The notes under the pieces: generated by a model | The model's input: the letters and a program-made list of their open reading frames with translations, nothing else | Database searches by the model: none | What the model was told of the DNA's origin: nothing | From: Candidatus Collierbacteria bacterium | GTDB lineage: Bacteria; Patescibacteriota; Microgenomatia; UBA1400; JACPES01 | NCBI GenBank assembly: GCA_016183365.1 | Contig: JACPES010000002.1 | Span: 12,779-76,778, forward strand | Length of the DNA: 64,000 nt | Reading direction: 5' to 3' | Shown here: positions 1 to 64,000 of the stretch, one piece after another | Position numbering within the stretch: the first letter of the stretch is position 1 | Layout: each line of letters begins with the position of its first letter | Position numbers and translations under genes: made by a program

Positions 1-266
1 CTACCCGCGATGGTTGGCTGGATGAAATCGAGATTAATAATGTTGGTTGGGAGTTGAACGACGCTGATCCCGGAGCTGATTTTTTAGGAGTATTGGACAG
101 AGAAATAAGGCCGCAATATTACGCGGTTAATAATTCCGATCCGGCTGATAAATGGTTGCAAAAAATGCGGCAGGGGAGAGAAATTATTGCCTATAGATAT
201 TCTACGTCCAGGATGTTGAAGGAATATGTGGAGAAACTGTACGCCCCGATAATTTCTATGGGCTGA
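1..266 (+). CDS. 3' fragment of an alpha-glucan (glycogen/maltodextrin) phosphorylase family gene; the ORF starts before the window
   Basis: C-terminal motif ...EIIAYRYSTSRMLKEYVEKLY resembles the conserved C-terminus of GT35 glucan phosphorylases. The frame is open from position 1. Confidence 0.45.
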   Translation, partial: TRDGWLDEIEINNVGWELNDADPGADFLGVLDREIRPQYYAVNNSDPADKWLQKMRQGREIIAYRYSTSRMLKEYVEKLYAPIISMG

Positions 267-320
267 TTATGTCATGATACATACAAAGTATTCTTTAAGC
301 AGTATGACTATATCTATGTA

Positions 321-533
321 CTATGAAGGAGTGCTGGGGTTGATGCCAAGAAGCCACAGAACTGATTCTTTTCGATAGCGGCGATCGCCGCGGGAATTGA
401 TCCTGATAGCCGGAAGTTTGCCTCTTTTTCCCCACCGTTTGATAGTTAAAGTTGAGACTCTTAACAGTTGAGCTACTTCTTTAACTGTTAGCAGATCAGG
501 CAAATTTTTAAGGTCTAAATTCTTGTCAGCCAT
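321..533 (-). CDS. excisionase-family helix-turn-helix DNA-binding protein
   Basis: 70 aa; LTVKEVAQLLRVSTLTIKRWGKRGKLPAIRI is a typical HTH_17/excisionase-type HTH. It lies next to an IS200-like transposase. Confidence 0.55.
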   Translation of the reverse strand: MADKNLDLKNLPDLLTVKEVAQLLRVSTLTIKRWGKRGKLPAIRINSRGDRRYRKESVLWLLGINPSTPS

Positions 534-632
534 CAGATATAATATAGCTTACTGATAGTCAAGCTGTCAAGCAGCAAACAAGTATATCAATGAGTTCAAT
601 AAGGAGACTCCTTTTTGGAATAGTTTGATAGC

Positions 633-1355
633 TTAAGTATCTTCGTTGTCGATCGCCAGCGGCGCGGAAATTAAAGTTGTTTCTAGTTCAAAATCGTTGT
701 CTCTCAACTCGACAAAACTCTGATAAGATGAAAATCCGGATTGAGAAAAATTTGACAGGATAATTTCCGTTTTAACCCAATCCTGTTTAATCTTTCCCAA
801 ATAGACAAGGTAAGAAGATGGCTGTGAAGTTATTTGATCATATAAGGATTCTCCCTTAAGGATACTCCCTGAAACCGGGTTTAAATGAATATATCTTGAT
901 ACATGCAATAATTGGGCATCTGATTCAATTAACACCGCCTTATATGATGACTGAAACAAAGTTCCCACGCGTCCATGCCGTTTATTGAAATACATGGTGT
1001 ACCTAGTCATCAACGATCTCATCATTAATTCCATTCCTTGGATATCTTTCTGTTTAATAAGAAAATGAAAATGGTTCGACATCAGACAATAGGCGATTAG
1101 GAAAACCCGGTCAGAGAAATTATTCAGTCTCAACTTCTTTTTGGCTATTTCTTTGTCTTTAGCCGATGAGGAAATGTCAGCCACTATTTTCAAAAGTTTT
1201 TCATGATCGCAAGGCAATAAATATTCTTTAAGATAGGTCAAAAAGACAGAGTAATCCTGTTTATCTTTAAAGATTTTTCTTTTATTCACTCCACGGTTAT
1301 ACACATGATAGTAACAATCCTCGCCGTAGATCTTAAGCGAATTTTTTCCCGGCAT
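633..1355 (-). CDS. IS200-like Y1 tyrosine transposase (REP-associated, RAYT-like)
   Basis: YHVYNRGVNKRKIF ... NHFHFLI ... GTLFQSSYKAVLIESDAQLLHVSRYIHLNPV are hallmark HuH/Y1 motifs. Paralog of the ORF at 4862-5560. Confidence 0.8.
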   Translation of the reverse strand: MPGKNSLKIYGEDCYYHVYNRGVNKRKIFKDKQDYSVFLTYLKEYLLPCDHEKLLKIVADISSSAKDKEIAKKKLRLNNFSDRVFLIAYCLMSNHFHFLIKQKDIQGMELMMRSLMTRYTMYFNKRHGRVGTLFQSSYKAVLIESDAQLLHVSRYIHLNPVSGSILKGESLYDQITSQPSSYLVYLGKIKQDWVKTEIILSNFSQSGFSSYQSFVELRDNDFELETTLISAPLAIDNEDT

Positions 1356-1374
1356 ATTATCACACTATCACAAA

Positions 1375-1432
1375 AAGGAGTCTCCTTCAAGGATCTAAGG
1401 AGTCTCCTTCAAGGATCCTTCAAGGATCTTCC
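1375..1432. repeat. short tandem/palindromic element (ggagtctccttcaaggatc units) between the transposase and rplL
   Basis: aggagtctccttcaaggatctaaggagtctccttcaaggatccttcaaggatcttcc; related copies at 26452-26480 and 39749-39786, and a half copy at 601-616. Confidence 0.6.
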
Positions 1433-1437
1433 GTCAC

Positions 1438-1469
1438 GGTTTTTTTGTTTTAAAATAAAACTTGAAGTT
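1438..1469 (-). terminator. putative rho-independent terminator downstream of rplL
   Basis: Palindrome aaaacttgaagtttt followed by a T-run on the minus-strand reading, immediately 3' of rplL. Confidence 0.4.
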
Positions 1470-1844
1470 TTATTTCAATTCCACAGTAGCTCCTGCAGCT
1501 TCGAGCTTTTTCTTAGCTTCTTCAGCTACGTCCTTTTTAACATTCTCGAGTAACACCGCGTTGCCTTTTTCAGTCAAGTCTTTGGCTTCTTTTAAGCCCA
1601 AATCCGGTTTGATTTCCCGGACTGCCTTAATAACGCCGATTTTGTTGGCTCCCGCAGCCTTCAGAATGACCGTGAATTCGGTCTTCTCTTCAACGGGTGC
1701 AGCGGCAGCCGCCGGAGCAGCAACCATAGCCATAGGAGCGGCGGAAACGCCGAATTTTTCCTCTAAAGCCTTAACCAATTCTGAAACTTCCAGGACTGTT
1801 AATTTTTCAATTTCGTCAACGATTTTTTGCAATTTTTCTGTCAT
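1470..1844 (-). CDS. rplL: 50S ribosomal protein L7/L12
   Basis: 124 aa; [33 protein letters not shown], an Ala/Pro hinge, and a C-terminal ...[40 protein letters not shown]. Confidence 0.9.
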
Positions 1845-1858
1845 CTAAAATCACCCCC

Positions 1859-2440
1859 TTAATTTTTATTTTTTCCAATCACATCCAACGCGTACACTAA
1901 TTTTTGAATATTTCCATTCAGCGTCCTGACCAGTTCATAAGCCGGCCCCTGCATCTGTTGCATAAGTTTTATCAAAAGATCTGTTTTACTCGGAAGTTTG
2001 GCCAATTCCATTACCTGTTCAACCGATAGGGGAGAATTGCCCAATAGTCCGCCTTTAATTACCGGTTTTTCATTGATTTTGGAAAATTCAGCCAAAACTT
2101 TAATCGGCAGAACTTCATCCTGATAGGCGAATAAAACGGCTGTCGGTCCCTGAAGAAATTCTGAATTCTGAATACTGAATACTGAATGTATTGTTGACTG
2201 TTTTTCTGATTCATCATTCGGAATTCGGTATTCAGTATTCGGTATTTTCTCTCCGAACGCCAGCGAGAGCAACGTATTCTTGGCGATTACCAATTCGCCC
2301 CCGGTCGAGATTACCCTTTCCCTCAATTGGGATTGGCCCAAAGCGTTTAATCCGGAATTGTCGGTAAACACGACGGATTTAGCTTTCGCGACCCGATCCT
2401 TTAAATCGGCTAATTGTTGAATATTGCGTTTAGATGGCAT
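1859..2440 (-). CDS. rplJ: 50S ribosomal protein L10, carrying an in-frame palindromic insertion
   Basis: The N-terminal KRNIQQLADLKDRVAKAKSVVFTDNSGLN is L10-like and the gene sits immediately upstream of rplL. The insertion spans 2155-2248. Confidence 0.8.
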   Translation of the reverse strand: MPSKRNIQQLADLKDRVAKAKSVVFTDNSGLNALGQSQLRERVISTGGELVIAKNTLLSLAFGEKIPNTEYRIPNDESEKQSTIHSVFSIQNSEFLQGPTAVLFAYQDEVLPIKVLAEFSKINEKPVIKGGLLGNSPLSVEQVMELAKLPSKTDLLIKLMQQMQGPAYELVRTLNGNIQKLVYALDVIGKNKN

Positions 2441-2697
2441 ACGATAAATAAATGGTTACAATGGTCAAAAAATTATAACCATTTTAGCCATTAGCGAGTG
2501 CTTTCGACGAGCGACAACCATTCAGCCATTTATTTTATTGCTTTTGTATTCCTACCGTCAGTCTTACCCAAGAGGTAGCGCTCACGGTCTTTGGAACTTA
2601 AAGAAAGTATATCACACTTTGATTTCTACTTTCACCCCCGGTTCCCCGCCAAAAACTCGTTTAACTCGCATTTAGGCGGGTAGGCATAGTGGCGCAG
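2441..2697 (-). promoter_or_regulatory. rplJ leader region, a possible L10 autoregulatory leader
   Basis: A 257-nt untranslated spacer between rplA and rplJ that contains hairpins. This position corresponds to the L10 leader in bacteria. Confidence 0.3.
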
Positions 2698-3030
2698 TTA
2701 TTTAATGTCTTCAATGTTTACTTTAATTCCGGGTCCCATAGTGGCACAAACAACCGTTTTGGTGATTTTAACCGAGGCGCCAACGGCGGTGAGAATTTCC
2801 GTCAGTTTCTCCGACAGAATTTCCGGTTTTTCCGATTGTTTGCCTAACACGGCATGCAAAAGCGGGGTTTTGCGTTCGGATTGAAATTTTCCGAATTTAC
2901 CGGGTTTATTTAATACCAAATGCAGCTCAATCTTGCCGTCGAATTTATTTGTGGCGGTTTGTTGAGCCAGCGTAATGGCTTCGAGAGGAGGATAGAGTTT
3001 GGCGCGGTCAACAGTAATTTGTTGGTTCAT
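2698..3030 (-). CDS. rplA: 50S ribosomal protein L1, minimal form that appears to lack domain II
   Basis: 110 aa. The N-terminus (DRAKLYPPLEAITLAQQTATNKFDGKIELHLVLN) matches the L1 N-terminus. The C-terminus (PLLHAVLGK...LTEILTAV...KTVVCATMGPGIKV) matches the L1 C-terminus. The roughly 100 aa middle domain is absent. Confidence 0.6.
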   Translation of the reverse strand: MNQQITVDRAKLYPPLEAITLAQQTATNKFDGKIELHLVLNKPGKFGKFQSERKTPLLHAVLGKQSEKPEILSEKLTEILTAVGASVKITKTVVCATMGPGIKVNIEDIK

Positions 3031-3039
3031 TATAAGATT

Positions 3040-3200
3040 AATCCGGTTATCAGTTTTCGGTTGTCAGTTATCGGTTCTAAGTTTGTCTTGCGAAGCAAGA
3101 TCCTGCTTTGCAGGACCGGTTTTCGGTTTGCCGGCCTTGAAACCGATAAACTGAAAACCGATTAACCTGAAACTGAAAACCAAAAAACAGAAAACTGATA
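3040..3200. repeat. palindromic element in the rplK-rplA spacer
   Basis: atcagttttcggttgtcagttatcggtt ... aaccgataaactgaaaaccgattaacctgaaactgaaaacc are inverted arms around cttgcgaagcaagatcctgctttgcagg. Confidence 0.5.
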
Positions 3201-3204
3201 ACAG

Positions 3205-3627
3205 TTATACTATCTTCACCCCCATACTTCTTGCCGTCCCCATTACCGTCTTCATTGCGGAATCCAAGTTTTTAGTATTCATATCCTGCATCTTAAGCTT
3301 GGTGATTTCTTCCAGTTGAGATTTAGTCAGAGTTCCGACGGTTTCTTTGCCAGCGATTTTAGCTCCGATTTTTATTTTTAAAGCCTGTTTGATCATTTCG
3401 GAAACCGGCGGCAGTTTGGTGACGAAATCAAACGACCGGTCTTCATAGATCGTGATTACCGCCGGAATAATCTGGCCTTTTTTATCTTTGGTTTTTTCAT
3501 TATATGTCTGACAGAATTGCATGATGTTGACTCCGTGCTGGCCCAAAGAGGGGCCGACCGGGGGAGCGGGATTGGCCGCGCCGGCGGGGAGATTTAGTTT
3601 TAGGATTACTTTTATTTTCTTAGCCAT
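3205..3627 (-). CDS. rplK: 50S ribosomal protein L11
   Basis: MAKKIKVILKLNLPAGAANPAPPVGPSLGQHGVNIMQFCQTYN is the canonical L11 N-terminus. Confidence 0.9.
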   Translation of the reverse strand: MAKKIKVILKLNLPAGAANPAPPVGPSLGQHGVNIMQFCQTYNEKTKDKKGQIIPAVITIYEDRSFDFVTKLPPVSEMIKQALKIKIGAKIAGKETVGTLTKSQLEEITKLKMQDMNTKNLDSAMKTVMGTARSMGVKIV

Positions 3628-3631
3628 AGTT

Positions 3632-3778
3632 AGAAATTTTCAATTTTCAATTCTCAATTTTCAATGAATTTTCAATTTCACAATTTACAATTACGTTTGA
3701 AAATTTAGTCATTTATTCAATGTAAATTGATTGAAAATTTAAAATTGTAAATTGTAAATTCTAGATCTTCGCTCGATT
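3632..3778. repeat. AT-rich palindromic repeat, family B (caatttacaat / attgtaaattgtaaatt arms)
   Basis: Shares ttttcaattctcaatttacaat ... ttgaaaatt ... aaattgtaaattgtaaatt with 30655-30812. Confidence 0.6.
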
Positions 3779-3780
3779 TC

Positions 3781-4413
3781 TCATATCTTCGCTACTTGTA
3801 GGAAATCAAGCTCGACCGGTGTTTCCCGGCCAAAAATCGAAACCAAGATTTTGACTTTACCCTTGGTTTCGTCGATGTCGGAAATACTCCCCAAAAATTC
3901 GGCAAACGGACCTTCGATGACTTTAACCGCTTCACCGACGGTAAAGCTGGCCTTAAAGCTCGGGGCGGCTTGGGCGGAATATTTTTTAATCGTGTCAACT
4001 TCGGTTTGGGGGATCGGAGTCGGATTCTTGCCAATGCCGACAAAGCCGGTGATACCCCGGGTATTTCTGACCGCCGCCCAGGATTCGTCGTCCATAATCA
4101 TCCGGATTAAAAGATATCCGGGGAATAATTTTTCCTTGTACTGGATTTTTTTGCCGCGGAAGATTTTAATTTTATCCTGGACCGGAACCATGACTTCGTG
4201 AACTTTGGTTTCTAATTTCAGGCCGTTAATCCTGATTCCCAGCTGTTGGGCGACTTTTTCTTCGTGGCCGGAATAGGTGTGGGCGACGTACCATTTAGCC
4301 GATGGATCGCGCTCCTCCAGAATAACCACGTGGTACAAGGCGTCCTCGGCCTTTTTGGCCTCGGTTTTAATTTGATCTTCGGCGGATGGTTGGGTAATCG
4401 ATTGATCGGACAT
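3781..4413 (-). CDS. nusG: transcription termination/antitermination factor NusG
   Basis: NGN domain (YVAHTYSGHEEKV) and C-terminal KOW (GEAVKVIEGPFAEFLGSISDIDETKGKVKILVSIFGRETPVELDF). The ORF extends to 4494, but that extension lies inside a MITE copy, so the start at Met 4413 is preferred. Confidence 0.8.
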   Translation of the reverse strand: MSDQSITQPSAEDQIKTEAKKAEDALYHVVILEERDPSAKWYVAHTYSGHEEKVAQQLGIRINGLKLETKVHEVMVPVQDKIKIFRGKKIQYKEKLFPGYLLIRMIMDDESWAAVRNTRGITGFVGIGKNPTPIPQTEVDTIKKYSAQAAPSFKASFTVGEAVKVIEGPFAEFLGSISDIDETKGKVKILVSIFGRETPVELDFLQVAKI

Positions 4414-4420
4414 ACTTAAA

Positions 4421-4565
4421 TTAGATTTTTTGAAGATAGATTTTTTTGAAATTTTAGATCTTGATATATTTGATTTCTTGAATTCTTGATTCAAGATATC
4501 AAGTTATCAATAATTCAAAATCAAAGATTTCCACCTTCCATCTTCAAGATATCGATTTTTATTGA
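4421..4565. mobile_element. MITE-like palindromic repeat, family A, copy 1 (cttgaagat ... atcttcaagat termini)
   Basis: Terminal inverted repeats and an internal ttgatttcttgaattcttgattcaagatatcaag. Four more copies at 6703-6852, 12329-12472, 30468-30622 and 36915-37050. Confidence 0.7.
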
Positions 4566-4570
4566 ACCTC

Positions 4571-4756
4571 TTATTTTACCAGAAAAGTCAGCAAATAGGT
4601 AAACAACCAGTCCAAGGCGCCGATATAAATGCCGACAATGGCGGATGCGGCCACCACAATTACCGTTAACCTGACGGTTTTTTCCCGGCTGGGCCAGTCG
4701 ACTTTTTTCAATTCCTCCCGGACTTCGCCAATAAATTTAAGCGGTGTCATATCCAA
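4571..4756 (-). CDS. secE: preprotein translocase subunit SecE
   Basis: 61 aa with a single C-terminal TM helix (VRLTVIVVAASAIVGIYIGALDW), immediately upstream of nusG. Confidence 0.75.
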   Translation of the reverse strand: MDMTPLKFIGEVREELKKVDWPSREKTVRLTVIVVAASAIVGIYIGALDWLFTYLLTFLVK

Positions 4757-4810
4757 CGAAAAGTATAGCAGAAATCTGTTTACTGTTGTTGATTATTTCT
4801 TAATTGATAT

Positions 4811-4858
4811 ATCAATCAATTGAAGGTCTGACCTTCAATGTAGCCATATATCAATCAC
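4811..4858. repeat. REP-like palindromic element (attgaaggtctgaccttcaat + gtagccatatatcaatca)
   Basis: Perfect palindrome ttgaaggtctgaccttcaa. Copies at 5633-5690, 11104-11146 and, in frame inside mrdA, at 34126-34164. Two copies flank the transposase gene at 4862-5560. Confidence 0.75.
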
Positions 4859-4861
4859 TAT

Positions 4862-5560
4862 TTATTCAAGCCGGAGTTTTTTGGTCAATAGTTCGCTTCT
4901 CGGCAGGCAGATCCCAAGCTTGGTATACTCCCAAAATTCATTTTTGTTATTCAGAAGCGACATGACTGGTTCGGTATTTATCCATGGTTCGGGATGGTTT
5001 AAATATGATGACAGGCTACTCCACTGATATTTAGGCAAGTTTTGTTCATTCCATCTAGAAAATTCGCCATTGGCGGGGTTTACGTGAACATAGCGAACGG
5101 CTTGAAGTAATTGTTCATCATGAATAATGGCAACGGATTTGTATTTAGATTCAAATAGTCGTCCTTTGCGTTTTTCGACTTTATTGAAGTACATGGTAAA
5201 GGCTGTTCCCAGTCTTTGCATAAATTTAGCTATGGCAGTTTTCTTATCTTCAGATTCTCCCAAAACTAAATGGAAATGATTATTCATCAATATTAAGGCT
5301 ACAATATCCAAAATCGGAGGCCCGAATTCTTCCTCGGCTTTGCCAATCTTTTCCGGCGTAATTTTATCTCGTTTTAGCCAATCATCAAGTACCGCGATAG
5401 AAGGGGATTTTAACAATCTGGACAGTCTCAAAGTGGTAATAAACCGCCGGCGGTGGTTATCGTTCAGGAAAATCACTCGTTTATCAACTCCGCGATTATA
5501 AACATGAGAAAAGAACCTAACCGGAGTCATCGGAGTCATAATCAATATAACAATATCCAA
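4862..5560 (-). CDS. IS200-like Y1 tyrosine transposase (RAYT-like) flanked by REP copies
   Basis: HVYNRGVDKRVIF ... NNHFHLVL ... GRLFESKYKSVAIIHDEQLLQAVRYVHVNP. Paralog of 633-1355. Confidence 0.8.
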   Translation of the reverse strand: MDIVILIMTPMTPVRFFSHVYNRGVDKRVIFLNDNHRRRFITTLRLSRLLKSPSIAVLDDWLKRDKITPEKIGKAEEEFGPPILDIVALILMNNHFHLVLGESEDKKTAIAKFMQRLGTAFTMYFNKVEKRKGRLFESKYKSVAIIHDEQLLQAVRYVHVNPANGEFSRWNEQNLPKYQWSSLSSYLNHPEPWINTEPVMSLLNNKNEFWEYTKLGICLPRSELLTKKLRLE

Positions 5561-5632
5561 AATATAAACTTTTTACAACCCCATCGAGATATCCATTGTT
5601 GCGACCGTCCCCGCTACTAAAAAGGGTCTATA

Positions 5633-5690
5633 TATCAATTAATTGAAGGTCTGACCTTCAATGTAGCCATGTATCAATGATTATTATTTA
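5633..5690. repeat. REP-like palindromic element, second copy flanking the RAYT gene
   Basis: atcaattaattgaaggtctgaccttcaatgtagccatgtatcaatga. Confidence 0.75.
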
Positions 5691-5749
5691 GATTTAAATT
5701 TAGCCTTGAGCGAGGACTATTAGAGGGTGGCGTATTATTTTTTTACCGC

Positions 5750-6700
5750 TTGCTTGACAATCAGTTGACAGCCAGACTATCATATCCTTTACAAATGCCA
5801 AAACGGTACATCCAAAAAATTCGCAAGGCGGTCATACCGGCGGCCGGCTTTGGGACCCGGTTTCTACCCCAGACCAAGGCCATGCCCAAAGAGATGCTCC
5901 CGATCGTCGACAAGCCGGTAATTCAATACATCGTCGAGGAATTAGTTGACGCCGGCATTCGCGACATCATCATGGTTACCGGCTATCACAAGCGTTCGAT
6001 TGAAGATCATTTTGACACTCCTTCGACTGAATTAGTCAATCTTTTAAAACAAGGCGGGGAAAAGAAGCGGCCGCTTTTAGAGGAAGTGGAGCGGATTTCC
6101 AACCTGGCAAATTTTGTGTTCGTTAGGCAAAAAGGTCCCTATGGCAACGGGACTCCGCTTTTGAATGTTAGGCATTTAATCGGCAAAGAACCGTTCATTT
6201 ATATGTGGAGCGATGACTTTATCGCAGCTTCTCCATCCCGAACTAAACAGCTTTTGAAAGTCTATAAACAATACGGTTGTTCCGTTCTGTCGTCTATCAG
6301 GGCCGAAAAAGACGAAGATTACGATCGCTACGGTTTCGGCGGCGGCAAGTGGCTTCAGGAGGGAGTAATGGACCTGGCTTCTATCATTGAAAAACCGGGC
6401 AAAAAAAATGCCCCCTCGGACTTAGCTAACGTTTCCGGCTTTGTTTTCACTCCTGACATTTTCAATTACCTTGATGAAGTTATGGAAAATCTTGAAGCCG
6501 GACAGGAATTTTATTACAACGATGCCCTCAAACTGATGCTCAAAGACGGCAAAAGAATCCTGGCCGTCGAAATCAAAGGCGGAAAATACTACGATACCGG
6601 CAATAAATTGGAATATATGAAGACGGTGGTGGAGTTTGGATTGAAACACAAGGATATTAATGGACAATTTAAGGAATACCTCAAATCTTTAGCACTATAG
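5750..6700 (+). CDS. galU: UTP--glucose-1-phosphate uridylyltransferase
   Basis: KAVIPAAGFGTRFLPQTKAMPKEMLPIVDKPVIQYIVEE is the GalU signature. An alternative start is at 5795. Confidence 0.85.
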   Translation: MLDNQLTARLSYPLQMPKRYIQKIRKAVIPAAGFGTRFLPQTKAMPKEMLPIVDKPVIQYIVEELVDAGIRDIIMVTGYHKRSIEDHFDTPSTELVNLLKQGGEKKRPLLEEVERISNLANFVFVRQKGPYGNGTPLLNVRHLIGKEPFIYMWSDDFIAASPSRTKQLLKVYKQYGCSVLSSIRAEKDEDYDRYGFGGGKWLQEGVMDLASIIEKPGKKNAPSDLANVSGFVFTPDIFNYLDEVMENLEAGQEFYYNDALKLMLKDGKRILAVEIKGGKYYDTGNKLEYMKTVVEFGLKHKDINGQFKEYLKSLAL

Positions 6701-6702
6701 AA

Positions 6703-6852
6703 TTTATATTAGATATTTTGAGGATAGAAGATAAAAACTCTTGATTTTGAAATCTTGATTTCTTGATAACTTGATCAAATATTCAAAACATCCAGCATAT
6801 CAAGATCAAGAATCTCAAGAATATCTACTTTCAAGACATCTATATTTCTCCC
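6703..6852. mobile_element. MITE-like repeat, family A, copy 2
   Basis: ttgaggatagaag ... cttgatttcttgataacttgatcaaatattcaa ... atctactttcaagacatctat. Confidence 0.65.
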
Positions 6853-6877
6853 TCTTGACACTCGTGTATAATAAAAC

Positions 6878-7150
6878 CCAGCCCTACCAAAAGCGGTCTG
6901 GCAGGAAAGTTTTTTCCTACACAACTCTTTTGTCAAGGGTCCCGACCAAAAATCGGGATTCTCGACCCCGACCTAAAGTCGAGGGTCGGAAAGTCCAAGT
7001 GTTCGATACCCGTGGGTATCGGGCCAGGACACCCACCTATCAACAGCGGGGAAGAGTTTTCTGCATCAAGCGCTTTACTGGTAGGGTTTTTGTTGCTTCA
7101 GGAAGTTTAGATTATAATAGTTTCAACCGTTTCGTTCATCAGAAAAAATT
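6878..7150 (+). ncRNA. possible structured noncoding RNA or long leader upstream of tRNA-Thr; identity unknown
   Basis: An extended -10 (tgtataat at 6865-6872) is followed by about 270 nt that lack a convincing ORF and are rich in GC hairpins (cccgacc...ggtcgg; a GGAAAGTCC motif). Confidence 0.2.
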
Positions 7151-7151
7151 T

Positions 7152-7222
7152 GCCCTTCTAGCTCAACGGCAGAGCAACTGTTTTGTAAACAGTAGATCGG
7201 AGTCCGACTCTCCGGGAGGGCT
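7152..7222 (+). tRNA. tRNA-Thr (anticodon TGT)
   Basis: Hand fold: acceptor GCCCTTC/GGAGGGC; D arm GCTC-AACGGCA-GAGC; anticodon stem ACTGT/ACAGT with loop TTTGTAA; T arm CGGAG-TCCGACT-CTCCG. Confidence 0.75.
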
Positions 7223-7416
7223 CAATAAATATCGATATTTTAAAATATCGACACCGAGACAGTTAAAGGATCAAGAGATGTCAATACTTTTAAGTGATAG
7301 CATCGAAGTATTGATGTTTGAATTCTTAAGTTGAGAAAAGTCCGGGCTGGGATTTTTCTTAATCCTCAAGTTAAAAAAGCTTGATATACTATCAATGGGT
7401 TTTACTTGAAGTTTTT

Positions 7417-7501
7417 GCTGGGGTGGCGGAGCGGACAATCGCACCAGACTGTAAATCTGGCGCCTCACGGCTACCCAGGTTCGAATCCTGGCCCCAGCAC
7501 C
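7417..7501 (+). tRNA. tRNA-Tyr (anticodon GTA), type II with a long variable arm
   Basis: Acceptor GCTGGGG/CCCCAGC; anticodon stem CCAGA/TCTGG with loop CTGTAAA; T arm CCAGG-TTCGAAT-CCTGG; long variable arm. Confidence 0.85.
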
Positions 7502-7823
7502 TAAGAACTAATTTTTCTAACACTAGAGCTCTGGCCGCGGTCAGGGCCAGCGTTTCGATTTCCTCGGCGTCGGCGAAAGATGTCGGAATATGAGTGCGGT
7601 CAAAGATGATGTCTTTTTTATGGCCGGATGCGGGATGGAAAGTTCTGTTGACATGAAGGGTGTTTGGCCCTAAGGCCTCCATTGTAATTTGTCCGGCTCC
7701 AAACCCGAATTCTATGCCGTCATGACCGCCGCCATCGGCGATCCGTTTGGCAACGGCGAATAAATCAGCGTAGGCTTTTTCGATATCCGGTCCGGTTGAC
7801 GCCATTTGACCGATAGTATACAC
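7502..7823 (-). pseudogene. truncated ORF of unknown function running into tRNA-Tyr on the opposite strand
   Basis: The predicted ORF 7392-7823 has a C-terminal third that is simply the reverse complement of tRNA-Tyr. The N-terminal 100 aa (GGGHDGIEFGFGAGQITMEALGP) may be a gene remnant. Confidence 0.25.
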
Positions 7824-7874
7824 CTGCTGGTTCGGGCTTGTCGGATTAATCAGAGAATGGTATCATTTCGCCAA

Positions 7875-8534
7875 ATGAACAGAAGACTTTTTATTTTGGG
7901 ATTGGTGTTTGTGGGATTGCTGGCTTTCCCAAAATTTGCTGTGGCTTCGGAGGGAACAGCTTTATTGACTTCGGTAGATAACGACTCCCGGTGCTTTTTG
8001 GCTTCAGTCTTGGTGGATGAAGGGGATTATCAAGTGGTTATGACTTGCCGGAATTTAACTACTCCCCCCGACGCCAACCGACTGTTTTATCTGGCTTGGG
8101 CGCGGCGTAAGGGCGCGGCAGAAGGACAGCAGGCTAAAACAGGGGGCTTAAAATTAGGCAAAGGAGTCTATTTCTCTTTAGGAGATATATCCGGCGGCAA
8201 ATTGAACGCCAGGGCCAGAGAAGCCTTTGAAGAAATATTGGTGACCGCGGAAGCTGATTCCGGTGTCAGCCAGCCCAGTTTAAGCGCTTTAGTTGTTTCC
8301 GGGCCGATGAGGGAGATTGATTTCGGAGATTCCGGTCAAAGCAATCTAAAATTTTTGCCGACCTCGACTATTGTCAAGGTGACATTAGCTCCAACTCCTG
8401 GTAAAATCGTCCCGTCTGTCGCTCAAAAGAGCGTAGCAGGAACAGCCGCCAGAGTATTTTTTACGATACTGGCGATTATTGTAGTCGGGGCGGTAGTCAT
8501 CTCAATTATTCAACGTCGCAGCGCCAGTAGATAG
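7875..8534 (+). CDS. secreted or membrane-anchored hypothetical protein
   Basis: Signal peptide MNRRLFILGLVFVGLLAFPKFAVA and a C-terminal TM anchor (FFTILAIIVVGAVVISII). The ORF could start as early as 7806. Confidence 0.5.
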   Translation: MNRRLFILGLVFVGLLAFPKFAVASEGTALLTSVDNDSRCFLASVLVDEGDYQVVMTCRNLTTPPDANRLFYLAWARRKGAAEGQQAKTGGLKLGKGVYFSLGDISGGKLNARAREAFEEILVTAEADSGVSQPSLSALVVSGPMREIDFGDSGQSNLKFLPTSTIVKVTLAPTPGKIVPSVAQKSVAGTAARVFFTILAIIVVGAVVISIIQRRSASR

Positions 8535-8597
8535 AATAGGGGAAAAGAGTAAGAAGTATGGAGTAAGCAAAAAGTCAGATTTCTTGACTCCCATCAG

Positions 8598-8670
8598 AGC
8601 CGAGACCGGGAATCGAACCCGGGGCCTCATTCTTACCATGAATGCGCTCTGCCAACTGAGCTATCTCGGC
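8598..8670 (-). tRNA. tRNA-Thr (anticodon GGT)
   Basis: The reverse complement reads GCCGAGATAGCTCAGTTGGCAGAGCGCATTCATGGTAAGAATGAGGCCCCGGGTTCGATTCCCGGTCTCGGCT, giving a cloverleaf with anticodon loop ATGGTAA. Confidence 0.8.
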
Positions 8671-8868
8671 GTCATCGGAAAATTTTATCACACATCTTCT
8701 CCTTTTACTCTTTACTCTATACTTTTTACTCTATACTTTATACTCTAAATAATATATGTTAAGTTTCTTTACACCCTGTCTCATCTTTATTCCAGAGAGG
8801 AAATTTTTGGGTTAAGATCTCAATTATCAAGAGCGGCAACGTCAGTTTTATTAAATTTTGCTGAAGGG

Positions 8869-9060
8869 ATGATGTCTCTTTCTGATAAAGAAAGAAGAAG
8901 ATTCCTGCAAATTTGTATCAATTCAATAGGAGAAATTGTGGCTATCGGGGATTTGTCTTTAGACTTGAATTTTTTTACGGGTATCCAACATCAAGAAATT
9001 TTGGTAAAATCAGAAGATATAATTAAAAGGTTGTATGGTCTAAGGAGAAAGTATGTTTAA
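8869..9060 (+). CDS. small hypothetical protein
   Basis: 63-aa ORF only. Confidence 0.2.
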   Translation: MMSLSDKERRRFLQICINSIGEIVAIGDLSLDLNFFTGIQHQEILVKSEDIIKRLYGLRRKYV

Positions 9061-9096
9061 GTTTCTTACTCTTTACTCTATACTTTTTACCCCTAT

Positions 9097-9270
9097 ATGG
9101 CAAAAAAAGGTCCAAGACAAATTTTAGGATTAAAATGTTCGGTTTGCGGGAAGTTCGGTTATATCTCCGAGAAGAATAAAACCAACACTCCCAAAAAGCT
9201 GGCCATAAAGAAGTTCTGCAAGCGGTGTAGAAAACATATCATCCACAAAGAGACCTCAAGGTTAAAGTAA
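9097..9270 (+). CDS. rpmG: 50S ribosomal protein L33
   Basis: The translation MAKKGPRQILGLKCSVCGKFGYISEKNKTNTPKKLAIKKFCKRCRKHIIHKETSRLK has the four-Cys zinc ribbon typical of L33. It is under 60 aa, so it is absent from the ORF track. Confidence 0.8.
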   Translation: MAKKGPRQILGLKCSVCGKFGYISEKNKTNTPKKLAIKKFCKRCRKHIIHKETSRLK

Positions 9271-9317
9271 ATTTTCACCCCACGAGTTTTTCAGTCATTC
9301 TCGTCCCCGTGTGTCCT

Positions 9318-9378
9318 TCTCGCGCAGACGGGAATCTATTTAAATAGATTCCTGGTCAAGCCAGGAATGACAAAGTAC
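9318..9378. repeat. palindromic repeat, family C (gggaatctatttaaatagattcc ... ggaatgacaaagtacg)
   Basis: Related copies at 40556-40621 and, diverged, at 16543-16655. All three end 10-25 nt before a plus-strand ATG. Confidence 0.55.
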
Positions 9379-9857
9379 GAAACTTGTGATTTCTTGAAAA
9401 ACAACATTCATTAGCCAAACAATCAACAGAATTGAGAAGTTAATGATGACGCTTAGCGTCAAGGCTTCGGAAAGCGAAGAAATTATAATTAATAACGGTG
9501 AATCCGTGGTTAATGCCATATTAACGCCGGAAAAATAAAAACCGATTCCGGTTATAATTCCCAAAATTATAAGAGGTAGGGTGTGTTTGATATCTACCCA
9601 ACTTGGAAATAGAGAATTTGCAACCGTAAAAAATAAATATAGCTTGAATAAATCTGAAATCTGAAAATTCGAGTGTGGATGAAATCCACACGAGCGGTCC
9701 TAACCCGCTGTCTGCCCCCAAACCTGCCGACCAATCTTCCCAGCTCCGCCGTCATTTTCTGCCGTGTCAGGTACAAAAGTCTCAATCCCGCCAAGCTTAA
9801 TCCAATTTCTTTCACCATCAAAGAATACAGCAAAGTTAAGGAAAAGTTTTACCCACT

Positions 9858-9974
9858 TTATTCCAAGATAGCGAAAACCATGACCGTGAGACTATGGATG
9901 AAGCGATACAGATAGCCGCGGAGCGCACAGTGCGGAACAAAAAACCATGTGAATTGGCGCATGGTTTTTTTATA
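9858..9974. repeat. about 118-bp direct repeat, copy 1 (gene 3' end fragment plus terminator-like hairpin)
   Basis: Nearly identical to 11149-11266. It ends in aaaaaaccatgtgaattggcgcatggttttttt. Confidence 0.7.
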
Positions 9975-10229
9975 TTTTCCTACAGGTAAAGAGCAAAATC
10001 AACCACCTTGAACAGAATCGCAGTTTCCTCCATTTTCGCTAAACCATAATATCCGACTAGCAATGGTTCTTCGATTTTGCATACCCGTCTGGCTTTGCCT
10101 GAAGAGTCGACTTCAGTTCTAAACTGAAATAATCCTGTTCTCGTTTCAGCCATATAGTGAATATTTTATCCAGTATCCTGACAAAGTTTTTCTATCTTGA
10201 CGATTCGGTTTTCTATCAGTTATTATAAA

Positions 10230-10261
10230 TTCCAATTAATTAATCAATTAATTAATTGGAA
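10230..10261. promoter_or_regulatory. 32-nt near-perfect palindrome immediately upstream of the TrpR/YerC-like gene; putative operator
   Basis: ttccaattaattaatcaattaattaattggaa, 7 nt before the ATG. A second copy lies at 10748-10779 just after the stop, and a third variant lies inside the CDS at 52004-52034. Confidence 0.45.
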
Positions 10262-10267
10262 TAAATT

Positions 10268-10720
10268 ATGGCCAGGGTGTCTCTGCGTTGGCTTCAGCCG
10301 GAAGTAGAGGATAAAATTTACCAGCTTTTAGTTGAATGTGTGGCTTCGTGCCGTGATCAAAACGCCGCCGGCAATTTCATCGATGTTCTTTTGACTAAAA
10401 CTGAAAAATTGATGATTGGCAAGCGGATTGCAATCGCCCTGATGCTGATTAAAAACCATATTCCGTCGGAAATAGACGAAAAACTTAAAGTTTCGCAGAC
10501 GACTGTTTATACGGTTAAAACTTGGCTTGATGAGAAAGGTAAAGAATATCGGCAGTTGCTTAAAGAAATTGCCGATCGGGATGAAAGCCAACAAAGGAAA
10601 TATCAAGATTTGCGCCAAGAAGCCGCAGGCGGTTTCCTACCTCCGCGGCCGGGGACAAACTGGAAGGAATTCAAACGCAGCCAATGGCAAAAAGCCAAAT
10701 CCGCCAAAGTTCCATTTTAG
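10268..10720 (+). CDS. TrpR/YerC-YecD-like HTH DNA-binding protein
   Basis: FIDVLLTKTEKLMIGKRIAIALMLIKNHIPSEIDEKLKVSQTTVYTVKTW resembles the Trp-repressor-like YerC/YecD family. Confidence 0.5.
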   Translation: MARVSLRWLQPEVEDKIYQLLVECVASCRDQNAAGNFIDVLLTKTEKLMIGKRIAIALMLIKNHIPSEIDEKLKVSQTTVYTVKTWLDEKGKEYRQLLKEIADRDESQQRKYQDLRQEAAGGFLPPRPGTNWKEFKRSQWQKAKSAKVPF

Positions 10721-10747
10721 TTATTCTATTATTTTTTTCTTTATAAA

Positions 10748-10779
10748 TTCCAATTAATTAATCAATTAATTAATTGGAA
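10748..10779. promoter_or_regulatory. second copy of the 32-nt palindrome, downstream of the TrpR-like gene
   Basis: Sequence identical to 10230-10261. Confidence 0.45.
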
Positions 10780-10933
10780 TAAACGAGTGAGAGATTTTTT
10801 AAGATTTCTTAATAGAAACCTGTATAATTCTTAAAAGTGAGAGCAGAGTAAAAATAGGGCTGTAGTGAAATGGCCCGCCCGCAAAAGCTGTCGCTTTAGC
10901 GATTGCAGGCAGGCATCACGAGGTCTAAATTCT

Positions 10934-11007
10934 AGGGCTGTGATGAAATGGTATCATGGGGGTCTCCAAAACCCCTCTTTCAGGTTCGAATCCTGACAGC
11001 CCTGCCC
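10934..11007 (+). tRNA. tRNA-Trp (anticodon CCA)
   Basis: Acceptor AGGGCTG/CAGCCCT; D stem ATGA/TCAT; anticodon stem GGGGT/ACCCC with loop CTCCAAA; T arm TCAGG-TTCGAAT-CCTGA. Confidence 0.8.
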
Positions 11008-11103
11008 AGGTACCATACGATACCTGGTGGCGAGTGCAGAATTGTACCTGCTAAGGCACCATTCGGAGCCTGGCTTCGCCAGAAGCAAAAGCAGAATGTG
11101 CCG

Positions 11104-11146
11104 CCAATTGAAGGTCTGACCTTCAATATAGCTTCATATCAAGTAA
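11104..11146. repeat. REP-like palindromic element, copy 3
   Basis: ccaattgaaggtctgaccttcaatatagcttcatatcaagtaa. Confidence 0.7.
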
Positions 11147-11148
11147 TT

Positions 11149-11266
11149 TTATTCCAAGATAGCGAAAACCATGACCGTGAGGCCATGGATGAAGCGATAC
11201 AGATAGCCGCGGAGCGCACAGTGCGGAGCAAAAAACCATGTGAGTTGGCGCATGGTTTTTTTATAG
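11149..11266. repeat. about 118-bp direct repeat, copy 2
   Basis: See 9858-9974. Confidence 0.7.
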
Positions 11267-11293
11267 AGTAATTTCTACTGGGCTAAAACAATT

Positions 11294-11650
11294 TTGGGAT
11301 ACCCGTGGGATTTGACGACTTGGTGTAGACTAATGAGTAGAATGTCAGCTGAAGATCAGCTTAATGTACCACCGATTGTGCAGGAGATAGCGGGAGATGA
11401 TCCGACTCGTTTAGGGATTGTGGTTCATGCCTATCAATCTCTCTGGGATATGACCGTCTGCGGAAGAAATGGTGAATTGAGAACAGGATTTATTCAATGG
11501 CTAAATAACCCAAACCATTCTTGGTTAGAGGCGGAACCCATGATCGGAGAACGAACACCGCTGGCAAGATTGCGGGTGAGTATTGAGAGAGAAAAACAAA
11601 ATCTTCTGGCCAAAGGCCTAAACCCCTGTCCGGATTTCAGCTTAAATTAA
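11294..11650 (+). CDS. hypothetical protein
   Basis: 118-aa ORF with no recognisable motif. Confidence 0.35.
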   Translation: MGYPWDLTTWCRLMSRMSAEDQLNVPPIVQEIAGDDPTRLGIVVHAYQSLWDMTVCGRNGELRTGFIQWLNNPNHSWLEAEPMIGERTPLARLRVSIEREKQNLLAKGLNPCPDFSLN

Positions 11651-11725
11651 TCTTGTAAAATATCGAATACTTTGTCTGGGTCTTGACAGACGGGACCAGA
11701 ACATGATACAACTTACAAACTTCTT

Positions 11726-12328
11726 ATGAAGCGAAGCGTTTTATTAATTTCCCTGACGGTCTCGTTTCTAACTCTGCTAACTGCTCTGCCGGTTTTGGCC
11801 CAAGAGGCGACTCCGACTTCTGCCGCCCGCCGCGATCGGATTGAAAACCGGGTAGGGGAGCGGCAGTCTAATATGGAAAAGCGTAAAGCCGAAATCCAAG
11901 CCAAGCGGACCGAAAAACAACAACAAATCGTGGCCCTGATGAAAGAGAAGTTGTCCGCCGTCATCGACCGCCTCAATAATGCCGCCGGCCGCCTGCGCGA
12001 GCACGTGGGTAAATTAAGAAACCGGGCCGCGGAAGCAGCTAAAAATCTGGGAGCGGATACGTCTAAAGTTGAAACCGCTTTGAAAGAAACCGAAAGGCAT
12101 ATCGGCTTGGCAGAAACCGCGATTGCCGATCTCAAATCCAAGATATCCGGGCTGGAATCTACCAGTACTCCTAAAGATGTGGCCCAGACTTTTAGAACTG
12201 GTGTTCAGGGAATTAAAGTTCATTTTGAAGACGCCAGAAAAAATTTAGTTAACGCAGTCAAGGCATTGAAAGACGCGGCCAAAGAGGTCCGTCCAATCAG
12301 GCCGGCAGAACCGACAGGAGGAGAATAA
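11726..12328 (+). CDS. secreted coiled-coil hypothetical protein
   Basis: Signal peptide MKRSVLLISLTVSFLTLLTALPVLAQE followed by long charged helical repeats. Locally higher GC. Confidence 0.5.
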   Translation: MKRSVLLISLTVSFLTLLTALPVLAQEATPTSAARRDRIENRVGERQSNMEKRKAEIQAKRTEKQQQIVALMKEKLSAVIDRLNNAAGRLREHVGKLRNRAAEAAKNLGADTSKVETALKETERHIGLAETAIADLKSKISGLESTSTPKDVAQTFRTGVQGIKVHFEDARKNLVNAVKALKDAAKEVRPIRPAEPTGGE

Positions 12329-12472
12329 ATAGATATTTTGAAGATGAAAAATAGAGGTTCTTGATCTCGAATTCTTGACGATTTGATCACTTGATCAAAT
12401 ATTCAAGAAATCAAGAATATCAAGATCAAAAATTTCAAGAACATCTATCTTCAAGAAATCTATGATGAAAGA
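12329..12472. mobile_element. MITE-like repeat, family A, copy 3
   Basis: atagatattttgaagatg ... cttgatcacttgatcaaatattcaag ... catctatcttcaagaaatctat. Confidence 0.65.
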
Positions 12473-12490
12473 CAGGAAACTGGAACTAAA

Positions 12491-12754
12491 ATGAAAAATC
12501 TCAACAGAATCGCAATTTTAGCCGTTGCCGGAGTTTTTCTCTCCGCTTGTTCTTTAACCAATCCCGGAGCTTGGAAATCATCAGGAACGCAGGAGACAAC
12601 CAAGACAGCGGTATCTCCGACAGCAGCTCCGACTCAAACTATGGAAGAATTGGGGAATGAAACCGAGAAAGTTTTGGGGGAAGAATTGGATTCTGATTTC
12701 AAATCGATCGACGCCGACCTCAAACAGCTTGACGAAGAGTTGAAGAGCTACTAG
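12491..12754 (+). CDS. small lipoprotein
   Basis: Signal peptide with lipobox LSAC (MKNLNRIAILAVAGVFLSAC). Confidence 0.5.
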   Translation: MKNLNRIAILAVAGVFLSACSLTNPGAWKSSGTQETTKTAVSPTAAPTQTMEELGNETEKVLGEELDSDFKSIDADLKQLDEELKSY

Positions 12755-13325
12755 ATAAAGATTCGAAATCCAAAAGCACGAAAAACCTCCCGGAGAATTT
12801 TCAAAGATATCTTGCAATTGTTCCCGGACCAAAACCCAGGAGAAATTTATTCGGTTTTTTAGACGAGACAGGGAGTATACATAACCCACAAGACGTTTTT
12901 GGCGTTGGGCTTATTTCCATGATAAGCTTGAGCGCGCTTAGACGATCGTGAAAAACAAATCAAGGAAAAAATAAAAAAAACGACAAGAAGAAATGCGCTC
13001 TTTGGCATTTGCAGAGTTGAATCATATCCAGTTTCAGAAATACAGCTAGTCGATGTCCTCCTTGGTTCGGTCGCTTTTGCTTATAAGATTAAATTAGGCT
13101 TAATAAAACCATCCAGTCTAAACTAAACATCGATCTTTTATCGCAACAAGTAAATTCAAAAATAAGAAACGGAATCGAGTTTACCATAGAAGAGTTTTTT
13201 AAAAAGAAAGATGGCGCAGTGGACTCGATAGTCAACTAGGACCAGTCCACGCTCTCCATCTGTTGGTATGGTAGCAAAATTGTTTTTCAAAGTCAACCGT
13301 CAAATTTCGTGCTTAGAATTAATTT

Positions 13326-13958
13326 CTATATCAGTTTTCCGCCCCCGAGAAGAAGTTGCAGAAGAAATTGAATCACCGGCCCGGTCAGATAGAAAATCGG
13401 GGCGGTTCCTCCCCAAGGCAGAATCATCATAATCAATAGAATAGTTCCGAATTGAGCCTGGATTTGTTCCAATTCACGGGCTAAAGACAGGGGCAGAATT
13501 CCGGCTAAAATCTTGCCTCCGTCCAAAGGATGAATCGGGACGAAGTTGAAAACTGCGAGGACTACTGAAATGATTATAAATGGTTGGATTGTTAAGATGG
13601 TTAGGAGATTGTTGGGCAAAAAGCGCAACAGAATTGCCGCCGCCGCCGCCGTCAATAAATTTGAAGCCGGACCGGCGATGGAGATCAGCATCGTATCCCG
13701 TCTCGGATTTCTTAAATTAAACTGGTCGAATTGGACTGGTTTTCCCCAGCCAAAGCGGAATAGTATCAGCATCAAAGTTCCGATCGGGTCAAGATGGGCG
13801 AGGGGATTAAGCGTTAATCGTCCCTGAAGCCGGGGAGTCGGGTCGCCAAGGCGATCGGCGGCCAGAGCGTGGGCAAATTCATGGATCGAGATAGCCGCCA
13901 CAATCGCCAAAAGCGACGTCAAAAACGATAATGGAGAACTGATAAGATTTTCAATCAT
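13326..13958 (-). CDS. M50-family zinc metalloprotease (site-2-protease-like)
   Basis: HEFAHAL zinc motif, a polytopic membrane protein, and a C-terminal NFVPIHPLDGGKIL motif. Confidence 0.75.
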   Translation of the reverse strand: MIENLISSPLSFLTSLLAIVAAISIHEFAHALAADRLGDPTPRLQGRLTLNPLAHLDPIGTLMLILFRFGWGKPVQFDQFNLRNPRRDTMLISIAGPASNLLTAAAAAILLRFLPNNLLTILTIQPFIIISVVLAVFNFVPIHPLDGGKILAGILPLSLARELEQIQAQFGTILLIMMILPWGGTAPIFYLTGPVIQFLLQLLLGGGKLI

Positions 13959-14049
13959 TTTAGCCTTCTAGCCTTTTAATCCTTTTAACCTTTTTAACCT
14001 TTCTAGCCATTTTAGCCATTTTAACCATTTTTTATGTTATCATATCCCC

Positions 14050-14310
14050 ATGTCTTTAACTTGCGATAATTGCGGCAAAGGCAGGCAACGGGGCCACCGC
14101 GTTTCCCACGCCAAAAACCGCTCAATCCATTTTTTTAAGCCCAACTTGCACCGCCACCGAGTACTAGAGAAGGGGATTGCCGTCATCCGCGTCCTTTGCT
14201 CCCATTGCCTGAAAAAGCTAAAAAGACCAACAAATAGGGAAATCGTAAAGGCTAGACCTTTACGAAGATATCAATATGAGTTCGTCCGAACACTGCAAAA
14301 ACTGCGATAA
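14050..14310 (+). CDS. rpmB: 50S ribosomal protein L28
   Basis: CDNCGKGRQRGHRVSHAKNRSIHFFKPNLHRHRV matches the L28 consensus (C..C...VSHA.N...R.F.PNL). The C-terminus is longer than usual. Confidence 0.7.
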   Translation: MSLTCDNCGKGRQRGHRVSHAKNRSIHFFKPNLHRHRVLEKGIAVIRVLCSHCLKKLKRPTNREIVKARPLRRYQYEFVRTLQKLR

Positions 14311-14575
14311 CGATCATAATTTGTTGACAGCCAAGACTGCAGACGCTTACTTTTTCTGTCTCGCCGGAATCGGCGAGGCATGGTTTAAAGATTTAGGCCC
14401 TAGCTGTTTGGCCTGTGCTTTGTTGGCTGAAACCGGACACTATCGCCCCATTAATTACTTAGAACTGCGGAGGAAATTTCCTCTCCTGGCCGCGACCACC
14501 GCCACCGGCAACAGCAGTGAAACTTCCTCTCCTGCCCTTAACGAAGGCTGCAACGGCTTCATCTGGTCGAAATAA
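14276..14575 (+). CDS. Cys-rich hypothetical ORF (uncertain)
   Basis: 99-aa ORF that overlaps the rpmB 3' end in another frame. Confidence 0.2.
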   Translation: MSSSEHCKNCDNDHNLLTAKTADAYFFCLAGIGEAWFKDLGPSCLACALLAETGHYRPINYLELRRKFPLLAATTATGNSSETSSPALNEGCNGFIWSK

Positions 14576-14622
14576 TCTTACTTGTTAATTTATTGCGATA
14601 TTTGTGATACCATCGTTTCGTC

Positions 14623-15522
14623 ATGCCCGAATCAGTCCCTGATAAAGAATCTACTCCCAGTCCCTACATTTCTCCGGAAGAAGACAAAGACAACGCCGGC
14701 CGGCTAAAGCCTGATGTGGCATATCAAGTTCACCATGACATTCGCCAAGAAGCCAAACGACAAGGTTTAGAAGTTAAGCCCGATGATTCCCCGGAAGAAA
14801 AGGAACGCAAAAACCAAGCGCTCAAACAACTCTTTGAAGAAAGGAGCGACAGCGATTTATCCGACTATCAGGCCACTCAAATCGTCGATCTCGAAGAAAA
14901 AGCTAGCCGAGACTCGTTGACAGGACTGCTGAATAGACGGGAATTTGGGAGGTTATTTAGCGAGCTCCTTCAACAATCAAATGAATCCGATCAGCCGATT
15001 CTTTTTTTGATGATTGACCTGGATCATTTCAAAAAAATGAACGATACTTACGGTCATCGGGTTGGCGACCAAGCTCTCCAATACTTGGCTCGGACATTGA
15101 CGCAGTCCGTCGAGATCGGCGACTTGGTTGCTCGCTGGGGCGGCGAAGAATTTACTATCGCCGTCAAACCTAAAAGCGGTCAGATCCTTGATCTAGACAA
15201 ATTATTCATTATCGCCGAGCGTATTCGGGGAAAAACTATTGATTTACTATCTAGAGATAAATATCAACTTACGCTTGGGGCCCCGGAAGAAACACTTCCC
15301 GACAAGATTACTTTAAGCGTCGGCGCCACTCTTACCAAGTCGGGAGATACCCTGGAGACCGTTTGTCAGCGGGCGGATGAAAATTTGTATATAGCTAAAA
15401 AGTCTGGCCGCAACCAATTATTCGGCGATAACGGCAAAATCATTTTGACTCCGTCCCCGGGCGGCCCGCCAGAAACGCTCCCGCGAAGCGGGATTTCGCC
15501 GACTCAACTTCCTGTGAGCTGA
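14623..15522 (+). CDS. GGDEF-domain protein, putative diguanylate cyclase
   Basis: LTGLLNRREF ... DLDHFKKMNDTYGHRVGD ... RWGGEEF (GGEEF active-site motif). Confidence 0.8.
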   Translation: MPESVPDKESTPSPYISPEEDKDNAGRLKPDVAYQVHHDIRQEAKRQGLEVKPDDSPEEKERKNQALKQLFEERSDSDLSDYQATQIVDLEEKASRDSLTGLLNRREFGRLFSELLQQSNESDQPILFLMIDLDHFKKMNDTYGHRVGDQALQYLARTLTQSVEIGDLVARWGGEEFTIAVKPKSGQILDLDKLFIIAERIRGKTIDLLSRDKYQLTLGAPEETLPDKITLSVGATLTKSGDTLETVCQRADENLYIAKKSGRNQLFGDNGKIILTPSPGGPPETLPRSGISPTQLPVS

Positions 15523-15530
15523 AGAAAGAT

Positions 15531-16484
15531 TTATGCCAGTTTTGTGTTAGGATGTCCGGCTAAGAATTGCTTCCAGGACACTGAATTTTTGCCTGGGAGC
15601 TGGACTTCGTCGATGACAAAAGAATGTTGAATGTTGAATGTTGCCCGCCCTCGGCCGAGCCGAGGCGAGGCCGGGGAATGTTGAATAAAGGAAAGATGGG
15701 TTTTTTTGATTGTAATTTCTGATTGTTTCCATTCGTCATTCTTCATTCGCCATTTAACATTGCTTTTTGCGCCGGGCCACGGCGTTACCGCCCTAATAAA
15801 TCTTTCTATCTCAACCGGTGATTTTTCCCAGTCAATCCGACCGGAGTCTTTGGTAAGTCTATGGGTGTAGGGAGTCGGAGATTTTAGCGGCTGCTTAACT
15901 TTATTTAATTGTCCGTTTTCTATCTTTTTTAGCGTTTCGACAATTAATTTACCACCGAGTATTCCTAGTTTTTTTGTGAGCGTTTCGCGGGTGTCAGATC
16001 TTATAATAGTTTTTGCTTGTCCCAACACCGGCCCCCGGTCTATTGCTTCAGTCATTTTCATAATGCTCACTCCGGTTTCTTTGTCACCTGCAGCTATTGC
16101 TTCAAAAACCGGAGATGCTCCGCGCCAGCGGGGTAAAAGCGAGGCGTGAACGTTAAGACAGCCGTATTTTGGCCACTTCAAAACTTCGGCCGGCAAAAAC
16201 GGCGGGCCGAAAGACGCCAAAACGATGGCGTCGGGTCGCGCAAGGCTGAAAGCGCAAGGCTGAAAGCTGAAGGCGGACGTAAGAGAATTGATGGATATGT
16301 CTTTAGGCTGTTTCGCTGGAATGATCTGAATTTTCTTTCGTCTTTCGTCCTTCATCCTTCGTCCTTTATCAATTGCTGCTTCACCCTTGGTGACAACAAT
16401 TGGTACTTCGTGCCCCGCCTTCAATAACGCCTCCAACACCGGCGGGGAAAACCACGGATCCGAGCCAAAGAAAATAATATTCAT
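15531..16484 (-). CDS. fmt: methionyl-tRNA formyltransferase with two in-frame insertions
   Basis: MNIIFFGSDPWFSPPVLEALLKAGHEVPIVVT ... LNVHASLLPRWRGASP ... IDRGPVL. Upstream codons back to 16571 lie in a repeat and were not used. Confidence 0.8.
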   Translation of the reverse strand: MNIIFFGSDPWFSPPVLEALLKAGHEVPIVVTKGEAAIDKGRRMKDERRKKIQIIPAKQPKDISINSLTSAFSFQPCAFSLARPDAIVLASFGPPFLPAEVLKWPKYGCLNVHASLLPRWRGASPVFEAIAAGDKETGVSIMKMTEAIDRGPVLGQAKTIIRSDTRETLTKKLGILGGKLIVETLKKIENGQLNKVKQPLKSPTPYTHRLTKDSGRIDWEKSPVEIERFIRAVTPWPGAKSNVKWRMKNDEWKQSEITIKKTHLSFIQHSPASPRLGRGRATFNIQHSFVIDEVQLPGKNSVSWKQFLAGHPNTKLA

Positions 16485-16542
16485 AATTTGAATTATAGTA
16501 TAAGATATGGATTTAACAGTTGTCATTGTCCCGGTTCCGCCG

Positions 16543-16655
16543 AGGATCCCGCTTAGCGGGACGAGAAACATTACTTGGCGGGCGACGCGGCAATCTATAT
16601 CAAACAGATTCCCACGCCCCGATCAAATCGGGACTCGGAATGACAAAAAGTACGG
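16543..16655. repeat. diverged copy of the family C palindromic repeat upstream of the PIN-domain gene
   Basis: gtcccgcttagcgggac ... aatctatatcaaacagattcc ... ccccgatcaaatcgggg ... cggaatgacaaaaagtacgg. Confidence 0.4.
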
Positions 16656-16661
16656 ATTATT

Positions 16662-17426
16662 ATGAAAACTCCAGCTGAAAGGAAAGAAACAGCCAGGCAA
16701 TTTCTAAAGGAACATACCGGTTCCGGTCAAAGAATAAAGACGCGGGCATTTTATGACGATGATCAGGATGAAATAATTCCCCAGCACGGCCGTAGGGGTA
16801 AAAAGACGGTTCATATAGAACTAAGGCAGGAAAAGTTAAAACATTCTACAACTTTTACCCGCCATTTGGTTGATGATGCTGAAAAAGAGTTTTCTTTCGG
16901 CAACTGGAGAAATGGTGTCGGCACCAGATCGGTGGGAAATCCTTTGGTACCGTTGGTGGTTGTTGACACCAGCGTTATCGTTCGGGCAATTGGAACAAAT
17001 CAGATGAAAGACTGTCGAAAGATTGTTGATTTAGTCACGGACGAGAAAATCAGGCCATGCGTCATTCACTCTTTGGTTCAAGAATATCGGTGGGTCATCG
17101 ACCGCGAGAGTCTTCCCGGTGGTATCCGATTTGACGAGCAAAGCCATCAACTGTTGGATGAATTCCTCGCCCGCTGTCTTGTTTTGTTTGGCTGGCCGGA
17201 AACCTTCCCGGCTACGATTGAAGCAGATCCATCGGATGATATTTTGTTAATCGCTCAAGCCCTGGCCCAAGAGCAACAGGGGAAGCCTTGCGCCATAGTA
17301 TCTCGCGATAACCACGTTCTTGGCCTCCGCAACGCTTCGGAATTAGATATCATACATCCGATCATATATCTTGCCCGACTGGTCACCGATCTTCCCCAAT
17401 CTCTTTTGTCACCCGATAACGATTAA
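16662..17426 (+). CDS. PIN-domain protein (putative nuclease) with an unknown N-terminal domain
   Basis: LVVVDTSVIV ... CAIVSRDNHVL are PIN-like acidic motifs. Confidence 0.5.
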   Translation: MKTPAERKETARQFLKEHTGSGQRIKTRAFYDDDQDEIIPQHGRRGKKTVHIELRQEKLKHSTTFTRHLVDDAEKEFSFGNWRNGVGTRSVGNPLVPLVVVDTSVIVRAIGTNQMKDCRKIVDLVTDEKIRPCVIHSLVQEYRWVIDRESLPGGIRFDEQSHQLLDEFLARCLVLFGWPETFPATIEADPSDDILLIAQALAQEQQGKPCAIVSRDNHVLGLRNASELDIIHPIIYLARLVTDLPQSLLSPDND

Positions 17427-17532
17427 GGATATTCCGTTGTCGGCCGGCAGATAGTCGTCACCAAATCGCCGAATCCTTCTCTTCTTTAGGCGAATGCCAG
17501 TCCGACGACCATGACAATGCACCTAGCCTTGA

Positions 17533-18405
17533 TCACTCAATATCCAAATTCGGGAGGAGATGGGGGGCGTTATTACATGCCCAATCCTTTTGCGCCGGCG
17601 TCATGTCATTCCACCGATCGCGAACCGCGTATTCCGCGCTTCTTAAGTAATAGCCGGAACTTGTCACTACTGTATTTTTTCCGGCAATGACGTGCTCAAC
17701 AAATCCAGCCGGTTCAGTTGTTTTGTATGAGACTGTATCTGGAGGGAGGGAAGCCGCCTGCGCATGGCAATAATCAACGCTCTGTCTGATTTCGGCGGTG
17801 TAATCACCATGGACCGGAGCTTGCCGCACTGCCCGGTCGACGGTTGTGTCGATAGCCCGGTTGACCACCTGCGTCTCGATCTGTCTAGCCAGGGGAATAT
17901 TCGTTAGCGGTTGTTTATCTGTTATTAACCCCAGCGTTGCCAGAGCCTTCATGAAAAACCAGGGTTGAGGCATTTCAGTCTCGGATTGCGCATAAGCCAA
18001 AGCCGCTTCCTTTGGCAATTGAGCATCAGGTAAAGTATTAATTTCGGTTCTCGCGACAGGTGGTGAATCAGATCGGGGGTGGGTATTTGCCGCAATCGCG
18101 CGGACAGTGGCGGTTGGGAATCCGGCTGGACTGGTGGTTGCTTGAATTTCTACGCGAGCTGTGTCACCGATGGCCAAACCCATTGCTTGCCTCACATCGG
18201 TATAAACACGGTGGCGGGCGAAATGTTCCAAATCAGCCGCTTTATCGAGTAGATGTCTGGCTACATTCCCAGGAGCAGTTGCAGCCGCGGACCGGTAAGC
18301 ATTGGCTCTATCAATGAGGCCGGATATTTGCCTGGCTGCTGTTTGGCTGATGTCTGTCGGGTAGGTTCCAAAAGCGATTTTTTGGTCAACGTTGCCTCTT
18401 GCCAT
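17533..18405 (-). CDS. hypothetical protein (last gene of the GC-rich block)
   Basis: 290 aa with no recognisable domain. About 53% GC against roughly 40% in the flanks. Confidence 0.5.
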   Translation of the reverse strand: MARGNVDQKIAFGTYPTDISQTAARQISGLIDRANAYRSAAATAPGNVARHLLDKAADLEHFARHRVYTDVRQAMGLAIGDTARVEIQATTSPAGFPTATVRAIAANTHPRSDSPPVARTEINTLPDAQLPKEAALAYAQSETEMPQPWFFMKALATLGLITDKQPLTNIPLARQIETQVVNRAIDTTVDRAVRQAPVHGDYTAEIRQSVDYCHAQAASLPPDTVSYKTTEPAGFVEHVIAGKNTVVTSSGYYLRSAEYAVRDRWNDMTPAQKDWACNNAPHLLPNLDIE

Positions 18406-18407
18406 AA

Positions 18408-19277
18408 TTAATCCTCAAAGGTAAACGTTATTCCGCCGGATACGGAAACTTCGCTTGAGACAAAGGTTGATGAGGCGGCAACGACCCCTGGACCTGGCCC
18501 GCCGATAACACCAACGCCGTGTTGATAGATATGAATTGTTGGCGGAGATCCATCAAAGCTAACTCCAGCTCCGAGGTGTTGGACAGCTTGGGCGCGAGCA
18601 GTAATTTTTGGGTGAACGCCGGCGGTAATTTTCTGACCCATTAACTCGGTTTGTATTCGGCCCAGCAGATCGCCGAAAGATTGAGCGAATGTCTCCAGCA
18701 TGCGATCGGCGGCTTGCAGACCGGTTTGCAAATTAACGGCCATTTGTGTTTGAACCGCCGCGTCCAAAACAGACATGTTTGGGGTAATCCTGCTGGTTAT
18801 TGCAGCGAATGCATCTTGAAGTCGCGCTGATTCCGCCGGTTCCTGGACATCCGGGTACGGCTGGTCATGTTTGATAATAGCACCGGGAGTGACAGACGTA
18901 GGCGGAGCCGGGAAAGATCGACGAACAATGGCTTTTAGCGCCAGATCGCCGCCGCCGCTTTGGTAAGCATTGGTTAGCATTAGCATGGTTTCTGGTGTCC
19001 ACCTTTTGGTGTAATCGCCAGTGGTTTTGTCTCCGAATTGCCATAAGTCTGCTTCGGGAGAATGAGCGCCGATGCCGTCTCTAACTAAGAGGGAAACGGC
19101 ATGCAAGCGCTCCAAGACCTCTTTCTGACCTGGAGCTAAATCTCCATAATGAAGCGCGGCGTAAATTTCACGATGAATTTGATCATCGGGATTGAATAGC
19201 CTGTGAGTAATAGCATTGCCACGGCCGACAGCACCATCAGTCATTCCTCTGGTAAACTCACTAATATTAATGGTCAT
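18408..19277 (-). CDS. hypothetical protein (GC-rich block)
   Basis: 289 aa with a Gly-rich C-terminus. A 2-nt spacer separates it from the downstream gene. Confidence 0.5.
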   Translation of the reverse strand: MTINISEFTRGMTDGAVGRGNAITHRLFNPDDQIHREIYAALHYGDLAPGQKEVLERLHAVSLLVRDGIGAHSPEADLWQFGDKTTGDYTKRWTPETMLMLTNAYQSGGGDLALKAIVRRSFPAPPTSVTPGAIIKHDQPYPDVQEPAESARLQDAFAAITSRITPNMSVLDAAVQTQMAVNLQTGLQAADRMLETFAQSFGDLLGRIQTELMGQKITAGVHPKITARAQAVQHLGAGVSFDGSPPTIHIYQHGVGVIGGPGPGVVAASSTFVSSEVSVSGGITFTFED

Positions 19278-19382
19278 AACAGTGCTTTATTGTATCCAAA
19301 TTTAACTTATCAGTCAACCCCCCGCGGTATAATTTTATCGCCTTAACCGACATTAATTGTCAACATAGTTTTGCTGGATGAG

Positions 19383-20414
19383 CTAAGTGGTGGAGCTTAT
19401 TTGCCTTTTGCCCCGTCGAGTAAAGCGACTGAAGATAACCGTGGGAATGGTTCCTGCCAATAAGCCCATAAATCCTCCGGTAAGAGTATTTTGCCAAAAA
19501 GTTTCAGTAGTAATAGGATAACCATGTTGGAGGGAGAAATAGGCGTAAAGCAGTGCTCCGGCAGGAGTGGCGATCGCAACCGGGATAGCTGCATCCGGCA
19601 AAACTTCAGCTCCCCAACCAATGGCAGAATGGGGTAGAGAAATAACTACCCCTATAATTCTGGCCAGAACACTCCCCGAAGTATTAATGGCAGAGCCGAC
19701 GCCCCTATCTACCAATTCAGCCATACTGACCAAAGTCTGTTCTCCTATTGCCTCTGTCAACTTAATAGCTTCAACTAGAGCCACTCGAGGAAACACCATC
19801 GTTCTCCTGCCGGAATTTTCTACCTTGGCAACAAAGAGATTAGTCTCGGCTTGCATAGCAGGCAGTTCGGCGATGGCAATTTCTTTTCTGGCCTGCATGG
19901 CCGTAACGCCAGCGCACACGGTGCGTTTAATTCCGTCAGCCACTAGATCAAAGAGCTGATCTTGAGGCATACCTTCGGGGATTTGGATCACCCCTTGTTT
20001 TTTTAGGCCATCAGCCAATTGAGCGAAGGCGTCAAACCTGGCTAAAGTTACTGTCGTGGCGCGAGCGATTCTAGCGGGAGCGTCCTTGCCTCGAATATCT
20101 TCAAGAATCCGATAGAACAAAGCAGCTGCTATCTGCTCACCGCCTTCGACGCCCCCGAAAGCTCCACCCACAATAGTTGTCAGCGCTGACCCAAGGAGAG
20201 ACTCTGCTTGAAGAAAGATTTGGGAATATGAAGGTCTAATATTATCCGGTTCCAGAGTTTCCGTCAATAATTTTCTGCCTGGACTCATCGCGTCTCCGAC
20301 ACCGATTCCAGTTGTTGGTCCGGTTCGACCTTCTTGTTCGAAGAACATAAGCCTTGTTGATTTAACCCAAAACTCCGCTAAATCTAGCGGAGTTGATGCA
20401 CTAGTTGTTTCCAA
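19383..20414 (-). CDS. hypothetical membrane protein, paralog of 21103-22251
   Basis: It has a TTIVGGAFGGVEGG motif, matching TTAVGGAIGGYKGG in the paralog, and C-terminal TM helices. Confidence 0.55.
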   Translation of the reverse strand: METTSASTPLDLAEFWVKSTRLMFFEQEGRTGPTTGIGVGDAMSPGRKLLTETLEPDNIRPSYSQIFLQAESLLGSALTTIVGGAFGGVEGGEQIAAALFYRILEDIRGKDAPARIARATTVTLARFDAFAQLADGLKKQGVIQIPEGMPQDQLFDLVADGIKRTVCAGVTAMQARKEIAIAELPAMQAETNLFVAKVENSGRRTMVFPRVALVEAIKLTEAIGEQTLVSMAELVDRGVGSAINTSGSVLARIIGVVISLPHSAIGWGAEVLPDAAIPVAIATPAGALLYAYFSLQHGYPITTETFWQNTLTGGFMGLLAGTIPTVIFSRFTRRGKRQISSTT

Positions 20415-20426
20415 ATCTAGTTTGGA

Positions 20427-21083
20427 TTACTCCAGTGTATCATTTAGTAATCTCTCTTTCTCGTTAATGCCGATCATCCAGGCAAAACCGCCAATGGCAT
20501 AAATGGCATCAACCGCCAATCTTGCCGTCCCCAGGCCGATTAAGGCATCACAGACGATTAAACCTGGTCCGCCAAAACCCGCAGCCATCCTCGCGCCCTC
20601 TCTTACTGCCTGAACCCAGGGGTTAACCCTCTCAATGCGATGAGGAGCAAATTGAGCCTCCACATTTGCCTCTACCTGTCTTGCGACTAATTCCTCAATC
20701 GTCTCACCTTCCTCCAATCGAAGTTTGCCAGTTGCTTTCAACCCTGCTATTTTCTTTATGACTTCAGGTTCTACTCCTTGCTGGATCTGTTGACGCAATT
20801 GCGCATTCTTAGCCCTAACGGTTCTGTCATACCACTTGGAGCGTGTTAAACCAAAACTCTGTACAGCACCGCCTCCAAAGGCCAAAAATTCAATCAAAGC
20901 CGCCGGAACCCATTCGGCTAGATCAGTACTTAACGTAATCCCGGAGGCAACACCTGGTGCGGCCTCCGCATTTTTAGCGATCAGTGCCACAGCTAATCCG
21001 AAGAGTACTCCCCAGGCAGGAGTGGGAAGGCGAGACCCTCTCTCTTTGGCAGCGACAAACATTTTTTCTATATTTTCATTCAT
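20427..21083 (-). CDS. hypothetical membrane protein (GC-rich block)
   Basis: N-terminal TM helix (PAWGVLFGLAVALIA), an AFGGGAVQSFG motif and a hydrophobic C-terminus. Confidence 0.5.
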   Translation of the reverse strand: MNENIEKMFVAAKERGSRLPTPAWGVLFGLAVALIAKNAEAAPGVASGITLSTDLAEWVPAALIEFLAFGGGAVQSFGLTRSKWYDRTVRAKNAQLRQQIQQGVEPEVIKKIAGLKATGKLRLEEGETIEELVARQVEANVEAQFAPHRIERVNPWVQAVREGARMAAGFGGPGLIVCDALIGLGTARLAVDAIYAIGGFAWMIGINEKERLLNDTLE

Positions 21084-21102
21084 TTTTTCCTCCTTTGATT
21101 AA

Positions 21103-22251
21103 TTACTTTGTCTCTTCCGCATGATCAACGAGTCTAACTTCGCCTTCAACAATTTCCGGTTCATTTGCTTCAGAATTCTCTGTGAACCGTTTCCCATCGA
21201 AATAGGAAGAATTTCTCCGCCGATCCAACCAGGCAACAGCGGTTCCTATTGGAACGGCTATCATCAGACCAAGTACGCCAGAGAATCCTACAGTGAGTAA
21301 CTTTTCTCCAAGAGTGGCTGCGGGAATCAGACTGCCCGCGGCAATTAAAACGGAGGTGCCTACTGGAAAAAGCGCGAAGGCCGCCATCCCGGCGGCAGCT
21401 CCCGGAGTAATTTCTTCGGTGACTTCTTTAATGCCATCGGCAATTCCTTTGAACGGCCCAACGATTAAAGCGGCGGTTGTCCTTCCGGGAATTTCTGCTC
21501 CTACGGCCAAGGTTTGAGCCAGAGCCTCCATCATTCCCGGACCGATTTCCTTAGCTAATTGAACGGGAAGGCGACCAAAGATTTCAACAGCTGCTCCGAC
21601 AAAGGGTGCTACCGTTAATCTTCCTGCGGCTTCTGCCTGCAAAACCATGGTTTTTAACTCAATATCCAGAGCTTCCTGTTCAACTTTGGCCAGCCTTTTT
21701 TCTCCCCCGGCTTCTTGTTCCCGCAGGGTAGTAACAGCGTTCATGAAGCGGGCGGCCACGACGACGGCTTCTCCGGGAGCAGTTTCTTTTTCAAAAACGC
21801 CGAGCCGTTTTAGCTGTGTAATGAGCTCCATTGCTGATTGGGCGTTAAGTAGGGTATCACCCCATTCATAGACAGTTCGCCAGAGTTCGGCTCGGCCTCG
21901 GGTTTCAGTTAGGCCCATCTCTATTTCCTCCACGGTGCGCATCAGCCCGCCTTTATATCCGCCTATTGCCCCGCCAACTGCAGTTGTGGGCAAACTGGCC
22001 AAACCAGCGGCCACTTGCTGGACAAATTCTAAGGGATTAGTGCCAATTCTTTCGGTTAAGGCGTCAACAGCGGTTTTAACTGGAGTCGGGACAACTTCTC
22101 TTTGATTGACTAGGGAGATGGGGCCGTCTCCGATTAGTGGTGGTAAATCATGACGTTTTAGTTCTTCGAAGTCAACTTGGACAGAACTAACGACTACTGT
22201 CGATTCTGCTGGAACTGGTAATCCTGGTGATTTCTCTGGACTTAGACCCAT
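21103..22251 (-). CDS. hypothetical membrane protein, paralog of 19383-20414 (first gene of the block)
   Basis: 382 aa; soluble N-terminal domain with a Gly-rich motif and C-terminal TM helices. Confidence 0.55.
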   Translation of the reverse strand: MGLSPEKSPGLPVPAESTVVVSSVQVDFEELKRHDLPPLIGDGPISLVNQREVVPTPVKTAVDALTERIGTNPLEFVQQVAAGLASLPTTAVGGAIGGYKGGLMRTVEEIEMGLTETRGRAELWRTVYEWGDTLLNAQSAMELITQLKRLGVFEKETAPGEAVVVAARFMNAVTTLREQEAGGEKRLAKVEQEALDIELKTMVLQAEAAGRLTVAPFVGAAVEIFGRLPVQLAKEIGPGMMEALAQTLAVGAEIPGRTTAALIVGPFKGIADGIKEVTEEITPGAAAGMAAFALFPVGTSVLIAAGSLIPAATLGEKLLTVGFSGVLGLMIAVPIGTAVAWLDRRRNSSYFDGKRFTENSEANEPEIVEGEVRLVDHAEETK

Positions 22252-22472
22252 TTTAATCTTAATCTGGACAGGAAAATATTTGGGAAGAAAAATTTGTTAA
22301 GCTGATAATATCATTTCTCATTGTTATGTCAAGTTTCAGGTTATAATCGCCTTATGCCAGCCGGATTTAATTTAGCAAAGACCACAATTCTTCCAAACCT
22401 TAGCCAAATTCTAGCGGTCAATGGTTCTGATGGGGTGCCGGTTTCTAATCAGGCGGAACCTAATTAAAAACG

Positions 22473-22508
22473 TCAATACTTAAAAGCGATAGCTTTCAAG
22501 TATTGACA
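22473..22508. promoter_or_regulatory. palindromic putative operator gtcaatactt-N16-aagtattgac in the divergent promoter region
   Basis: gtcaatacttaaaagcgatagctttcaagtattgac. Related sites at 23368-23403 and 29292-29327 share the gcgatagc core. Confidence 0.45.
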
Positions 22509-22539
22509 TAATGATAAATTATCTGTACCATTTTTTTAA

Positions 22540-23388
22540 ATGGGAAGAGCTAAAGAAACCGCTCGGGTAATTTCTAAACTAACCGGCGAAATCGCCGTTA
22601 CAGCTCTGGATTTGGTAGTGCTTGCCGCAGCTGCCGCCGGCGGTTTCTTTTTATACGGCCCTAGTGGAAAAGATCTATATGTTGATTATAAAACCAAAAA
22701 AGCCCTGGCCGCAGCCGATCGTTTTTTTACCAAATGGAATCAATCTAATTTTCGTCGCGCGGTCGGTCGGGCAGCCGGGGAGGGGTTGATAAAACGGATT
22801 GCAGGTGGTTACGAGCTAACAGAAACCGGCCAGGAAAAATTAAGAGAATTGCTCCCGAATTACAAAAAACAGCGCCCCTGGGATGGCCGTTTATGGTTGA
22901 TAACTTATGATATTCCCGAAGATACAAAGGAGAAAAGAGAAAAATTTAGAAAATTCTTGAAAGAAATTGGTTGCCGCATGGTTCAGAAATCTGTCTGGCT
23001 GTCGCTGAAGGATCCTCATATCTGGTTAGTCGTCAGAATAAATTCTCTCCGTCTTCAGGGGAGGGTGATTATCTCCTGTTTGGGCAAAGATGGGAGTTTA
23101 GGAGATGAAGGGGTTACCAAAATGGTTTCTCGGATATTTGACCTGAAGAAAATAAATAGAGAGTATCGACGCTGGGTAAAACATGCTTTGGTAACTGATA
23201 AAGCAGGCATTTTCCATCACGGCTTGCGTTTTTTGGCGATTTTAAGAGACGACTCCGTGGTTCCCAAGGAATTGTTGCCTGTCGATTGGATGGGGGAGCA
23301 AGCTCTGAAAATATTTGAAGATAAATTCAAACCTCAAATGGGTCTGATAGGAAACTATTTGGTTAACGTCAATACTTCAAAGCGATAG
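22540..23388 (+). CDS. PaaX-family-like transcriptional regulator with an N-terminal membrane anchor
   Basis: RPWDGRLWLITYDIPEDTKEKREKFRKFLKEIGCRMVQKSVWLS matches the PaaX C-terminal signature (W.G.W....IPE...R......L...G......SVW.S). Preceded by a winged-helix-like region, with a TM helix at residues 20-42. Confidence 0.5.
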   Translation: MGRAKETARVISKLTGEIAVTALDLVVLAAAAAGGFFLYGPSGKDLYVDYKTKKALAAADRFFTKWNQSNFRRAVGRAAGEGLIKRIAGGYELTETGQEKLRELLPNYKKQRPWDGRLWLITYDIPEDTKEKREKFRKFLKEIGCRMVQKSVWLSLKDPHIWLVVRINSLRLQGRVIISCLGKDGSLGDEGVTKMVSRIFDLKKINREYRRWVKHALVTDKAGIFHHGLRFLAILRDDSVVPKELLPVDWMGEQALKIFEDKFKPQMGLIGNYLVNVNTSKR

Positions 23389-23403
23389 CAACAGAGTATT
23401 GAC
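23368..23403. promoter_or_regulatory. second copy of the gtcaatactt ... agtattgac palindrome, just past the regulator's stop codon
   Basis: gtcaatacttcaaagcgatagcaacagagtattgac. Confidence 0.4.
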
Positions 23404-23671
23404 TACTAATGTAAAAAATCAATATAAGTCAATCAAATATAAGTCAATCAAAATTTAGGGATAGAATTTTGTTATCTCTTCGGCCAGTTAGGCGGATGTG
23501 TCTTAACAACAGCTATCGATAAAAAGATTTATGTGAGTTACTCTGTCAAAGAAGTAGTTGACCAAATAGATCGACTCCAACACGAACTGGTTCGTGAAGC
23601 GATGAAGATAATGGGAATAAAGTCGGGAGAGGTGTGGATATTTAGGTTGGTTTGACCGGTCAAGATGACAT

Positions 23672-24961
23672 TTACTGCGGGCACTGGTAATTGGAAGGTT
23701 GACAGGTTGCGTTGCAGCATTTGCTGCTTTGGCATTGGGAGTTGGAACTACAACTTTGTCCATTGGGTTTTCTAGTTGGGGTGGGAGTGGGCGTGGGCAG
23801 CGGGTTTCCGCAACAGTAACCCCCGGAAGGGACACAAGTCCCCGAGGCGGTATATTTTCCCAACTGGTAGCAACTGACTCCGTAATAACACTGCCCTGTA
23901 CAAGTTGAAGCCGGAGTGGGAGTGGAAGTAGGTCTCGGTGTGGGAGTGGAAGTAGGACGAGGAGTAGGTGTGGGAGTAGGCTTTTTGGTCGGTGTGGGAG
24001 TAGGCTTTTTGGTGGGTGTGGGAGTGGAAGTAGGTCTCGGTGTGGGAGTAGGGGTGGGTGTGCCAATGGTAAATCTATTACTTGCTGAAACAGGGACTAA
24101 TTGACTATCTTGCGTGAAAGAATTGGAGGCATAAACACTCCAGTAATATTCGTGACCACGGATGAGATCGAACACATTACACTCGATTGCTTCTTCAGCG
24201 GGGGGGTTGGAGTAAAATCTTTGTTCGCATGTAGTTCTGGTTGTGCCGCTGGTTACGTCATACAACTGATAATAATGGCTAACAGGCCTATAACAATTGT
24301 GCCAGATAATTCGTGAATTAAGATGTACATCTTGCACGTCAGGGGGAAATTTGGTGTAGTTCGGCGGGTAATCAAGGATAATTTCCGGTTTCTGTCCTGG
24401 ACAGGCGTTAACACTGAAATTTCTGGTTTCAGAAAGTAATTCCAGGTAGGTTCTACTACTGGCTTTCACTTGCCACGAGTATTCGTTGCCCCAAGAAACC
24501 GGTACTGAACACTCAAATTCCCAAACTGATTTTCCAAACTCGTATGATTCACAGGATGGGATGGTAGTACCGGTGGTTAAGTTGGAAAAGACGATATAGT
24601 ATCTTGTCTCTTCCGAGCACTCCTTAATATCAAAAGATCCGGTAAGTTTAACCATACTTGTATCATCGGGAAAAGAGAAATTATCTGCCGGGGTAGAGAG
24701 AGTAATTTCAGGGAAGTCTCCAGTACAGAGCGGTATAGCTGGTATTGGCATAATTGATTTGGAGGCCAAGGAATAGATTCTTTGGGTATTTTGAAAAAGA
24801 AATATTCCTATTACCAGACCAATTGCCAGACCAACACCGAGTCGAAACAGGACAGTTAGATTTCGAGAATCGAGATTTTTTTTGAGTTTTTTGAGATTAT
24901 TTTGAAATTGCTTCATTAGCATCAGTATTATTAGTGTTTCACTTGGCGACATGAATGTCAA
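23672..24961 (-). CDS. cell-surface protein: signal anchor, beta-rich domains, Pro/Thr linker and a Cys-rich C-terminal module
   Basis: N-terminal TM helix ([22 protein letters not shown]), a [23 protein letters not shown]... linker, and a C-terminal cluster of about 18 Cys. Confidence 0.55.
23905..24062. repeat. tandem repeats that encode the Pro/Thr-rich linker
   Basis: Repeated ggtgtgggagtggaagtaggtctc units. Confidence 0.6.
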
Positions 24962-25025
24962 GGGGTTGACCCTCGGATGCTTGACGGCGCGATAAGAAGT
25001 TTGGGTGAATTGTATCTAAATTTTC

Positions 25026-25772
25026 CTAGATTCCTTCCAAAGCGATCAGGTCGTGGTTATTTTGTTGGTACAGCTGATGGCCTTCACCCAGCGTGTGGTC
25101 AACAAACAACACGCCGTTGAGATGGTCGATTTCGTGTTGAAAGACGCGGGCCGATAAATCCGTCAAAGTAAAGTTTGACTTTACTTTACTTGAGATATCA
25201 GCTATTGAGGCGGAGTAAATGTCTGGATCGGTAAGGTCTTTTTCGGATAATACAACGGCCCGGGCGGTGATAGTCGGCCAGCGGAGCACCGGGCCGAAGT
25301 AACGGGGAATCGACAGGCAGCCCTCAAGAAACGGTTTCCCATCTTCGGTCAGCTCATCACCCAAGGTCTTTTCTAGGCTATGATCGGTGATTTCGGGGTT
25401 AAGATAGAAGTGGAGCTGGGGCCTGGCAGTTTTCGCTCGCTGGATTTTTCGGTTGGTGGCAGCTCCACTGCTTCGGCCTCGAACTTCACCCAGTGCGGCC
25501 CACTTTGCCGGAGCTCCAGCGAGGCGAGTCTGCCACGCGACCTCGGACGCGCTCGCTTTTAAGTTGAGGTCTTCTGGTAGCAGGGTGGCGAATACCCGCA
25601 GCGGTTTCCCGACTTGAATTGCCGATAATCCCACTCCTTGCGGGTCGTGCTGGCTCTTGAGGGTTTGGCCTAAATCGATCAGAAAATCGATAAATTCCGC
25701 GTCAATTTTTCCTACCGGTTCGCTTTTGCGCCGCAAAATTTCCGTCTCCTCCGGCACAGTCAAAATTCTCAT
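25026..25772 (-). CDS. def: peptide deformylase with a roughly 70-aa GC-rich in-frame insertion
   Basis: GVGLSAIQVG, EGCLSIP and QHEIDHLNG motifs are present. 248 aa against a typical length of about 170. The insertion maps to about 25370-25580. Confidence 0.8.
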   Translation of the reverse strand: MRILTVPEETEILRRKSEPVGKIDAEFIDFLIDLGQTLKSQHDPQGVGLSAIQVGKPLRVFATLLPEDLNLKASASEVAWQTRLAGAPAKWAALGEVRGRSSGAATNRKIQRAKTARPQLHFYLNPEITDHSLEKTLGDELTEDGKPFLEGCLSIPRYFGPVLRWPTITARAVVLSEKDLTDPDIYSASIADISSKVKSNFTLTDLSARVFQHEIDHLNGVLFVDHTLGEGHQLYQQNNHDLIALEGI

Positions 25773-25860
25773 AGACGAATTATATGCTAACAGCCTGTTT
25801 CAAGCCTATTTCTATCCTAGTGCAAAATATCAGATACTTTACACTTGAAGAGTCATAAAT

Positions 25861-28032
25861 TCAATATTCGGAATTCAGTATTTTTATCGCTTCCGCGTAA
25901 TCCGGTTTCAATTCCAAGGCTTGGCGGTAAAGATTTTCGGCCTTGGATTTATCGTTCAATTCTCCATACATCCGGCCTAATAAATAGTATCCCCGGGGGT
26001 CGGTGGGGGATAAATCAACGGCTTTTTGAGCCAGTTTCAAGGCTTCATCAGTCAGATTTGGATCAATCTCCTTCATCAAAAATTCCATCTGGGTTTGAGT
26101 CCTGATAAAAGTCAAATTATATTTTGATTGGGCGGAAACGACTTTAAAATTTTTTACGGCTTCATTTTTTATCTCAACGGCGCGGGTTTCATTGTTGTTG
26201 GCCCAAGCCGAAATTGCGGCTACAGCCAATGATTCTGCCAGTTCGTTACGGAAAACCGGTTCATTGGGGGCTAAATTAACCGCTTGAGAGAGTGGTTCTA
26301 AGGCTTCCGGAATATATCCGGCTGAATAATATTGTCGGCCGAGATTGTATTTAAGATCAGCCTGAAACCGATTAAATATTCCGGAAATTACCCCAAAAGT
26401 AATAATGGCTATGATTGTTAGTAAAAAATACTTCCACCATAGCAATTTTATAAAGGAGTCTCCTTTAAGGATCTTCCCTTCTGTCGTGAAGACAACTGTC
26501 AAGCTCATAAATAAATATCTATAAGTCTCGGTGGTAACTGTGGAGAAACCGAAAAAGTTGACGGTTTCAACCCCGAGCAGGGCCGCCAGAATTGCGACAA
26601 GAACGTCATTGCGAGGAGTCCCGCCTTTGGCGGGACGACGTGGCAATCCCGATGGGATCGCCACGCTTCGCCCGTCAGACTGGCTTGCTCGCGATGACCT
26701 AACTATCCAAACTCCAAACCATCCCAACAACAGTAAATGTGTCCCTAATCCAAACAATCCCGTATTCGCCGCCAAATTCAGCCATTCATTATGAGCCTTG
26801 TTATATAAAAAATTCCATTCCGAGGTTTGGTTTGCTTCTTTGTGCCGGACTTGCCAGTAGGTCAGGCCGAAAGTCTCCGGTCCGGTTCCAAAAATTGGAT
26901 TCCTCTTGGCAATTTCCCAAGCTCCGTTCCAAACTATGCGGCGGATATCTCCGGATTCGGTGCCGCCTAGCTCCGACTTGCGGAGATTAATTGCTAATTG
27001 TTGATTGCTAATTACTGATTGTTCAGATTGATTTTTTACCAGCTGAATTGTTTTGAAAAACCAATCTCTGGCGGGATTATTAGTGATGAAAACCAAAATC
27101 AAGATGATTGAATGAATAAAAACAAAGGATTTGAGATTTTTGCTTTTTGCTTTTTGTTTATTGTTTATTGCGAACACGGTGAGCCAAAACACAACATCCA
27201 TTACTGCAAAACCAAGAAGTCCCGAGCGGGATTTTGTGAAGAGGAGGGCAGTAAAAAAAACAAAAAACAAAAAACAAAAAACAATCATATTTTTATTACC
27301 GTTCTTTGCTTTTTGCTCTTTGCTTTTTGTCATGAGCATCCATGTAAGCGGGATGATCATGACGAGGAACCCCGCTAGCCAGTTCGGCTGTCCCTGGGTA
27401 GAAAAAACTCGGGTTGCGACGTCCTGAATCCAGAAATCGCGGTCAATCCCGAAATGTTGAAAGATGGCGTAAAGGCTGACGATAGTGGCGGAAGAGAGAA
27501 TAGCAAATATCGGAACACTCGGAATACTCCGAAAACCAGAAAAATCAGAGAATCGGAGATTCAGAGAGCCCGAAGCTCCGGTCTTCTGATTATCAGATTT
27601 TCTGACCTTTCGGCTCTCCGAGTTTTCCGAGTTTTCCGAAATATTCGCCACAAATGCGTAATACAGCACCGTATAGCTAATCGTGCTCACAAGCCCTCCG
27701 TTAAATCTTCCGTACCAGCCAAACCACGAAATATGATGATCTATACTATATATAGTACTGACAACCTGTGACAGTAAAAATAGCAGAATGGGAATATCCA
27801 GCGGGGTCCAGCGCAAAATAATCCGGCCCGCCAAAATCATTCTTATTGTCCAGACGGCTATTATCAGTGTAGTCATTAAATACACAAACAGCATTTTGGG
27901 AAATTCAAACACTTCGCTGCTTGGAATCCAAAAGATTAAGGGCAAAAAGAAAAATAAAGTTATAAACAGGGCGCGAATGGTTAGTTGCAGGGTTCTATCA
28001 AGCCGGATAAACATTAAGTTTGATTTTAGCAA
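25861..28032 (-). CDS. O-antigen ligase/Wzy-like polytopic membrane protein with C-terminal TPR repeats
   Basis: Many TM helices, a Wzy_C-like region (NGAWEIAKRNPIFGTGPETFG) and C-terminal TPR repeats (GYYLLGRMYGELNDKSKAENLYRQALELKP). It carries several inserted repeat elements. Confidence 0.55.
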   Translation of the reverse strand: MLKSNLMFIRLDRTLQLTIRALFITLFFFLPLIFWIPSSEVFEFPKMLFVYLMTTLIIAVWTIRMILAGRIILRWTPLDIPILLFLLSQVVSTIYSIDHHISWFGWYGRFNGGLVSTISYTVLYYAFVANISENSENSESRKVRKSDNQKTGASGSLNLRFSDFSGFRSIPSVPIFAILSSATIVSLYAIFQHFGIDRDFWIQDVATRVFSTQGQPNWLAGFLVMIIPLTWMLMTKSKEQKAKNGNKNMIVFCFLFFVFFTALLFTKSRSGLLGFAVMDVVFWLTVFAINNKQKAKSKNLKSFVFIHSIILILVFITNNPARDWFFKTIQLVKNQSEQSVISNQQLAINLRKSELGGTESGDIRRIVWNGAWEIAKRNPIFGTGPETFGLTYWQVRHKEANQTSEWNFLYNKAHNEWLNLAANTGLFGLGTHLLLLGWFGVWIVRSSRASQSDGRSVAIPSGLPRRPAKGGTPRNDVLVAILAALLGVETVNFFGFSTVTTETYRYLFMSLTVVFTTEGKILKGDSFIKLLWWKYFLLTIIAIITFGVISGIFNRFQADLKYNLGRQYYSAGYIPEALEPLSQAVNLAPNEPVFRNELAESLAVAAISAWANNNETRAVEIKNEAVKNFKVVSAQSKYNLTFIRTQTQMEFLMKEIDPNLTDEALKLAQKAVDLSPTDPRGYYLLGRMYGELNDKSKAENLYRQALELKPDYAEAIKILNSEY

Positions 28033-28102
28033 GTCTCCTCGAAGGATTGTAAAGTATCTGATAGTTTACAAGTTTACTAGTTGAAAAGATGGGTTTGAGG
28101 GG

Positions 28103-29173
28103 TTAAATCACTACATCATGGGGAAGGCTTTCTTTCCATCCGGCCGGAGTGACGCGGATAAATTGGGCGTTGGCCTGAAGTTCCCGAAGATTTTTGGCTC
28201 CGCAGTAGCTTAAGCCGGAGCGCAGCCCGCCCAGATAACGTTCTATCACTTTCTCTACCGGCCCGCGACAGGGGATCAGAGCTTCTACGCCTTCGACTCT
28301 TGACCATTGATCGGCTATACTTTTGCCGTTACTTCCGCCTAATTTAAGACGGTGATTGGTAGCTCCCATAGTGGAGGAACCGCGGAAATGCTTGTATTTC
28401 TGCCCATTCCGGATCACGATTCCCCCCGGGGTTTCGTCACAGCCGGCAAAAATATTTCCTCCCATGATAGCGGTGGCCCCCGCTGCCAATGCTTTGACGG
28501 CATCGCCGGGTTGTTTAATACCGCCATCAGCCACCAATCCGATTTTCCGGCGGCGGAATTTTGCAATTGCGGCGGCGGCAGATTGAATGGCAGTAAGCTG
28601 CGGAACTCCGGCTCCGGCAATAATTCTGGTGGTGCAAGCCGACCCGGGCCCAACTCCGACTTTGATGGCGTCAGCCCCGGCCGCAATCAAAAATTCGGCT
28701 CCGGCGGCGGTGGCAATATTACCGGCTAAGATAGGAATTTTAGGAAATCTCTTTTTGACGGTTGTGACGGCTGCGGCGACAAACAGTGAGTGGCCGTGAG
28801 CCGCGTCAACCACTATCAAATCGGCTCCGGCAGCGATCACAGCTTGAACTCGTTCTATTAATCCGTTGGAAATGCCTACGGCGGCGGCTACCGGCAAACG
28901 ACCAGGTTTAGCTGATTTTACCCGGGCGACTTCGGCGGCCTCATTTTCCGGGGACTGAAATTGATGAATGACCCCCATTCCTCCCAATTTGGCCAAGACT
29001 GTGGCCATTTGAAAACCAGTGACAGTATCCATATTAGCGGACAAAAATGGAGCCGGCAGTTGCAGGGCCGGGGTAATCCAGCCGGTGGTATCGGCTTCGG
29101 ATCGGGACCGCAAGGGTGTCAGTTTCGGCACCAGCAAAACATCGTCATATGATAAACCCAGGGGAATATCCAC
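28103..29173 (-). CDS. IMP dehydrogenase / GMP reductase family protein without CBS domains
   Basis: [17 protein letters not shown] ... SANMDTVTG ... [11 protein letters not shown] is TIM-barrel IMPDH-like. Confidence 0.7.
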
Positions 29174-29291
29174 AAACAGAAAATATAGCGACTTATCACC
29201 CGGATGTCAACTAGAAGTTTGGTCAGAATGACTCCGGCCGGTTTCCGCGAATCTCAAACCCACAATATTAATGAAGTTTAATTAATTGAAT

Positions 29292-29327
29292 GTCAATACT
29301 TCATTGCTATAGCATTAAAGTATTGAC
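29292..29327. promoter_or_regulatory. third copy of the gtcaatact ... agtattgac palindrome, upstream of mreB
   Basis: gtcaatacttcattgctatagcattaaagtattgac. Confidence 0.4.
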
Positions 29328-29375
29328 AGTTATTGGTTTGTCCTTCTTGTCAATTTGTGTCAAGATAAATTTTAT

Positions 29376-29403
29376 GAATTCAATTATTTAAATAATTGAA
29401 GTA
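29376..29403. terminator. perfect palindrome ttcaattatttaaataattgaa just 3' of mreB; possible bidirectional terminator or binding site
   Basis: Identical palindromes at 34794-34817 and 53617-53640, each just 3' of a gene end. Confidence 0.4.
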
Positions 29404-29408
29404 TTTAT

Positions 29409-30464
29409 TTACCTCAACCCGCCAACTACCTTTACCCGGTTTAATAATTCCGGATTTTCCAGGACGACGGCGCAGCCGCGGACGACTGTTTCCATGGGAT
29501 TTTCCGCTAGCCACACCGGCATTTTTATCTGATCGGCTAGCAATTTTGTCAGCCCCTTGAGTTGCGATCCGCCCCCGGTCATAATTAAACCATGTTTAAT
29601 CAGGTCGCTAATTAATTCCGGCGGGGTTTCTTCAATGGTTTCGCTAACGGCGTAAACTATCTGATTGACAACTTGCGATAAGGCTTCCCTGACTTCATTG
29701 GAAGAAAATTTAACCGATTTTGGCAATCCGGTTTCCAGGTCGCGGCCGCGAGCGACGAAGACCAAATTCTTTTCTTCTTTGTCAATCGGAGCCGCAGAGC
29801 CTATCTTAATTTTCATTTCTTCAGCGGTATTTTCTCCGATAATGAGGCCATATTTTGATCGTGAAAAACCGACCAGTGAGTCGGTCATTTCTTCTCCGGC
29901 CACCCGTAAAGATTTATTAACGACTATTCCTCCTAAAGAAATAACAGCTATTTCAGTGGTGCCGCCGCCGATATCGACGATAATATGTCCGGAAGCTTCG
30001 GTTACCGGAATTTTGGATCCGATAGCCGAAGCCATAGGTTCTTCCACCAAAAAAGCCTCTCGGGCTCCGGCGCTTAAAGCGGCTTGCTGGACTGCCCGGC
30101 GTTCAACCTCGGTTACTCCGGACGGAATTCCGACCGCGACTCTGGGGCGGGGGATTTTAGGAAACCAAGACGAGCCGGTATGGATAACTTTTATCCAGTG
30201 TTTCAGCATGGCGGCGGTAGCGTCAAAATCAGCGATTACTCCGCCCCGGAGGGGTTTGATGGCTTCGATCGTCGCCGGAGTTTTTCCCAGCATTTTTTTG
30301 GCCTCTTCGCCGACAGCTAGGACAGCTTTGCCTTTTTTGGCCCGGGCGACCACCGAGGGCTGGCGAATGACGATCCCTTTGCCGCGGACATGGATCAAGG
30401 TGTTGGCGGTTCCCAAATCGATGCCGACGTCGTGGGTGATGAGACCTAATAACTTACTAATCAT
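29409..30464 (-). CDS. mreB: rod-shape-determining protein MreB
   Basis: IGIDLGTANTLIHVRGKGIV ... actin-like ATPase motifs. Confidence 0.9.
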   Translation of the reverse strand: MISKLLGLITHDVGIDLGTANTLIHVRGKGIVIRQPSVVARAKKGKAVLAVGEEAKKMLGKTPATIEAIKPLRGGVIADFDATAAMLKHWIKVIHTGSSWFPKIPRPRVAVGIPSGVTEVERRAVQQAALSAGAREAFLVEEPMASAIGSKIPVTEASGHIIVDIGGGTTEIAVISLGGIVVNKSLRVAGEEMTDSLVGFSRSKYGLIIGENTAEEMKIKIGSAAPIDKEEKNLVFVARGRDLETGLPKSVKFSSNEVREALSQVVNQIVYAVSETIEETPPELISDLIKHGLIMTGGGSQLKGLTKLLADQIKMPVWLAENPMETVVRGCAVVLENPELLNRVKVVGGLR

Positions 30465-30467
30465 AGT

Positions 30468-30622
30468 TACATTTAGATTTCTTGAAGATGGATGTCCTCG
30501 AGGTTCTTGAATTTGACGCCTTGATTTTTTGATTACTTGATCAATTAGTCAAATTATCAAGAATTCAAGATCAAGAATATCCACTTTCCATCTTCAAGAT
30601 ATCTAGTTTGAATTCTATCAAA
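30468..30622. mobile_element. MITE-like repeat, family A, copy 4
   Basis: tagatttcttgaagatgg ... cttgattttttgattacttgatcaat ... ccatcttcaagatatctag. Confidence 0.65.
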
Positions 30623-30654
30623 GATGATAGATTTATCCTACTAGCATTTTTGTC

Positions 30655-30812
30655 CTATTTATGTAATATTGTGAGATAGAGAATAATTTTCAATTCTCAA
30701 TTTACAATAAATTTACAATGAATCAATACTTAAATTTTCAAACGTTTGAAAATTAAAATATTGAAAATTCAATGAAAATTGTAAATTGTAAATTAATTCC
30801 AAACTGATATTA
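30655..30812. repeat. AT-rich palindromic repeat, family B, copy 2
   Basis: ttttcaattctcaatttacaat ... ttgaaaatt ... aaattgtaaattgtaaatt. Confidence 0.6.
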
Positions 30813-30818
30813 ATAAAG

Positions 30819-31469
30819 GTGAAAATCAAACCGACCCGGAACCAGATATGCATTGCCAAACTCATTTCCCGTGTATTTGATCCGGTATGGTTAATTCCAG
30901 GGATGTTGGCTACGGCCGCCGGTTGGAGTTTAATTAACGATTTAAGGTGGCGATTTATAGTTATATTACTTTTAATTGATGGGTTAATCCCTTTTATATA
31001 TTTTGTTCACCTTCTGTCAACGAAGGAGATTTCGGATTGGGATACTACTAAGCGAGAGCAAAGAGTCAAGCTATATGGGTTTACTTTGGTGGCTCACTCA
31101 ATCGGGGCCATTTTGGCGTTGTTATTGGGAAAGATCGTTCTGGCCAAAATTTTATTTTTATTTTTGATATTGGCAGCGGTTTTTACTTTGATAACTTTCA
31201 GGTGGAAGATTTCGATTCACACCGGAGTCTCGGCCGCGACGGTGATTTTTTTGACATTGATTTCTAGTTCACAATGGCTATGGTCATTTTTGATAGTGGC
31301 CTTAATAGCCTGGGCAAGAATTGTGATGAAAAAACATACTTTTTGGCAAGTTATAATCGGGGCCGGATTAGCCGCAGGAATTGTGGCGTTGGGATTTTAT
31401 TTATTGGAAATTAACTCTGAATCAGCTATAAATTCCAGCCGGATTTGCATATTGGGAAAATGGTGCTAA
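30819..31469 (+). CDS. hypothetical polytopic membrane protein
   Basis: 216 aa with about five TM helices. Confidence 0.4.
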   Translation: MKIKPTRNQICIAKLISRVFDPVWLIPGMLATAAGWSLINDLRWRFIVILLLIDGLIPFIYFVHLLSTKEISDWDTTKREQRVKLYGFTLVAHSIGAILALLLGKIVLAKILFLFLILAAVFTLITFRWKISIHTGVSAATVIFLTLISSSQWLWSFLIVALIAWARIVMKKHTFWQVIIGAGLAAGIVALGFYLLEINSESAINSSRICILGKWC

Positions 31470-31473
31470 TTCT

Positions 31474-32262
31474 ATGCAGTTATCAAAAATATTGTTTGTT
31501 TTCACCGTCGGCTTATTTGTTAGTTTAAGCCTAATGCTTTTTGATTCTTTTGGAAAACTATCCTGGTTAAGGGGGGGAATAGAAACTTTAGCCGGGCCGG
31601 AATTGAAAACAGCCCTCTTGATTTCCGGAAAGTACAATTCGTTGAGACAGGCTGTCCGGAGCGCCTTGGGAAAAAACCAAGAGTCTAAAAATATTCTGAA
31701 TAAATTGGCGGGATTAGAGGAGAACTCGCTTGAGATCGAAAAATTGCGCCAGGAAAATGAAAGTTTGCGGAAAATTTTGGGAGCGGAAAAAATATCCGGG
31801 CTAAAATTAGAGCCGGCGGAAATTTTATCTTTCAGCAGCCAATCTTTAATAGTTAAAAAAAGCTTGGTAATTCCGGGTCAGGCTGCGGTCAGCCCTGAAA
31901 TGGCCATTTTAGGAATTGCGGGAAATTCGGGGAAATGGAATTCCAGCGTTAAATTATTAACCGATCAATCGGTTAAAATTTCAGTTAAAATTTTATTGCC
32001 TGATCAGACTCCGGCAGTCGGAGAGGCCATCGGGGAATTCGGTGGCCGGATTGTTTTGGAAAAAGTATTGACTTCGGTGGAATTACAAGGGGGCCGGCCG
32101 GTGTTCACCAGCGGAACCGACGGATTGCCGCCCGACCTTTTAGTCGGTTGGGTCGGCGACGAGATTCGCAAGGCGGAATCGGCGGTTTATCAAAAAGCCT
32201 ATATTCAACCTGCTGTCGATTTTGCCGGCCTTAACACTATTTTTTTCATATCAAATGAATAA
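31474..32262 (+). CDS. mreC: rod-shape-determining protein MreC
   Basis: N-terminal TM helix, a coiled coil (LRQENESLRKIL) and a beta-rich C-terminus. Lies upstream of mreD and mrdA. Confidence 0.65.
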   Translation: MQLSKILFVFTVGLFVSLSLMLFDSFGKLSWLRGGIETLAGPELKTALLISGKYNSLRQAVRSALGKNQESKNILNKLAGLEENSLEIEKLRQENESLRKILGAEKISGLKLEPAEILSFSSQSLIVKKSLVIPGQAAVSPEMAILGIAGNSGKWNSSVKLLTDQSVKISVKILLPDQTPAVGEAIGEFGGRIVLEKVLTSVELQGGRPVFTSGTDGLPPDLLVGWVGDEIRKAESAVYQKAYIQPAVDFAGLNTIFFISNE

Positions 32263-32686
32263 TATTTTTTTGTTGGCGCTGACTTTTATAATCTCCGGGG
32301 CAGAACCATTTTTGGGATCATTTAGTCTGGCTGCCATTTGGGCGGCGGCGCTGGGAGTAAAAAAACAGGATATTCTCGGGGCATTGTTGACATTTATATT
32401 AGGTTTGGTTCGGGATATACTATTGATTAATAGATTGGGACAATCGTCAATTATTTTATTGGCAGTTTGGACTTTAGCCGGAATAATATCTTCCAAATTG
32501 TCAAAAAATTTATTTTCAGTTGCAGTCTCGGCCTTTGGTGGATATTTAATCTTAAGTTTAGTAGAAATAGGGACGATCAATATTTGGGGGACGTTAATTA
32601 CGGTTATAATATCAATATTAATTGTTGAAATTTGGACGCTGAAAGATTCCCGCGAATCGGGAATTAAAGTCAGATTGTCTTCATGA
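32222..32686 (+). CDS. mreD: rod-shape-determining protein MreD (putative)
   Basis: Small polytopic membrane protein between mreC and mrdA. Confidence 0.5.
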   Translation: MPALTLFFSYQMNNIFLLALTFIISGAEPFLGSFSLAAIWAAALGVKKQDILGALLTFILGLVRDILLINRLGQSSIILLAVWTLAGIISSKLSKNLFSVAVSAFGGYLILSLVEIGTINIWGTLITVIISILIVEIWTLKDSRESGIKVRLSS

Positions 32687-34446
32687 AGTTTGGACCGTTG
32701 GAATTATCAATCGCTGATAGAAAACAAAATTTTTTGCCGCTGGGAATAATGGTCGTAATTATGATGTCCGCAGTGGGTATAATTTTGGCCAGACTGACGG
32801 AATTGACGGTTTTTCGCGGAGGAGAATTAAGGCGCCGGGCGGACGAAAACAGGATTTTGGTTAGGGTGGTCCCGGCTCCCCGGGGAATAATTTTTGATAA
32901 AAATGGAAAGGCATTGACTCGGAATACTCCGGATGGCAGAGCCTATCCATTTGACCGGAATTTTTCTCACTTGACCGGATATATCGGCGAAGCTTCAGAG
33001 GAAGAAATTAAAAGCGATTCATCTCTAAACCCTGGTAATATTTTAGGAAAAACCGGATTGGAAAAGCAATACGATAAGGAGTTGCGCGGAATCGATGGAG
33101 CTGAATTGATTGAAGTGGATGCAAATGGCAATTTACTTGAGGTTTTAGAGGATCAATTACCACAGGCGGGAAAAGATATTTATACTTATTTAGATGTGGA
33201 TTTACAAGTTGCCATGACTGAAAATTTAGGGGGAAGAAAAGGGGCGGCTGTGGCAATTGATCCGGTGGATGGCTCAGTTTTGGGATTGGTTTCCAGTCCG
33301 TCGTATGACCCGAATATATTTCAGAAAACTCTGAATACAATCATTCCGGAAAACTCAGAAAACTCGGATGGCCGGAAAGTCGGAATGTCAGAAAATCAGA
33401 AAGTCGGACCCTCTGGTTCTCCGAGTTCTCCGAGTGTTCTGGACTTATTGAATGACACCGTCAATATGCCATTATTTAACCGCGCCATTTCCGGCGAATA
33501 TCCGCCGGGATCTATTTTTAAATTGGTGACGGCGGCAGCGGGATTGTCAGAAAATAAAATTAACCGCCAAACTTTAGTTAGGGATACCGGTGAGATCAGA
33601 GTCGGAGACTTTAGATTCGGCAATTGGTATTTTGATCAGTATGGAAAAACCGAAGGCGAAATCGGAGTGGTCAGGGCTTTAACCAGAAGCAACGATATTT
33701 TTTTCTATAAAGTCGGGGAATGGTTGGGGCCGGATCTATTAGCAGGATGGGCTAAAAAAATGAAACTGGGTAAAAAAACAGGTATTGATTTATCCGGAGA
33801 AGCCGATGGTTTGGTTCCTGACCCTAAATGGAGGGAAAAGGCTACAGGTGAAAGATGGTTCTTGGGAAATACTTATCATATGGCCATCGGTCAGGGTGAT
33901 GTTCAATTGACTCCATTGCAGGCGGCGGTGATGACCAGTACGGTGATTACCGGCAAACGCTGTACGCCGCGGATTAAACAATTAACAATCAGCAATCAGC
34001 AATCAGCAATTTCTTGTGAAGATACAGGAGTTTCTAAAAGTAACCGCAATTTAATTCTTGAAGGAATGGTGGGATCCTGCAGTCCGGGCGGGGTGACCTT
34101 TCCGTTTTTCCCTTGGAATCAATCCATTGAAGGTCAGACCTTCAATGAAGCCATACATCAATCAAACGGTATGAGCGGTTATCCGGCTGTGGCGTGTAAA
34201 ACTGGCACGGCCCAGCATGGTGGAAAACAGACTAAACCGCACGCGTGGATTGTAGTCGCTGCCCCAATTATTGAAAGCCAACCATCAGTAAAATCAGCAA
34301 TTAGCAATTCTTCTTATCAACTCGATTTAGACTCTCCCAAACGAATAATTTTAGTCGTTCTTGTCGAAGATGCCGGCGAGGGCTCCTACGAAGCCGCTCC
34401 TGTGGCCAAAAAGATTTTGGAAAAATGGTTTGAAACCAATAAATAA
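32683..34446 (+). CDS. mrdA: penicillin-binding protein 2 (peptidoglycan transpeptidase) with three in-frame repeat insertions
   Basis: AAVAIDPVDGSVLGLVSSPSYDPN ... SIFKLVTAAAGL (SxxK) ... KTGTAQ. Insertions at 33347-33440, 33978-34012 and 34126-34164. Confidence 0.85.
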   Translation: MKFGPLELSIADRKQNFLPLGIMVVIMMSAVGIILARLTELTVFRGGELRRRADENRILVRVVPAPRGIIFDKNGKALTRNTPDGRAYPFDRNFSHLTGYIGEASEEEIKSDSSLNPGNILGKTGLEKQYDKELRGIDGAELIEVDANGNLLEVLEDQLPQAGKDIYTYLDVDLQVAMTENLGGRKGAAVAIDPVDGSVLGLVSSPSYDPNIFQKTLNTIIPENSENSDGRKVGMSENQKVGPSGSPSSPSVLDLLNDTVNMPLFNRAISGEYPPGSIFKLVTAAAGLSENKINRQTLVRDTGEIRVGDFRFGNWYFDQYGKTEGEIGVVRALTRSNDIFFYKVGEWLGPDLLAGWAKKMKLGKKTGIDLSGEADGLVPDPKWREKATGERWFLGNTYHMAIGQGDVQLTPLQAAVMTSTVITGKRCTPRIKQLTISNQQSAISCEDTGVSKSNRNLILEGMVGSCSPGGVTFPFFPWNQSIEGQTFNEAIHQSNGMSGYPAVACKTGTAQHGGKQTKPHAWIVVAAPIIESQPSVKSAISNSSYQLDLDSPKRIILVVLVEDAGEGSYEAAPVAKKILEKWFETNK

Positions 34447-34484
34447 TCGTGTTAAACTATCATAATTAATATTACAACAGCAGT

Positions 34485-34682
34485 ATGTCAGAAGCCGAAA
34501 ATTTTAATGTCGAAGCCAATAGGTTAAACTTTCTGAAAGAGTTAAGAGAGAGAGTTGATAGCGCTCTTGCTAATCGAAAGAAGACAAAATTTGTTTCTGG
34601 TGGAAGAACAGATATCGGTTCAGCATCCAAATCCGGTCAGCTCAGGTTCCACAAAAATAATTATCCCCTTCGCGACCACTAA
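34485..34682 (+). CDS. small hypothetical protein
   Basis: 65-aa ORF. Confidence 0.2.
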   Translation: MSEAENFNVEANRLNFLKELRERVDSALANRKKTKFVSGGRTDIGSASKSGQLRFHKNNYPLRDH

Positions 34683-34922
34683 CCAGAATAGCGAAATCCG
34701 CGTTTCCACCGAGAACTATATAGATTCCGAGTAATCGCTGTAAATCTTAGAAGAAAATAGGGGAAGCCATTGCCTTCTGGCGGAAAAGCTTTACTTCAAT
34801 TATTTAAATAATTGAAGTGTTTTTCTGGAAGTGCCAACGTCCCGACTTCTCCAATTAACTCTGATCTTAAGATGACTCTCTTGGTGATGCCTTCCTAGGC
34901 GAAGCGATATGATCTGGTAATT

Positions 34923-35363
34923 TTAGAATTTTTGAATAATTCCCCTTGAAAAAACTGATTCAAAATCATCATCAAAACTGGCAAAATACTTGATATGGTT
35001 GACTTTCATGGTCAGTAAATGAAAGGCGTCGCGGCATTTTAATTTGAATTTTTTCATATAAGCCGGAATCCTCAACAAAGAAACCGGCTTGATTGGGGAA
35101 TTTACAATTTCCATCAACGGAATCCGAAAGACCCTTTTCAATATCCGGGAAATTTTTGCCTCCGGAGCAACGACGTGATTTAAATTTAAATCTCTCAAGA
35201 TAATATGAACCATTTCATTCAACACTAGAGGGGAAACGCAAATCGTCATTTTTTGCGTCATCGCCTTAACAACTATTTCAACAGCTGACTGGTGAAATTG
35301 ATGAAGTTCTTCAAAAAAAGCAATCAAGACATTGGAATCGAGGTAGCACTTATTATTCCCCAT
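34923..35363 (-). CDS. vapC: PIN-domain toxin (VapC-like)
   Basis: YLDSNVLIAF and downstream acidic residues. It overlaps the antitoxin ORF by a few codons. Confidence 0.65.
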   Translation of the reverse strand: MGNNKCYLDSNVLIAFFEELHQFHQSAVEIVVKAMTQKMTICVSPLVLNEMVHIILRDLNLNHVVAPEAKISRILKRVFRIPLMEIVNSPIKPVSLLRIPAYMKKFKLKCRDAFHLLTMKVNHIKYFASFDDDFESVFSRGIIQKF

Positions 35364-35628
35364 AAATGTCCCGATCGTAAATTTTATTCATTTGAGCAGG
35401 TGACAAATTTGAGCTGATTTTTATTCCGCCGGCTAACTTTTTAACTAAGCTCAAATTCCTGGCAGTCATTTTGGCTCCGGCATCGGCAGTTCTATCAATG
35501 GTAATTAAAATTCCATTTTTCACTTTCTTAACTTTAGTTCTAATCCCGCTGGCCACATTAAGTCTTGCCGGCAGGGTTATTACCGTACTGGTTCCCAGAG
35601 TAAAAGTCGAAGCCCGATAAATTTCCAT
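35353..35628 (-). CDS. vapB: AbrB/SpoVT-fold antitoxin (VapB-like)
   Basis: MEIYRASTFTLGTSTVITLPARL swapped-hairpin motif. The ORF could extend to 35649. Confidence 0.55.
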   Translation of the reverse strand: MEIYRASTFTLGTSTVITLPARLNVASGIRTKVKKVKNGILITIDRTADAGAKMTARNLSLVKKLAGGIKISSNLSPAQMNKIYDRDIYGE

Positions 35629-35720
35629 ATATACGATTATACTTGACAATATATATTTGTCAACGGTGGGAATGCTAAAGAGATTCCTGATAGAATTGTT
35701 AGGAGTTTCATCTATACATT

Positions 35721-36917
35721 ATGACTATCGATGATCTGAAGAAAAAAATCAAGAAGTTAGGGTTAGAGATTGACGGGGATAACGGCCGGGTGCTGATTGA
35801 GTGGAAGAAGGTTCCGTTTGTCGAGGCCGATCGGCCTTATTGGGCGGGGTTATCCTCAATAGACGGAGTCGGCCCGAATACTTTGCCGCTTCTGGTTTCG
35901 TGTTTTGGATCGGCTGAAAAGGTGTTGTCGGCGGATAAGCAATTATTGCAACAGGCGGGGTTGCCCGAGAGGGTTGCCGGAAGTATTATCGGATTTTCCG
36001 GCCGCAGAAATATTAGCCTTTGGTTTGATAAAGCTTTGCGCCCCGAACCCGATATTAATTTATCTTTTATGGTGCCTAAAGATGAGGAATTTCCGGAGAG
36101 GTTAATGACGATGACCGGAGCCCCAAGCCATTTGTGGGTTTGGGGTGATAAAAAAATACTAAATCAGAAGCGGATAGTGGCGGTGGTGGGCACCAGAAAA
36201 ATTACCCCATATGGCCGGAGGGTGACTGAAGATTTAGCCGAGGCGCTGGCGATCCGTGAAATGACGGTGGTTTCCGGCTTAATGTACGGAGTGGATGAAA
36301 CAGCTCAAAGAGCGGCGCTGAAAAATAGAGGGAAAGTAATCGGGGTTTGGGCCGGAGGGTTAACCCGGAAATCTTTTGGCAGCCGGTCCCGGTTGGCTTA
36401 CGAAATAGTTTCAAATAAAGGCGCGGTAGTCTCGGAATTTTCATTCGATAGATATCCGTTTAAAGGCACATTTCCTGCTCGGAATCGGATCGTTTCCGGG
36501 TTGGCCGCCGGAGTGGTGATTACTGAAGCGGCGGTAAAATCCGGCAGTTTAATTACCGCAGATTGCGCTTTGGATCAGGGAAAGCCGGTGGGAGCGGTTC
36601 CCGGGCCGATAACCAGCCGATTGTCGGAAGGCACCAACGAATTATTGAAAAACGGAGCCGCGCCTATCACCAATGTTGTCGATATTCTTGAGATGTGCGG
36701 TTTTACCTCTAAGGATCTTGGCGCGCCGATCAGTTATCTGTCCAAAAATGAAACAGAAAAACGGATTCTCGAGTTTCTGTCAGATCAAAATATGACGATT
36801 GATGATTTAGTCAGGATGTCATCAACGCCTATTTCTGAAGTTTCCGAAACTTTAACCTCATTGGAGTTGTCCGGAGCGGTCGGACAAGTAGGAGAAGAGT
36901 GGAGGAAAATATTCTAG
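35721..36917 (+). CDS. dprA: DNA-processing protein DprA (Smf)
   Basis: VVGTRKITPYGRRVTEDLAEALA ... VVSGLMYGVDETAQRAAL Rossmann-like DprA core. Confidence 0.85.
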   Translation: MTIDDLKKKIKKLGLEIDGDNGRVLIEWKKVPFVEADRPYWAGLSSIDGVGPNTLPLLVSCFGSAEKVLSADKQLLQQAGLPERVAGSIIGFSGRRNISLWFDKALRPEPDINLSFMVPKDEEFPERLMTMTGAPSHLWVWGDKKILNQKRIVAVVGTRKITPYGRRVTEDLAEALAIREMTVVSGLMYGVDETAQRAALKNRGKVIGVWAGGLTRKSFGSRSRLAYEIVSNKGAVVSEFSFDRYPFKGTFPARNRIVSGLAAGVVITEAAVKSGSLITADCALDQGKPVGAVPGPITSRLSEGTNELLKNGAAPITNVVDILEMCGFTSKDLGAPISYLSKNETEKRILEFLSDQNMTIDDLVRMSSTPISEVSETLTSLELSGAVGQVGEEWRKIF

Positions 36918-37050
36918 AGATCTTGAAGATGGAAAATGGACATTCTCGAGATTGAATTTTTGATGTTTTGAAATTTTGATCAAGATATCTAAGGCATCAA
37001 GATATCAAATTCAAGGGTATCAAGGATGTCTATCCTCAAGAAATCTATTA
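36915..37050. mobile_element. MITE-like repeat, family A, copy 5
   Basis: tagagatcttgaagatgg ... ttgatcaagatatc ... ctatcctcaagaaatctat. Confidence 0.65.
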
Positions 37051-37066
37051 TGTTATTCTTCACATT

Positions 37067-39139
37067 ATGAAACTCGTTCTCGTTGAGTCTCCCACCAAAG
37101 CCCGGACGCTAACTAAATTTTTAGGCGTAGATTTTAGAGTTGAAGCCACGATGGGCCATTTGCGGGATTTGCCTAAAAATAAAATCGGTTTTTCGGTTGA
37201 ATCCGAAGATGGCAAAACTAAATTTTTGCCCGAGTATGAGGTGGCGGCGGAGAAAAAATCCAAAGTTGGGGATTTAATAACGGCCGCCCGCGGGGTAGAA
37301 GGGATTATTTTGGCGACTGATCCTGATCGGGAGGGAGAGGCGATTGCCTGGCATGTTGCCGCCCTCTTGGACGGCGAAAAGACGAAGGAATTTTCCCGGG
37401 TGGTTTTTCATCAAATTACTAAGGACGCGATTCTGAAAGCAATGAAGCATCCGCGGAAATTGGATATGCATTTAGTTGACGCCCAACAGGCCAGAAGGGT
37501 TTTGGACAGGATGGTGGGCTATCAATTGTCGCCGTTATTGTGGAGAAAAATCCGTCGCGGACTATCGGCCGGCCGGGTCCAAAGCGTGGCAGTTAGGATG
37601 GTGGTAGAGCGGGAAAGAGAAATTGAAGTTTTTGTGCCGGTTGAATTTTGGGAAGTATTCGTAAAAGTACAAGAAAGTACAAGAAGGTACAAAAATGTAC
37701 AAGAAGGCGAATTTGTTGTGAAGTTGATTGAGGTTGATGGAAACAAGGGAGATTTATCGAAGAAAGAACAAGTTGATCCGATTGTTGATGATTTGGAAAA
37801 AGCTGAATACCAAGTTGAAAAAGTTGACAAAACCGAAGTCAAAAAACGTTCTCTGGCACCGTTTACCACCAGTACTTTACAGCAGGCGGCATCTAGGTTA
37901 TTCCGCTGGAGCGGCAAAAAAACCATGAATATCGCTCAAAGATTATATGAGCATGGTTTTATCACATATCACCGTACCGATTCGACTAATTTGGCTAAAG
38001 AAGCGGTGGAGATCGTCCGTCAATTAATTATTGCCAAATTCGGCCTGGAATATTTGCCGCCCGAATCAAGAATTTTTAAAACCAAAAACACTTTGGCCCA
38101 AGAAGCCCATGAGGCCATCAGGCCGACCAATCCTGACGATTTTTATACTCCTCATAAATTGGAACAGGAAGTCGGGTTTATCGCCAAAGACGCCTTTCGC
38201 CTTTATCAATTGATATGGAAAAAATTTGTCGCCAGTCAAATGGCCGATCAGGTTTATGACCAAACTACTATTAAAGTTATAGCTCAAGGAGTCAAAAAAT
38301 ATGGCCTGAAGGCGGTGGGAATGGTGGAAAAGTTTGAGGGATGGAAGAAGTTATACCAGTCGTCAGTTTTCGGTAATCGGTTGTCGGTTATGGGCCAGTC
38401 GGTCAATCGGTTAACCGGTCAACTGACAACCGATCAACAATTACCCCAAGTCTCCGTCGGCGATTCACTCCAACTTATTAAAATAGACCCGCAACAAAAT
38501 TTTACCCAACCCCCTGGCCGGTTTACCGAGGCGATGTTAATTAAATTATTGGAAGAAAAGGGAATCGGCCGGCCATCAACTTACGCTCCGATTGTCAGTA
38601 CGATTCAAGACAGGGGGTATGTGGAAAAAATGGAAGGAAGATTTCATCCTCTGCCGGTGGGGTTGGTGGTAAATGATTTTTTGGTGGAACATTTTCCGGC
38701 GATTGTGGATTATGATTTTACTAAAAATTTGGAGGAGGATTTCGATAAAATAGCCGAAAATAAAAGAGGCTGGAATGATGTTTTGGGAGAGTTTTATTAT
38801 CCGTTTACGGAAAGATTGAAAAAGGTTGAAACAGACGCGGAACGCAAAAAAATTCCGGCAGTGGAAACCGGAGAAGCTTGTCTGAAATGCGGCGAAGGTC
38901 GGCAGGTAATCAGAACCGGAAAATTCGGAAAGTTTTTATCCTGCTCGCGGTTTCCGAAATGTGATTGGAAAAATAAATACGTGGAAAAATCCGGAGTTAA
39001 ATGCCCGTTATGCCATAACGGCGACGTAATAGTCAAGAAAACAAAAAAGGGCCGCCATTTTTTCGGCTGCTCCAATTATCCCGATTGTAAATTCGCCAGC
39101 TGGCGAAAGCCGGATGGAAAGGCCGGAAGTGAGAAATGA
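37067..39139 (+). CDS. topA: DNA topoisomerase I
   Basis: MKLVLVESPTKARTL ... TOPRIM ... YHRTDS active-site region ... C-terminal CxxC zinc ribbons. Confidence 0.9.
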   Translation: MKLVLVESPTKARTLTKFLGVDFRVEATMGHLRDLPKNKIGFSVESEDGKTKFLPEYEVAAEKKSKVGDLITAARGVEGIILATDPDREGEAIAWHVAALLDGEKTKEFSRVVFHQITKDAILKAMKHPRKLDMHLVDAQQARRVLDRMVGYQLSPLLWRKIRRGLSAGRVQSVAVRMVVEREREIEVFVPVEFWEVFVKVQESTRRYKNVQEGEFVVKLIEVDGNKGDLSKKEQVDPIVDDLEKAEYQVEKVDKTEVKKRSLAPFTTSTLQQAASRLFRWSGKKTMNIAQRLYEHGFITYHRTDSTNLAKEAVEIVRQLIIAKFGLEYLPPESRIFKTKNTLAQEAHEAIRPTNPDDFYTPHKLEQEVGFIAKDAFRLYQLIWKKFVASQMADQVYDQTTIKVIAQGVKKYGLKAVGMVEKFEGWKKLYQSSVFGNRLSVMGQSVNRLTGQLTTDQQLPQVSVGDSLQLIKIDPQQNFTQPPGRFTEAMLIKLLEEKGIGRPSTYAPIVSTIQDRGYVEKMEGRFHPLPVGLVVNDFLVEHFPAIVDYDFTKNLEEDFDKIAENKRGWNDVLGEFYYPFTERLKKVETDAERKKIPAVETGEACLKCGEGRQVIRTGKFGKFLSCSRFPKCDWKNKYVEKSGVKCPLCHNGDVIVKKTKKGRHFFGCSNYPDCKFASWRKPDGKAGSEK

Positions 39140-39232
39140 GAAATGTGAAGCTGGATAATGAAACGGAATATTTTGAAGTGAGATTTAGATAATCAAACCT
39201 CACATTTCGCACTTCGCATTTCTTATTTTTAG
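39112..39232 (+). terminator. rho-independent terminator after topA
   Basis: gaaatgagaaatgtgaagc ... cctcacatttcgcacttcgcatttcttattttt is a long hairpin followed by a T tract. Confidence 0.5.
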
Positions 39233-39235
39233 TAT

Positions 39236-39961
39236 ATGTTTAAGCGTTTATTTGGAGGACACCGGAACAAAGTTTACAAAACTAACGGATTTGTGAAGGT
39301 CATATGGAAAGATGGTTTTAGAAGACAAAACCAAATCCGCGAGGGGGTTAGCTTAGAAAATTTTGTGGCGACTCATATAGATATTAAAGCCCGGATGTTA
39401 GTTGACAAGTCTAAGCCGGTTGAAGAAGAAGACGGGGGATTGGTAACCTATTTTCATTACGCCGAAGGCGAGATCCGCTATCCATGGAATTTGGATGAAA
39501 TTGCTTCGGCGGCGAAATTGCTTACTAGGTTTCATCAGCATTTAAAGGCCTGGCCTTCGCCGCGGGGGCCAGGCCTTATCAGACAACTCCATCTGGATTT
39601 TGCCCGCGGCAACGTACTATTTCAGCCCGGATCCTCGAACGCTATCGGCGTCATCGACTTCGAAACCACAGCCATTGGTCCGGTTGAACAAGATCTCGGC
39701 CGCACCCTAAGCTTTATTTTAGTTGATTCGCCCATTAATTTAAATAGGGAAGATCCTTTAAGGAGTATCCTTCAAGGATCTTCCTTTTTTGAGAGATGGA
39801 ACACCTTATTGACAAATTACTCTCTGACATTTAGAAAAGACAAGGTGATAAACTGGACCTTGCGGTACTTGACCGACGAAGACTACGGGAGTTTAAACTA
39901 CATAAGAGATAAAGCAATTTCATGGCTGCATGACAGTGTTGTTAACAATTTAACAATTTAG
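39236..39961 (+). CDS. phosphotransferase (APH/choline-kinase-like) family protein
   Basis: HLDFARGNVLF ... GVIDFETTAIGPVEQDL is the Brenner kinase motif. Contains the ggagtatccttcaaggatc repeat in frame. Confidence 0.45.
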   Translation: MFKRLFGGHRNKVYKTNGFVKVIWKDGFRRQNQIREGVSLENFVATHIDIKARMLVDKSKPVEEEDGGLVTYFHYAEGEIRYPWNLDEIASAAKLLTRFHQHLKAWPSPRGPGLIRQLHLDFARGNVLFQPGSSNAIGVIDFETTAIGPVEQDLGRTLSFILVDSPINLNREDPLRSILQGSSFFERWNTLLTNYSLTFRKDKVINWTLRYLTDEDYGSLNYIRDKAISWLHDSVVNNLTI

Positions 39962-39979
39962 CAATTTAACAATTGATTT

Positions 39980-40546
39980 ATGCCAAACCATTTTCAAGAA
40001 AAAATCGCCGATAAAATCGTTAAATTTGACGATCTTTCCGCTCTAGCCAAAAAACTTCGCCCCAAGAGAGTCGTTTTTACCGCCGGCGGGTTTGATTTGA
40101 TTCACGTCGGCCACACCCGGTATTTGGCTGAATCTAAGGCCAAGGGCGATATTTTGGTAGTCGGCGTTTCCAGCAACGCCGAGATTAAATTACTCAAAGG
40201 CCACGACCGGCCAATTGTGGATGAATCCGCCCGGGTGGAAATGATCGCCTCGCTGATGGTAGTTGATTTTGTGTTTATCATGCCGCCGCTAAACGCCGTA
40301 GTTTCATCAATTGTCACGCTGTGCCCCAAGGTGTTGGTCGTCCCCGACGACGACTGGAATACCGGGTACAAAGATAGTCCCGAGGCTTTAGCTATGGACA
40401 AATGCGGCGGAGAAGTGGTGATGATTCCTCGTCAAGGGCCGTACATCAGTTCTTCCGGGATGATCGAAAAAGCCGCGGCGGTGATGATCAGGACTAATTT
40501 CCAGAGATTTTTTACTCCGGAGATGATGAAGGAGCTTAAAGGGTAA
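39980..40546 (+). CDS. cytidylyltransferase-like nucleotidyltransferase (RfaE domain II / TagD-like)
   Basis: VVFTAGGFDLIHVGHTRYLAESKAKGDILVVGVSSN carries an HxGH-type motif. Confidence 0.65.
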   Translation: MPNHFQEKIADKIVKFDDLSALAKKLRPKRVVFTAGGFDLIHVGHTRYLAESKAKGDILVVGVSSNAEIKLLKGHDRPIVDESARVEMIASLMVVDFVFIMPPLNAVVSSIVTLCPKVLVVPDDDWNTGYKDSPEALAMDKCGGEVVMIPRQGPYISSSGMIEKAAAVMIRTNFQRFFTPEMMKELKG

Positions 40547-40555
40547 TAAAAATCC

Positions 40556-40621
40556 ATGTCATTCCCGCGAAAGCGGGAATCTATTTAAATAGATTCTGGA
40601 TCAAGTCCGGAATGACAGTGA
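40556..40621. repeat. palindromic repeat, family C, best-preserved copy
   Basis: atgtcattcccgcgaaagcgggaatctatttaaatagattctggatcaagtccggaatgacagtg. Confidence 0.6.
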
Positions 40622-40625
40622 AATT

Positions 40626-41087
40626 ATGAAATCTGAAATTGTTAAAGATCCTCGCACCGCTCGTACAAGCACCGACTACTGGTATGAAGAAGCGTGGAAA
40701 AATGCAGGTAAATGCGTCTTTTGCGACCTGAAGGATAAATATATTATTGCTGAAAAAGATAATGTTGTTCTCACGGTTAATCTATACCAATATCTTGACG
40801 GTCATCTGATGGTTATTCCCCGCCGTCATATCGAAAGTCTGGCGGAAACTAATCAAACAGAATGGCAAGCAATATTTTATTTATTGAATTTAGGAGTGAA
40901 AAGGCTTCATGACCAATTAAAGATTAATGATATATATATTTTAGACAGGCCGTTGTCAGGTTTTAAAACGGGTAAAACTGTGGCTCATAGCCATTTTCAT
41001 ATCATTCCTTATAAACCGGAATTGGTGAGTTGGCACTATCAGGAAGTGACTATCCATCCGGAAGATTTGGCGAGAAAATTACGATAA
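40626..41087 (+). CDS. HIT-family (histidine triad) protein
   Basis: VAHSHFHIIP is an HxHxHxx motif. Confidence 0.7.
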   Translation: MKSEIVKDPRTARTSTDYWYEEAWKNAGKCVFCDLKDKYIIAEKDNVVLTVNLYQYLDGHLMVIPRRHIESLAETNQTEWQAIFYLLNLGVKRLHDQLKINDIYILDRPLSGFKTGKTVAHSHFHIIPYKPELVSWHYQEVTIHPEDLARKLR

Positions 41088-41158
41088 ACAATGTTAATAA
41101 AAGTCTACGATCGTAAGAAAGTATTAACATTTGTTTTGTTGTGAAGTTAGTTTAGAAT

Positions 41159-41668
41159 ATGACAGATATTGAATTAATGCGCCGGGCGGCCGAAATTGCC
41201 GGAAATACCAAATGCTGGATCGGAATCGGATGCGTGATTGCTAAAGACGGACAGATTATTTCAGAGGCTTGGAATGAAACGTTGAAAGGGGAGGAATACT
41301 GTCTGAAATTTCGAAATCGTGAAGTCAAAAAAGGCCCGCTCCCGCTCGGCGAGGCCGGGCCTTATCAAAACAGAGGCTGCGTTCGCCATGATCTAGGACT
41401 TTCACAAGGAAAAGAAATCGAAAAAGCTTGTTCCGTCCATGCCGAAGTTAACGTTATCTCCAAAGCCGCTCGGCAGGGTATTAAAGTCGAAGGCGCCACA
41501 ATGTTTGTAACTAGTTTTCCCTGTTTAATTTGCATGCGTTCCATTATCCCCGCCGGGATAAAAAAAGTAATATATATGAATGATTTTTATAAGCCGCACC
41601 ATTTAGAATTATTTAAAAAAAACAGAGTTGAAGTTAAACAAATTCCTGAAAATATAGTTTGGAAATAG
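41159..41668 (+). CDS. dCMP / deoxycytidylate deaminase
   Basis: CSVHAEVNVI ... SFPCLICMRSI are the zinc-binding HAE and PCxxC motifs. Confidence 0.8.
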   Translation: MTDIELMRRAAEIAGNTKCWIGIGCVIAKDGQIISEAWNETLKGEEYCLKFRNREVKKGPLPLGEAGPYQNRGCVRHDLGLSQGKEIEKACSVHAEVNVISKAARQGIKVEGATMFVTSFPCLICMRSIIPAGIKKVIYMNDFYKPHHLELFKKNRVEVKQIPENIVWK

Positions 41669-41671
41669 ATT

Positions 41672-41750
41672 TTGTTATTTTGTTATCTTGTTATCTTGTT
41701 ACGAATCAAGATAGCAAGCTAGCAAGATAGCAAGCTAGCGATTATTCTTG
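41672..41750. repeat. long palindromic hairpin between the dCMP deaminase and thyA-like genes
   Basis: ttgttatcttgttatcttgttacgaatcaagatagcaagctagcaagatagcaa. Confidence 0.5.
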
Positions 41751-43325
41751 AACTGGCCAAAGTATTTTAAAGATCGCCTCATCGTCGGCAACCCCGACTC
41801 CGACTCTGCCATTGCCACTCTGTGGACGCCAATGAACGTGGTGGCGAAAATGGCGGATGCTTCAAAAATATCGATCATCGGCCAACTGTATACTAAAAGG
41901 GGAATAAATTATTTGTTAAGGAATATTTTTCTAAACCCGAGGATCAAACGAATTCTTTTGACAGGAGCAGACTTGATGGGAAGCGGCGAGACATTGTTAA
42001 ATATGGCCTCAAAAGGTGTAACCTTGCATGGCAAAGTTACACCTTATCAGATGGATTGGCTGGATGAAAATATTTCTATTGATGGGATGAAAACCTTTAT
42101 TAATAATGTCGAAATCGTAGATCAAATCGGGACAGTTTCGCCGGAGAAAGTATCCGTTTTCGTCGATGAAAGTAGCATTGGGAAAAAATGGTCAAAACCG
42201 ATTGAATTTCCCGAACCGGAAGCGAGCGGGAGCGGGGGATTGCCGAGCGAGGAAACTGTCTTTACGGTCCGGGGCCAAAAAGTTTGGCAAACTTGGATCA
42301 GATTGTTGCGGGAAGTAACGCGGTTTGGGCGGCCCAGCCCAATGATCCATCATTACGGAGCCGAGAGAATTTCTGAAATATTTAATCTGACGGCTGTAGT
42401 TTATAACGAGAATTCTGACATTCCTGATTTGCCGATGTGGCTGCCTTATACTAATGACGACATTAAAAAATATGCGGCCGGATTTTTATCGGCTTCACGA
42501 GGCGATGAAGCTTATACTTACGGTGAACGGATTAAGGCGTATCCGTTAGAACTTTATCAAAAGGAATGGTTAAATGATTCGAATCATTTAACCACCTCTG
42601 ACAGTAAAGGGTTTGTCCGATCGTTAACAAAAACGATAACGGATAAGGGGCTAAATCAACAGGAATTGCTTGCTAAAAAACTCAAGAGCTTTCCGGAAAA
42701 TAAGGGCGCGATTGCAATTCTATGGGAGCCGATTATAGATAATTTTGGATTGAGGGAGATTTGGCGGACGCCGTGCTTGGTTTTAGTCCAGGCCGTAATC
42801 CGCGACAAGAAATTATTTTTAACGGCCTATTTCCGCAGCAACGATATGTACGGAGGCTGGTTTCTGAACGCCTTTGGATTGTTGGCATTTCAAAAAGAAC
42901 TGGCCGGAATGATAGGTCCTGATATTAAGTCAGGGCCGTTAACAACTATTTCTCATTCAGCCCATATTTACGAATCCAGTTGGCAGTTGGCGGAGAAATT
43001 AATCCACGATCATTGGATTGACGTGTCTTGCGAATGGGATCCGAGAGGAAACCTTAATGTCGAAACCGACGGCAAGTTTATTGTCGTCAAACATCTATCT
43101 CCGGACGGGATCTTTCTGGATGAATGCCGCCAAAACGGGATGGATGAAAAGGCCGCCAAAAGATTATGTTTTACGCTGGAATCGGCCGGATTATTTTCTA
43201 CCATCGGAAACGCCATGTATGCCGCCCGTCAAATCGAACGGGCCGAAACGGCGATAAAGTTGGGAATAAAATTTACTTCAGACGAATCCTTGGAACTTGG
43301 TAAATCCAAAAAGGTTACACCTTAA
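41748..43325 (+). CDS. thymidylate synthase-like protein (ThyA-family C-terminal domain) with a long N-terminal extension
   Basis: WRTPCLVLVQAVIRDKKLFLTAYFRSNDMYGGWFLNAFGLLAFQKELAGMIG resembles the ThyA catalytic Cys / RSxD region. 525 aa. Confidence 0.5.
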   Translation: MNWPKYFKDRLIVGNPDSDSAIATLWTPMNVVAKMADASKISIIGQLYTKRGINYLLRNIFLNPRIKRILLTGADLMGSGETLLNMASKGVTLHGKVTPYQMDWLDENISIDGMKTFINNVEIVDQIGTVSPEKVSVFVDESSIGKKWSKPIEFPEPEASGSGGLPSEETVFTVRGQKVWQTWIRLLREVTRFGRPSPMIHHYGAERISEIFNLTAVVYNENSDIPDLPMWLPYTNDDIKKYAAGFLSASRGDEAYTYGERIKAYPLELYQKEWLNDSNHLTTSDSKGFVRSLTKTITDKGLNQQELLAKKLKSFPENKGAIAILWEPIIDNFGLREIWRTPCLVLVQAVIRDKKLFLTAYFRSNDMYGGWFLNAFGLLAFQKELAGMIGPDIKSGPLTTISHSAHIYESSWQLAEKLIHDHWIDVSCEWDPRGNLNVETDGKFIVVKHLSPDGIFLDECRQNGMDEKAAKRLCFTLESAGLFSTIGNAMYAARQIERAETAIKLGIKFTSDESLELGKSKKVTP

Positions 43326-43341
43326 AAGATGTAACCTTTTT

Positions 43342-44004
43342 ATGACAATGAAAATTCCGGATTGGATATCAACAATCAAATTTTTGTGTTTTGACCTTGA
43401 TGGAACGCTGTTTCAAAACGTCGAAACAGCTTGGAATGCGATTCAGGAGCAAATTTATAAAACCGTAATGAGGCAGAGGAATTTATCTTTAACCGAATCT
43501 GAAAATTACGTCCGCCAAAGGTATGAAGCCTTGGGGAGTTCCACCAAAGTTTTGAATGAGTTAGGGGTAGACGGTGAAGAGTTTTTTGTCAAGGCTTTCA
43601 AAAAGATAGAACTAAATAAGTTAGTTTCTAAAGATGAGAAAATCGCGCGTTTGATATCAAATCTTAAGAAAAAATATAAAATCGGAATGATCAGTAATAC
43701 CCATCGGTCTATCGCCAAGAAAAAACTAAAGGCGATAGGATTGTCGTTGAAAACATTCAATCCGCTAATTACGACTTATGAATTAAATACTTATAAGCCG
43801 GATCCAGGGCCATTTTTAAAAGCATTGGAAATGGTCGGAATGTCTCCCGAAAAATCCGTGTATATTGGCGACAGCGTTGAAAATGATATTCTTGGGGCTA
43901 AGGGGGTGGGGATGAGGACGATTTTGGTGTGGAGCAAAAGTCCGGAAGCTGACTTGTCATTGCCAACAATCTATGACCTAAAAAAGATATTCTTAAGTCA
44001 ATAA
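43342..44004 (+). CDS. HAD-superfamily hydrolase (subfamily IA)
   Basis: LCFDLDGTLF (motif I) ... ISNT ... YIGDSVENDILGAKGVGM. The ORF could start at 43297, which would overlap the upstream gene. Confidence 0.7.
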   Translation: MTMKIPDWISTIKFLCFDLDGTLFQNVETAWNAIQEQIYKTVMRQRNLSLTESENYVRQRYEALGSSTKVLNELGVDGEEFFVKAFKKIELNKLVSKDEKIARLISNLKKKYKIGMISNTHRSIAKKKLKAIGLSLKTFNPLITTYELNTYKPDPGPFLKALEMVGMSPEKSVYIGDSVENDILGAKGVGMRTILVWSKSPEADLSLPTIYDLKKIFLSQ

Positions 44005-44024
44005 AGGCCTGGCCTTATAACAAC

Positions 44025-44234
44025 ATGACAATCACGATTTGCGGTTCCATCAAATTCATGAATGAAATGATTTCTGCTCAAAAGATGCTGAAAAAGGCTG
44101 GCCATAAAATATTTATGTCGGTCAAGGCCCCCGGGGTTGACTATTTTGTTTTGCCCACTACCGTCGCAAAAAAATTTATTTCCTCAAACTGCAATAGACC
44201 TTTGGATTATTTGACTGAGGACTTTTTAAGGTAG
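44025..44234 (+). CDS. small hypothetical protein
   Basis: 69-aa ORF. Confidence 0.2.
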   Translation: MTITICGSIKFMNEMISAQKMLKKAGHKIFMSVKAPGVDYFVLPTTVAKKFISSNCNRPLDYLTEDFLR

Positions 44235-44314
44235 AAAACATAACATCGCCAAACGCCACAAACATCGTCAGTTTGCCGCCTACAAATCTTATCTTGACGA
44301 AGTCCGTCTCAACA

Positions 44315-44578
44315 TTACCCCAACATCGCGGTGGAAATTCTCTCGATAAAAGTTGCCACCGCCTCTTTGCTGTAAGCGATTTCCAGTGCGGTTAAATGTG
44401 AAGTTAACCAGTCGTGTTGGGCTTTCAGGTCTTGAGGGTCAAATAATCTTAAATGCCCCCCCAGTTTTTTCGCCGCCAGATAAGAGTCTTCAACTCTAGC
44501 CGCAGGAATTTCGGCGTATGATTCAAGGTATCCCGCGCCGATCGTACTTTCACCGGCGGCAGAGTCGTTGAGTCCCAT
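44315..44578 (-). CDS. hypothetical protein
   Basis: 87-aa ORF starting 2 nt after the ndk-like stop. Confidence 0.3.
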   Translation of the reverse strand: MGLNDSAAGESTIGAGYLESYAEIPAARVEDSYLAAKKLGGHLRLFDPQDLKAQHDWLTSHLTALEIAYSKEAVATFIERISTAMLG

Positions 44579-44580
44579 AA

Positions 44581-45285
44581 CTATCGATCTCCCCCCAACA
44601 CCAAAAGCTCTCCAACAATTGATCTAAACGCCTCGATTTCCCTCATGGCGTCAATTGGAGTATCGCTTCTATGTATCAAATTATTTGGCAGCATGGAATC
44701 TCTAGCATGCCGGCCTCGGATTGAATCCGGTCTAGCTTGGCTGGGGCGCGTCGCTCCCACGATTTCTTTCAGCCACTCGACCGCGCCGCCCGCCGACCGC
44801 GAAGCCAACATCATTGTTACCGGATCGGAGGTAATAAAACGCAGATAGCCTTCGGCCACCGATTCGCCGGCAACCTCGCTTGGGATTTGCGATAAGCGGG
44901 CAATGGTTTCTTCGCCGTAGAATCTTTTGGTTTGGCTTTCATCTAATAACGTGTGAAATTGAAGCGGAACTTTTTCCAATCCAATAGCATCAATGATCGC
45001 CAGCGCCGCTTCATCGTCAGTGTCCGGCAAACCGATTCCTTCATTAGTTCTGGGCTTAATCATTCCCAGAGTCATTTCGTTATCATTTACAAGTTGGCCT
45101 AAAACAGCCGCCGCCAACAGCCCGTCTAAACTTTCCAGCCGTTCAATATCTTCCGGAACAAAAACTTTTTCGTCCCCTCGTAATTTCTCAACCGTAAGTT
45201 TTGCCGCCGCCCTGCTGGAAAAGCCGGTTGGAGGTTCATAACCTCTTAAAGCGTCCAGAAATTTTTCTTTTTCCGATTTATCCAT
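44581..45285 (-). CDS. ndk: nucleoside-diphosphate-kinase-like protein with N- and C-terminal extensions
   Basis: TLGMIKPRT ... NLIHRSDTPIDAMREIEAF resembles the NDK catalytic region (NIIHGSDS...EIALWF). Confidence 0.5.
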   Translation of the reverse strand: MDKSEKEKFLDALRGYEPPTGFSSRAAAKLTVEKLRGDEKVFVPEDIERLESLDGLLAAAVLGQLVNDNEMTLGMIKPRTNEGIGLPDTDDEAALAIIDAIGLEKVPLQFHTLLDESQTKRFYGEETIARLSQIPSEVAGESVAEGYLRFITSDPVTMMLASRSAGGAVEWLKEIVGATRPSQARPDSIRGRHARDSMLPNNLIHRSDTPIDAMREIEAFRSIVGELLVLGGDR

Positions 45286-45450
45286 AAATAATCGGGCAGA
45301 TTTCGTTTCGCATGTTGATTATACCCGATTAACAAAATGAACATCAGTGTATATTTGTTCTGTCTGTCTCGGGAATCGAATTTAAGAGTCGCATTACTTT
45401 TGAAAAAGTATTACTTGACAAAAAAATCATTCATATGATAAAGTAAGAAT

Positions 45451-45699
45451 ATGTTTTATCCGACTACAATTACCTCAAAGTGGCAAATGACTATTCCCAA
45501 GCAGGTGCGAAAAACTCTTGGACTCAAAAGGCAGGGAAGAGTGGTTATTGGCGTGGAGCCAATCAAAAAAACATTTACCATTCATCAGCCGCCGTCAATC
45601 TTTGATCTTGCGGGGACATTCACGCCAAAGGACAAAAGAAAGATTATCAACGCGGTGAAAATTCGAGACTACATGGAGACGCACTATGAGCGTACCTAA
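45451..45699 (+). CDS. vapB: AbrB/MazE-fold antitoxin (VapB-like)
   Basis: ITSKWQMTIPKQVRKTLGL. Overlaps the downstream PIN gene by 14 nt. Confidence 0.6.
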   Translation: MFYPTTITSKWQMTIPKQVRKTLGLKRQGRVVIGVEPIKKTFTIHQPPSIFDLAGTFTPKDKRKIINAVKIRDYMETHYERT

Positions 45700-46126
45700 C
45701 CGAAGATGGATGGTTTTAATTGATACCAATATATTTCTTCGGATTTTCGTTAAGGAAAATGAACGCATGTTTCGAGAGTGCGGAGAAATTCTCAAATTGG
45801 CTACTCGTGGAGCAATTGCGGCGTACACAAATACGATTGTCCTTACGGAAATTCAGTTCGTTCTCACGACAATCTATCACTACCCGCGAGATAGAATTAA
45901 AGAAGCATTGGAATCCGTTCTTTCCGTCCCTGGCTTAAAGATCACTGATGATACCGATGCCCGTTTGGCAACAGACGCGTATGGGAAAACAAATATTAAA
46001 TTCGCCGATTGCCTGCTTGCTTCATCGAAACTGATTCAAGAGAAAAAAGCAGCGATTGTCTCTTACGACCGCGACTTTGATAAGTTGGGCGTTCGCCGCC
46101 TTGAACCCAAAGATGTAGTAAAATAA
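45686..46126 (+). CDS. vapC: PIN-domain toxin (VapC-like)
   Basis: VLIDTNIFL ... TNTIVLTEI ... DCLLA. Confidence 0.65.
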   Translation: MSVPNRRWMVLIDTNIFLRIFVKENERMFRECGEILKLATRGAIAAYTNTIVLTEIQFVLTTIYHYPRDRIKEALESVLSVPGLKITDDTDARLATDAYGKTNIKFADCLLASSKLIQEKKAAIVSYDRDFDKLGVRRLEPKDVVK

Positions 46127-46134
46127 CCTCTTAT

Positions 46135-47367
46135 ATGACGATTCCTCAACTTATCGCATTGGAGAAAAAGCGCCAGCGGGAGACGCTGATGATGATCCCG
46201 TCGGAGAATTACACGTATTCGGAAGTTAGACGGGCAATTGGATCGGTGCTGATGCATAAATATTCGGAAGGATATGCCCACCGCAGATATTATCAGGGTA
46301 ACGAAATCATTGATAAGATCGAAGATCTAGCGGTTGAGAACGCTAAAAAATTGTTTAGAGTTCCATACGCCAATGTTCAGCCGTACTCCGGATCTCCGGC
46401 TAACGCCGCGGTGTATTTTGCCCTGCTTAATTCCGGGGATAAAATCATGGGGTTAAAACTTTCCGGTGGCGGGCATTTGACTCATGGACATCCCAACATC
46501 ACTTTTTCCGGAAAATATTTTCAGTCTGTTCAATATGACGTCGAGCCGGATGGACGGATTGATTATGATAAATTAGAACGTTTGGTTAAAATTGAAAACC
46601 CCAAATTGATAGTGGCCGGAACCACCGCCTATCCGCGAATTTTAGACTGGAAAAAATTTGCCAAAATAGCCGATAGCGTAGGTGCGATTTTAATGGCGGA
46701 TATTGCTCACATTGCAGGTTTGGTGGCAGGCGGAGTCCATCCATCTCCGGTTCCCTATGTTCACGTTGCGACTACAACCACTCATAAGACTTTAAGAGGC
46801 CCGCGCGGAGCAATGATATTGGTTACTAAAAAAGGTTTGAAGTTGGATGAAAAAATGGGAGAGAAAATTGATAAGGCGGTTTTCCCCGGATTGCAGGGCG
46901 GGCCGCACAACAATACCACCGCCGGAATCGCCATTGCTTTGGAGAAAGCCTCTCAAAAATCATTTGTTCAATACGGAAAAGCGATTGTTTCCAATGCGAA
47001 AGTGTTAGCCGAAGAGTTAATCAAGCGCGGATTTAAACTCGCCACCGGGGGCACCGATAATCATCTTATGGTTGCCGATGCCCGACCGTTTGGCATCGAT
47101 GGCAAAACGTTGGCTATCGCTCTTGAAAAAGCGGGAATTATCGTCAACGCTAATACCATCCCTCATGATCCCAATCCTCCATACCGCCCCAGCGGTATCC
47201 GTCTTGGAACTCCGGCGGTAACGACTAGAGGAATGAAGGAAAGGGAAATGAAACAAATCGCGGTTTTGATTTCTACTGTGGCAGAAAAGGTTGGCGACCC
47301 TAAAATTATTTCTCAGGTTAATAAAAAAGTTAAAGATTTGTGCAAAAAATTTCCTGTTGAGGAATAA
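46135..47367 (+). CDS. glyA: serine hydroxymethyltransferase
   Basis: SENYTYSEVRRAIGSVLMHKYSEGY ... VATTTTHKTLRGPRG, including the PLP-binding lysine region. Confidence 0.9.
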   Translation: MTIPQLIALEKKRQRETLMMIPSENYTYSEVRRAIGSVLMHKYSEGYAHRRYYQGNEIIDKIEDLAVENAKKLFRVPYANVQPYSGSPANAAVYFALLNSGDKIMGLKLSGGGHLTHGHPNITFSGKYFQSVQYDVEPDGRIDYDKLERLVKIENPKLIVAGTTAYPRILDWKKFAKIADSVGAILMADIAHIAGLVAGGVHPSPVPYVHVATTTTHKTLRGPRGAMILVTKKGLKLDEKMGEKIDKAVFPGLQGGPHNNTTAGIAIALEKASQKSFVQYGKAIVSNAKVLAEELIKRGFKLATGGTDNHLMVADARPFGIDGKTLAIALEKAGIIVNANTIPHDPNPPYRPSGIRLGTPAVTTRGMKEREMKQIAVLISTVAEKVGDPKIISQVNKKVKDLCKKFPVEE

Positions 47368-47371
47368 TTTT

Positions 47372-47599
47372 ATGGACAATGTGGAGCGCAAGGAAAGCGC
47401 GTTTATTTCTTCGGATCAACCGTTAATGTCTGCAGCAAGCTTGGAAGCTTCAGAAGACCCAGTTGGTTTAATTGCGATTAATGTCTATAAAAGAATGACT
47501 GATGATCAATTAAGGAAATTAGCGCGAATTGTTGGGAATCAAAATAGACAAATCCCGCCAGATCTCCAGATCATTTTACTTGGGAGGGGAATATCATAA
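47372..47599 (+). CDS. small hypothetical protein
   Basis: 75-aa ORF between glyA and folD. A longer in-frame extension would overlap glyA. Confidence 0.25.
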   Translation: MDNVERKESAFISSDQPLMSAASLEASEDPVGLIAINVYKRMTDDQLRKLARIVGNQNRQIPPDLQIILLGRGIS

Positions 47600-48496
47600 A
47601 TGATTATCGATGGGAAAAAATTAGCGGCCGAAAGAGAAAAGAAACTAGCGGGAGAAGTTAGCTTGCTTACGAAAAAAATCGGCCGTCGGCCAAAACTTCT
47701 GGCGGTGGAATTAGCCGATGATGAGGGGAGCAGGTTGTATCTTAAATTAAAGCGAAAAGCGGCAGAAAGGTTGGGAATAGAATTTGAAGTTATAAAAAGG
47801 CCAGGCCTTTCCGGGAAAGGCCTGGCCTTTTTGACTGGTTTTGATATAGATGGGGTGTTTGTTCAGCATCCCAGGGGTTATGACAAACAAAAATGGCAGG
47901 AATTGGTCGATCAAATCCCGCCGGAAAAAGATGTTGATTGTTTGACCAGTGAAAATCTTCAATTGATTAAAGACGGCAAGCCAAGATTTTTGCCGGCTAC
48001 CGTTAAGGCTGTTGGCTACGTCATTCTGAGCGTAGTGAAGGATCCCGTCGGGCCTAATCCTAAATGGGATTCTTCAGTCGTTTCACTCCTTCAGAATGAC
48101 GGGTTATTAAGGCATTTCCTTCTCAACAAGCACGTCGTCATTCTCGGTCGCAGTCCGATTCTTGGTTTACCCCTCTTCTGGTGGTTCAATAGTTTTGGCG
48201 GGAAAGTGACTCTGTTGCATTCGCAAACAAAAAACAAAAAACAAAAAACAAAAAACTCCGATATTCTTATTTCTTCCGTCGGCAAACCCGGAATTATCAT
48301 CGGCAAAATGGTGAAAGAGGGAGCGATTGTCGTTGATTGCGGTTCGCCTTCGGGCGACGTAGCCTTCGGCGAAGTCGCCCCCAAAGCTTCTGCCATCACC
48401 CCGGTCCCCGGCGGCGTCGGCCCCTTAACCGTGGTAAGTTTGATGGAAAATGTGGTAAAATCGGCAAAAGACACATATGCCAAAAAAAGACGATAA
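47600..48496 (+). CDS. folD: bifunctional methylene-THF dehydrogenase/cyclohydrolase FolD with three in-frame repeat insertions
   Basis: MIIDGKKLAAEREKKLAGEV ... LLAVELADDEGSRLYLKLKRKAAERLGIEFEV ... C-terminal GGVGPLTVVSLMENV. Confidence 0.8.
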   Translation: MIIDGKKLAAEREKKLAGEVSLLTKKIGRRPKLLAVELADDEGSRLYLKLKRKAAERLGIEFEVIKRPGLSGKGLAFLTGFDIDGVFVQHPRGYDKQKWQELVDQIPPEKDVDCLTSENLQLIKDGKPRFLPATVKAVGYVILSVVKDPVGPNPKWDSSVVSLLQNDGLLRHFLLNKHVVILGRSPILGLPLFWWFNSFGGKVTLLHSQTKNKKQKTKNSDILISSVGKPGIIIGKMVKEGAIVVDCGSPSGDVAFGEVAPKASAITPVPGGVGPLTVVSLMENVVKSAKDTYAKKRR

Positions 48497-49235
48497 ACCC
48501 TTGATTGGTGTTTCTTTAGAAGAATTGCTGGAAGCCGGATGCCATTTTGGCCATCAGGCTCGCCGCTGGCATCCTAAAATGGCTCCGTATATTTGGGGCA
48601 AAAAAGACGGAATCCATATTTTCGATCTGGATAAAACCAGACAAGCCATATTCGAAGCAATAGATATGGTCAAAAAAATAGCCGCGGAAGGGAAATTAAT
48701 TATTTTTGTCGGAACTAAAAAACAAGCCTCGCAGATTATTACAGAAGAAGCAATTAGAGCCGGAATGCCGTTTGTGGCCAAACGTTGGTTGGGCGGAACT
48801 TTAACCAACTGGAAGCAGCTTAAATTGAGCGTTAATAAATTAATAGATCTTAAGATAAAACGCGAAGCGAAAGAATTGGATAAATACACCAAGAAGGAAA
48901 GAGTTTTAATCGACAAACAGATTGAAAGGCTGGAAAAATTTGTCGGCGGTCTGCAGCAATTGACAATTTTGCCGGCTGCCATATTTGTAGTTGATATCAG
49001 AAGAGAAGACGCGGCGGTTAGAGAAGCCCATATATTGAAAATTCCGGTGATAGCTATTGTCGACTCCAATTGCGACCCGGAAATGATAACTAAAGTAATT
49101 CCCGGAAATGATGATGCCATTGGGACGATTAGATTAATCACTTCCAAAATTACCGATGCGGTGTTGGAGGGGAAAAAACAAAGAGCAAAAAACAATGAAC
49201 AAGAAACAAGAAACAATGAACATAAAACAAATTAA
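48477..49235 (+). CDS. rpsB: 30S ribosomal protein S2
   Basis: LEAGCHFGHQARRWHPKMAPYIWGKKDGIHIFDLDKT. Confidence 0.9.
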   Translation: MPKKDDKPLIGVSLEELLEAGCHFGHQARRWHPKMAPYIWGKKDGIHIFDLDKTRQAIFEAIDMVKKIAAEGKLIIFVGTKKQASQIITEEAIRAGMPFVAKRWLGGTLTNWKQLKLSVNKLIDLKIKREAKELDKYTKKERVLIDKQIERLEKFVGGLQQLTILPAAIFVVDIRREDAAVREAHILKIPVIAIVDSNCDPEMITKVIPGNDDAIGTIRLITSKITDAVLEGKKQRAKNNEQETRNNEHKTN

Positions 49236-49662
49236 AACTCTTCGTGAGCAAACCGGTGTAGGCGTGATGGACGCCAGAAAAGCTTTGGAGGAAAGTCATG
49301 GGGATATAAAAAGAGCCGGAGAGTGGCTTAAAAAAAATGCCGTCGCCAAAGCGCTTAAAAAAGCAGATAGGGTTACCGGCGACGGAGCGATTTTTTCCTA
49401 TATCCACCAAACCGGGAAAATTGCCTCATTGATAAAGTTGGCCTGCGAAACTGATTTTGTGGCCAAAACAGACGATTTTCAGAAGTTAGGCAAAGAACTG
49501 GCGATGCAGGTAGCCTCGATGAATCCGAAAGATATTGCTGGTCTTTATTGTCAAGATTGGATCAGGGATAATAAAAAAAATATTAAGCAATTAATTGATG
49601 AAGTGATTACTAGGTTGGGAGAGAATATTAAAATACTAGAGATTGCGAGAATGAAAATTTAA
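49216..49662 (+). CDS. tsf: elongation factor Ts (short form)
   Basis: MNIKQIKTLREQTGVGVMDARKALEESHGDIKRAGEWL. The start is ambiguous, lying at 49156, 49195 or 49216, within an A5C-type repeat shared with the rpsB 3' end. Confidence 0.75.
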   Translation: MNIKQIKTLREQTGVGVMDARKALEESHGDIKRAGEWLKKNAVAKALKKADRVTGDGAIFSYIHQTGKIASLIKLACETDFVAKTDDFQKLGKELAMQVASMNPKDIAGLYCQDWIRDNKKNIKQLIDEVITRLGENIKILEIARMKI

Positions 49663-49744
49663 AAGGTTACAGGCTGAAAGGTTAAGAGGCTGAACAAATT
49701 CGTTTTTTAACCTGTTAACCTTCTAACCTTTTGACCTATCTTTT

Positions 49745-50305
49745 ATGTTATCAACCTTTCAACAGATAGACTCTTCTTTCTCCGGCGTTCTTGAAGTGGT
49801 GCGCGATGATTTATCTACCGTCAAGACCGGCCGGGCCAAACCGGACTTGGTCGCTAATATTTTGATTCCGGTCCAAAGCTATGGGTCGATTCTTAAATTA
49901 CTAGAATTAGCCAATATATTAGCCCCGGATTCGCAAACATTATTAATTTCTCCATGGGACAAAAACGTTATAGAAGATATTTCCCGCGGAATTTCCAAAA
50001 GTGAACTTAATTTAAATCCGGTGATTGATGGCGAGACAGTTAGGATTTCGATTCCGACATTAACCCAAGAACGGCGGATTGAATTAACTAAAATGGTGGA
50101 TAAAAAAGTTGAAGCCGGAAAAATTTTATTGAGGGAAGAAAGGCAGAAAATAAAAAAGGAAATAGATTCTGAAAAGGGCGGAGCCGGAGTTTCGGAAGAT
50201 GATATTTTTAAAGCAATTGAGGAATTGGATAAGAAAACAAAAGAGTGGGAATTAAAAATTGACGATCTGGGCAAAGCCAAAAAAGCCGAGTTGCTGGCGG
50301 TTTAA
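49745..50305 (+). CDS. frr: ribosome recycling factor
   Basis: 186 aa; VKTGRAKPDLVANILI ... LNLNPVIDGETVRISIP. Confidence 0.85.
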   Translation: MLSTFQQIDSSFSGVLEVVRDDLSTVKTGRAKPDLVANILIPVQSYGSILKLLELANILAPDSQTLLISPWDKNVIEDISRGISKSELNLNPVIDGETVRISIPTLTQERRIELTKMVDKKVEAGKILLREERQKIKKEIDSEKGGAGVSEDDIFKAIEELDKKTKEWELKIDDLGKAKKAELLAV

Positions 50306-50311
50306 ATTTTT

Positions 50312-51364
50312 TTAAAGAGACCTTGATAATTTTCTGATATTTTCAATTCCCCAGTTTATCCAGTATTTCCAAGACAATGGCAAATCGTGAGCCGGAAAAT
50401 AAGAAAATTGTCCGCCTCCGAAGCCGCGTTTAAAAAGCGATGGTCCGGCAAAACGGTGTGCCGGCTGGTACATCGCGAAGCGGTGAGTCCGCCAGCAGGC
50501 GGATAATTTATCGTCCTCAACATCTCCCCACAAATTATAAGTTTTCATCCCTAGTTTTTTGGCTTCCTGAATTATCGCCCATTGGATCGCGTAGGCCGCC
50601 GGAGTTTTTCTGGCTTCATCACCGGAGGCAGCGTAATGATAAACTGCCTCTTTGCGGCAGAAGATTGCAATTGCCATCGATAAAATTCTTGATAAGGCCT
50701 GGCCTTCCCGGGGAAGGCCAGGCCTTTTAACATAAAAAAATTTCACCGCGTTCTCGTTTTTAAACGCTTTGAACTGTTCCGAGAGAAACTTTCTTGAAAA
50801 CGGCACAAAACCTTCTCGTTTTGCCGTCTTTGTCTGAAGCCTAATGAAATCATCTATTAAACTTTCGTCTTGCGATTTTTCGACTATTATTCCCATCTTC
50901 CCTGCTTTCTTAATCTCATATCTGGTTGATTTCCGCATTTGTCTTAAAAGTTCATCATCGGATAGAGATAAATCCAGAATTCTGGTTAATTGGGCGTGAA
51001 GATGCATCGGGGCGGGACGGAATCCGTTTTGTTTGATAACAGAGGCCAGGGCGTCGGAGTTCCCGGCTTGGGGGCGGATTCTGACGAAAGAACATTTTTC
51101 TTTTAAGGCTATTTCTTTCATCAGCGAAACCGCTTGTTTCCATTGAGAAGAAGAAAAATAATCTTTTAATAATGGTCCGCCCGGAACTGTTAAATACCGG
51201 CCTCTTTTAGCCGGTTCAACGATGATCTGAAACATGCCTTGATCAAAACTGATTCTATAAACAGGGTGATTTAATTTTAAGTGAAATTCTCCCCAGGCCC
51301 AAGATTGCAGAAAGTTGGCTTCCGGGAATTTATCGAGATTATTCTCCCAATCTTGTTTAGTCAT
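50312..51364 (-). CDS. FemAB-family (FemX-like aminoacyltransferase) protein
   Basis: Two GNAT-like halves with a FemAB-like YHYAASGDEARKTPAAYAIQWAIIQEAKKLGMKTYNLWG region. Lies next to cell-wall genes. Confidence 0.55.
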   Translation of the reverse strand: MTKQDWENNLDKFPEANFLQSWAWGEFHLKLNHPVYRISFDQGMFQIIVEPAKRGRYLTVPGGPLLKDYFSSSQWKQAVSLMKEIALKEKCSFVRIRPQAGNSDALASVIKQNGFRPAPMHLHAQLTRILDLSLSDDELLRQMRKSTRYEIKKAGKMGIIVEKSQDESLIDDFIRLQTKTAKREGFVPFSRKFLSEQFKAFKNENAVKFFYVKRPGLPREGQALSRILSMAIAIFCRKEAVYHYAASGDEARKTPAAYAIQWAIIQEAKKLGMKTYNLWGDVEDDKLSACWRTHRFAMYQPAHRFAGPSLFKRGFGGGQFSYFPAHDLPLSWKYWINWGIENIRKLSRSL

Positions 51365-51376
51365 ATATATATCAAA

Positions 51377-52732
51377 CTATTGTAAAAAGGCCAGGCCTTT
51401 ATGATACTTTATGATATAGTTTGTTCTTTTTGAGTACTTGTTAATCAATTCAGCCAAAATTTTTGCTTTATTCTGATCGATATTTATATGTGTCGGCAGA
51501 TTTAAAATATGCAGGCTTAAATTTTCGGCGTTGCGACAAGAGCCAAGTCGGTATTTGACTCGAGAATTATCAACCCACTTGGGAGATACAGGCGCGTCAT
51601 ACCAGTGATCCATAAGATAAAAACCGTGTTTGGTCAATTTTTTTTCCAATTCATCGCGGTTGCCTACCCAAACCGGGTAGCGTAAATTAGAACCATTTTT
51701 AATATCAAGAGCAATTATCAACTTGAGCCTTTTATAAATAACATGATCATAAATTAAGGCAATATTCCGGCGGTGGACAATAATTTTCTCTAACTTGCTT
51801 AGTTGGTTTAGGATCAATGCGGCCAGAGCGTTTGGCAGGGAAGTGAGTTTGTCAGGCGCGTCTAGAGAAGAGGGGAGAAGGTCTAATTCTTTGCCGACAA
51901 AATGGATTATTTTTCCCAATCCAATATTGTAAGTTTGCCGTATCGTCGAAGTCAGCAGGGGATAGAAAAGACTTTTTGTAATATTAATTTTACTCCAATT
52001 AATTAATTGATTAATTGATTGGAATGATTGGCGATGAGATTTGAGTGATGAAATTAATGCCCCTCCGGAGACGCCGTCGATAACTTTGTCTTGGGAGAAG
52101 GAAAGAATGATGGCGTCGGGACAAATGGGATGATTAAGAGTGTTAAGAGTGTTAGGATGGTGAAGTAGATTATTGTCATCATAACCATCGTAATCATCTA
52201 ACCATCTAGCTTCAGCGCCGAGCGCGTGGGCGAGGTCTTGGATGACAATAATCTTGTGATTCCGGCACCAGTTTACGATTTGATCGTTTTCCCGGTTGAG
52301 ATATCCCAAGGTATGTTGGAGAATAAGGGCTTTAGTTTTGGGAGAAACTGATTTTTTTATTTGCGCCAAGGATGGATTGAGATTTTTGGGACCGACATCA
52401 ACGTAAATTGGAATAGCCCCTAAATCCAAAATCGGTTGAACCACGGCCACACAGGTAAAAGCTTGGACAATGACTTCGTCACCCTGTCCGATTTTAAGAA
52501 TTTTCAGGGCTTCATAAATTGCCTGCCTGCCTTTTAGAAACAACCGTATGCTGACATCATTGTTTCGCCCCGCCTCGGCGGGACGAAACTTCACAAACTT
52601 CGCAAGCAGTGTTTGCTCAAGCAAACTTGTTTCTTTACCCTTTAGCCATTTCCACGGTTGGAAAAGAAGTTTGATGGCTAAAGTTAGATCCGCGGACGAG
52701 TAGTTTGATCCCAGAGAGTTGGTGATAATCAC
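51377..52732 (-). CDS. DegT/DnrJ/EryC1/StrS-family PLP-dependent aminotransferase with in-frame palindromic insertions
   Basis: GDEVIVQAFTCVAVVQPILDLGAIPIYVDV resembles the DegT family (fold type I). Insertions near 52004-52034 and 52540-52620. Confidence 0.7.
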   Translation of the reverse strand: MIITNSLGSNYSSADLTLAIKLLFQPWKWLKGKETSLLEQTLLAKFVKFRPAEAGRNNDVSIRLFLKGRQAIYEALKILKIGQGDEVIVQAFTCVAVVQPILDLGAIPIYVDVGPKNLNPSLAQIKKSVSPKTKALILQHTLGYLNRENDQIVNWCRNHKIIVIQDLAHALGAEARWLDDYDGYDDNNLLHHPNTLNTLNHPICPDAIILSFSQDKVIDGVSGGALISSLKSHRQSFQSINQLINWSKINITKSLFYPLLTSTIRQTYNIGLGKIIHFVGKELDLLPSSLDAPDKLTSLPNALAALILNQLSKLEKIIVHRRNIALIYDHVIYKRLKLIIALDIKNGSNLRYPVWVGNRDELEKKLTKHGFYLMDHWYDAPVSPKWVDNSRVKYRLGSCRNAENLSLHILNLPTHINIDQNKAKILAELINKYSKRTNYIIKYHKGLAFLQ

Positions 52733-52766
52733 CCTGATATCATAACCAATTGGTACAATTGATTCT

Positions 52767-53597
52767 ATGAAACTGCTTAGGATGAATCTGGAGTTATCCG
52801 ATCTGGGGACTAAAACCCATGTTTGGTTCCCATTGCCTCAACGGACGAGTGGGGAACCGCAGGAATGGTTGAGCTCGACAGATTTTAAGATCATAACCGA
52901 CAAAAAATTTAATAATCGATCGGCGTATTTTCTAACTTCTTTTTCCGAATTAAAAGTATCGGCGGCATTTCCACTGATATCGTTTCAAAACTCATTTTCG
53001 TCATTGCGAGGCGCTAGTCGTCGTGGCAATCTATCTTCAAATTCCATGGTTCAGTCAGATCATCCCGCAATAAAAAATATAGCCCATTCTTTAGTTTTAG
53101 GTCAGACAAGTACGGATGACAAGGCTAAAAAATGTTTTGATTGGGTGGTGAGATATTTGGAATACGCCAATCCCATCAGGGGGCTTTACTCGTCGGTTCA
53201 GGCTTTAACCGATAGGAAGGTGGATTGCGGCGGATTTTCCACTCTATTAACGGCTTTACTCCGGGCCGCAAAGATTCCGTCAAGATGCGTTTTCGGAGGG
53301 GCTGTAAAATCAAAATTTGGATACCACGCTTGGGTGGAATTCTTTGATCAACAGAAACATTCCTGGATTCCATGCGATCCGTCGGTTGCCAATTTAGGGA
53401 AACGGACAAAACTTGACGCCGGTTTTGGATTTATAAACGATGAAAGAACGGTGTTTTCCGTAGGAGAGGATCTGAATTTGGTAGGGGACGATATTGAGTG
53501 GAATGTTCCGTTACTTCAATTACCGGTGATAGTATCACTCGACAAAAACGGCCCCCCCCAAAAGTTTATTGAGAAGTTAGCCTGGAATTTTAGCTAA
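52767..53597 (+). CDS. transglutaminase-like cysteine-protease-fold protein
   Basis: Cys-His-Asp triad context: VDCGGFSTLLTALLRAAKIPSR ... HAWVEFF ... WIPCDPS. Confidence 0.55.
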   Translation: MKLLRMNLELSDLGTKTHVWFPLPQRTSGEPQEWLSSTDFKIITDKKFNNRSAYFLTSFSELKVSAAFPLISFQNSFSSLRGASRRGNLSSNSMVQSDHPAIKNIAHSLVLGQTSTDDKAKKCFDWVVRYLEYANPIRGLYSSVQALTDRKVDCGGFSTLLTALLRAAKIPSRCVFGGAVKSKFGYHAWVEFFDQQKHSWIPCDPSVANLGKRTKLDAGFGFINDERTVFSVGEDLNLVGDDIEWNVPLLQLPVIVSLDKNGPPQKFIEKLAWNFS

Positions 53598-53622
53598 TCT
53601 ATTAACCCGAGAAAAACTTCAA

Positions 53623-55062
53623 TTATTTAAATAATTGAAGTTTTTGAAATGCTAGGCGTTTTTTATCCCAGAATTTTCCGCGGCGGCAGAGATTAGAGAT
53701 ATCCGATTTGTTTTCTAGCAGCGTCTCGACCACGATCTCTAAAAAAATCGTGTTTTGAGATCCCTTGACTAAGATTATTTCTCCGCCGGAGATAAATTCG
53801 TGCTTCTCAATTATGGAGATTTGTCTGGCAGAGCCGGATCTCGCTCCGCGAGACGATCCTGCCAATAAAAACTTGGCCGCTTCTCCGGCAGTCAAAAACC
53901 ATTCGACCGGCAGTTTCGACTGTTTGATTATCGGTAGAGCGTATTGTTTCATCAATGGTCCGACGAGGACTATTTTATCCGCGGTTTTCACCGCTACCTC
54001 AGCTATTTTTTCGTGTTCTATTTTAGCCTGCGAACCCAGTTCGCGCATGTCCCCCAAAACCGCGATTTTGGTTTTATTTCCTCCAATATTTTGAAGCATT
54101 TTCAGACTGCCGATTACCGTTTCCCGCGAGGCGTTATAAGAAGAATCAATGATGGCGGTATTTTTAATTCCCGGAAAAATCCAACCGCGCCCCGATGGTA
54201 GTTTGAATCCTGCCGAGATTTTTTCGGCTATGGCTTGAGGATCTTGACCCAAACAAATTCCGGTGGCGAAAGCCGCCGATAAAGTGAATCCGTAAAATTC
54301 CGGCAAAATCATATTTTTTAATGAAATTTGATATTCCCGTTGTTTAAATGAAAGTAATACCTCTGTTTGAGAAAGCGAAGGAATAACGTTTAAAATTTTA
54401 ACATCGGCTGCCGGCGATTTTCCAAAGGTTAAAGTTCTTGCTCCAGCTGATTTCGGTTTCAGTGAATTTATTTCCGGTTGATCGGCGTTTAAAATAGCCC
54501 ATTGCAAATTTTGATTTTCGGTTATAAGTTTTCCCTTCTCTGCGGCGATGGACTCTATTAAGGTCAGACATTTCCGTACGACCAGGTCTGACCTTTCAAA
54601 CTGTTCTGTATGTACCGGCAAAACGTTTAAAATTACAGCTATATCCGGTTTTAAGATTGTCAGCAAATAGCCCATGTTTTTGGGCGAAGTCGGTTCGTCG
54701 ATGCCCATTTCGACGAGATAACAATCGAAAGAATTGCTAATTGCTGATTGCTGATTGTTAATTGTTTTAATAGCTTGAATTGGCGCCAATGCGAGGATGC
54801 GTAGCCAGTCAAAAATAGGATGAACCGACTCGCCGAAATGAAGGCCGAGAATGTCGGCCGGAATGCCGGATTCGGAATTGGCTTTTTCGGCAACTTTAAG
54901 ATTTTTAAATTTTAGTTTTAATACCGGCGCGATTGCGTCTATGGCGCTGGATTTTCCGGCCGAACCGGTGATTCCGACAATAAAAGGATTGCTTTTCTTA
55001 AGCGCAAACAAGGCCCAAAATCTAAGCCACCATAAAATCGGCCAACGAAAAATGCGTTTCAT
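53623..55062 (-). CDS. murF: Mur ligase family protein (MurF-like UDP-MurNAc-peptide D-Ala-D-Ala ligase)
   Basis: IVGITGSAGKSS P-loop ... NSESGIPADILGL. Carries an in-frame NQQSAIS repeat insertion. Confidence 0.65.
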   Translation of the reverse strand: MKRIFRWPILWWLRFWALFALKKSNPFIVGITGSAGKSSAIDAIAPVLKLKFKNLKVAEKANSESGIPADILGLHFGESVHPIFDWLRILALAPIQAIKTINNQQSAISNSFDCYLVEMGIDEPTSPKNMGYLLTILKPDIAVILNVLPVHTEQFERSDLVVRKCLTLIESIAAEKGKLITENQNLQWAILNADQPEINSLKPKSAGARTLTFGKSPAADVKILNVIPSLSQTEVLLSFKQREYQISLKNMILPEFYGFTLSAAFATGICLGQDPQAIAEKISAGFKLPSGRGWIFPGIKNTAIIDSSYNASRETVIGSLKMLQNIGGNKTKIAVLGDMRELGSQAKIEHEKIAEVAVKTADKIVLVGPLMKQYALPIIKQSKLPVEWFLTAGEAAKFLLAGSSRGARSGSARQISIIEKHEFISGGEIILVKGSQNTIFLEIVVETLLENKSDISNLCRRGKFWDKKRLAFQKLQLFK

Positions 55063-55152
55063 TGAATTTTATTATAGCTTGTTTAAAGGCCCGGCCTCGC
55101 TGCGGCAAGACCGGGCCTTATTAAGATCGCTTCGAATGTTACAATCAACAAA

Positions 55153-56274
55153 GTGTTGACTGTTTTGTTTTTTTTAATTCTGCTTTCGGTTCTGGTTTTA
55201 GTCCATGAACTGGGGCATTTTATCGCCGCCAAGAAATTGGGAGTAGTGGCGGAAGAGTTTGGTTTGGGTTTGCCGCCCAAAGTCAGGCGGCTTTTTGTCT
55301 GGCAGGGGACGGAATTTACCCTCAACTGGCTGCCGCTGGGTGGGTTTGTGAAGATGAGAGGGGAAGATCGGGAAATAAAAGACAATGAGCAAAAAACAAT
55401 GAGCAAAGAACAAAAAGCAAAAAACAAAGAGCAAGGATTTTTCTTTGCGCAACCGCCATGGAAGCGGGCGGTGATTTTGGTGGCCGGGGTATTTATGAAC
55501 TTGGTTTTGGGAGTGGCGGCATTTACCTCGGTTTATACCGTCTTGGGAATTCCGGAAGAAAGAGACGTGGTGGTTATCGACGGAGTGGCGCCAAATAGCC
55601 CGGCGGAGCGGGCACAACTAAATCAAAACGATGTTGTGAACGAGTTCAAAGTTCAAAGTTCAAAGTTCAAAGTTAACGACACCAAGCAATTCATAGAATT
55701 AATTAATCAGCATCGAGGGGAGGAAGTCACGCTCATTATTAAGCGTGGACAAGAGGAAAAAGAAATTGTTGTTACTCCGCGACTTGAATCCGAAACTCCA
55801 GAAGGCGAGGGAGCGCTGGGGGTGGCGATTTCCAATATCCAGTTTATCCACTATCCCCGGTGGCAGATGCCGTTTAGGGCGTCCGTGACTGGGTTTAAGG
55901 AAGCTTTGGCATGGGGACGGAATATTATCGGGGGTTTGGGGAAAATGGTTTTCGATCTGGCGACTCACGGCAAAGTCCCGAATGATTTGGCCGGGCCGGT
56001 GGGAATCGCCAAAATTACCGGCGAAGTGGCCAAGAGAGGTTGGATTCCGCTTTTCCAATTGGCCGGAATTTTATCAATCAATTTAGCGGTGGTTAATATC
56101 CTGCCGATTCCGGCTCTGGACGGCGGCAGGTTGCTGTTTTTAGGGATCGAAAAACTGAGAGGAAAGCCGATGGATCCGAAGAAAGAACGTTTGGCCCATC
56201 TGATCGGCTATACATTGCTAATCTCTCTTTTAATTTTGATTACCATCAAAGATTTAATCGGCGGAGTCGGATAA
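55153..56274 (+). CDS. rseP: RIP metalloprotease RseP (site-2 protease with PDZ domain)
   Basis: HELGHFIAAKKLGV ... PDZ region ... NLAVVNILPIPALDGGRLLF. Confidence 0.8.
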   Translation: MLTVLFFLILLSVLVLVHELGHFIAAKKLGVVAEEFGLGLPPKVRRLFVWQGTEFTLNWLPLGGFVKMRGEDREIKDNEQKTMSKEQKAKNKEQGFFFAQPPWKRAVILVAGVFMNLVLGVAAFTSVYTVLGIPEERDVVVIDGVAPNSPAERAQLNQNDVVNEFKVQSSKFKVNDTKQFIELINQHRGEEVTLIIKRGQEEKEIVVTPRLESETPEGEGALGVAISNIQFIHYPRWQMPFRASVTGFKEALAWGRNIIGGLGKMVFDLATHGKVPNDLAGPVGIAKITGEVAKRGWIPLFQLAGILSINLAVVNILPIPALDGGRLLFLGIEKLRGKPMDPKKERLAHLIGYTLLISLLILITIKDLIGGVG

Positions 56275-56488
56275 AAAAGGAATACCCATCTTTTCGATCG
56301 AAATCTTTTGCAGTCAGCATCATGGTGTTTATTATTCAACCATTGACGATGATGTTTATCAATGTCCGGTTTGCTCCCGAATACCGCTCGAAGAGCGGCT
56401 GGTCGGCGGGCAGGCGGGGGTCGGAAAAGACGGATTAAGCGAAACGATGATGAATAAATCCGGTAGGGGATTTATCTGTAGTTTGAAT

Positions 56489-56785
56489 TTATGGTTGAAG
56501 AGTCAGATGTTTGCCGCCGGGATGAATTTCTTCCAAAGGCATAATCCGTTTTTCCAGATCGGCTAAATCGGAATGAGACGGTGTCAAAGTTAATTCCTGT
56601 TCAATCTTTTCCATTTTCCCCATGAGTTTATCCATACTGACATAGAATTCGTCTTTGGTCGGCAGGAACTTGATTTTTTCATCCAGTCTTTCTTCCAGTT
56701 CGTCTAGTCTGAAATTGAATTCAGACTTAGTCACAAAATGTTCTGAAAGAAGGTCAATATCTTTTTTGGTCAACGCCATAAGCAT
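56489..56785 (-). CDS. small coiled-coil hypothetical protein
   Basis: 98-aa ORF flanked by 21-nt direct repeats (56452-56473 and 56925-56945). Confidence 0.3.
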   Translation of the reverse strand: MLMALTKKDIDLLSEHFVTKSEFNFRLDELEERLDEKIKFLPTKDEFYVSMDKLMGKMEKIEQELTLTPSHSDLADLEKRIMPLEEIHPGGKHLTLQP

Positions 56786-56844
56786 ATCTAATCACTTTAA
56801 ATCTTCAATTGTCAAGGTGCGAAATATTTGTCACTCGGATCGAT

Positions 56845-56913
56845 ACATCTCCCTGACACATCGCCTTAGACGGGAGAAGTGATATGATTTGAGGTAGTTT
56901 TCCGCTTAAGGCG
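56845..56913 (+). promoter_or_regulatory. conserved roughly 68-nt upstream element, copy 1 (hairpin tctccc ... gggaga plus gtgatatgatttgaggtag)
   Basis: Aligns with 62319-62384 upstream of the radical SAM gene. The stem shows a compensatory change (tctccc/gggaga in one copy, ctccc/gggag in the other). Confidence 0.4.
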
Positions 56914-56962
56914 GAGACTATGGGGAATAAATCCGGCAGGGGATTAGAATGGAAGGAAGAAA

Positions 56963-57682
56963 TTGAATATTCACGAGGTTATCAATGAATCCAAGCCCGA
57001 AGAATTATCAACTCCGGAACTGCGGTGGAAATCTCTCCAACGGGCATTTATCGCCCTACGCGATATTCCGTACAGTTGCCGTAAATCTTCAGGTCGGGTA
57101 CGGAAACTCGATGAATATCTTGAGAATTTTCTCGCCCAAGAAAGATGTACCTGCGCTCAAAAACACCTTCTGCTAGGATTGGTGGCTGAATCTCTCGGCT
57201 TGCGTGTCCAATATTTATCGTATCAATTCTACTGGCAAAATCTTCAGGTCGAATACCCGACTGAACTTCGCGCGCTCCTGAAAGAAATGCCCGCCCAAAT
57301 ACATACCGCGCTATCTGTATCGTTGGACAACGATGATCAGGGTAAATATTATGTAGCCGATTGCACTTGGGATCAACCGTTAGAATCAACCGGTTTTCCC
57401 GTAAACAGCCCTGGTGACGCGCCGCATGATTGCGACTTAGGAGTTATTCCTCATACGTTGCCGGTTTTACATCATTCAGCGATAGACCAATGGACATATC
57501 TTCGGGAATTAAAATCAGCTATGCCGCCAAATAAATCCGTTCCTTTGTTTTACGACAAGTTTGACGAGTGGTTAGTTTCATTAAGATCGGAATTCACCTC
57601 TTGCGACCGACAAAATAATAATAATTCTCCCAAGATTGATTGCCCTTCATTGACTGCAGTTGCTCAATTTGGAAATTACTAA
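56963..57682 (+). CDS. hypothetical protein, possibly a transglutaminase-like Cys/His/Asp fold
   Basis: RCTCAQKHLLLGLVAESLGL ... HTALSV ... YYVADCTWDQ. Confidence 0.3.
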   Translation: MNIHEVINESKPEELSTPELRWKSLQRAFIALRDIPYSCRKSSGRVRKLDEYLENFLAQERCTCAQKHLLLGLVAESLGLRVQYLSYQFYWQNLQVEYPTELRALLKEMPAQIHTALSVSLDNDDQGKYYVADCTWDQPLESTGFPVNSPGDAPHDCDLGVIPHTLPVLHHSAIDQWTYLRELKSAMPPNKSVPLFYDKFDEWLVSLRSEFTSCDRQNNNNSPKIDCPSLTAVAQFGNY

Positions 57683-58253
57683 AAAATCTTATCAGCCGCT
57701 GTTTTGTAAAAGAGTAATGTATCACTCCTTTTTCTTTACCTTCTCTTGGAATATAGGTGTAAGGCGCAATAATTTCGACCGGTAATGTGTTATAGGTAGC
57801 CATACCGATTCTCACTTTCCGGCCGAATATTTTCTGGACAGAAATGACAACGTATCCATTCGGTTTAAGAACTCGATAAATTTCATTGATAACCGAACAA
57901 ATTTCGCTATCTGTCCCATGATTTAACACTCGTAGACAAACAACACCGTCAAAAAAAGAGCTTTTAAACGGCAGTTTCCGCTTCATTGAGCCAACTGTAA
58001 AATTTATATTTACATTCGCATCTTTGGCATTTTTGGACGCTAATTTGATCGCCTTCGGCGAAATATCCAAACCCGATACGCGGTATCCGCATTTGGCTAA
58101 ATCAATAGCATGTAATCCAACTCCGCATCCCAAATCTAATACTTTCACTCCGGCGGCTCTTTTTAACTTTTTCTTTAGCAATGTCAGCGGAGCAATCGGA
58201 CTGACGAAAGCGTTTTTTTCTTGGCTATAAAGCTGGTTCCATTGATGTTTCAT
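57594..58253 (-). CDS. class I SAM-dependent methyltransferase
   Basis: VLDLGCGVGLHAIDLAKCGYRVSGLDIS is motif I. Confidence 0.75.
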   Translation of the reverse strand: MKHQWNQLYSQEKNAFVSPIAPLTLLKKKLKRAAGVKVLDLGCGVGLHAIDLAKCGYRVSGLDISPKAIKLASKNAKDANVNINFTVGSMKRKLPFKSSFFDGVVCLRVLNHGTDSEICSVINEIYRVLKPNGYVVISVQKIFGRKVRIGMATYNTLPVEIIAPYTYIPREGKEKGVIHYSFTKQRLIRFFSNFQIEQLQSMKGNQSWENYYYFVGRKR

Positions 58254-58456
58254 TTTTTTACTGCCAACATATCAATTCTTCTCTCGAATGGCGAATTTAT
58301 GGTGTTGACAAAAAATCCTGCTTCTCGTAAAGAACTCTGAAGCTCATATGTTGTCGGGAAGTACCAATGGCGGCCATCCATGAACGCATATCCGCGAGCG
58401 AAATCTAATTTATATTTCAAAAAATGTTTGAACAGGTTTTTGTGGCTCAAGTCCAA
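58250..58456 (-). CDS. small hypothetical protein
   Basis: 68-aa ORF. Confidence 0.2.
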   Translation of the reverse strand: MDLSHKNLFKHFLKYKLDFARGYAFMDGRHWYFPTTYELQSSLREAGFFVNTINSPFERRIDMLAVKK

Positions 58457-59921
58457 CTTCTTCTATAATTTCTGTATTTATCGGTAATCTCTCAAGTGAT
58501 CGTGGTTCAACTTTTACTGCTCCCGATCCATAAGATTTTCCAACTAATTGGAGATTCGAGATAGTTTCAGGGAGTTGTAAAATTGTCCATAACTTTTCTA
58601 TATCATCTTTTTCAGTAGATATTGGATAAATACAAAGAAATCCAGTAAGCGGAACAACATTTGCTTCATTTTTTATAAACCGTGCATTACGTCTTCCAAG
58701 ATAAGCAAATAGAAAACATGGCACTTCCCGCACTTCCATTTTATACCAAGGTTGTCTAGTTGAAATTAACGCCCGTTTAGATAGGCCAAGCTTTTCACCT
58801 TTTTTAATGTATTTTCTGACCGATTCAGGCATATCTTCCCACCTAACTCCATTTGGAAAAAAAAGTAGAGTCGGACGACCTTTTTCCCTGAGTTTTTTTA
58901 ATGTTTCTTGAGTAATAACTGCTTCATCAGCGTCTCTCGTTCTTCCAATTGCCGGTAAAAAGAAATGATCGGGAATTTTTAATTCTCTCGCTTGATCTCC
59001 AGTCAGGAAGAAGAATTCATTAGCTCCCGTAGCAATCCCGCGCATTACACGAGCAAAATCTGATAGAGTATATTTAAAATCATGGTCTTCTCTTGGCACT
59101 CTGGAAAGCCCGGACGATAAAGCTTCCGATAAACCTCGATCATAAATATCTAGGTCTTCATAATTTTCTCCAGTGAGATTATTTTTAACAAAATTAAACA
59201 ACCCTTTGCTTTGTGGTATTAGACATTTAACCCATTTTAATTTATCTTTCGGCGGTTTGTTTTCTAACAAAAAAATTACAGCGTTTGTATCAACACCAGG
59301 AAAGGGTGTAGCCTTGGGGTCAAAAGTAATTACCCCATCAATGCAAAATTTACTTGCAATCCAATTCCAAAGTTTTTTCGAAAAAACTCCTTCGCAAGTA
59401 TCGGCAGGCATGATAAAAGCAAGACGCCCGCCCCTATCAAGTAAACTCAACGCTTGTATTAAAAAGTAAATATGCAATCCTGCACGACCGTCAAGTGTAT
59501 CGCCAAGATTGAGTAAACTTATTTTACGAAAATGATTTTTCTGTTCTTGTGAAAGACGATGATGTCGAATATATGGCGGATTTGCCACAATAGCCCTAAA
59601 TAACTTTTTGGGAGGGTTTAGAATAAAGTCTCGCACCTCTAATTCAGCGTTATCATCGAAAATACCTTCCTGCCTCGCTACCGAGATAATTTCGGGATCA
59701 ATATCTGTACCCCAAAATTTTTTATTGGGTGCAATTTTTTTTAAAGCAACATAAAATGCTCCTTTGCCAACCCCAGGATCAAAAACAACATCAGCAATTT
59801 CTGATACATAAGCAACCATTGCTTCTGCTACCCAATTAGGAGTCCAAAATTGACCTTTATTGCGCAACTTTTCGCGTTCGCTCCATTGCTTCGGCAATTT
59901 TTGATGAGTTATTGTTTTCAT
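58410..59921 (-). CDS. DNA N6-adenine methyltransferase (gamma-class, TaqI/Eco57I-like)
   Basis: FWTPNWVAEAMVAY ... VFDPGVGKGAF (SAM-binding motif) ... IVANPPY (motif IV). Confidence 0.7.
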   Translation of the reverse strand: MKTITHQKLPKQWSEREKLRNKGQFWTPNWVAEAMVAYVSEIADVVFDPGVGKGAFYVALKKIAPNKKFWGTDIDPEIISVARQEGIFDDNAELEVRDFILNPPKKLFRAIVANPPYIRHHRLSQEQKNHFRKISLLNLGDTLDGRAGLHIYFLIQALSLLDRGGRLAFIMPADTCEGVFSKKLWNWIASKFCIDGVITFDPKATPFPGVDTNAVIFLLENKPPKDKLKWVKCLIPQSKGLFNFVKNNLTGENYEDLDIYDRGLSEALSSGLSRVPREDHDFKYTLSDFARVMRGIATGANEFFFLTGDQARELKIPDHFFLPAIGRTRDADEAVITQETLKKLREKGRPTLLFFPNGVRWEDMPESVRKYIKKGEKLGLSKRALISTRQPWYKMEVREVPCFLFAYLGRRNARFIKNEANVVPLTGFLCIYPISTEKDDIEKLWTILQLPETISNLQLVGKSYGSGAVKVEPRSLERLPINTEIIEEVGLEPQKPVQTFFEI

Positions 59922-60861
59922 AGGGAGTCTAACACCTCAATTGCTTCTTTTCGGAGTTCTAACTTTCCACCATCAAATTTTACATATGGCAAAATATGTC
60001 CGTTTTTATCTTCAATATATGCCGATACAAGCGACGGTTCTTCCGTCGCATCGCCAAGCGGGTATGCGTATCGGTAGTATATTTTATAAATTGCCTTTTT
60101 GGTTGTGGCTCCACCCGGTGCTTGAAATGTTTGAATTGTAGGCCCAATTAAACCCCTAGAGAAAAGGCTCTCAGCTTCATCTAACGAAATTCCAAAAGCT
60201 TGATCATAAAAAACATGCCAAATATGGATTTTGATACCGCTTTGTTTTTGCCATTGTTTTAGTGGTTCACGATCTTCTTCTTTTATTATGATGGTTGGTA
60301 AGACGGCCGCTTTTTTAAGACCCAATTTCCCACTAAGCCGCTTTTGTGGGGATAATTCAGTGTTGTAATCTGGCATTTTTTGGATTTCCATAAACTATTT
60401 TCTGATTCAACCGCAACCACAGCTTTTTCGAGAAGTAGTTTTAATTTTTCTTCGACTAAAAAGGGGAGTTCTTGAACACCACCTATAGTTTCCAAAAATT
60501 TATTTATTATAGCTTCATCTGATTTTTTGAAAACAAGTATATCTGGTCTTTTAATATTGCCTAAGCCTGCTTCTTCTAGTCTCTCAAAATATAATTCAAA
60601 AGCCCGTACATCATCCGTGGGAGCAGTACTACTTGGTCCATAAGGAATCGCATAATATTTTCCGCTCTTGTTCACGGCTTCAATTAAACGATTTTCACTC
60701 CAAACTCCTTGAGACCAACGCATTAAAAAGTCGCTTCCACGAAGACGGCGAGGGTTCAATAAGAAATCAGCCCAAGGCAAAAGCGGAAAGTCTCGTAATT
60801 CGAGGGCAATGTTTTCTTTTGAGACGCTTAAAACTTTTTCAAATGGATGCATCTCGTTCAT
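59918..60861 (-). pseudogene. two overlapping ORFs (60286-60861 and 59918-60391) next to the methyltransferase; possibly a frameshifted restriction endonuclease
   Basis: The two frames overlap by 106 nt and lie directly upstream of, and co-directional with, the methyltransferase. No nuclease motif was identified. Confidence 0.25.
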
Positions 60862-60918
60862 AAAGATTATTTACATTATAAATCATAAGTTCATTTTTTT
60901 AAGCCATTTTCTGAAGCA

Positions 60919-61638
60919 TTGTCGGAGAAGATACTTTATATTCCCGCCTATAATATAAATAAAAAGATGTATGTCGGACAACCGCTCTCTGTTCGTGATC
61001 GTACCATTTTTCCATGCGCAATACAGTATAATGTCTTAGTGATTAAAGCAATCATTTTTGATATTGGCGGAGTGGTAACTTACAACATCGGCGGTTATAT
61101 CAGGAACGATATTATTAAAGCCCTCGGTGTTACGAAGGATCAGTATGAAGGAACCTGCCATATTTTGGTACCGCTTTTAAGTACCGGCAAAATTACCGAA
61201 GAAGAATTTTGGCAAAGATTTAGAACTATAACCAAAACCACCAAAGTACCTCCGGAAAACTTGTGGTCAAGAGAGTTTTCAAAAAGACGAAAATTAAGAA
61301 AAGATGTTGTTCAAATAATTAAAGAGTTGAAAAAGAACGGTATTAAGTTAGCGGCTTTATCGAATGTTATTCGTTCTCATTCGCAAGTTAATGATGAAAA
61401 AGGTATCTATAGACTTTTTGATGTACGAATTCTTTCTTACGAAGTTGGCCTTAAGAAACCGGACCCGCAAATTTACATGCTTACTCTTAAGAAGCTTGGC
61501 GCAAATCCGGAAGAAACAGTCTTTATCGATAATAAGCTGCAAAACGTAAAAGTCGCCGGAAACCTAGGGTTTAACGGAATTTACTATAAAAGTCCAGGGC
61601 AATTGAGAAAAAGCCTCGAAAGACATAAACTTATTTGA
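60919..61638 (+). CDS. HAD-superfamily hydrolase
   Basis: IKAIIFDIGGVVT (motif I) ... LSNV ... FIDNKLQNVKVAGNLGF. Confidence 0.7.
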   Translation: MSEKILYIPAYNINKKMYVGQPLSVRDRTIFPCAIQYNVLVIKAIIFDIGGVVTYNIGGYIRNDIIKALGVTKDQYEGTCHILVPLLSTGKITEEEFWQRFRTITKTTKVPPENLWSREFSKRRKLRKDVVQIIKELKKNGIKLAALSNVIRSHSQVNDEKGIYRLFDVRILSYEVGLKKPDPQIYMLTLKKLGANPEETVFIDNKLQNVKVAGNLGFNGIYYKSPGQLRKSLERHKLI

Positions 61639-61661
61639 TATGGAAAAAAGGACGGCGAATT

Positions 61662-62285
61662 TCAAGGCAAGAAATGGTTGGTTTGGCTTAAGTGGTCGGT
61701 AAACGCAAGCGCTGATAACTTTAATTTTCCTATTTCGTCTTTTTCTAAAATCGTGATTGAGCAGTCTTTAATATTCTCGTCTAAAGAAGATGAAAACCCA
61801 GGCATGTGAAGGTTTAAATAAGAGTCATCGAAAACATTCCGTAAAAAGTCGGCGATTATTCCTCCGTGGCTAACCAGGACAATATGTTCCGACGGATGTA
61901 AATCCAATGATCCAATAAATGATTCCAGACGCCGACCGGCTTGGAAAGAAGAGTCTCCAATCGGCGGCTGCCAATTTCGTTTCATTGAAGACTTTTTCAA
62001 CATCTCCAAAAATTCTGCGAAAGATTGCTTTGGATCATCTCCCCAGTTAACGCGTTCCCTCAACAATGGGGTTGGTGAAACCGGAATTTTAAAAAACTTC
62101 CCAATTTCCGCCGCGGTTTGTTTTGTCCGTTCTAGGGGACTGGAAAACACGGCTTTGACCGGGAATTGTGATAGGTATTTTGCCGTTAGCTTGGCCTGTT
62201 TTACCTCTTTAAGACTAAGAGGGGGGTCGCCCGGCATTTTCTGCTTTTCTCCGTGGCGGACTAAATAAAAGTATTTCATAAACAA
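61662..62285 (-). CDS. histidine phosphatase family protein (phosphoglycerate-mutase-like)
   Basis: LVRHGEK catalytic RHG motif ... VLVSHGG. Confidence 0.75.
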   Translation of the reverse strand: MFMKYFYLVRHGEKQKMPGDPPLSLKEVKQAKLTAKYLSQFPVKAVFSSPLERTKQTAAEIGKFFKIPVSPTPLLRERVNWGDDPKQSFAEFLEMLKKSSMKRNWQPPIGDSSFQAGRRLESFIGSLDLHPSEHIVLVSHGGIIADFLRNVFDDSYLNLHMPGFSSSLDENIKDCSITILEKDEIGKLKLSALAFTDHLSQTNHFLP

Positions 62286-62318
62286 ATTGTAGCAAACTCA
62301 TTCGTCCGGAAGTTCCCC

Positions 62319-62384
62319 TACACCTCCCTGACATTGCTTTCGAGAGGGGGAGTGATATAATGTGAGGTAGATTTACGGCTTGGA
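62319..62384 (+). promoter_or_regulatory. conserved upstream element, copy 2, immediately 5' of the radical SAM/SPASM gene
   Basis: tacacctccctgacattgctttcgagagggggagtgatataatgtgaggtagatttacggcttgg. Confidence 0.4.
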
Positions 62385-62395
62385 AATATTATAGT

Positions 62396-63544
62396 ATGCC
62401 TTCAAAATCTGAAAGACAACAGGAAACACCTTTTCCTATAACAACTAACAGAGCAGATGCCTCGTGGATTGAACGACCGGCAGTTGGCCCCGGCGGAAAA
62501 CTCTTTTATCACCTGAAAGACGGGAAACGGCATTGGGCCGATAATCTTCCGCAAATAACGGAACCGGTATTTTCTTCTGACTCCTTTCAAATTACTGCTC
62601 CACTGAAAGTTTATTTTGACTTTACATATCGATGTAATTTAGAGTGCCGTCATTGTATTACCGAGTCTTCGCCGTTAGTTGATATATCCACGGAACTTTC
62701 CACTCCGCGGATTCTTGAACTTACTTCTGAACTCGCAAATATTGGGGTATTAGAAATCGCTGCTGCCGGAGGTGAGCCATTCATGCATCCAGATTGGAAA
62801 GACATCTTTAAACAAGTCAAGTCGGTGGGAATGAACCTGATAATAACTACTAATGGCACATTGTTGACACCCCTGAAAGCAAAAGAACTTAAACAGATTG
62901 ATCCAATGGAAGCACGAGTAAGCCTTGAAGGAGGACCATCATTTCACGATAAAGTTAGAGGAAACGGCGCATACTCTCGAGCGATGAGGGGATTAGGGAA
63001 TCTGGTGGAAACTGGAATTAAATCTACCGCTAGACTTACACTCTGTCGCGGTGCCAATGAAGAGCTTCCGGTTTTATTTGCAGATTTGACTAAAATCGGT
63101 GTTCAAACTGTTAAAGTTGCGGTGGTTAAAAAAGCGGGAAGAGCAGCGGTGGAGTCATTCGGTGAGTTATGGGATTACGTTCCCGACGCAGAGGCGGCAA
63201 TGTGGTTGCTGTCGCTTGGGAAGAAGCACGACCTTGAAGTGCAACTTTCCGCTGATGATTTTCCGGTGTCGGATCAAGACGCCAATGACCCGAAGTTACG
63301 ATGTCCGGAACGCAGCAATTGCGGCGCCGGATTTGAAAGCTGTTATATCTCGCCCAACGGCGAAGTTCTTGGTTGCGTCACCATGCCGGATTTAGCATTT
63401 GGCCTTTTGCATTCGGAGTCTTTTTTGTCGGTTTGGCAGGGAAAACTGGCCGAAAGTTATCGCCGGCTGGCCGAAGCCGCGAGCGGGCGCAGGTTATGCG
63501 ATTCTTTGTGTAATCCAAATGATAAACTACGCGGGGAAAAATAA
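62396..63544 (+). CDS. radical SAM enzyme with a C-terminal SPASM-like Cys-rich domain
   Basis: FDFTYRCNLECRHC (CxxxCxxC) ... C-terminal CPERSNCGAGFESCYISPNGEVLGC ... CDSLC. Confidence 0.8.
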   Translation: MPSKSERQQETPFPITTNRADASWIERPAVGPGGKLFYHLKDGKRHWADNLPQITEPVFSSDSFQITAPLKVYFDFTYRCNLECRHCITESSPLVDISTELSTPRILELTSELANIGVLEIAAAGGEPFMHPDWKDIFKQVKSVGMNLIITTNGTLLTPLKAKELKQIDPMEARVSLEGGPSFHDKVRGNGAYSRAMRGLGNLVETGIKSTARLTLCRGANEELPVLFADLTKIGVQTVKVAVVKKAGRAAVESFGELWDYVPDAEAAMWLLSLGKKHDLEVQLSADDFPVSDQDANDPKLRCPERSNCGAGFESCYISPNGEVLGCVTMPDLAFGLLHSESFLSVWQGKLAESYRRLAEAASGRRLCDSLCNPNDKLRGEK

Positions 63545-63570
63545 AAGCTCGAGACTTTACTAAAACTAAT

Positions 63571-64000
63571 ATGACAGAAAAATGGCAACGAAAAGCAAGA
63601 AAAACAGTTTTAGAATCACCTTGGATACGGGTGCACGAAGACGAGTACGTTCTCCCGGATGGACAAAAAATACCACACTACTACATTTGGGAAAACAGCG
63701 ACTCAGCATTATGTGTTTGTAAAGTCGGGGAAGATAATGTCTTATTAACTCGTCAATACCGTCCGGGTATCGAGAAATTTACTGTCTGTCACCCCGGCGG
63801 ACGCTTGGAGTCGTCAGATGCTTCTCCGGTTTCGGGAGCATTAAGAGAATTACTTGAAGAGACTGGGTACACTCCGCAGAAAATTACTCCTCTAGGGAGG
63901 TTTGGTCAGATTCCGGCAATCACTCCCAACAGGGTTCATATTTTTCTCGTCCAATGCGAACCTTCGTCGAACCAGTCAGCCCCGGAACCGTCGGAGAAAA
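63571..64000 (+). CDS. NUDIX hydrolase; the 3' end lies beyond the window
   Basis: Manual translation gives MTEKWQRKARKTVLESPWIRVHEDEYVLPDGQK ... GGRLESSDASPVSGALRELLEETGY (Nudix box). No stop codon is reached before 64000. Confidence 0.65.
   Translation, partial: MTEKWQRKARKTVLESPWIRVHEDEYVLPDGQKIPHYYIWENSDSALCVCKVGEDNVLLTRQYRPGIEKFTVCHPGGRLESSDASPVSGALRELLEETGYTPQKITPLGRFGQIPAITPNRVHIFLVQCEPSSNQSAPEPSEK

Follow-up and report, generated by a model that had tools for sequence, protein, structure and literature searches.

The CAATCAG-type repeats carried by three envelope-related genes of Candidatus Collierbacteria (CPR/Microgenomates) are probably heptanucleotide simple-sequence repeats (SSRs) that slippage generates and selection filters, and they are part of a genome-wide population of period-7 repeats. 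The likeness of the peptides they encode and their sense orientation are forced by the repeat unit and reflect no bias. Our census covered 64 kb of the source genome, and this whole stretch of DNA is referred to as the window. A preliminary description had placed two copies in mrdA and one each in a MurF-like ligase and a Wzy-like protein, and all four were confirmed by sequence. They are short and translated, as that description held, with every copy inside an open reading frame (ORF) and the number of matches far above chance. The arrays and their hosts are the following.

Array A, 33976-34011, plus strand: AAACAATTAACAATCAGCAATCAGCAATCAGCAATT, within ORF 32683-34446, encoding KQLTISNQQSAIS.
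Array B, 54732-54767, minus strand: CAATTAA CAATCAG CAATCAG CAATTAG CAATTCT, within ORF 53623-55062, residues 99-111 (KTINNQQSAISNS).
Array C, 26988-27021, minus strand: degenerate, CAATCAG TAATTAG CAATCAA CAATTAG CAATTAA, within ORF 25861-28032, residues 338-349.
Array D, 34291-34308, plus strand: weak copy, AAATCAGCAATTAGCAAT, in the C-terminal loop of PBP2/mrdA, residues 537-542 (KSAISN), encoding KSAISNS.
Host gene 1, 32683-34446, plus strand: PBP2/mrdA with PBP_dimer and Transpeptidase domains, downstream of mreB, mreC, and a putative mreD.
Host gene 2, 53623-55062, minus strand: MurF-like Mur ligase with Mur_ligase_M and C domains, whose orthologues carry the source annotation UDP-MurNAc-tripeptide--D-Ala-D-Ala ligase (MurF).
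Host gene 3, 25861-28032, minus strand: Wzy_C (O-antigen ligase-like) protein with Wzy_C domain and C-terminal TPR repeats.

The arrays are tandem heptamers of 3.6 to 4.9 units. The unit is CAATCAG, accompanied by variants that differ by C-to-T or A/G changes, such as CAATTAG and CAATTAA. Array A is built from five CAATNNN heptamers, including 3.6 perfect CAATCAG units, and covers residues 432-443 of PBP2 (KQLTISNQQSAI); TRF reported it at 33986-34010 with 100% matches over 3.6 copies. The corresponding TRF rows were 54732-54764 for array B (4.7 copies, 88% matches) and 26988-27021 for array C (4.9 copies, 74% matches). Array C encodes QSVISNQQLAINL, and residues 338-349 read QSVISNQQLAIN. The 18-mer CAATCAGCAATCAGCAAT, with up to 3 mismatches allowed, matched 10 times in the window against 0.04 expected from shuffles, and CAATNNNCAATNNNCAAT matched 10 times against 0.02 expected; every CAATCAG-type match lay at array A, B, or C. 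The domain content of the first host, together with the adjoining mreB and mreC, fits PBP2/mrdA. Two independent Logan assemblies and a 175,921-bp NCBI MAG contig all contain the coding sequence for the identical PBP2 protein, and array A is therefore no assembly artefact.

The preliminary description had the repeat occurring in frame in the three genes, but a shared reading frame is not supported. Read in its three frames, the CAATCAG strand gives QSAISNQ, NQQSAIS, and ISNQQSA, which are one cyclic heptapeptide. Because 7 and 3 are coprime, every frame of (CAATCAG)n reads cyclic NQQSAIS, so that unrelated genes seem to share an "in-frame motif." The complement, CTGATTG, contains a TGA stop in all three frames, and consequently the sense orientation alone is survivable inside a gene. 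Arrays A and B are in fact read one base out of register with each other, A as AAA CAA TTA ACA ATC and B as ACA ATT AAC AAT CAG (codon phases 0 and 1). In other genomes, long CAATCAG arrays mostly coincide with tiny domain-less "hypothetical" ORFs, which are probably noncoding DNA, and short arrays are read in differing frames. In outline, the motif is thus spread over intergenic DNA and all frames, the distribution that the preliminary description had itself named as speaking against in-frame bias.

The window contained far more period-7 repeats than expected. TRF returned 25 period-7 rows where third-order Markov simulations gave 1.15, an approximately 20-fold excess, and a further 9 rows of period 14 (0.15 simulated) and 3 of period 21 (0 simulated). 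As in heptanucleotide SSRs, the units are repeated head to tail and the arrays outnumber what base composition predicts, with over-representation measured here against Markov simulations and shuffles and not by Mrazek's exact statistic. Density was about three times higher between genes, at 0.77 per kb of intergenic and boundary DNA versus 0.24 per kb of coding DNA, as would be expected from a selective filter. The claim that the element is confined to envelope genes is not supported. CAATCAG-type arrays occur in the window only in three envelope-related genes, but the sample is three, and heptamer arrays of other units lie in frame in the genes for ribosomal proteins L10 and S2 and in Fmt, FolD, RseP, and ThyX-like genes. 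Envelope genes make up about 23% of the coding length in the window, giving 0.23^3 = 0.013 for three hosts in a category chosen post hoc. Across all coding arrays of period 7, 14, or 21, 8 of 20 were in envelope genes versus 23% expected (P = 0.07), and we regard such an enrichment as unconvincing. Further arrays in the window include the following.

L10, 2157-2246, minus strand: two arrays, (CAGTATT)n and (ACCGAAT)n, in frame, encoding SVFSIQNSE and IPNTEYRIPN.
Fmt (methionyl-tRNA formyltransferase), 15622-16366, minus strand: three period-7 arrays and one period-14 array, in frame.
FolD, 48225-48256, plus strand: (AAACAAA)x4.6, in frame, encoding TKNKKQKTKN.
RseP-like M50 protease, 55373-55674, plus strand: an A-rich period-7/21 array and (AGTTCAA)x4.6, in frame.
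Wzy_C/TPR gene, 27137-27171, 27255-27284, and 27303-27329: at least three other heptamer arrays.

Richness in heptamer arrays is a trait of the lineage. There were 26 period-7 rows in 21.7 kb of a related locus (L388) and 16 in 21.7 kb of a Chisholmbacteria locus. A CTGA/TCAG core was present in 17 to 19% of units in Collierbacteria loci versus 5% expected, and in 0 of 16 in Chisholmbacteria; we treat a core common to the units as a weak, unexplained trend. The CAATCAG unit itself was rejected as a special cross-phylum signal. Exact CAATCAG arrays exist at no fewer than 120 loci in many phyla, yet in viral contigs the unit (23 loci) was no commoner than permuted heptamers (4, 20, and 95 loci), and TAACTGA was found there at at least 120 loci.

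According to the survey of Mrazek, Guo and Shah (2007), insofar as it is summarized in PMC4679880 and PMC4692102, heptamers are the commonest class of long SSR in many bacterial genomes, and their proposed cause is polymerase slippage. In earlier surveys, the units in coding DNA were mainly multiples of three, and heptamers were over-represented in intergenic DNA. Our arrays resemble these SSRs, as so described, in their head-to-tail 7-nt copies, the dominance of period 7 in the genome, a scattered phylogeny, and the slippage origin proposed; they differ in being shorter (3 to 5 units) and in that an unusually large share of them, about two-thirds, are inside genes, essential ones included. 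Amino acid tandem repeats derived from nucleotide repeats are also known from Borg elements, in which the units within ORFs are all divisible by three and perfect (PMC9879509). There, too, fast-evolving repeats add low-complexity disordered segments, often to envelope proteins, and homologues have repeats at similar places. The disordered insert is the outcome here as well, whereas the 7-nt unit is not divisible by three, the frame is kept only via total length, and the arrays are short and decayed. The STRR heptamers of heterocystous cyanobacteria are likewise dispersed tandem heptanucleotides with several unit families per genome, but they are described mainly from noncoding DNA and in another phylum. 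Their units, CCCCAGT, TTGGTCA, and CAACAGT for STRR1 to STRR3, differ from CAATCAG.

The encoded segments are hydrophilic and of low complexity, and they lie within hypervariable, low-confidence loops of otherwise conserved proteins. The preliminary description had suggested looking for the motif in predicted loops of the hosts, and AlphaFold2 models of PBP2 and the Mur ligase agree with this placement: the residues of arrays A, B, and D are predicted as low-confidence coil, B partly as a helix end. For array A, PBP2 residues 433-444 are modeled as coil, with pLDDT below 50 at 437-440; for array D, residues 533-543 are coil, with pLDDT below 50 at 536-539. Array B would cover a helix end and the coil after it, with pLDDT below 50 at ligase residues 105-108. 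In the PBP2 orthologue alignment, the array A site is a hypervariable loop flanked by a conserved CxP and a conserved C. Orthologues carry perfect (CAACAAG)x5, (ATTTCAG)-type, or (AACAGAG)-type arrays in this loop, and (GAATTCA), (ACGAAGG), or (GTGCAAA) arrays or hairpin inserts in the C-terminal loop where array D is located. Array B is present at the equivalent site of a 66%-identical ligase orthologue, L123 (ISNQQSAINNS), in which the variant positions of the unit show A/G flips; in the ligase of another relative, L124, a CAAnAAG array forms a 14-aa insertion at a different site. Array C occupies a variable stretch immediately ahead of the conserved GGTESG.IR motif. A homologue 60% identical to the Wzy_C/TPR protein (P0293) is without array C, and in L388 this loop of the Wzy protein contains another heptamer array (TCCGTAC-like).

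We infer that the arrays originate and turn over through replication slippage, possibly assisted by ectopic conversion between similar arrays. Selection would then purge genic arrays that are off the stop-free strand, that do not restore the frame, or that fall outside a tolerant loop. Such turnover is indirectly supported by the different or perfect arrays that orthologues carry in one and the same loop. Since the arrays are short, with 3.6 perfect units at most, present slippage rates should be low. A database search for copy-number variants of the host proteins found none, each 90% cluster being a single member. In different relatives, the units AATACTG and AATTCAG turn up again in different genes about three times as often as expected at random, which in situ slippage alone does not explain. 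We saw no evidence of a function for the repeat itself.

An alternative, in our judgment unlikely, is that a small dispersed element of about 36 to 45 nt was copied among sites, by an unknown copy-paste process, template switching, or ectopic gene conversion between preexisting arrays, so that the arrays did not arise independently. Arrays A and B are identical at 35 of 36 nt, including the imperfect end units AAACAAT and TAACAAT, and if a 1-nt indel is allowed, their similarity reaches ATTAAA(A)CAATT on the left and CAATT(T)CTT on the right. Array A is in this respect more like B than B is like its own L123 orthologue (32/36). The 21 nt at the 3' end of B and D (AATCAGCAATTAGCAATTCTT) are identical, and A, B, and D have the 3' end GCAATT(T)CTT in common. 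Judged from these alignments, the closeness of A to B and the common end hint at copying or conversion over independent origins. The nearest PBP2 orthologue (76% identity) is without array A, and B is common to the 66%-identical ligase orthologue, so that A could be a later copy. Against this, TAA/TAG unit variants are common in arrays of unrelated phyla, and shared variants can therefore be convergent; these same positions flip between A and G in L123. Of the copies in the window, two have 36 nt in common and a third has 21 nt in common with them. In the JGI metagenome contigs, the exact 28-mer common to A and B was found once, at an unrelated locus (L387) beside an IS200-like ORF that is unrelated to either of the window's two Y1 transposase genes; we treated this match as coincidence and rejected a defined mobile element. 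No terminal inverted repeats and no target-site duplication were seen at the arrays, and the predicted RNA folds of A, B, and C were indistinguishable from those of shuffles (z = 0.32, -1.33, and -1.68), so that the defined ends with inverted repeats, or the palindromic fold, of a MITE, SDR, or Rickettsia palindromic element (RPE) are lacking. RPEs are reportedly 100- to 150-nt palindromic mobile elements with defined ends that persist as selfish DNA in frame. Like them, the CAATCAG arrays are short repeated DNA that is read in frame as part of loops in conserved housekeeping proteins, but they are nonpalindromic tandem repeats. Genuine small dispersed elements inserted in frame do exist in this genome, which favors the copying of an element. 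Three elements in the window (34114-34169, 33330-33440, and 26444-26480) are far more RPE/REP-like than the CAATCAG motif.

A more ambitious reading, which we hold to be decidedly unlikely, is that heptamer turnover in Collierbacteria and related Microgenomates constitutes an unusually active, lineage-wide diversification of loops and not passive junk in a reduced episymbiotic genome. Turnover would repeatedly rewrite the same few loops at the surface of essential proteins (PBP2, Wzy, Mur ligase, L10, and Fmt), with limited families of units spreading between genes by copying or conversion alongside in-frame REP/RAYT-like hairpins.

Envelope genes are classic targets of phase variation. Because 7 nt do not make up whole codons, adding or losing a single unit shifts the frame, and the arrays could act as contingency loci that switch envelope genes on and off; phase variation acting on such genes is described in the introduction of PMC4679880. 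The contingency loci of Haemophilus, Neisseria, and others do share with our arrays a tandem repeat of this kind in envelope genes, but they are long, perfect, variable tracts in dispensable surface genes. Here, short and imperfect tracts lie in PBP2, a Mur ligase, and Wzy, of which PBP2 and the Mur ligase are core and probably essential genes (as are L10 and S2 elsewhere), the frame is kept through the arrays in all orthologues, and no length variants are on record. Such switching is very improbable.

Equally remote is a signal at the nucleic acid level, in which a DNA- or RNA-binding protein that reads heptads would use the arrays as tandem binding sites, as proposed for TAACTGA repeats. Tandem heptads are protein-binding sites in other systems (PMC4679880), and among the matches listed, an inverted partner array was present within 200 nt for 41 of 120 CAATCAG arrays versus 31 of 560 control windows, which suggests structured elements in some genomes. 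In the window, however, the arrays are intragenic and solitary, their RNA is predicted to be unstructured, the units differ among arrays and orthologues so that no single reader protein fits, and there is no consistent position relative to start codons. An Rfam search of the window returned only four tRNAs, and an RNA structure or known RNA family was rejected. In one orientation, the TAACTGA repeats of Beggiatoaceae, Cyanobacteria, and Bacteroidetes (MacGregor 2015) run into stops in every frame; in the other they encode LSVISYQ, including in MurG, and occur occasionally within ORFs at mostly tolerant positions (PMC4679880), much as observed here. They are nevertheless dominated by one unit and mostly intergenic, a few nucleotides upstream of start codons, whereas the present genome has many units without a link to start codons and the four CAATCAG copies are deep inside ORFs.

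The idea that NQQSAIS is a selected peptide module, such as a binding or localization motif of envelope proteins, is already largely refuted and deserves next to no credence: although each of the window's four copies belongs to an envelope-related protein and one ligase orthologue retains its copy, the DNA unit by itself dictates the peptide, unrelated 7-periodic peptides fill the orthologous loops, the segments are predicted to be disordered coil, the Mur ligase is cytoplasmic while the loops of PBP2 and Wzy most likely lie outside the cytoplasm, and a search with (NQQSAIS)6 for a protein family carrying the repeat matched only domain-less "hypothetical" ORFs of 40 to 74 aa, probably gene calls over noncoding arrays.

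Understood as slippage-made SSRs filtered by selection, the arrays illustrate that a 7-nt DNA repeat can, as a by-product, give unrelated proteins a peptide motif in common. Masking of heptamer-encoded segments is therefore advisable in homology and motif searches, and a false lead is removed. Heptamer repeats, usually reported from intergenic DNA, are here found in tolerant loops of essential proteins of a small CPR genome, with arrays that differ by lineage. If their turnover is fast, such genomes would be well suited to the old question of what makes 7-nt units the dominant bacterial simple repeats and of how disordered protein segments newly arise.

In working as in identity, the CAATCAG sites are a heptanucleotide simple-sequence repeat. 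Four arrays of this type were present at the positions first reported, and TRF resolved the repeat into tandem 7-nt units, with 3.6 copies of CAATCAG at 100% matches at one site and 4.7 and 4.9 copies at the other two. The host-gene names proposed in the preliminary description agreed with the domains and the neighbors or orthologue names of the three open reading frames (ORFs).

Site A, 33976-34011, plus strand: DNA AAACAATTAACAATCAGCAATCAGCAATCAGCAATT, encoding KQLTISNQQSAIS
Site B, 54732-54767, minus strand: encoding KTINNQQSAISNS
Site C, 26988-27021, minus strand: more degenerate copy, encoding QSVISNQQLAINL
Site D, 34291-34308, plus strand: weak copy, encoding KSAISNS
ORF 32683-34446, host of A and D (PBP2, mrdA): PBP_dimer and Transpeptidase domains, downstream of mreB and mreC
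ORF 53623-55062, host of B (Mur ligase): Mur_ligase_M and C domains, orthologues called MurF by several sources
ORF 25861-28032, host of C (Wzy protein): Wzy_C domain and TPR repeats

With up to three mismatches, the 18-mer matched 10 times in the window, against 0.04 expected from dinucleotide-preserving shuffles. The looser pattern CAATNNNCAATNNNCAAT also gave 10 matches (0.02 expected), and its CAATCAG-type matches were all at A, B, and C. A Candidatus Collierbacteria MAG (contig of 175,921 bp) encodes an identical PBP2 protein, HYU89_00425, and two independent Logan assemblies encode it as well; the repeats are therefore not assembly artefacts.

Since 7 and 3 have no common factor, the frame is restored after three units (21 nt), and (CAATCAG)n is therefore read in its three frames as the same seven codons rotated (QSAISNQ, NQQSAIS, and ISNQQSA). 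The complement, (CTGATTG)n, contains TGA in 3/3 frames, as do the complements of variant units. Because the codons are identical in all frames and the complement stops in all of them, a CAATCAG array surviving in a gene must be sense-oriented and encode an NQQSAIS-type peptide, whatever its frame. Arrays A and B have 36 nt in common with the register shifted by one base, and they occupy codon phases 0 and 1 (AAA CAA TTA ACA ATC AGC in A; ACA ATT AAC AAT CAG in B). The significance earlier attached to their being in frame thus falls away: the two have no common reading frame, and their peptides are alike as a consequence of the DNA period. MacGregor argued likewise for TAACTGA repeats (PMC4679880): one orientation has stops in every frame, and the other encodes an LSVISYQ repeat. 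The strand asymmetry is alike in the two cases, whereas the defining unit and the position differ here.

Seven was the commonest tandem-repeat period in the window, and its units varied (CAGTATT, ACCGAAT, GCAAAAA, GTTTTTT, AAACAAA, AGTTCAA, GGACGAA, and others).

Tandem-repeat rows in the window, observed and as the mean of third-order Markov simulations
Period 7: 25 observed, 1.15 simulated
Period 8: 17 observed, 2.25 simulated
Period 14: 9 observed, 0.15 simulated
Period 21: 3 observed, 0 simulated

Many non-envelope genes in the window carry in-frame arrays, and topoisomerase I has an octamer array.

Ribosomal protein L10: two in-frame arrays, peptides SVFSIQNSE and IPNTEYRIPN
Fmt: three period-7 arrays and one period-14 array, in frame
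FolD: in-frame array
Ribosomal protein S2: in-frame array in the tail
RseP-like protease: in-frame array
ThyX-like protein: in-frame array
Topoisomerase I: octamer array

By rough, ORF-based gene calls, which make 86% of the window coding, 13 of 20 period-7 arrays were clearly intragenic and 7 were intergenic or lay across gene ends, giving densities of 0.24 and 0.77 per kb, respectively. Coding DNA is about three-fold depleted in period-7 arrays, the pattern predicted if most arrays within genes are lost to selection. About 23% of the coding length belongs to envelope-related genes. The occurrence of the CAATCAG family in three of them has a nominal probability of 0.013, for a category chosen post hoc, and 8/20 of the coding period-7, -14, and -21 arrays lie in envelope genes (P = 0.07). 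The proposed confinement to envelope genes is thus an impression from a small sample. Inverted pairs were frequent among the heptamer and octamer arrays, making hairpins possible, some via G-U pairs on one strand only.

3635-3692/3730-3760: inverted array pair
2157-2187/2216-2246: inverted array pair
41672-41701/41707-41739: inverted array pair

When 26 PBP2 orthologues were aligned, array A filled a hypervariable segment with a conserved C-x-P before it and a conserved C after it, and array D filled a second variable segment near the C terminus. Exactly at these places, other orthologues have different 7-periodic low-complexity peptides (e.g., ENREQETRN, SVFRIQNSELN, SDLKFKNSDF, KDEGRGTKDEG, and CKVQSAKCK), and the DNA beneath them consists of heptamer arrays of other units.

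First PBP2 loop, loci from other genomes: perfect (CAACAAG)x5 in L125, ATTTCAG-type in L390, AACAGAG-type in L389
Second PBP2 loop, orthologues: (GAATTCA), (ACGAAGG), and (GTGCAAA) arrays

The perfect five-unit array in one relative suggests recent expansion. One Mur ligase orthologue (L123, 66% identical) keeps array B at the same site as ISNQQSAINNS, with differences at A/G transitions. Other ligase orthologues have unrelated short peptides there, and that of L124 has a 14-residue CAAnAAG-array insertion at another site. Array C lies within a variable stretch immediately ahead of the conserved GGTESG.IR motif; it is missing from a 60%-identical Wzy homologue, and in the syntenic relative L388 another heptamer array takes its place. 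The preliminary description had raised the question of whether host proteins tolerate the repeat in loops, and in AlphaFold2 models built from these orthologue alignments the inserts fell in predicted flexible loops. In the PBP2 model (mean pLDDT 76.8), residues 433-444 and 533-543 were coil, with pLDDT of <50 at 437-440 and 536-539, respectively; in the ligase model (mean pLDDT 85.6), pLDDT was <50 at 105-108, at a helix end. The array-encoded residues are thus modeled as loops. Borg amino-acid repeats likewise create disordered inserts, but their unit length is divisible by three, unlike that found here.

Heptamer arrays are a trait common to relatives. In another Collierbacteria MAG, the syntenic locus (21.7 kb) had 26 period-7 rows and a Chisholmbacteria locus had 16 in 21.7 kb; two further Microgenomates loci had few. 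The exact 18-mer occurred at no fewer than 120 loci in very different phyla, with Acidobacteriota, Verrucomicrobiota, Bacteroidota, Planctomycetota, Xanthomonadales, Liberibacter, and a Magasanikbacteria MAG among the matches listed. A protein search with (NQQSAIS)6 returned only domain-less ORFs of 40 to 74 residues (Xylella, Moorena, Moraxella, and others), which are probably gene calls over non-coding arrays. In viral contigs, CAATCAG occurred at 23 loci, three permuted units at 4, 20, and 95, and TAACTGA at at least 120; CAATCAG is not special among heptamers. These results agree with the literature, in which heptamers outnumber other long SSR classes in many bacteria, polymerase slippage has been proposed as the cause, and detailed follow-up is scarce (Mrazek 2007, via PMC4679880 and PMC4692102).

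The units AATACTG and AATTCAG recurred in different genes of different relatives (units compared across the window, L388, L393, and L391). Between the window and L388, 6.3% of unit pairs were within one mismatch, versus 1.9% for random heptamers. A CTGA/TCAG core was found in 17 to 19% of units in the window and L388 and in 2/5 in L393 (5% expected), and in 0/16 at the Chisholmbacteria locus. An inverted CTGATTG partner lay within 200 nt of 41 of the 120 listed CAATCAG arrays from other phyla (L003-L122), compared with 31 of 560 control windows, and was twice as often upstream as downstream.

Genuinely element-like inserts in the same genes, the first three repeat families listed below, are more remarkable than the CAATCAG motif; other repeats of the window follow them in the list.

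4807-4862, 5630-5685, 11095-11150, 34114-34169: hairpin family, core TTGAAGGTCTGACCTTCAA
4862-5560, minus strand: IS200-like Y1 transposase gene of this family (PF01797, E = 4.5e-4, below the curated cut-off)
592-619, 1366-1424, 26444-26480, 39737-39787: second small repeat, AAGGAGTCTCCTTCAAGGATCTTCC
633-1355, minus strand: second Y1 transposase gene (PF01797, E = 8e-10), bordered by AAGGAGTCTCCTTCAAGGATCTTCC
33330-33440 (mrdA) and 27520-27665 (Wzy, minus strand): ~100-nt element, 80% identical
4422-4559, 6710-6843, 12330-12463, 30474-30609, 36914-37048: ~130-nt intergenic element
10223-10265, 10741-10783: identical 43-nt AT-rich palindromes, core CCAATTAATTAATCAATTAATTAATTGG
9857-9974, 11148-11265: 118-nt direct repeat, 97% identical
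7152-7222, 7417-7499, 8598-8670, 10934-11004: tRNAs near the 118-nt repeat

The TTGAAGGTCTGACCTTCAA hairpins stand on both sides of their transposase ORF in copies 93% identical, which looks like a REP/RAYT arrangement. The mrdA copy is translated in frame as NQSIEGQTFNEAIHQSNG (pLDDT <50 at 483-497; RNA fold z = -2.6) and is present in orthologues P0002-P0006 and absent from P0007-P0010. In-frame copies of AAGGAGTCTCCTTCAAGGATCTTCC lie in the Wzy protein (TEGKILKGDSFI) and an APH-like gene. In the ~100-nt element, CGGAAAACT/CGGAAAGT units form an array that precedes the inverted array GTTCTCCGA. With these 8- to 9-mer arrays, the element folds into a long hairpin (-38.9 kcal/mol, z = -3.6), and it is translated in both genes, as ENSENSDGRKVGMSENQKVGPSGSPSSPS and ENSENSESRKVRKSDNQKTGASGS...; the corresponding PBP2 residues 220-248 had pLDDT of <50. 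The ~130-nt element, in about five copies of 69 to 88% identity, consists of direct and inverted CTTGATNN octamer arrays, in spacers adjoining nusG, mreB, dprA/topA, and other genes. The 43-nt palindromes surround a Trp-repressor-like gene (10268-10720), and a 74% copy lies at 51986-52028 in a DegT-like aminotransferase gene. In L388, from a related Collierbacteria MAG, the C-terminal loop of the PBP2 orthologue (11530-11620) has a (GAATTCA)n array with a GC-rich hairpin, CCTGCCCGCC...GGCGGGAG, embedded midway along it, the whole in frame; the arrangement resembles Nostoc small dispersed repeats that lie within heptamer repeats. ORF 23672-24961 (minus strand, 429 amino acids), for which no Pfam match was found, contains a G-rich period-6/24 repeat, GGAGTGGGAGTGGAAGTAGG..., at 23892-24082 that would encode a Pro/Thr/Ser-rich repeat on the coding strand. 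At 58410-60861 (minus strand), two overlapping ORFs come after an Eco57I-like N6 methyltransferase gene. They match separate parts of the AccI restriction endonuclease (profile positions 35-108 and 239-351) and may represent one endonuclease gene that is split or frameshifted. The copies of the 118-nt repeat are 1.3 kb apart in a tRNA-rich region.

Arrays A and B were identical at 35/36 nt, whereas B and its orthologue matched at 32/36; the 3' end is common to A, B, and D; and some units recur about three times above random in different genes and relatives. Independent in situ origin is therefore not a full explanation, and these points could reflect copying from array to array or ectopic conversion, a rival reading that we consider rather improbable. 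Phase variation is unlikely, and a contingency locus was rejected, as the tracts are short and imperfect, the genes are essential, and the frame is kept in all orthologues. Against a classical mobile element, the arrays have neither fold nor inverted ends, and the 28-mer common to A and B was found once in metagenome contigs, at an unrelated locus. An RPE-like element (Rickettsia palindromic element) was also rejected for the CAATCAG arrays. That orthologues have unrelated peptides in these loops contradicts a selected peptide module.

For the simple-sequence repeat, we propose that slippage would create and remodel the arrays and that those that survive would be explained by selection acting on their strand, location, and total length. 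It is mildly unusual for a small CPR genome to have so many heptamer arrays within its essential genes, and for different lineages to have different arrays at the same loops.

Follow-up and report, generated by a model that had tools for sequence, protein, structure and literature searches.

REP elements often exceed 100 copies per genome and are mostly extragenic. The REPs that flank RAYT transposase genes have been described as inverted (PMC2817692), and a literature search for RAYT or REPIN together with Patescibacteria found no report. Two accounts describe palindromes that lie inside genes and are translated, namely the Rickettsia RPEs (Ogata et al. 2000, via PMC10969869) and the intragenic REPs of Opitutus terrae and Thauera (Di Nocera et al. 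2013, PMC3733652). Intragenic translated palindromes have thus been seen before, in Rickettsia and a small number of other bacteria; what stands out at the present locus is the unusually strong conservation of the inserted DNA.

We analysed a window of 64,000 nt, the whole stretch of DNA to which all coordinates refer, from a bacterium of the Candidate Phyla Radiation (CPR). The 19-nt palindrome TTGAAGGTCWGACCTTCAA occurs in it as four exact copies, at 4820-4838, 5643-5661, 11108-11126 and 34127-34145, against 0.01 expected by chance; none of 100 shuffled windows reached four copies, and a search of the window allowing up to three mismatches returned no further match. The original prediction had placed this palindrome on both sides of a Y1 gene at 4862-5560, again near 11104-11146, and once more, in translated form, inside mrdA. 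All four copies were recovered, the last of them in the ORF at 32683-34446 (+) as residues 480-494, and the observation of an intragenic translated repeat is confirmed as real. The features concerned are as follows.

4803-4857, + strand: copy 1 of the repeat, full-length, abutting the RAYT2 stop codon, with an exact palindrome match.
4862-5560, - strand: RAYT2, a Y1/HUH transposase-like gene (Pfam Y1_Tnp 20.8 bits, under the 23-bit cutoff).
5630-5685, + strand: copy 2, 70 nt upstream of the RAYT2 ORF start, in the same orientation as copy 1.
11095-11150, + strand: copy 3, intergenic, 90 nt downstream of tRNA-Trp (10933-11008).
32683-34446, + strand: mrdA, encoding PBP2, a class B transpeptidase, intact (Pfam PBP_dimer and Transpeptidase).
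34120-34164, + strand: copy 4, the mrdA insert, with filled and empty orthologous sites and an exact palindrome match.

The 19-mer belongs to a wider 56-nt family (4807-4862, 5630-5685, 11095-11150 and 34114-34169) whose orientation is identical in all four cases. The element, about 53 nt long, consists of an inner 9-bp stem with a 3-nt loop, an asymmetric bubble of 6-7 nt and an outer 9-bp stem. In copy 1 the nested inverted repeats are TTGATATAT / ATATATCAA (outer) and ATTGAAGGT / ACCTTCAAT (inner), separated by a 6x6 non-complementary bubble; its predicted DNA fold of -12.1 kcal/mol (z -5.5) was equalled in stability by none of 200 shuffles. Across the copies, folds ranged from -7.4 to -12.1 kcal/mol with z from -2.4 to -5.5, in keeping with the hairpin expected of a REP. 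The GTAG/CGTC tetranucleotide head of REPs (PMC3733652) is not a conserved feature of the element. GTAG does follow the core on its 3' side in both RAYT2-flanking copies and in L029, at a position within the variable bubble, and elsewhere this position reads GAAG, ATAG, TCGC, TTGG, GTTG or ATGG. Copy 3, whose syntenic counterparts are found in L026 and L032, adjoins a 118-nt duplicated segment. An ORF at 10948-11271 that covers copy 3 was rejected as spurious, since part of it coincides with tRNA-Trp and Pfam returned no domain for it.

Copy number is low in the sequence covered. The window holds four copies, two of which are the RAYT flanks, and one to four were detected per related assembly; the high-copy amplification typical of REPs was seen neither in the window nor in the related assemblies examined. 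The GTDB representative genome carries one exact copy and a one-mismatch copy in mrdA. An exact scan for the 19-mer in the GTDB representative genomes, among which the source genome evidently does not figure, returned 22 loci; all but one of these (21) were isolated chance hits from unrelated phyla. A strict pattern search of all JGI metagenomes returned 11 loci. Three distinct sites among the non-flanking copies are intragenic. An Rfam search of the window identified four tRNAs only, and neither the element nor the 118-nt duplicate matched a family.

RAYT2 likely starts at the Met at 5530, which gives a protein of 222 aa; homolog P0121 has the same length and is 100% identical across 96% of the RAYT2 ORF. 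Its HuH motif is NHFH and its catalytic-Tyr motif RYVHVNP, and H95, H97, Y157 and N161 (RAYT2 numbering) are invariant in a 26-sequence alignment (A3) that includes both Y1 proteins of the window. Direct phmmer searches of either Y1 protein against the PDB gave nothing useful. A homolog profile matched ISDra2 TnpA best and also retrieved E. coli TnpA-REP (4er8), with the HuH and Tyr motifs aligned to ISDra2 TnpA, the Tyr to its catalytic Tyr region. Both proteins therefore keep the HuH and catalytic Tyr, residues whose loss the original prediction had named as evidence against itself. Scores against the NCBIfam model NF047646 (REP_Tyr_transpos) were 43.1 and 43.0 bits for the two Y1 proteins, below its cutoff of 80. 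Of the RAYT motif NP(L/V)(R/K)xG, the NP is present in RYIHLNPVSGS of RAYT1 and RYVHVNPANGE of RAYT2, and the remainder matches partially; the conserved N-terminal Thr of RAYTs (PMC2817692) is absent from alignment A3, in which the block reads H-(V/I)-Y-N-R-G.

The relationship between RAYT2 and its repeat extends to other lineages. In the window, L034, L035 and L036 a cognate palindrome lies on either side of the gene, and in L033 the downstream one is seen. The proteins of these four orthologs are 54-85% identical to RAYT2, and their flanking palindromes keep the centre AAGGTYWRACCTT while the outer stems show compensatory changes (TTGAAGG/CCTTCAA, TCCAAGG/CCTTGGA, CAAAGG/CCTTTG, GTAAAGG/CCTTTAC). 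In the window and in L034, the neighbours of RAYT2 are secE and an NTP-transferase gene; L033 confirms the secE neighbour, and L035 the NTP-transferase one. From these patterns, RAYT2 appears to be single-copy (as counted in 64 kb of this genome), vertically inherited and co-evolving with its repeat. The flanking repeats are direct in the window and L034, not inverted as in described RAYT loci. Only the bubble defines this orientation, because the core is a perfect palindrome, and its polarity is identical on both flanks: GGCTACA on the 5' side and TTRATTG on the 3' side, as read on the coding strand.

The window contains a second Y1 gene with a palindrome family of its own.

592-619, + strand: RAYT1-type palindrome AAGGAGACTCCTT, downstream of RAYT1.
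633-1355, - strand: RAYT1, a RAYT2 paralog (35% identical; Pfam Y1_Tnp 39.3 bits, above the 23-bit cutoff).
1366-1424, + strand: two RAYT1-type palindromes AAGGAGTCTCCTT, upstream of RAYT1.
26444-26480, + strand: RAYT1-type palindrome within a Wzy_C/TPR gene (25861-28032, - strand), read in frame as EGKILKGDSFIKL.
39737-39787, + strand: RAYT1-type palindrome with one mismatch within an APH-like gene (39236-39961, + strand), read in frame as NLNREDPLRSILQGSSF.

RAYT1 and RAYT2 align by BLASTP at E=3e-28. RAYT1 is flanked by the family AAGGAGWCTCCTT, which differs from TTGAAGGTCWGACCTTCAA; the proposal that both RAYTs belong to one REP family does not hold. Two Y1 genes do bracket a ribosomal-protein cluster, as had been suggested. 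The order of the cluster, secE-nusG-rplK-(110-aa ORF)-rplJ-rplL, is ordinary; where that description has rplA, the gap contains only a 110-aa ORF without any Pfam hit. This ORF was considered as rplA and rejected, with no match to the Pfam L1 family even at E<=1; its likeness to L1 domain I is a visual impression alone. The suggestion that RAYTs had mediated a rearrangement of the cluster likewise found no backing. There is no sign of rearrangement, because L033, which lacks RAYT1 at the homologous site, keeps the same order, and RAYT2 is secE-adjacent in L033, L034 and L035. The presence of RAYT1 in the window and its absence from L033 make mobility of RAYT1 possible. Finally, to call an intragenic translated copy unusual was an overstatement: cases are documented in PMC3733652 and PMC10969869, and at least five other repeat families are read in frame in the window (in the Wzy_C, APH-like, Mur-ligase-like, DegT and PBP2 genes).

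These features bear on an alternative in which RAYT2 and its two same-orientation hairpin ends form an IS200/IS605-type insertion sequence, mobile now or recently, with the solo copies, that in mrdA among them, as leftover or miniature ends rather than repeats of a domesticated RAYT. We regard this as quite improbable. The direct flanking copies do resemble the two ends, left and right, that bound IS200/IS605 elements, ISDra2 TnpA is the best PDB profile match, and RAYT1 is missing from its site in L033. Many close Y1 homologs are also found on contigs of just 0.85-2.5 kb, a common fate of repeated elements in assembly, but this is weak evidence because the Logan and ENA assemblies that supplied these contigs have low coverage. 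Against mobility, the secE locus of RAYT2 is kept in lineages whose protein is only 54-85% identical (L033, L034, L035), and the flanking palindromes co-diverge with that protein. The window holds one copy of each Y1 paralog, mutually 35% identical, where an insertion sequence would be expected in several copies. The Tyr motif RYxHxNP also carries the NP that, according to Nunvar et al. (PMC2817692), is peculiar to RAYTs.

The mrdA segment is an in-frame insertion of the RAYT2-flanking repeat. It comprises 45 nt, CAATCCATTGAAGGTCAGACCTTCAATGAAGCCATACATCAATCA, read in frame as QSIEGQTFNEAIHQS, the 15 residues 480-494 of PBP2; the peptide predicted for the translated insert region is IEGQTFNEAIHQSN. 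Its core hairpin (34126-34146) has a 9-bp stem and the loop CAG, and the DNA fold is -10.1 kcal/mol (z -3.8). The copy lacks the left outer arm of the element, so that the right arm, ATACATCAA, is unpaired. Three orthologs have an empty site, TGG AAT GAG GGT AAA ACT GAT TTT CCG (L037, L038, L040); the filled site reads TGG AAT + 45 nt + AAC GGT ATG AGC GGT TAT CCG in the window, L023, L041, L042, L043 and L044. The best PDB matches of the gene product are MrdA chains, and the SxxK, SxN and KTG motifs (S277, K280, S336 and K506-T507-G508) are invariant columns of the PBP2 alignment A2. The segment thus has the properties by which RPEs and intragenic REPs are recognised: presence or absence among orthologs, a length that is a multiple of three, a stop-free reading and intact catalytic motifs.

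That the segment is instead native coding sequence, resembling the repeat by chance or having served as the source from which the repeats were copied, is scarcely credible. It is protein-conserved in six orthologs, and the codons flanking it differ between filled and empty alleles, as native sequence might. However, the match to the repeat extends over 47 nt at 91% identity and reaches past the palindrome, whose four exact copies compare with 0.01 expected. Three close orthologs have empty sites and distant PBP2 orthologs have unrelated sequences at this loop; related genomes carry the element both between genes and within genes unrelated to mrdA; and variant palindromes lie beside RAYT2 orthologs in other lineages. 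The original prediction would also have been refuted by orthologs with the mrdA segment in genomes without the repeat elsewhere. Genomes with filled alleles do carry other copies, as illustrated by L011 and L041 in GCA_016219325.1 and by L023 and L026 on contig ORJL010685742.1.

The reading frame is restricted. Only one of the six frames of the consensus element is open, and the three intragenic contexts found use stop-free readings exclusively. PBP2 and a GT39-type glycosyltransferase read the element as IEG(L/Q)TFN, and a 686-aa membrane protein reads it as LKVRPS, for which A is needed as the loop base to avoid TGA. The translated element was found in the GT2+GT39 fusion glycosyltransferase in L011, L025 and L030, and in the 686-aa membrane protein in L024, L027, L028 and L031. 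Together with PBP2, these are unrelated genes, as is characteristic of RPE-type elements.

An AlphaFold2 (AF2) model of PBP2 has a mean pLDDT of 77 and falls below 50 at residues 482-497, between confident elements; this segment directly precedes strand 502-510, which carries KTG. The model thus places the insert in a predicted surface loop compatible with the PBP2 fold. Full-length alignments of PBP2 with PDB entries skip residues 423-553, the repeat-decorated region, and a phmmer search of the PBP2 C-terminal fragment against the PDB gave no matches. Taken together, these data demonstrate the insertion in mrdA and its frame, and show its loop position in the predicted structure. Other low-confidence segments of the AF2 model likewise coincide with repeat-derived inserts.

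In the PBP2 tree, filled alleles form a clade in 0 of 300 bootstraps. Between filled L044 and empty L038, the 195 nt leading up to the insertion point contain 2 differences, whereas divergence beyond it is about 20%; in another stretch, L044 and L023 match at 100% identity. These mosaic patterns derive from metagenome contigs, which may be chimeric. Within the 18 nt after the insert, 9 differ between empty and filled alleles, so either there was no clean 45-nt insertion into the present-day empty allele or the event is very old. The same differences rule out precise excision as the source of the empty alleles. Many independent insertions were rejected as the first choice: whether an allele is filled or empty is mirrored in its flanking codons, and the gene is clearly a recombination mosaic. 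We attribute the non-monophyly of filled alleles to recombination, with repeated gain or loss as the alternative. The filled allele is, on this sequence evidence, old, common to six species-level lineages and apparently since shuffled by homologous recombination.

The insert is conserved at the nucleotide level well beyond the rest of the gene. Among the six filled genomes, third-codon-position identity is about 0.95 in the insert and 0.62-0.65 in the rest of mrdA. Codons with an invariant amino acid are also codon-invariant in 11/11 cases in the insert against 71/228 elsewhere (Fisher p=4.9e-6, from a single 15-codon segment in six non-independent sequences), and the insert ranks first in conservation among 342 windows of 15 codons. 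The core varies only as CAG, CTG and CTA, every change falling inside the hairpin loop, and the codons directly beside the insert diverge normally. Because its synonymous sites are far more conserved than the gene, either selection on the hairpin or gene conversion with other copies is indicated.

A functionally selected mrdA hairpin is a possibility we hold in some doubt. Such a hairpin might be bound or nicked by the RAYT, make replication or transcription pause, influence PBP2 expression through mRNA structure or serve as a recombination hotspot. Selection would account for synonymous sites that are the most conserved in mrdA across six diverged genomes beside normally diverging codons, for core variation restricted to the loop, and for the sharp breakpoint in similarity between L044 and L038, which coincides with the insert's left edge. 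The same conservation is predicted, however, if other copies act as donors in ectopic gene conversion, and a 45-nt heterology can be expected to end a recombination tract with no special activity involved. Although the left arm is missing, the right arm ATACATCAA, which is left unpaired, is no less invariant, an observation that a structure-only model does not predict, and three related lineages do without the insert. A broader proposal, that the intragenic hairpin and other repeat segments in envelope genes are maintained by nucleic-acid selection or by ongoing RAYT-dependent homogenisation, is tentative and on balance unlikely. A maintained hairpin might be a site that the RAYT recognises or nicks, or might act as an RNA/DNA structure. 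If the proposal were true, the mrdA hairpin would be no decaying relic, and a domesticated Y1 transposase and its repeats would actively shape protein loops and recombination boundaries in reduced CPR genomes.

The explanation we favour, and consider probable, is that the mrdA segment is one copy of a hairpin repeat family cognate to RAYT2 that landed in a PBP2 loop and was tolerated. If RAYT2 behaves like IS200/IS605 TnpA and E. coli TnpA-REP, it would bind the hairpin folded in single-stranded DNA, break and religate the strand next to it, and now and then seed copies; this activity of the Y1 protein is putative. One such copy would have entered the transpeptidase domain of PBP2, in the loop that leads into the KTG strand. 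Its survival would be explained by a length of 45 nt, which is divisible by three, by reading in the sole stop-free frame and by a position in a loop tolerant of extra residues.

This finding extends REP/RAYT-like systems and translated palindromes, known mostly from Proteobacteria and Rickettsia, to the Candidate Phyla Radiation. Length variation and "disordered loops" in CPR envelope proteins (PBP2, Wzy-type, GT39-type) may largely be repeat-derived, which bears on annotation, structure prediction and orthology in CPR genomes. Codon-level conservation of an intragenic hairpin in six diverged genomes also provides a natural case for asking whether translated REPs are selected as nucleic acid.

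Among known systems, the locus resembles REP/RAYT pairs (REPtrons) such as E. coli TnpA-REP (YafM, PDB 4ER8) with REP/BIME. It shares with them a single-copy, vertically inherited Y1/HUH gene with HuH, Tyr and an NP after the Tyr, and also cognate hairpins on both sides, protein-repeat co-evolution, compensatory stems and further scattered copies (PMC2817692, PMC5581495). In contrast to them, the RAYT2-type protein is very divergent (43 against the 80-bit cutoff), has about 50 extra aa before the HuH motif and carries HVYNRG instead of the Thr. The repeats are direct rather than inverted, lack a conserved GTAG/CGTC head, form an AT-rich two-tiered hairpin and have a low copy number in the available sequence, and the host is a CPR bacterium rather than a proteobacterium.

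Predicted Y1 HUH chemistry and subterminal hairpins in the same orientation at both ends suggest a likeness to IS200/IS605 elements (IS608, ISDra2); a syntenic locus, one copy per paralog, the absence of tnpB, the RAYT-like NP (PMC2817692) and a length of about 220-240 aa versus about 140 set the locus apart. MITEs that make in-frame fusions (Coxiella QMITE, ERIC/RU) are likewise small non-autonomous repeats that add peptide to ORFs (PMC5896051, PMC2759123, PMC10969869). The element here, unlike MITEs, is a hairpin repeat, and no target-site duplication was identified for it.

With RPEs and intragenic REPs the locus shares palindromes read in frame in unrelated housekeeping genes, a conserved peptide, fold-tolerant sites and a small-genome host. 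It differs from RPE-1 in being 45-53 nt long against about 150 bp and in having a RAYT-like cognate gene alongside; no sequence relationship is expected. The genes hit here are cell-envelope genes (PBP2, the GT39-type glycosyltransferase and the large membrane protein), whereas Di Nocera et al. (PMC3733652) stress replication and repair genes. The intragenic copy shows strong synonymous conservation, for which the accessible parts of the RPE and REP accounts describe no counterpart. The case is a divergent variant of a known phenomenon.

The palindrome TTGAAGGTCWGACCTTCAA has exact matches at 4820, 5643, 11108 and 34127, and across the whole window no further match was found even when 3 mismatches were allowed (chance expectation 0.01). 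These matches belong to a 56-nt repeat family that reaches past the palindrome and keeps a single orientation throughout:

4807-4862, copy 1, flanking RAYT2
5630-5685, copy 2, flanking RAYT2
11095-11150, copy 3, outside any gene
34114-34169, copy 4, inside mrdA

Copies 1 and 2 bracket the Y1/HUH transposase-like ORF at 4862-5560 on the minus strand (RAYT2), and copy 4 lies within a 587-aa ORF with PBP_dimer and Transpeptidase domains (mrdA, encoding PBP2; 32683-34446, plus strand), where it is translated as QSIEGQTFNEAIHQS; the 587-aa protein is identical to one annotated in a Candidatus Collierbacteria MAG. An ORF drawn across copy 3 was rejected as spurious, since a tRNA-Trp occupies 10933-11008. 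The repeat observation of the original prediction is thus real: there are four exact palindromes, one of them translated within the PBP2 ORF.

Using extra copies from related genomes, we defined the full unit as about 53 nt with two nested inverted repeats, in the order TTGATATAT, a 6-7 nt spacer, ATTGAAGGT-CWG-ACCTTCAAT, a second 6-7 nt spacer and ATATATCAA. Because the spacers cannot pair with each other, they form an asymmetric bubble, which alone gives the element its polarity. As single-stranded DNA, copy 1 folded at -12.1 kcal/mol (z -5.5), and the remaining copies keep, at minimum, the inner 9-bp stem and the 3-nt loop that caps it.

The second Y1 gene, RAYT1 (633-1355, minus strand), encodes a protein 35% identical to RAYT2. 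Pfam Y1_Tnp matched RAYT1 at 39 bits and RAYT2 at 20.8 bits, slightly below cutoff, and the NCBIfam RAYT model scored 43 bits for both, far under its cutoff of 80. All 26 aligned homologs have both HuH histidines, the Tyr and the Asn after it (NHFH … RYxHxNP); the profile of this alignment matched E. coli TnpA-REP 4ER8 (E=0.007) as well as ISDra2 TnpA (E=0.002), with HuH and Tyr lining up. Both Y1 proteins thus possess the catalytic residues, but their kinship with the characterised RAYTs is distant. Unlike the RAYTs of PMC2817692, both lack the N-terminal Thr, and they match the NP(L/V)(R/K)xG motif only in part.

RAYT2 is the cognate gene of the repeat, on the grounds of its ortholog flanks, its conserved locus and the separate RAYT1 family. 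In four other assemblies, a palindrome with the shared centre AAGGTYWRACCTT flanks each RAYT2 ortholog (54-85% identical), with compensatory outer-stem differences in the related contigs L034 (TCCAAGGTTAGACCTTGGA), L035 (CAAAGGTCTGACCTTTG) and L036 (GTAAAGGTCTAACCTTTAC). secE and an NTP-transferase gene enclose RAYT2 in the window and in L034, and elsewhere L033 confirms the secE side and L035 the NTP-transferase side. RAYT1 is accompanied by the palindrome family AAGGAGWCTCCTT (five copies, 3/5 flanking RAYT1) and is absent at the homologous L033 site, where the order of neighbouring genes is unchanged. At L033 10246-10405, the counterpart of window 589-1459, a different GC-rich palindromic repeat (GTCATTGCGAGGAG…) stands where the window has RAYT1 and its palindromes. 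Such conservation of the RAYT2 locus fits the description of domesticated, vertically inherited RAYTs (PMC5581495) and not that of an insertion sequence. Canonical RAYTs are described with inverted flanking REPs (PMC2817692), whereas here both RAYT2-flanking copies share polarity.

The two Y1 genes do flank the cluster secE-nusG-rplK-(110-aa ORF)-rplJ-rplL, as originally proposed; a RAYT-mediated rearrangement is not indicated, because the gene order is standard and L033 has it without RAYT1. The rplA included in that proposal is not recognisable: rplK and rplJ are separated by an interval (2441-3204, minus strand) that is conserved in L033 and holds only a 110-aa ORF (2698-3030) with no Pfam match even at E≤1. 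By eye, this ORF resembles the two ends of L1 minus the middle domain. Near copy 3, a 118-nt segment with a terminator-like hairpin end (AAAAACCATGTGAGTTGGCGCATGGTTTTTTT) is duplicated at 97% identity, with no Rfam match:

9857-9974, first 118-nt segment
11148-11265, second 118-nt segment, abutted by copy 3

Between these segments the window differs from the related contig L026, which holds about 3.3 kb extra.

Comparison of orthologs shows that the mrdA copy is an insertion of 45 nt (34120-34164). The segment is common to five orthologs, 66-76% identical overall to the window PBP2, and these filled orthologs read EGQTFN or EGLTFN, a Q/L difference that corresponds precisely to the W at the palindrome's centre. 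The empty orthologs P0007, P0009 and P0010 read WNE-GKTDFP, and P0008 is likewise without the segment. The empty-site DNA is TGG AAT GAG GGT AAA ACT GAT TTT CCG, and the filled site is TGG AAT + 45 nt + AAC GGT ATG AGC GGT TAT CCG. More distant PBP2 orthologs carry other palindrome-like peptides in the same loop, such as KGLTFADAKVRPL, the expected translation of an L035-type palindrome doublet. The SxxK, SxN and KTG catalytic columns are intact in the alignment. AF2 modelling (mean pLDDT 77) gave values under 50 for residues 482-497, directly ahead of the KTG strand; the remaining stretches of low confidence (220-249 and 436-441) fall on further inserts derived from repeats.

Across six filled genomes, pairwise third-codon-position identity was 0.95 in the insert versus 0.62-0.65 in the rest of mrdA, a range that also holds for the codons immediately beside it. 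Among amino-acid-invariant degenerate codons, 11/11 in the insert were codon-invariant, compared with 71/228 elsewhere (Fisher p=4.9e-6), and the insert ranked first among 342 15-codon windows. This synonymous conservation argues against a relic in passive decay. It may reflect selection acting on the sequence as DNA or RNA, or gene conversion that keeps the copies homogeneous, and the data do not separate the two. The only core variants, CAG, CTG and CTA, are in the hairpin loop; structure alone does not explain why the unpaired right arm is invariant.

Filled alleles are not monophyletic in the PBP2 tree, and mrdA is a mosaic gene, with the caveat that this evidence comes from metagenome contigs and chimeras are possible. 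L044 (filled) matches L038 (empty) at 96-99% identity across the 300 nt leading up to the site, of which the final 195 nt hold just 2 mismatches, and starting at the insertion point identity is only about 80%; across another stretch L044 is 100% identical to L023. Since filled and empty alleles also differ consistently in the codons that come next, we favour one old insertion and later homologous recombination, whose conversion tracts would have ended at the 45-nt heterology.

The GTDB representative genome of Collierbacteria has a single exact copy, located within the gene for a GT39-type glycosyltransferase and read IEGLTFNRTIRQS; metagenome contigs also carry the element in this glycosyltransferase, a 736-aa GT2+GT39 fusion, and the site is a variable loop between hydrophobic segments. 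GT39-type homologs P0183-P0193, outside the window, have the translated palindromes KGPALPRQGRAL, QGLTLPRQGQTF, KGYSLPMQGVSL and KGPTLQQGRTL in this inter-helix loop, by lineage. A 686-aa membrane protein from metagenome contigs contains the element in another frame, LKVRPS, open solely when the loop base is A. Only 1/6 frames of the consensus element is stop-free, and every intragenic copy is read without a stop, as survivorship after insertion predicts. Which translated palindrome occupies the glycosyltransferase loop thus varies among Microgenomates lineages (e.g. KGPALPRQGRAL, QGLTLPRQGQTF), and the sequences suggest that hairpin repeats are recurrently captured there.

In-frame repeats appear to be common in this genome, as further window families are also predicted to be translated:

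33343-33424, 82-nt repeat in PBP2, read PENSENSDGRKVGMSENQKVG
27561-27642, 82-nt repeat in the Wzy_C/TPR gene (25861-28032, minus strand), read SENSENSESRKVRKSDNQKTG
33976-34011, 36-nt AATCAGC-type repeat in PBP2, read KQLTISNQQSAI
54732-54767, 36-nt repeat in a Mur-ligase-like gene (53623-55062, minus strand), read KTINNQQSAISNS
39545-39586, GC-rich palindrome AAGGCCTGGCCTT…AAGGCCAGGCCTT in an APH-like gene (39236-39961), read KAWPSPRGPGLIRQ, three residues longer than orthologs
41331-41372, second copy of this GC-rich palindrome family
50694-50735, third copy of this GC-rich palindrome family
10223-10265, perfect 43-nt AT-rich palindromic repeat
10741-10783, perfect 43-nt AT-rich palindromic repeat, bracketing with the preceding copy a TrpR-like ORF (10268-10720)
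51989-52025, third AT-rich copy, 95% identical, in a DegT/DnrJ aminotransferase gene (51377-52732, minus strand), read SFQSINQLINWSK

The 82-nt copies are 77% complementary on the genome and have the same sense in both genes, and the PBP2 copy coincides with low-confidence residues 220-249; the 36-nt copies are 97% identical, also in the same sense. The Wzy_C and APH-like genes also each contain a RAYT1-type palindrome that is read in frame. Families of short, A-rich periodic repeats (units like AAAACMR, period 7-14) were seen at 3137-3198, 27087-27298, 48228-48271, 49159-49244 and 55363-55448, both intergenic and intragenic (e.g. Wzy_C and FolD, 47600-48496), and PBP2 orthologs contain translated A-rich repeats (…ETDKLKTDKLITENREPKTDN…).

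REP/RAYT biology is established (PMC2817692, PMC5581495, PMC6006769), and in the library searched we found no paper linking RAYT or REPIN with Patescibacteria. The original view that a translated REP copy is unusual goes too far: palindromic repeats translated within genes are already well known, among them the Rickettsia RPEs and the intragenic GTAG and CGTC REPs in Opitutus terrae, Thauera and others (PMC3733652; review PMC10969869). Compared with these known systems, what is new is the host lineage, the divergent protein, the direct-orientation flanks, the AT-rich hairpin with its two tiers and no GTAG head, and the low copy number; relative to those sources, the envelope-protein targets and the synonymous-site conservation are new as well.
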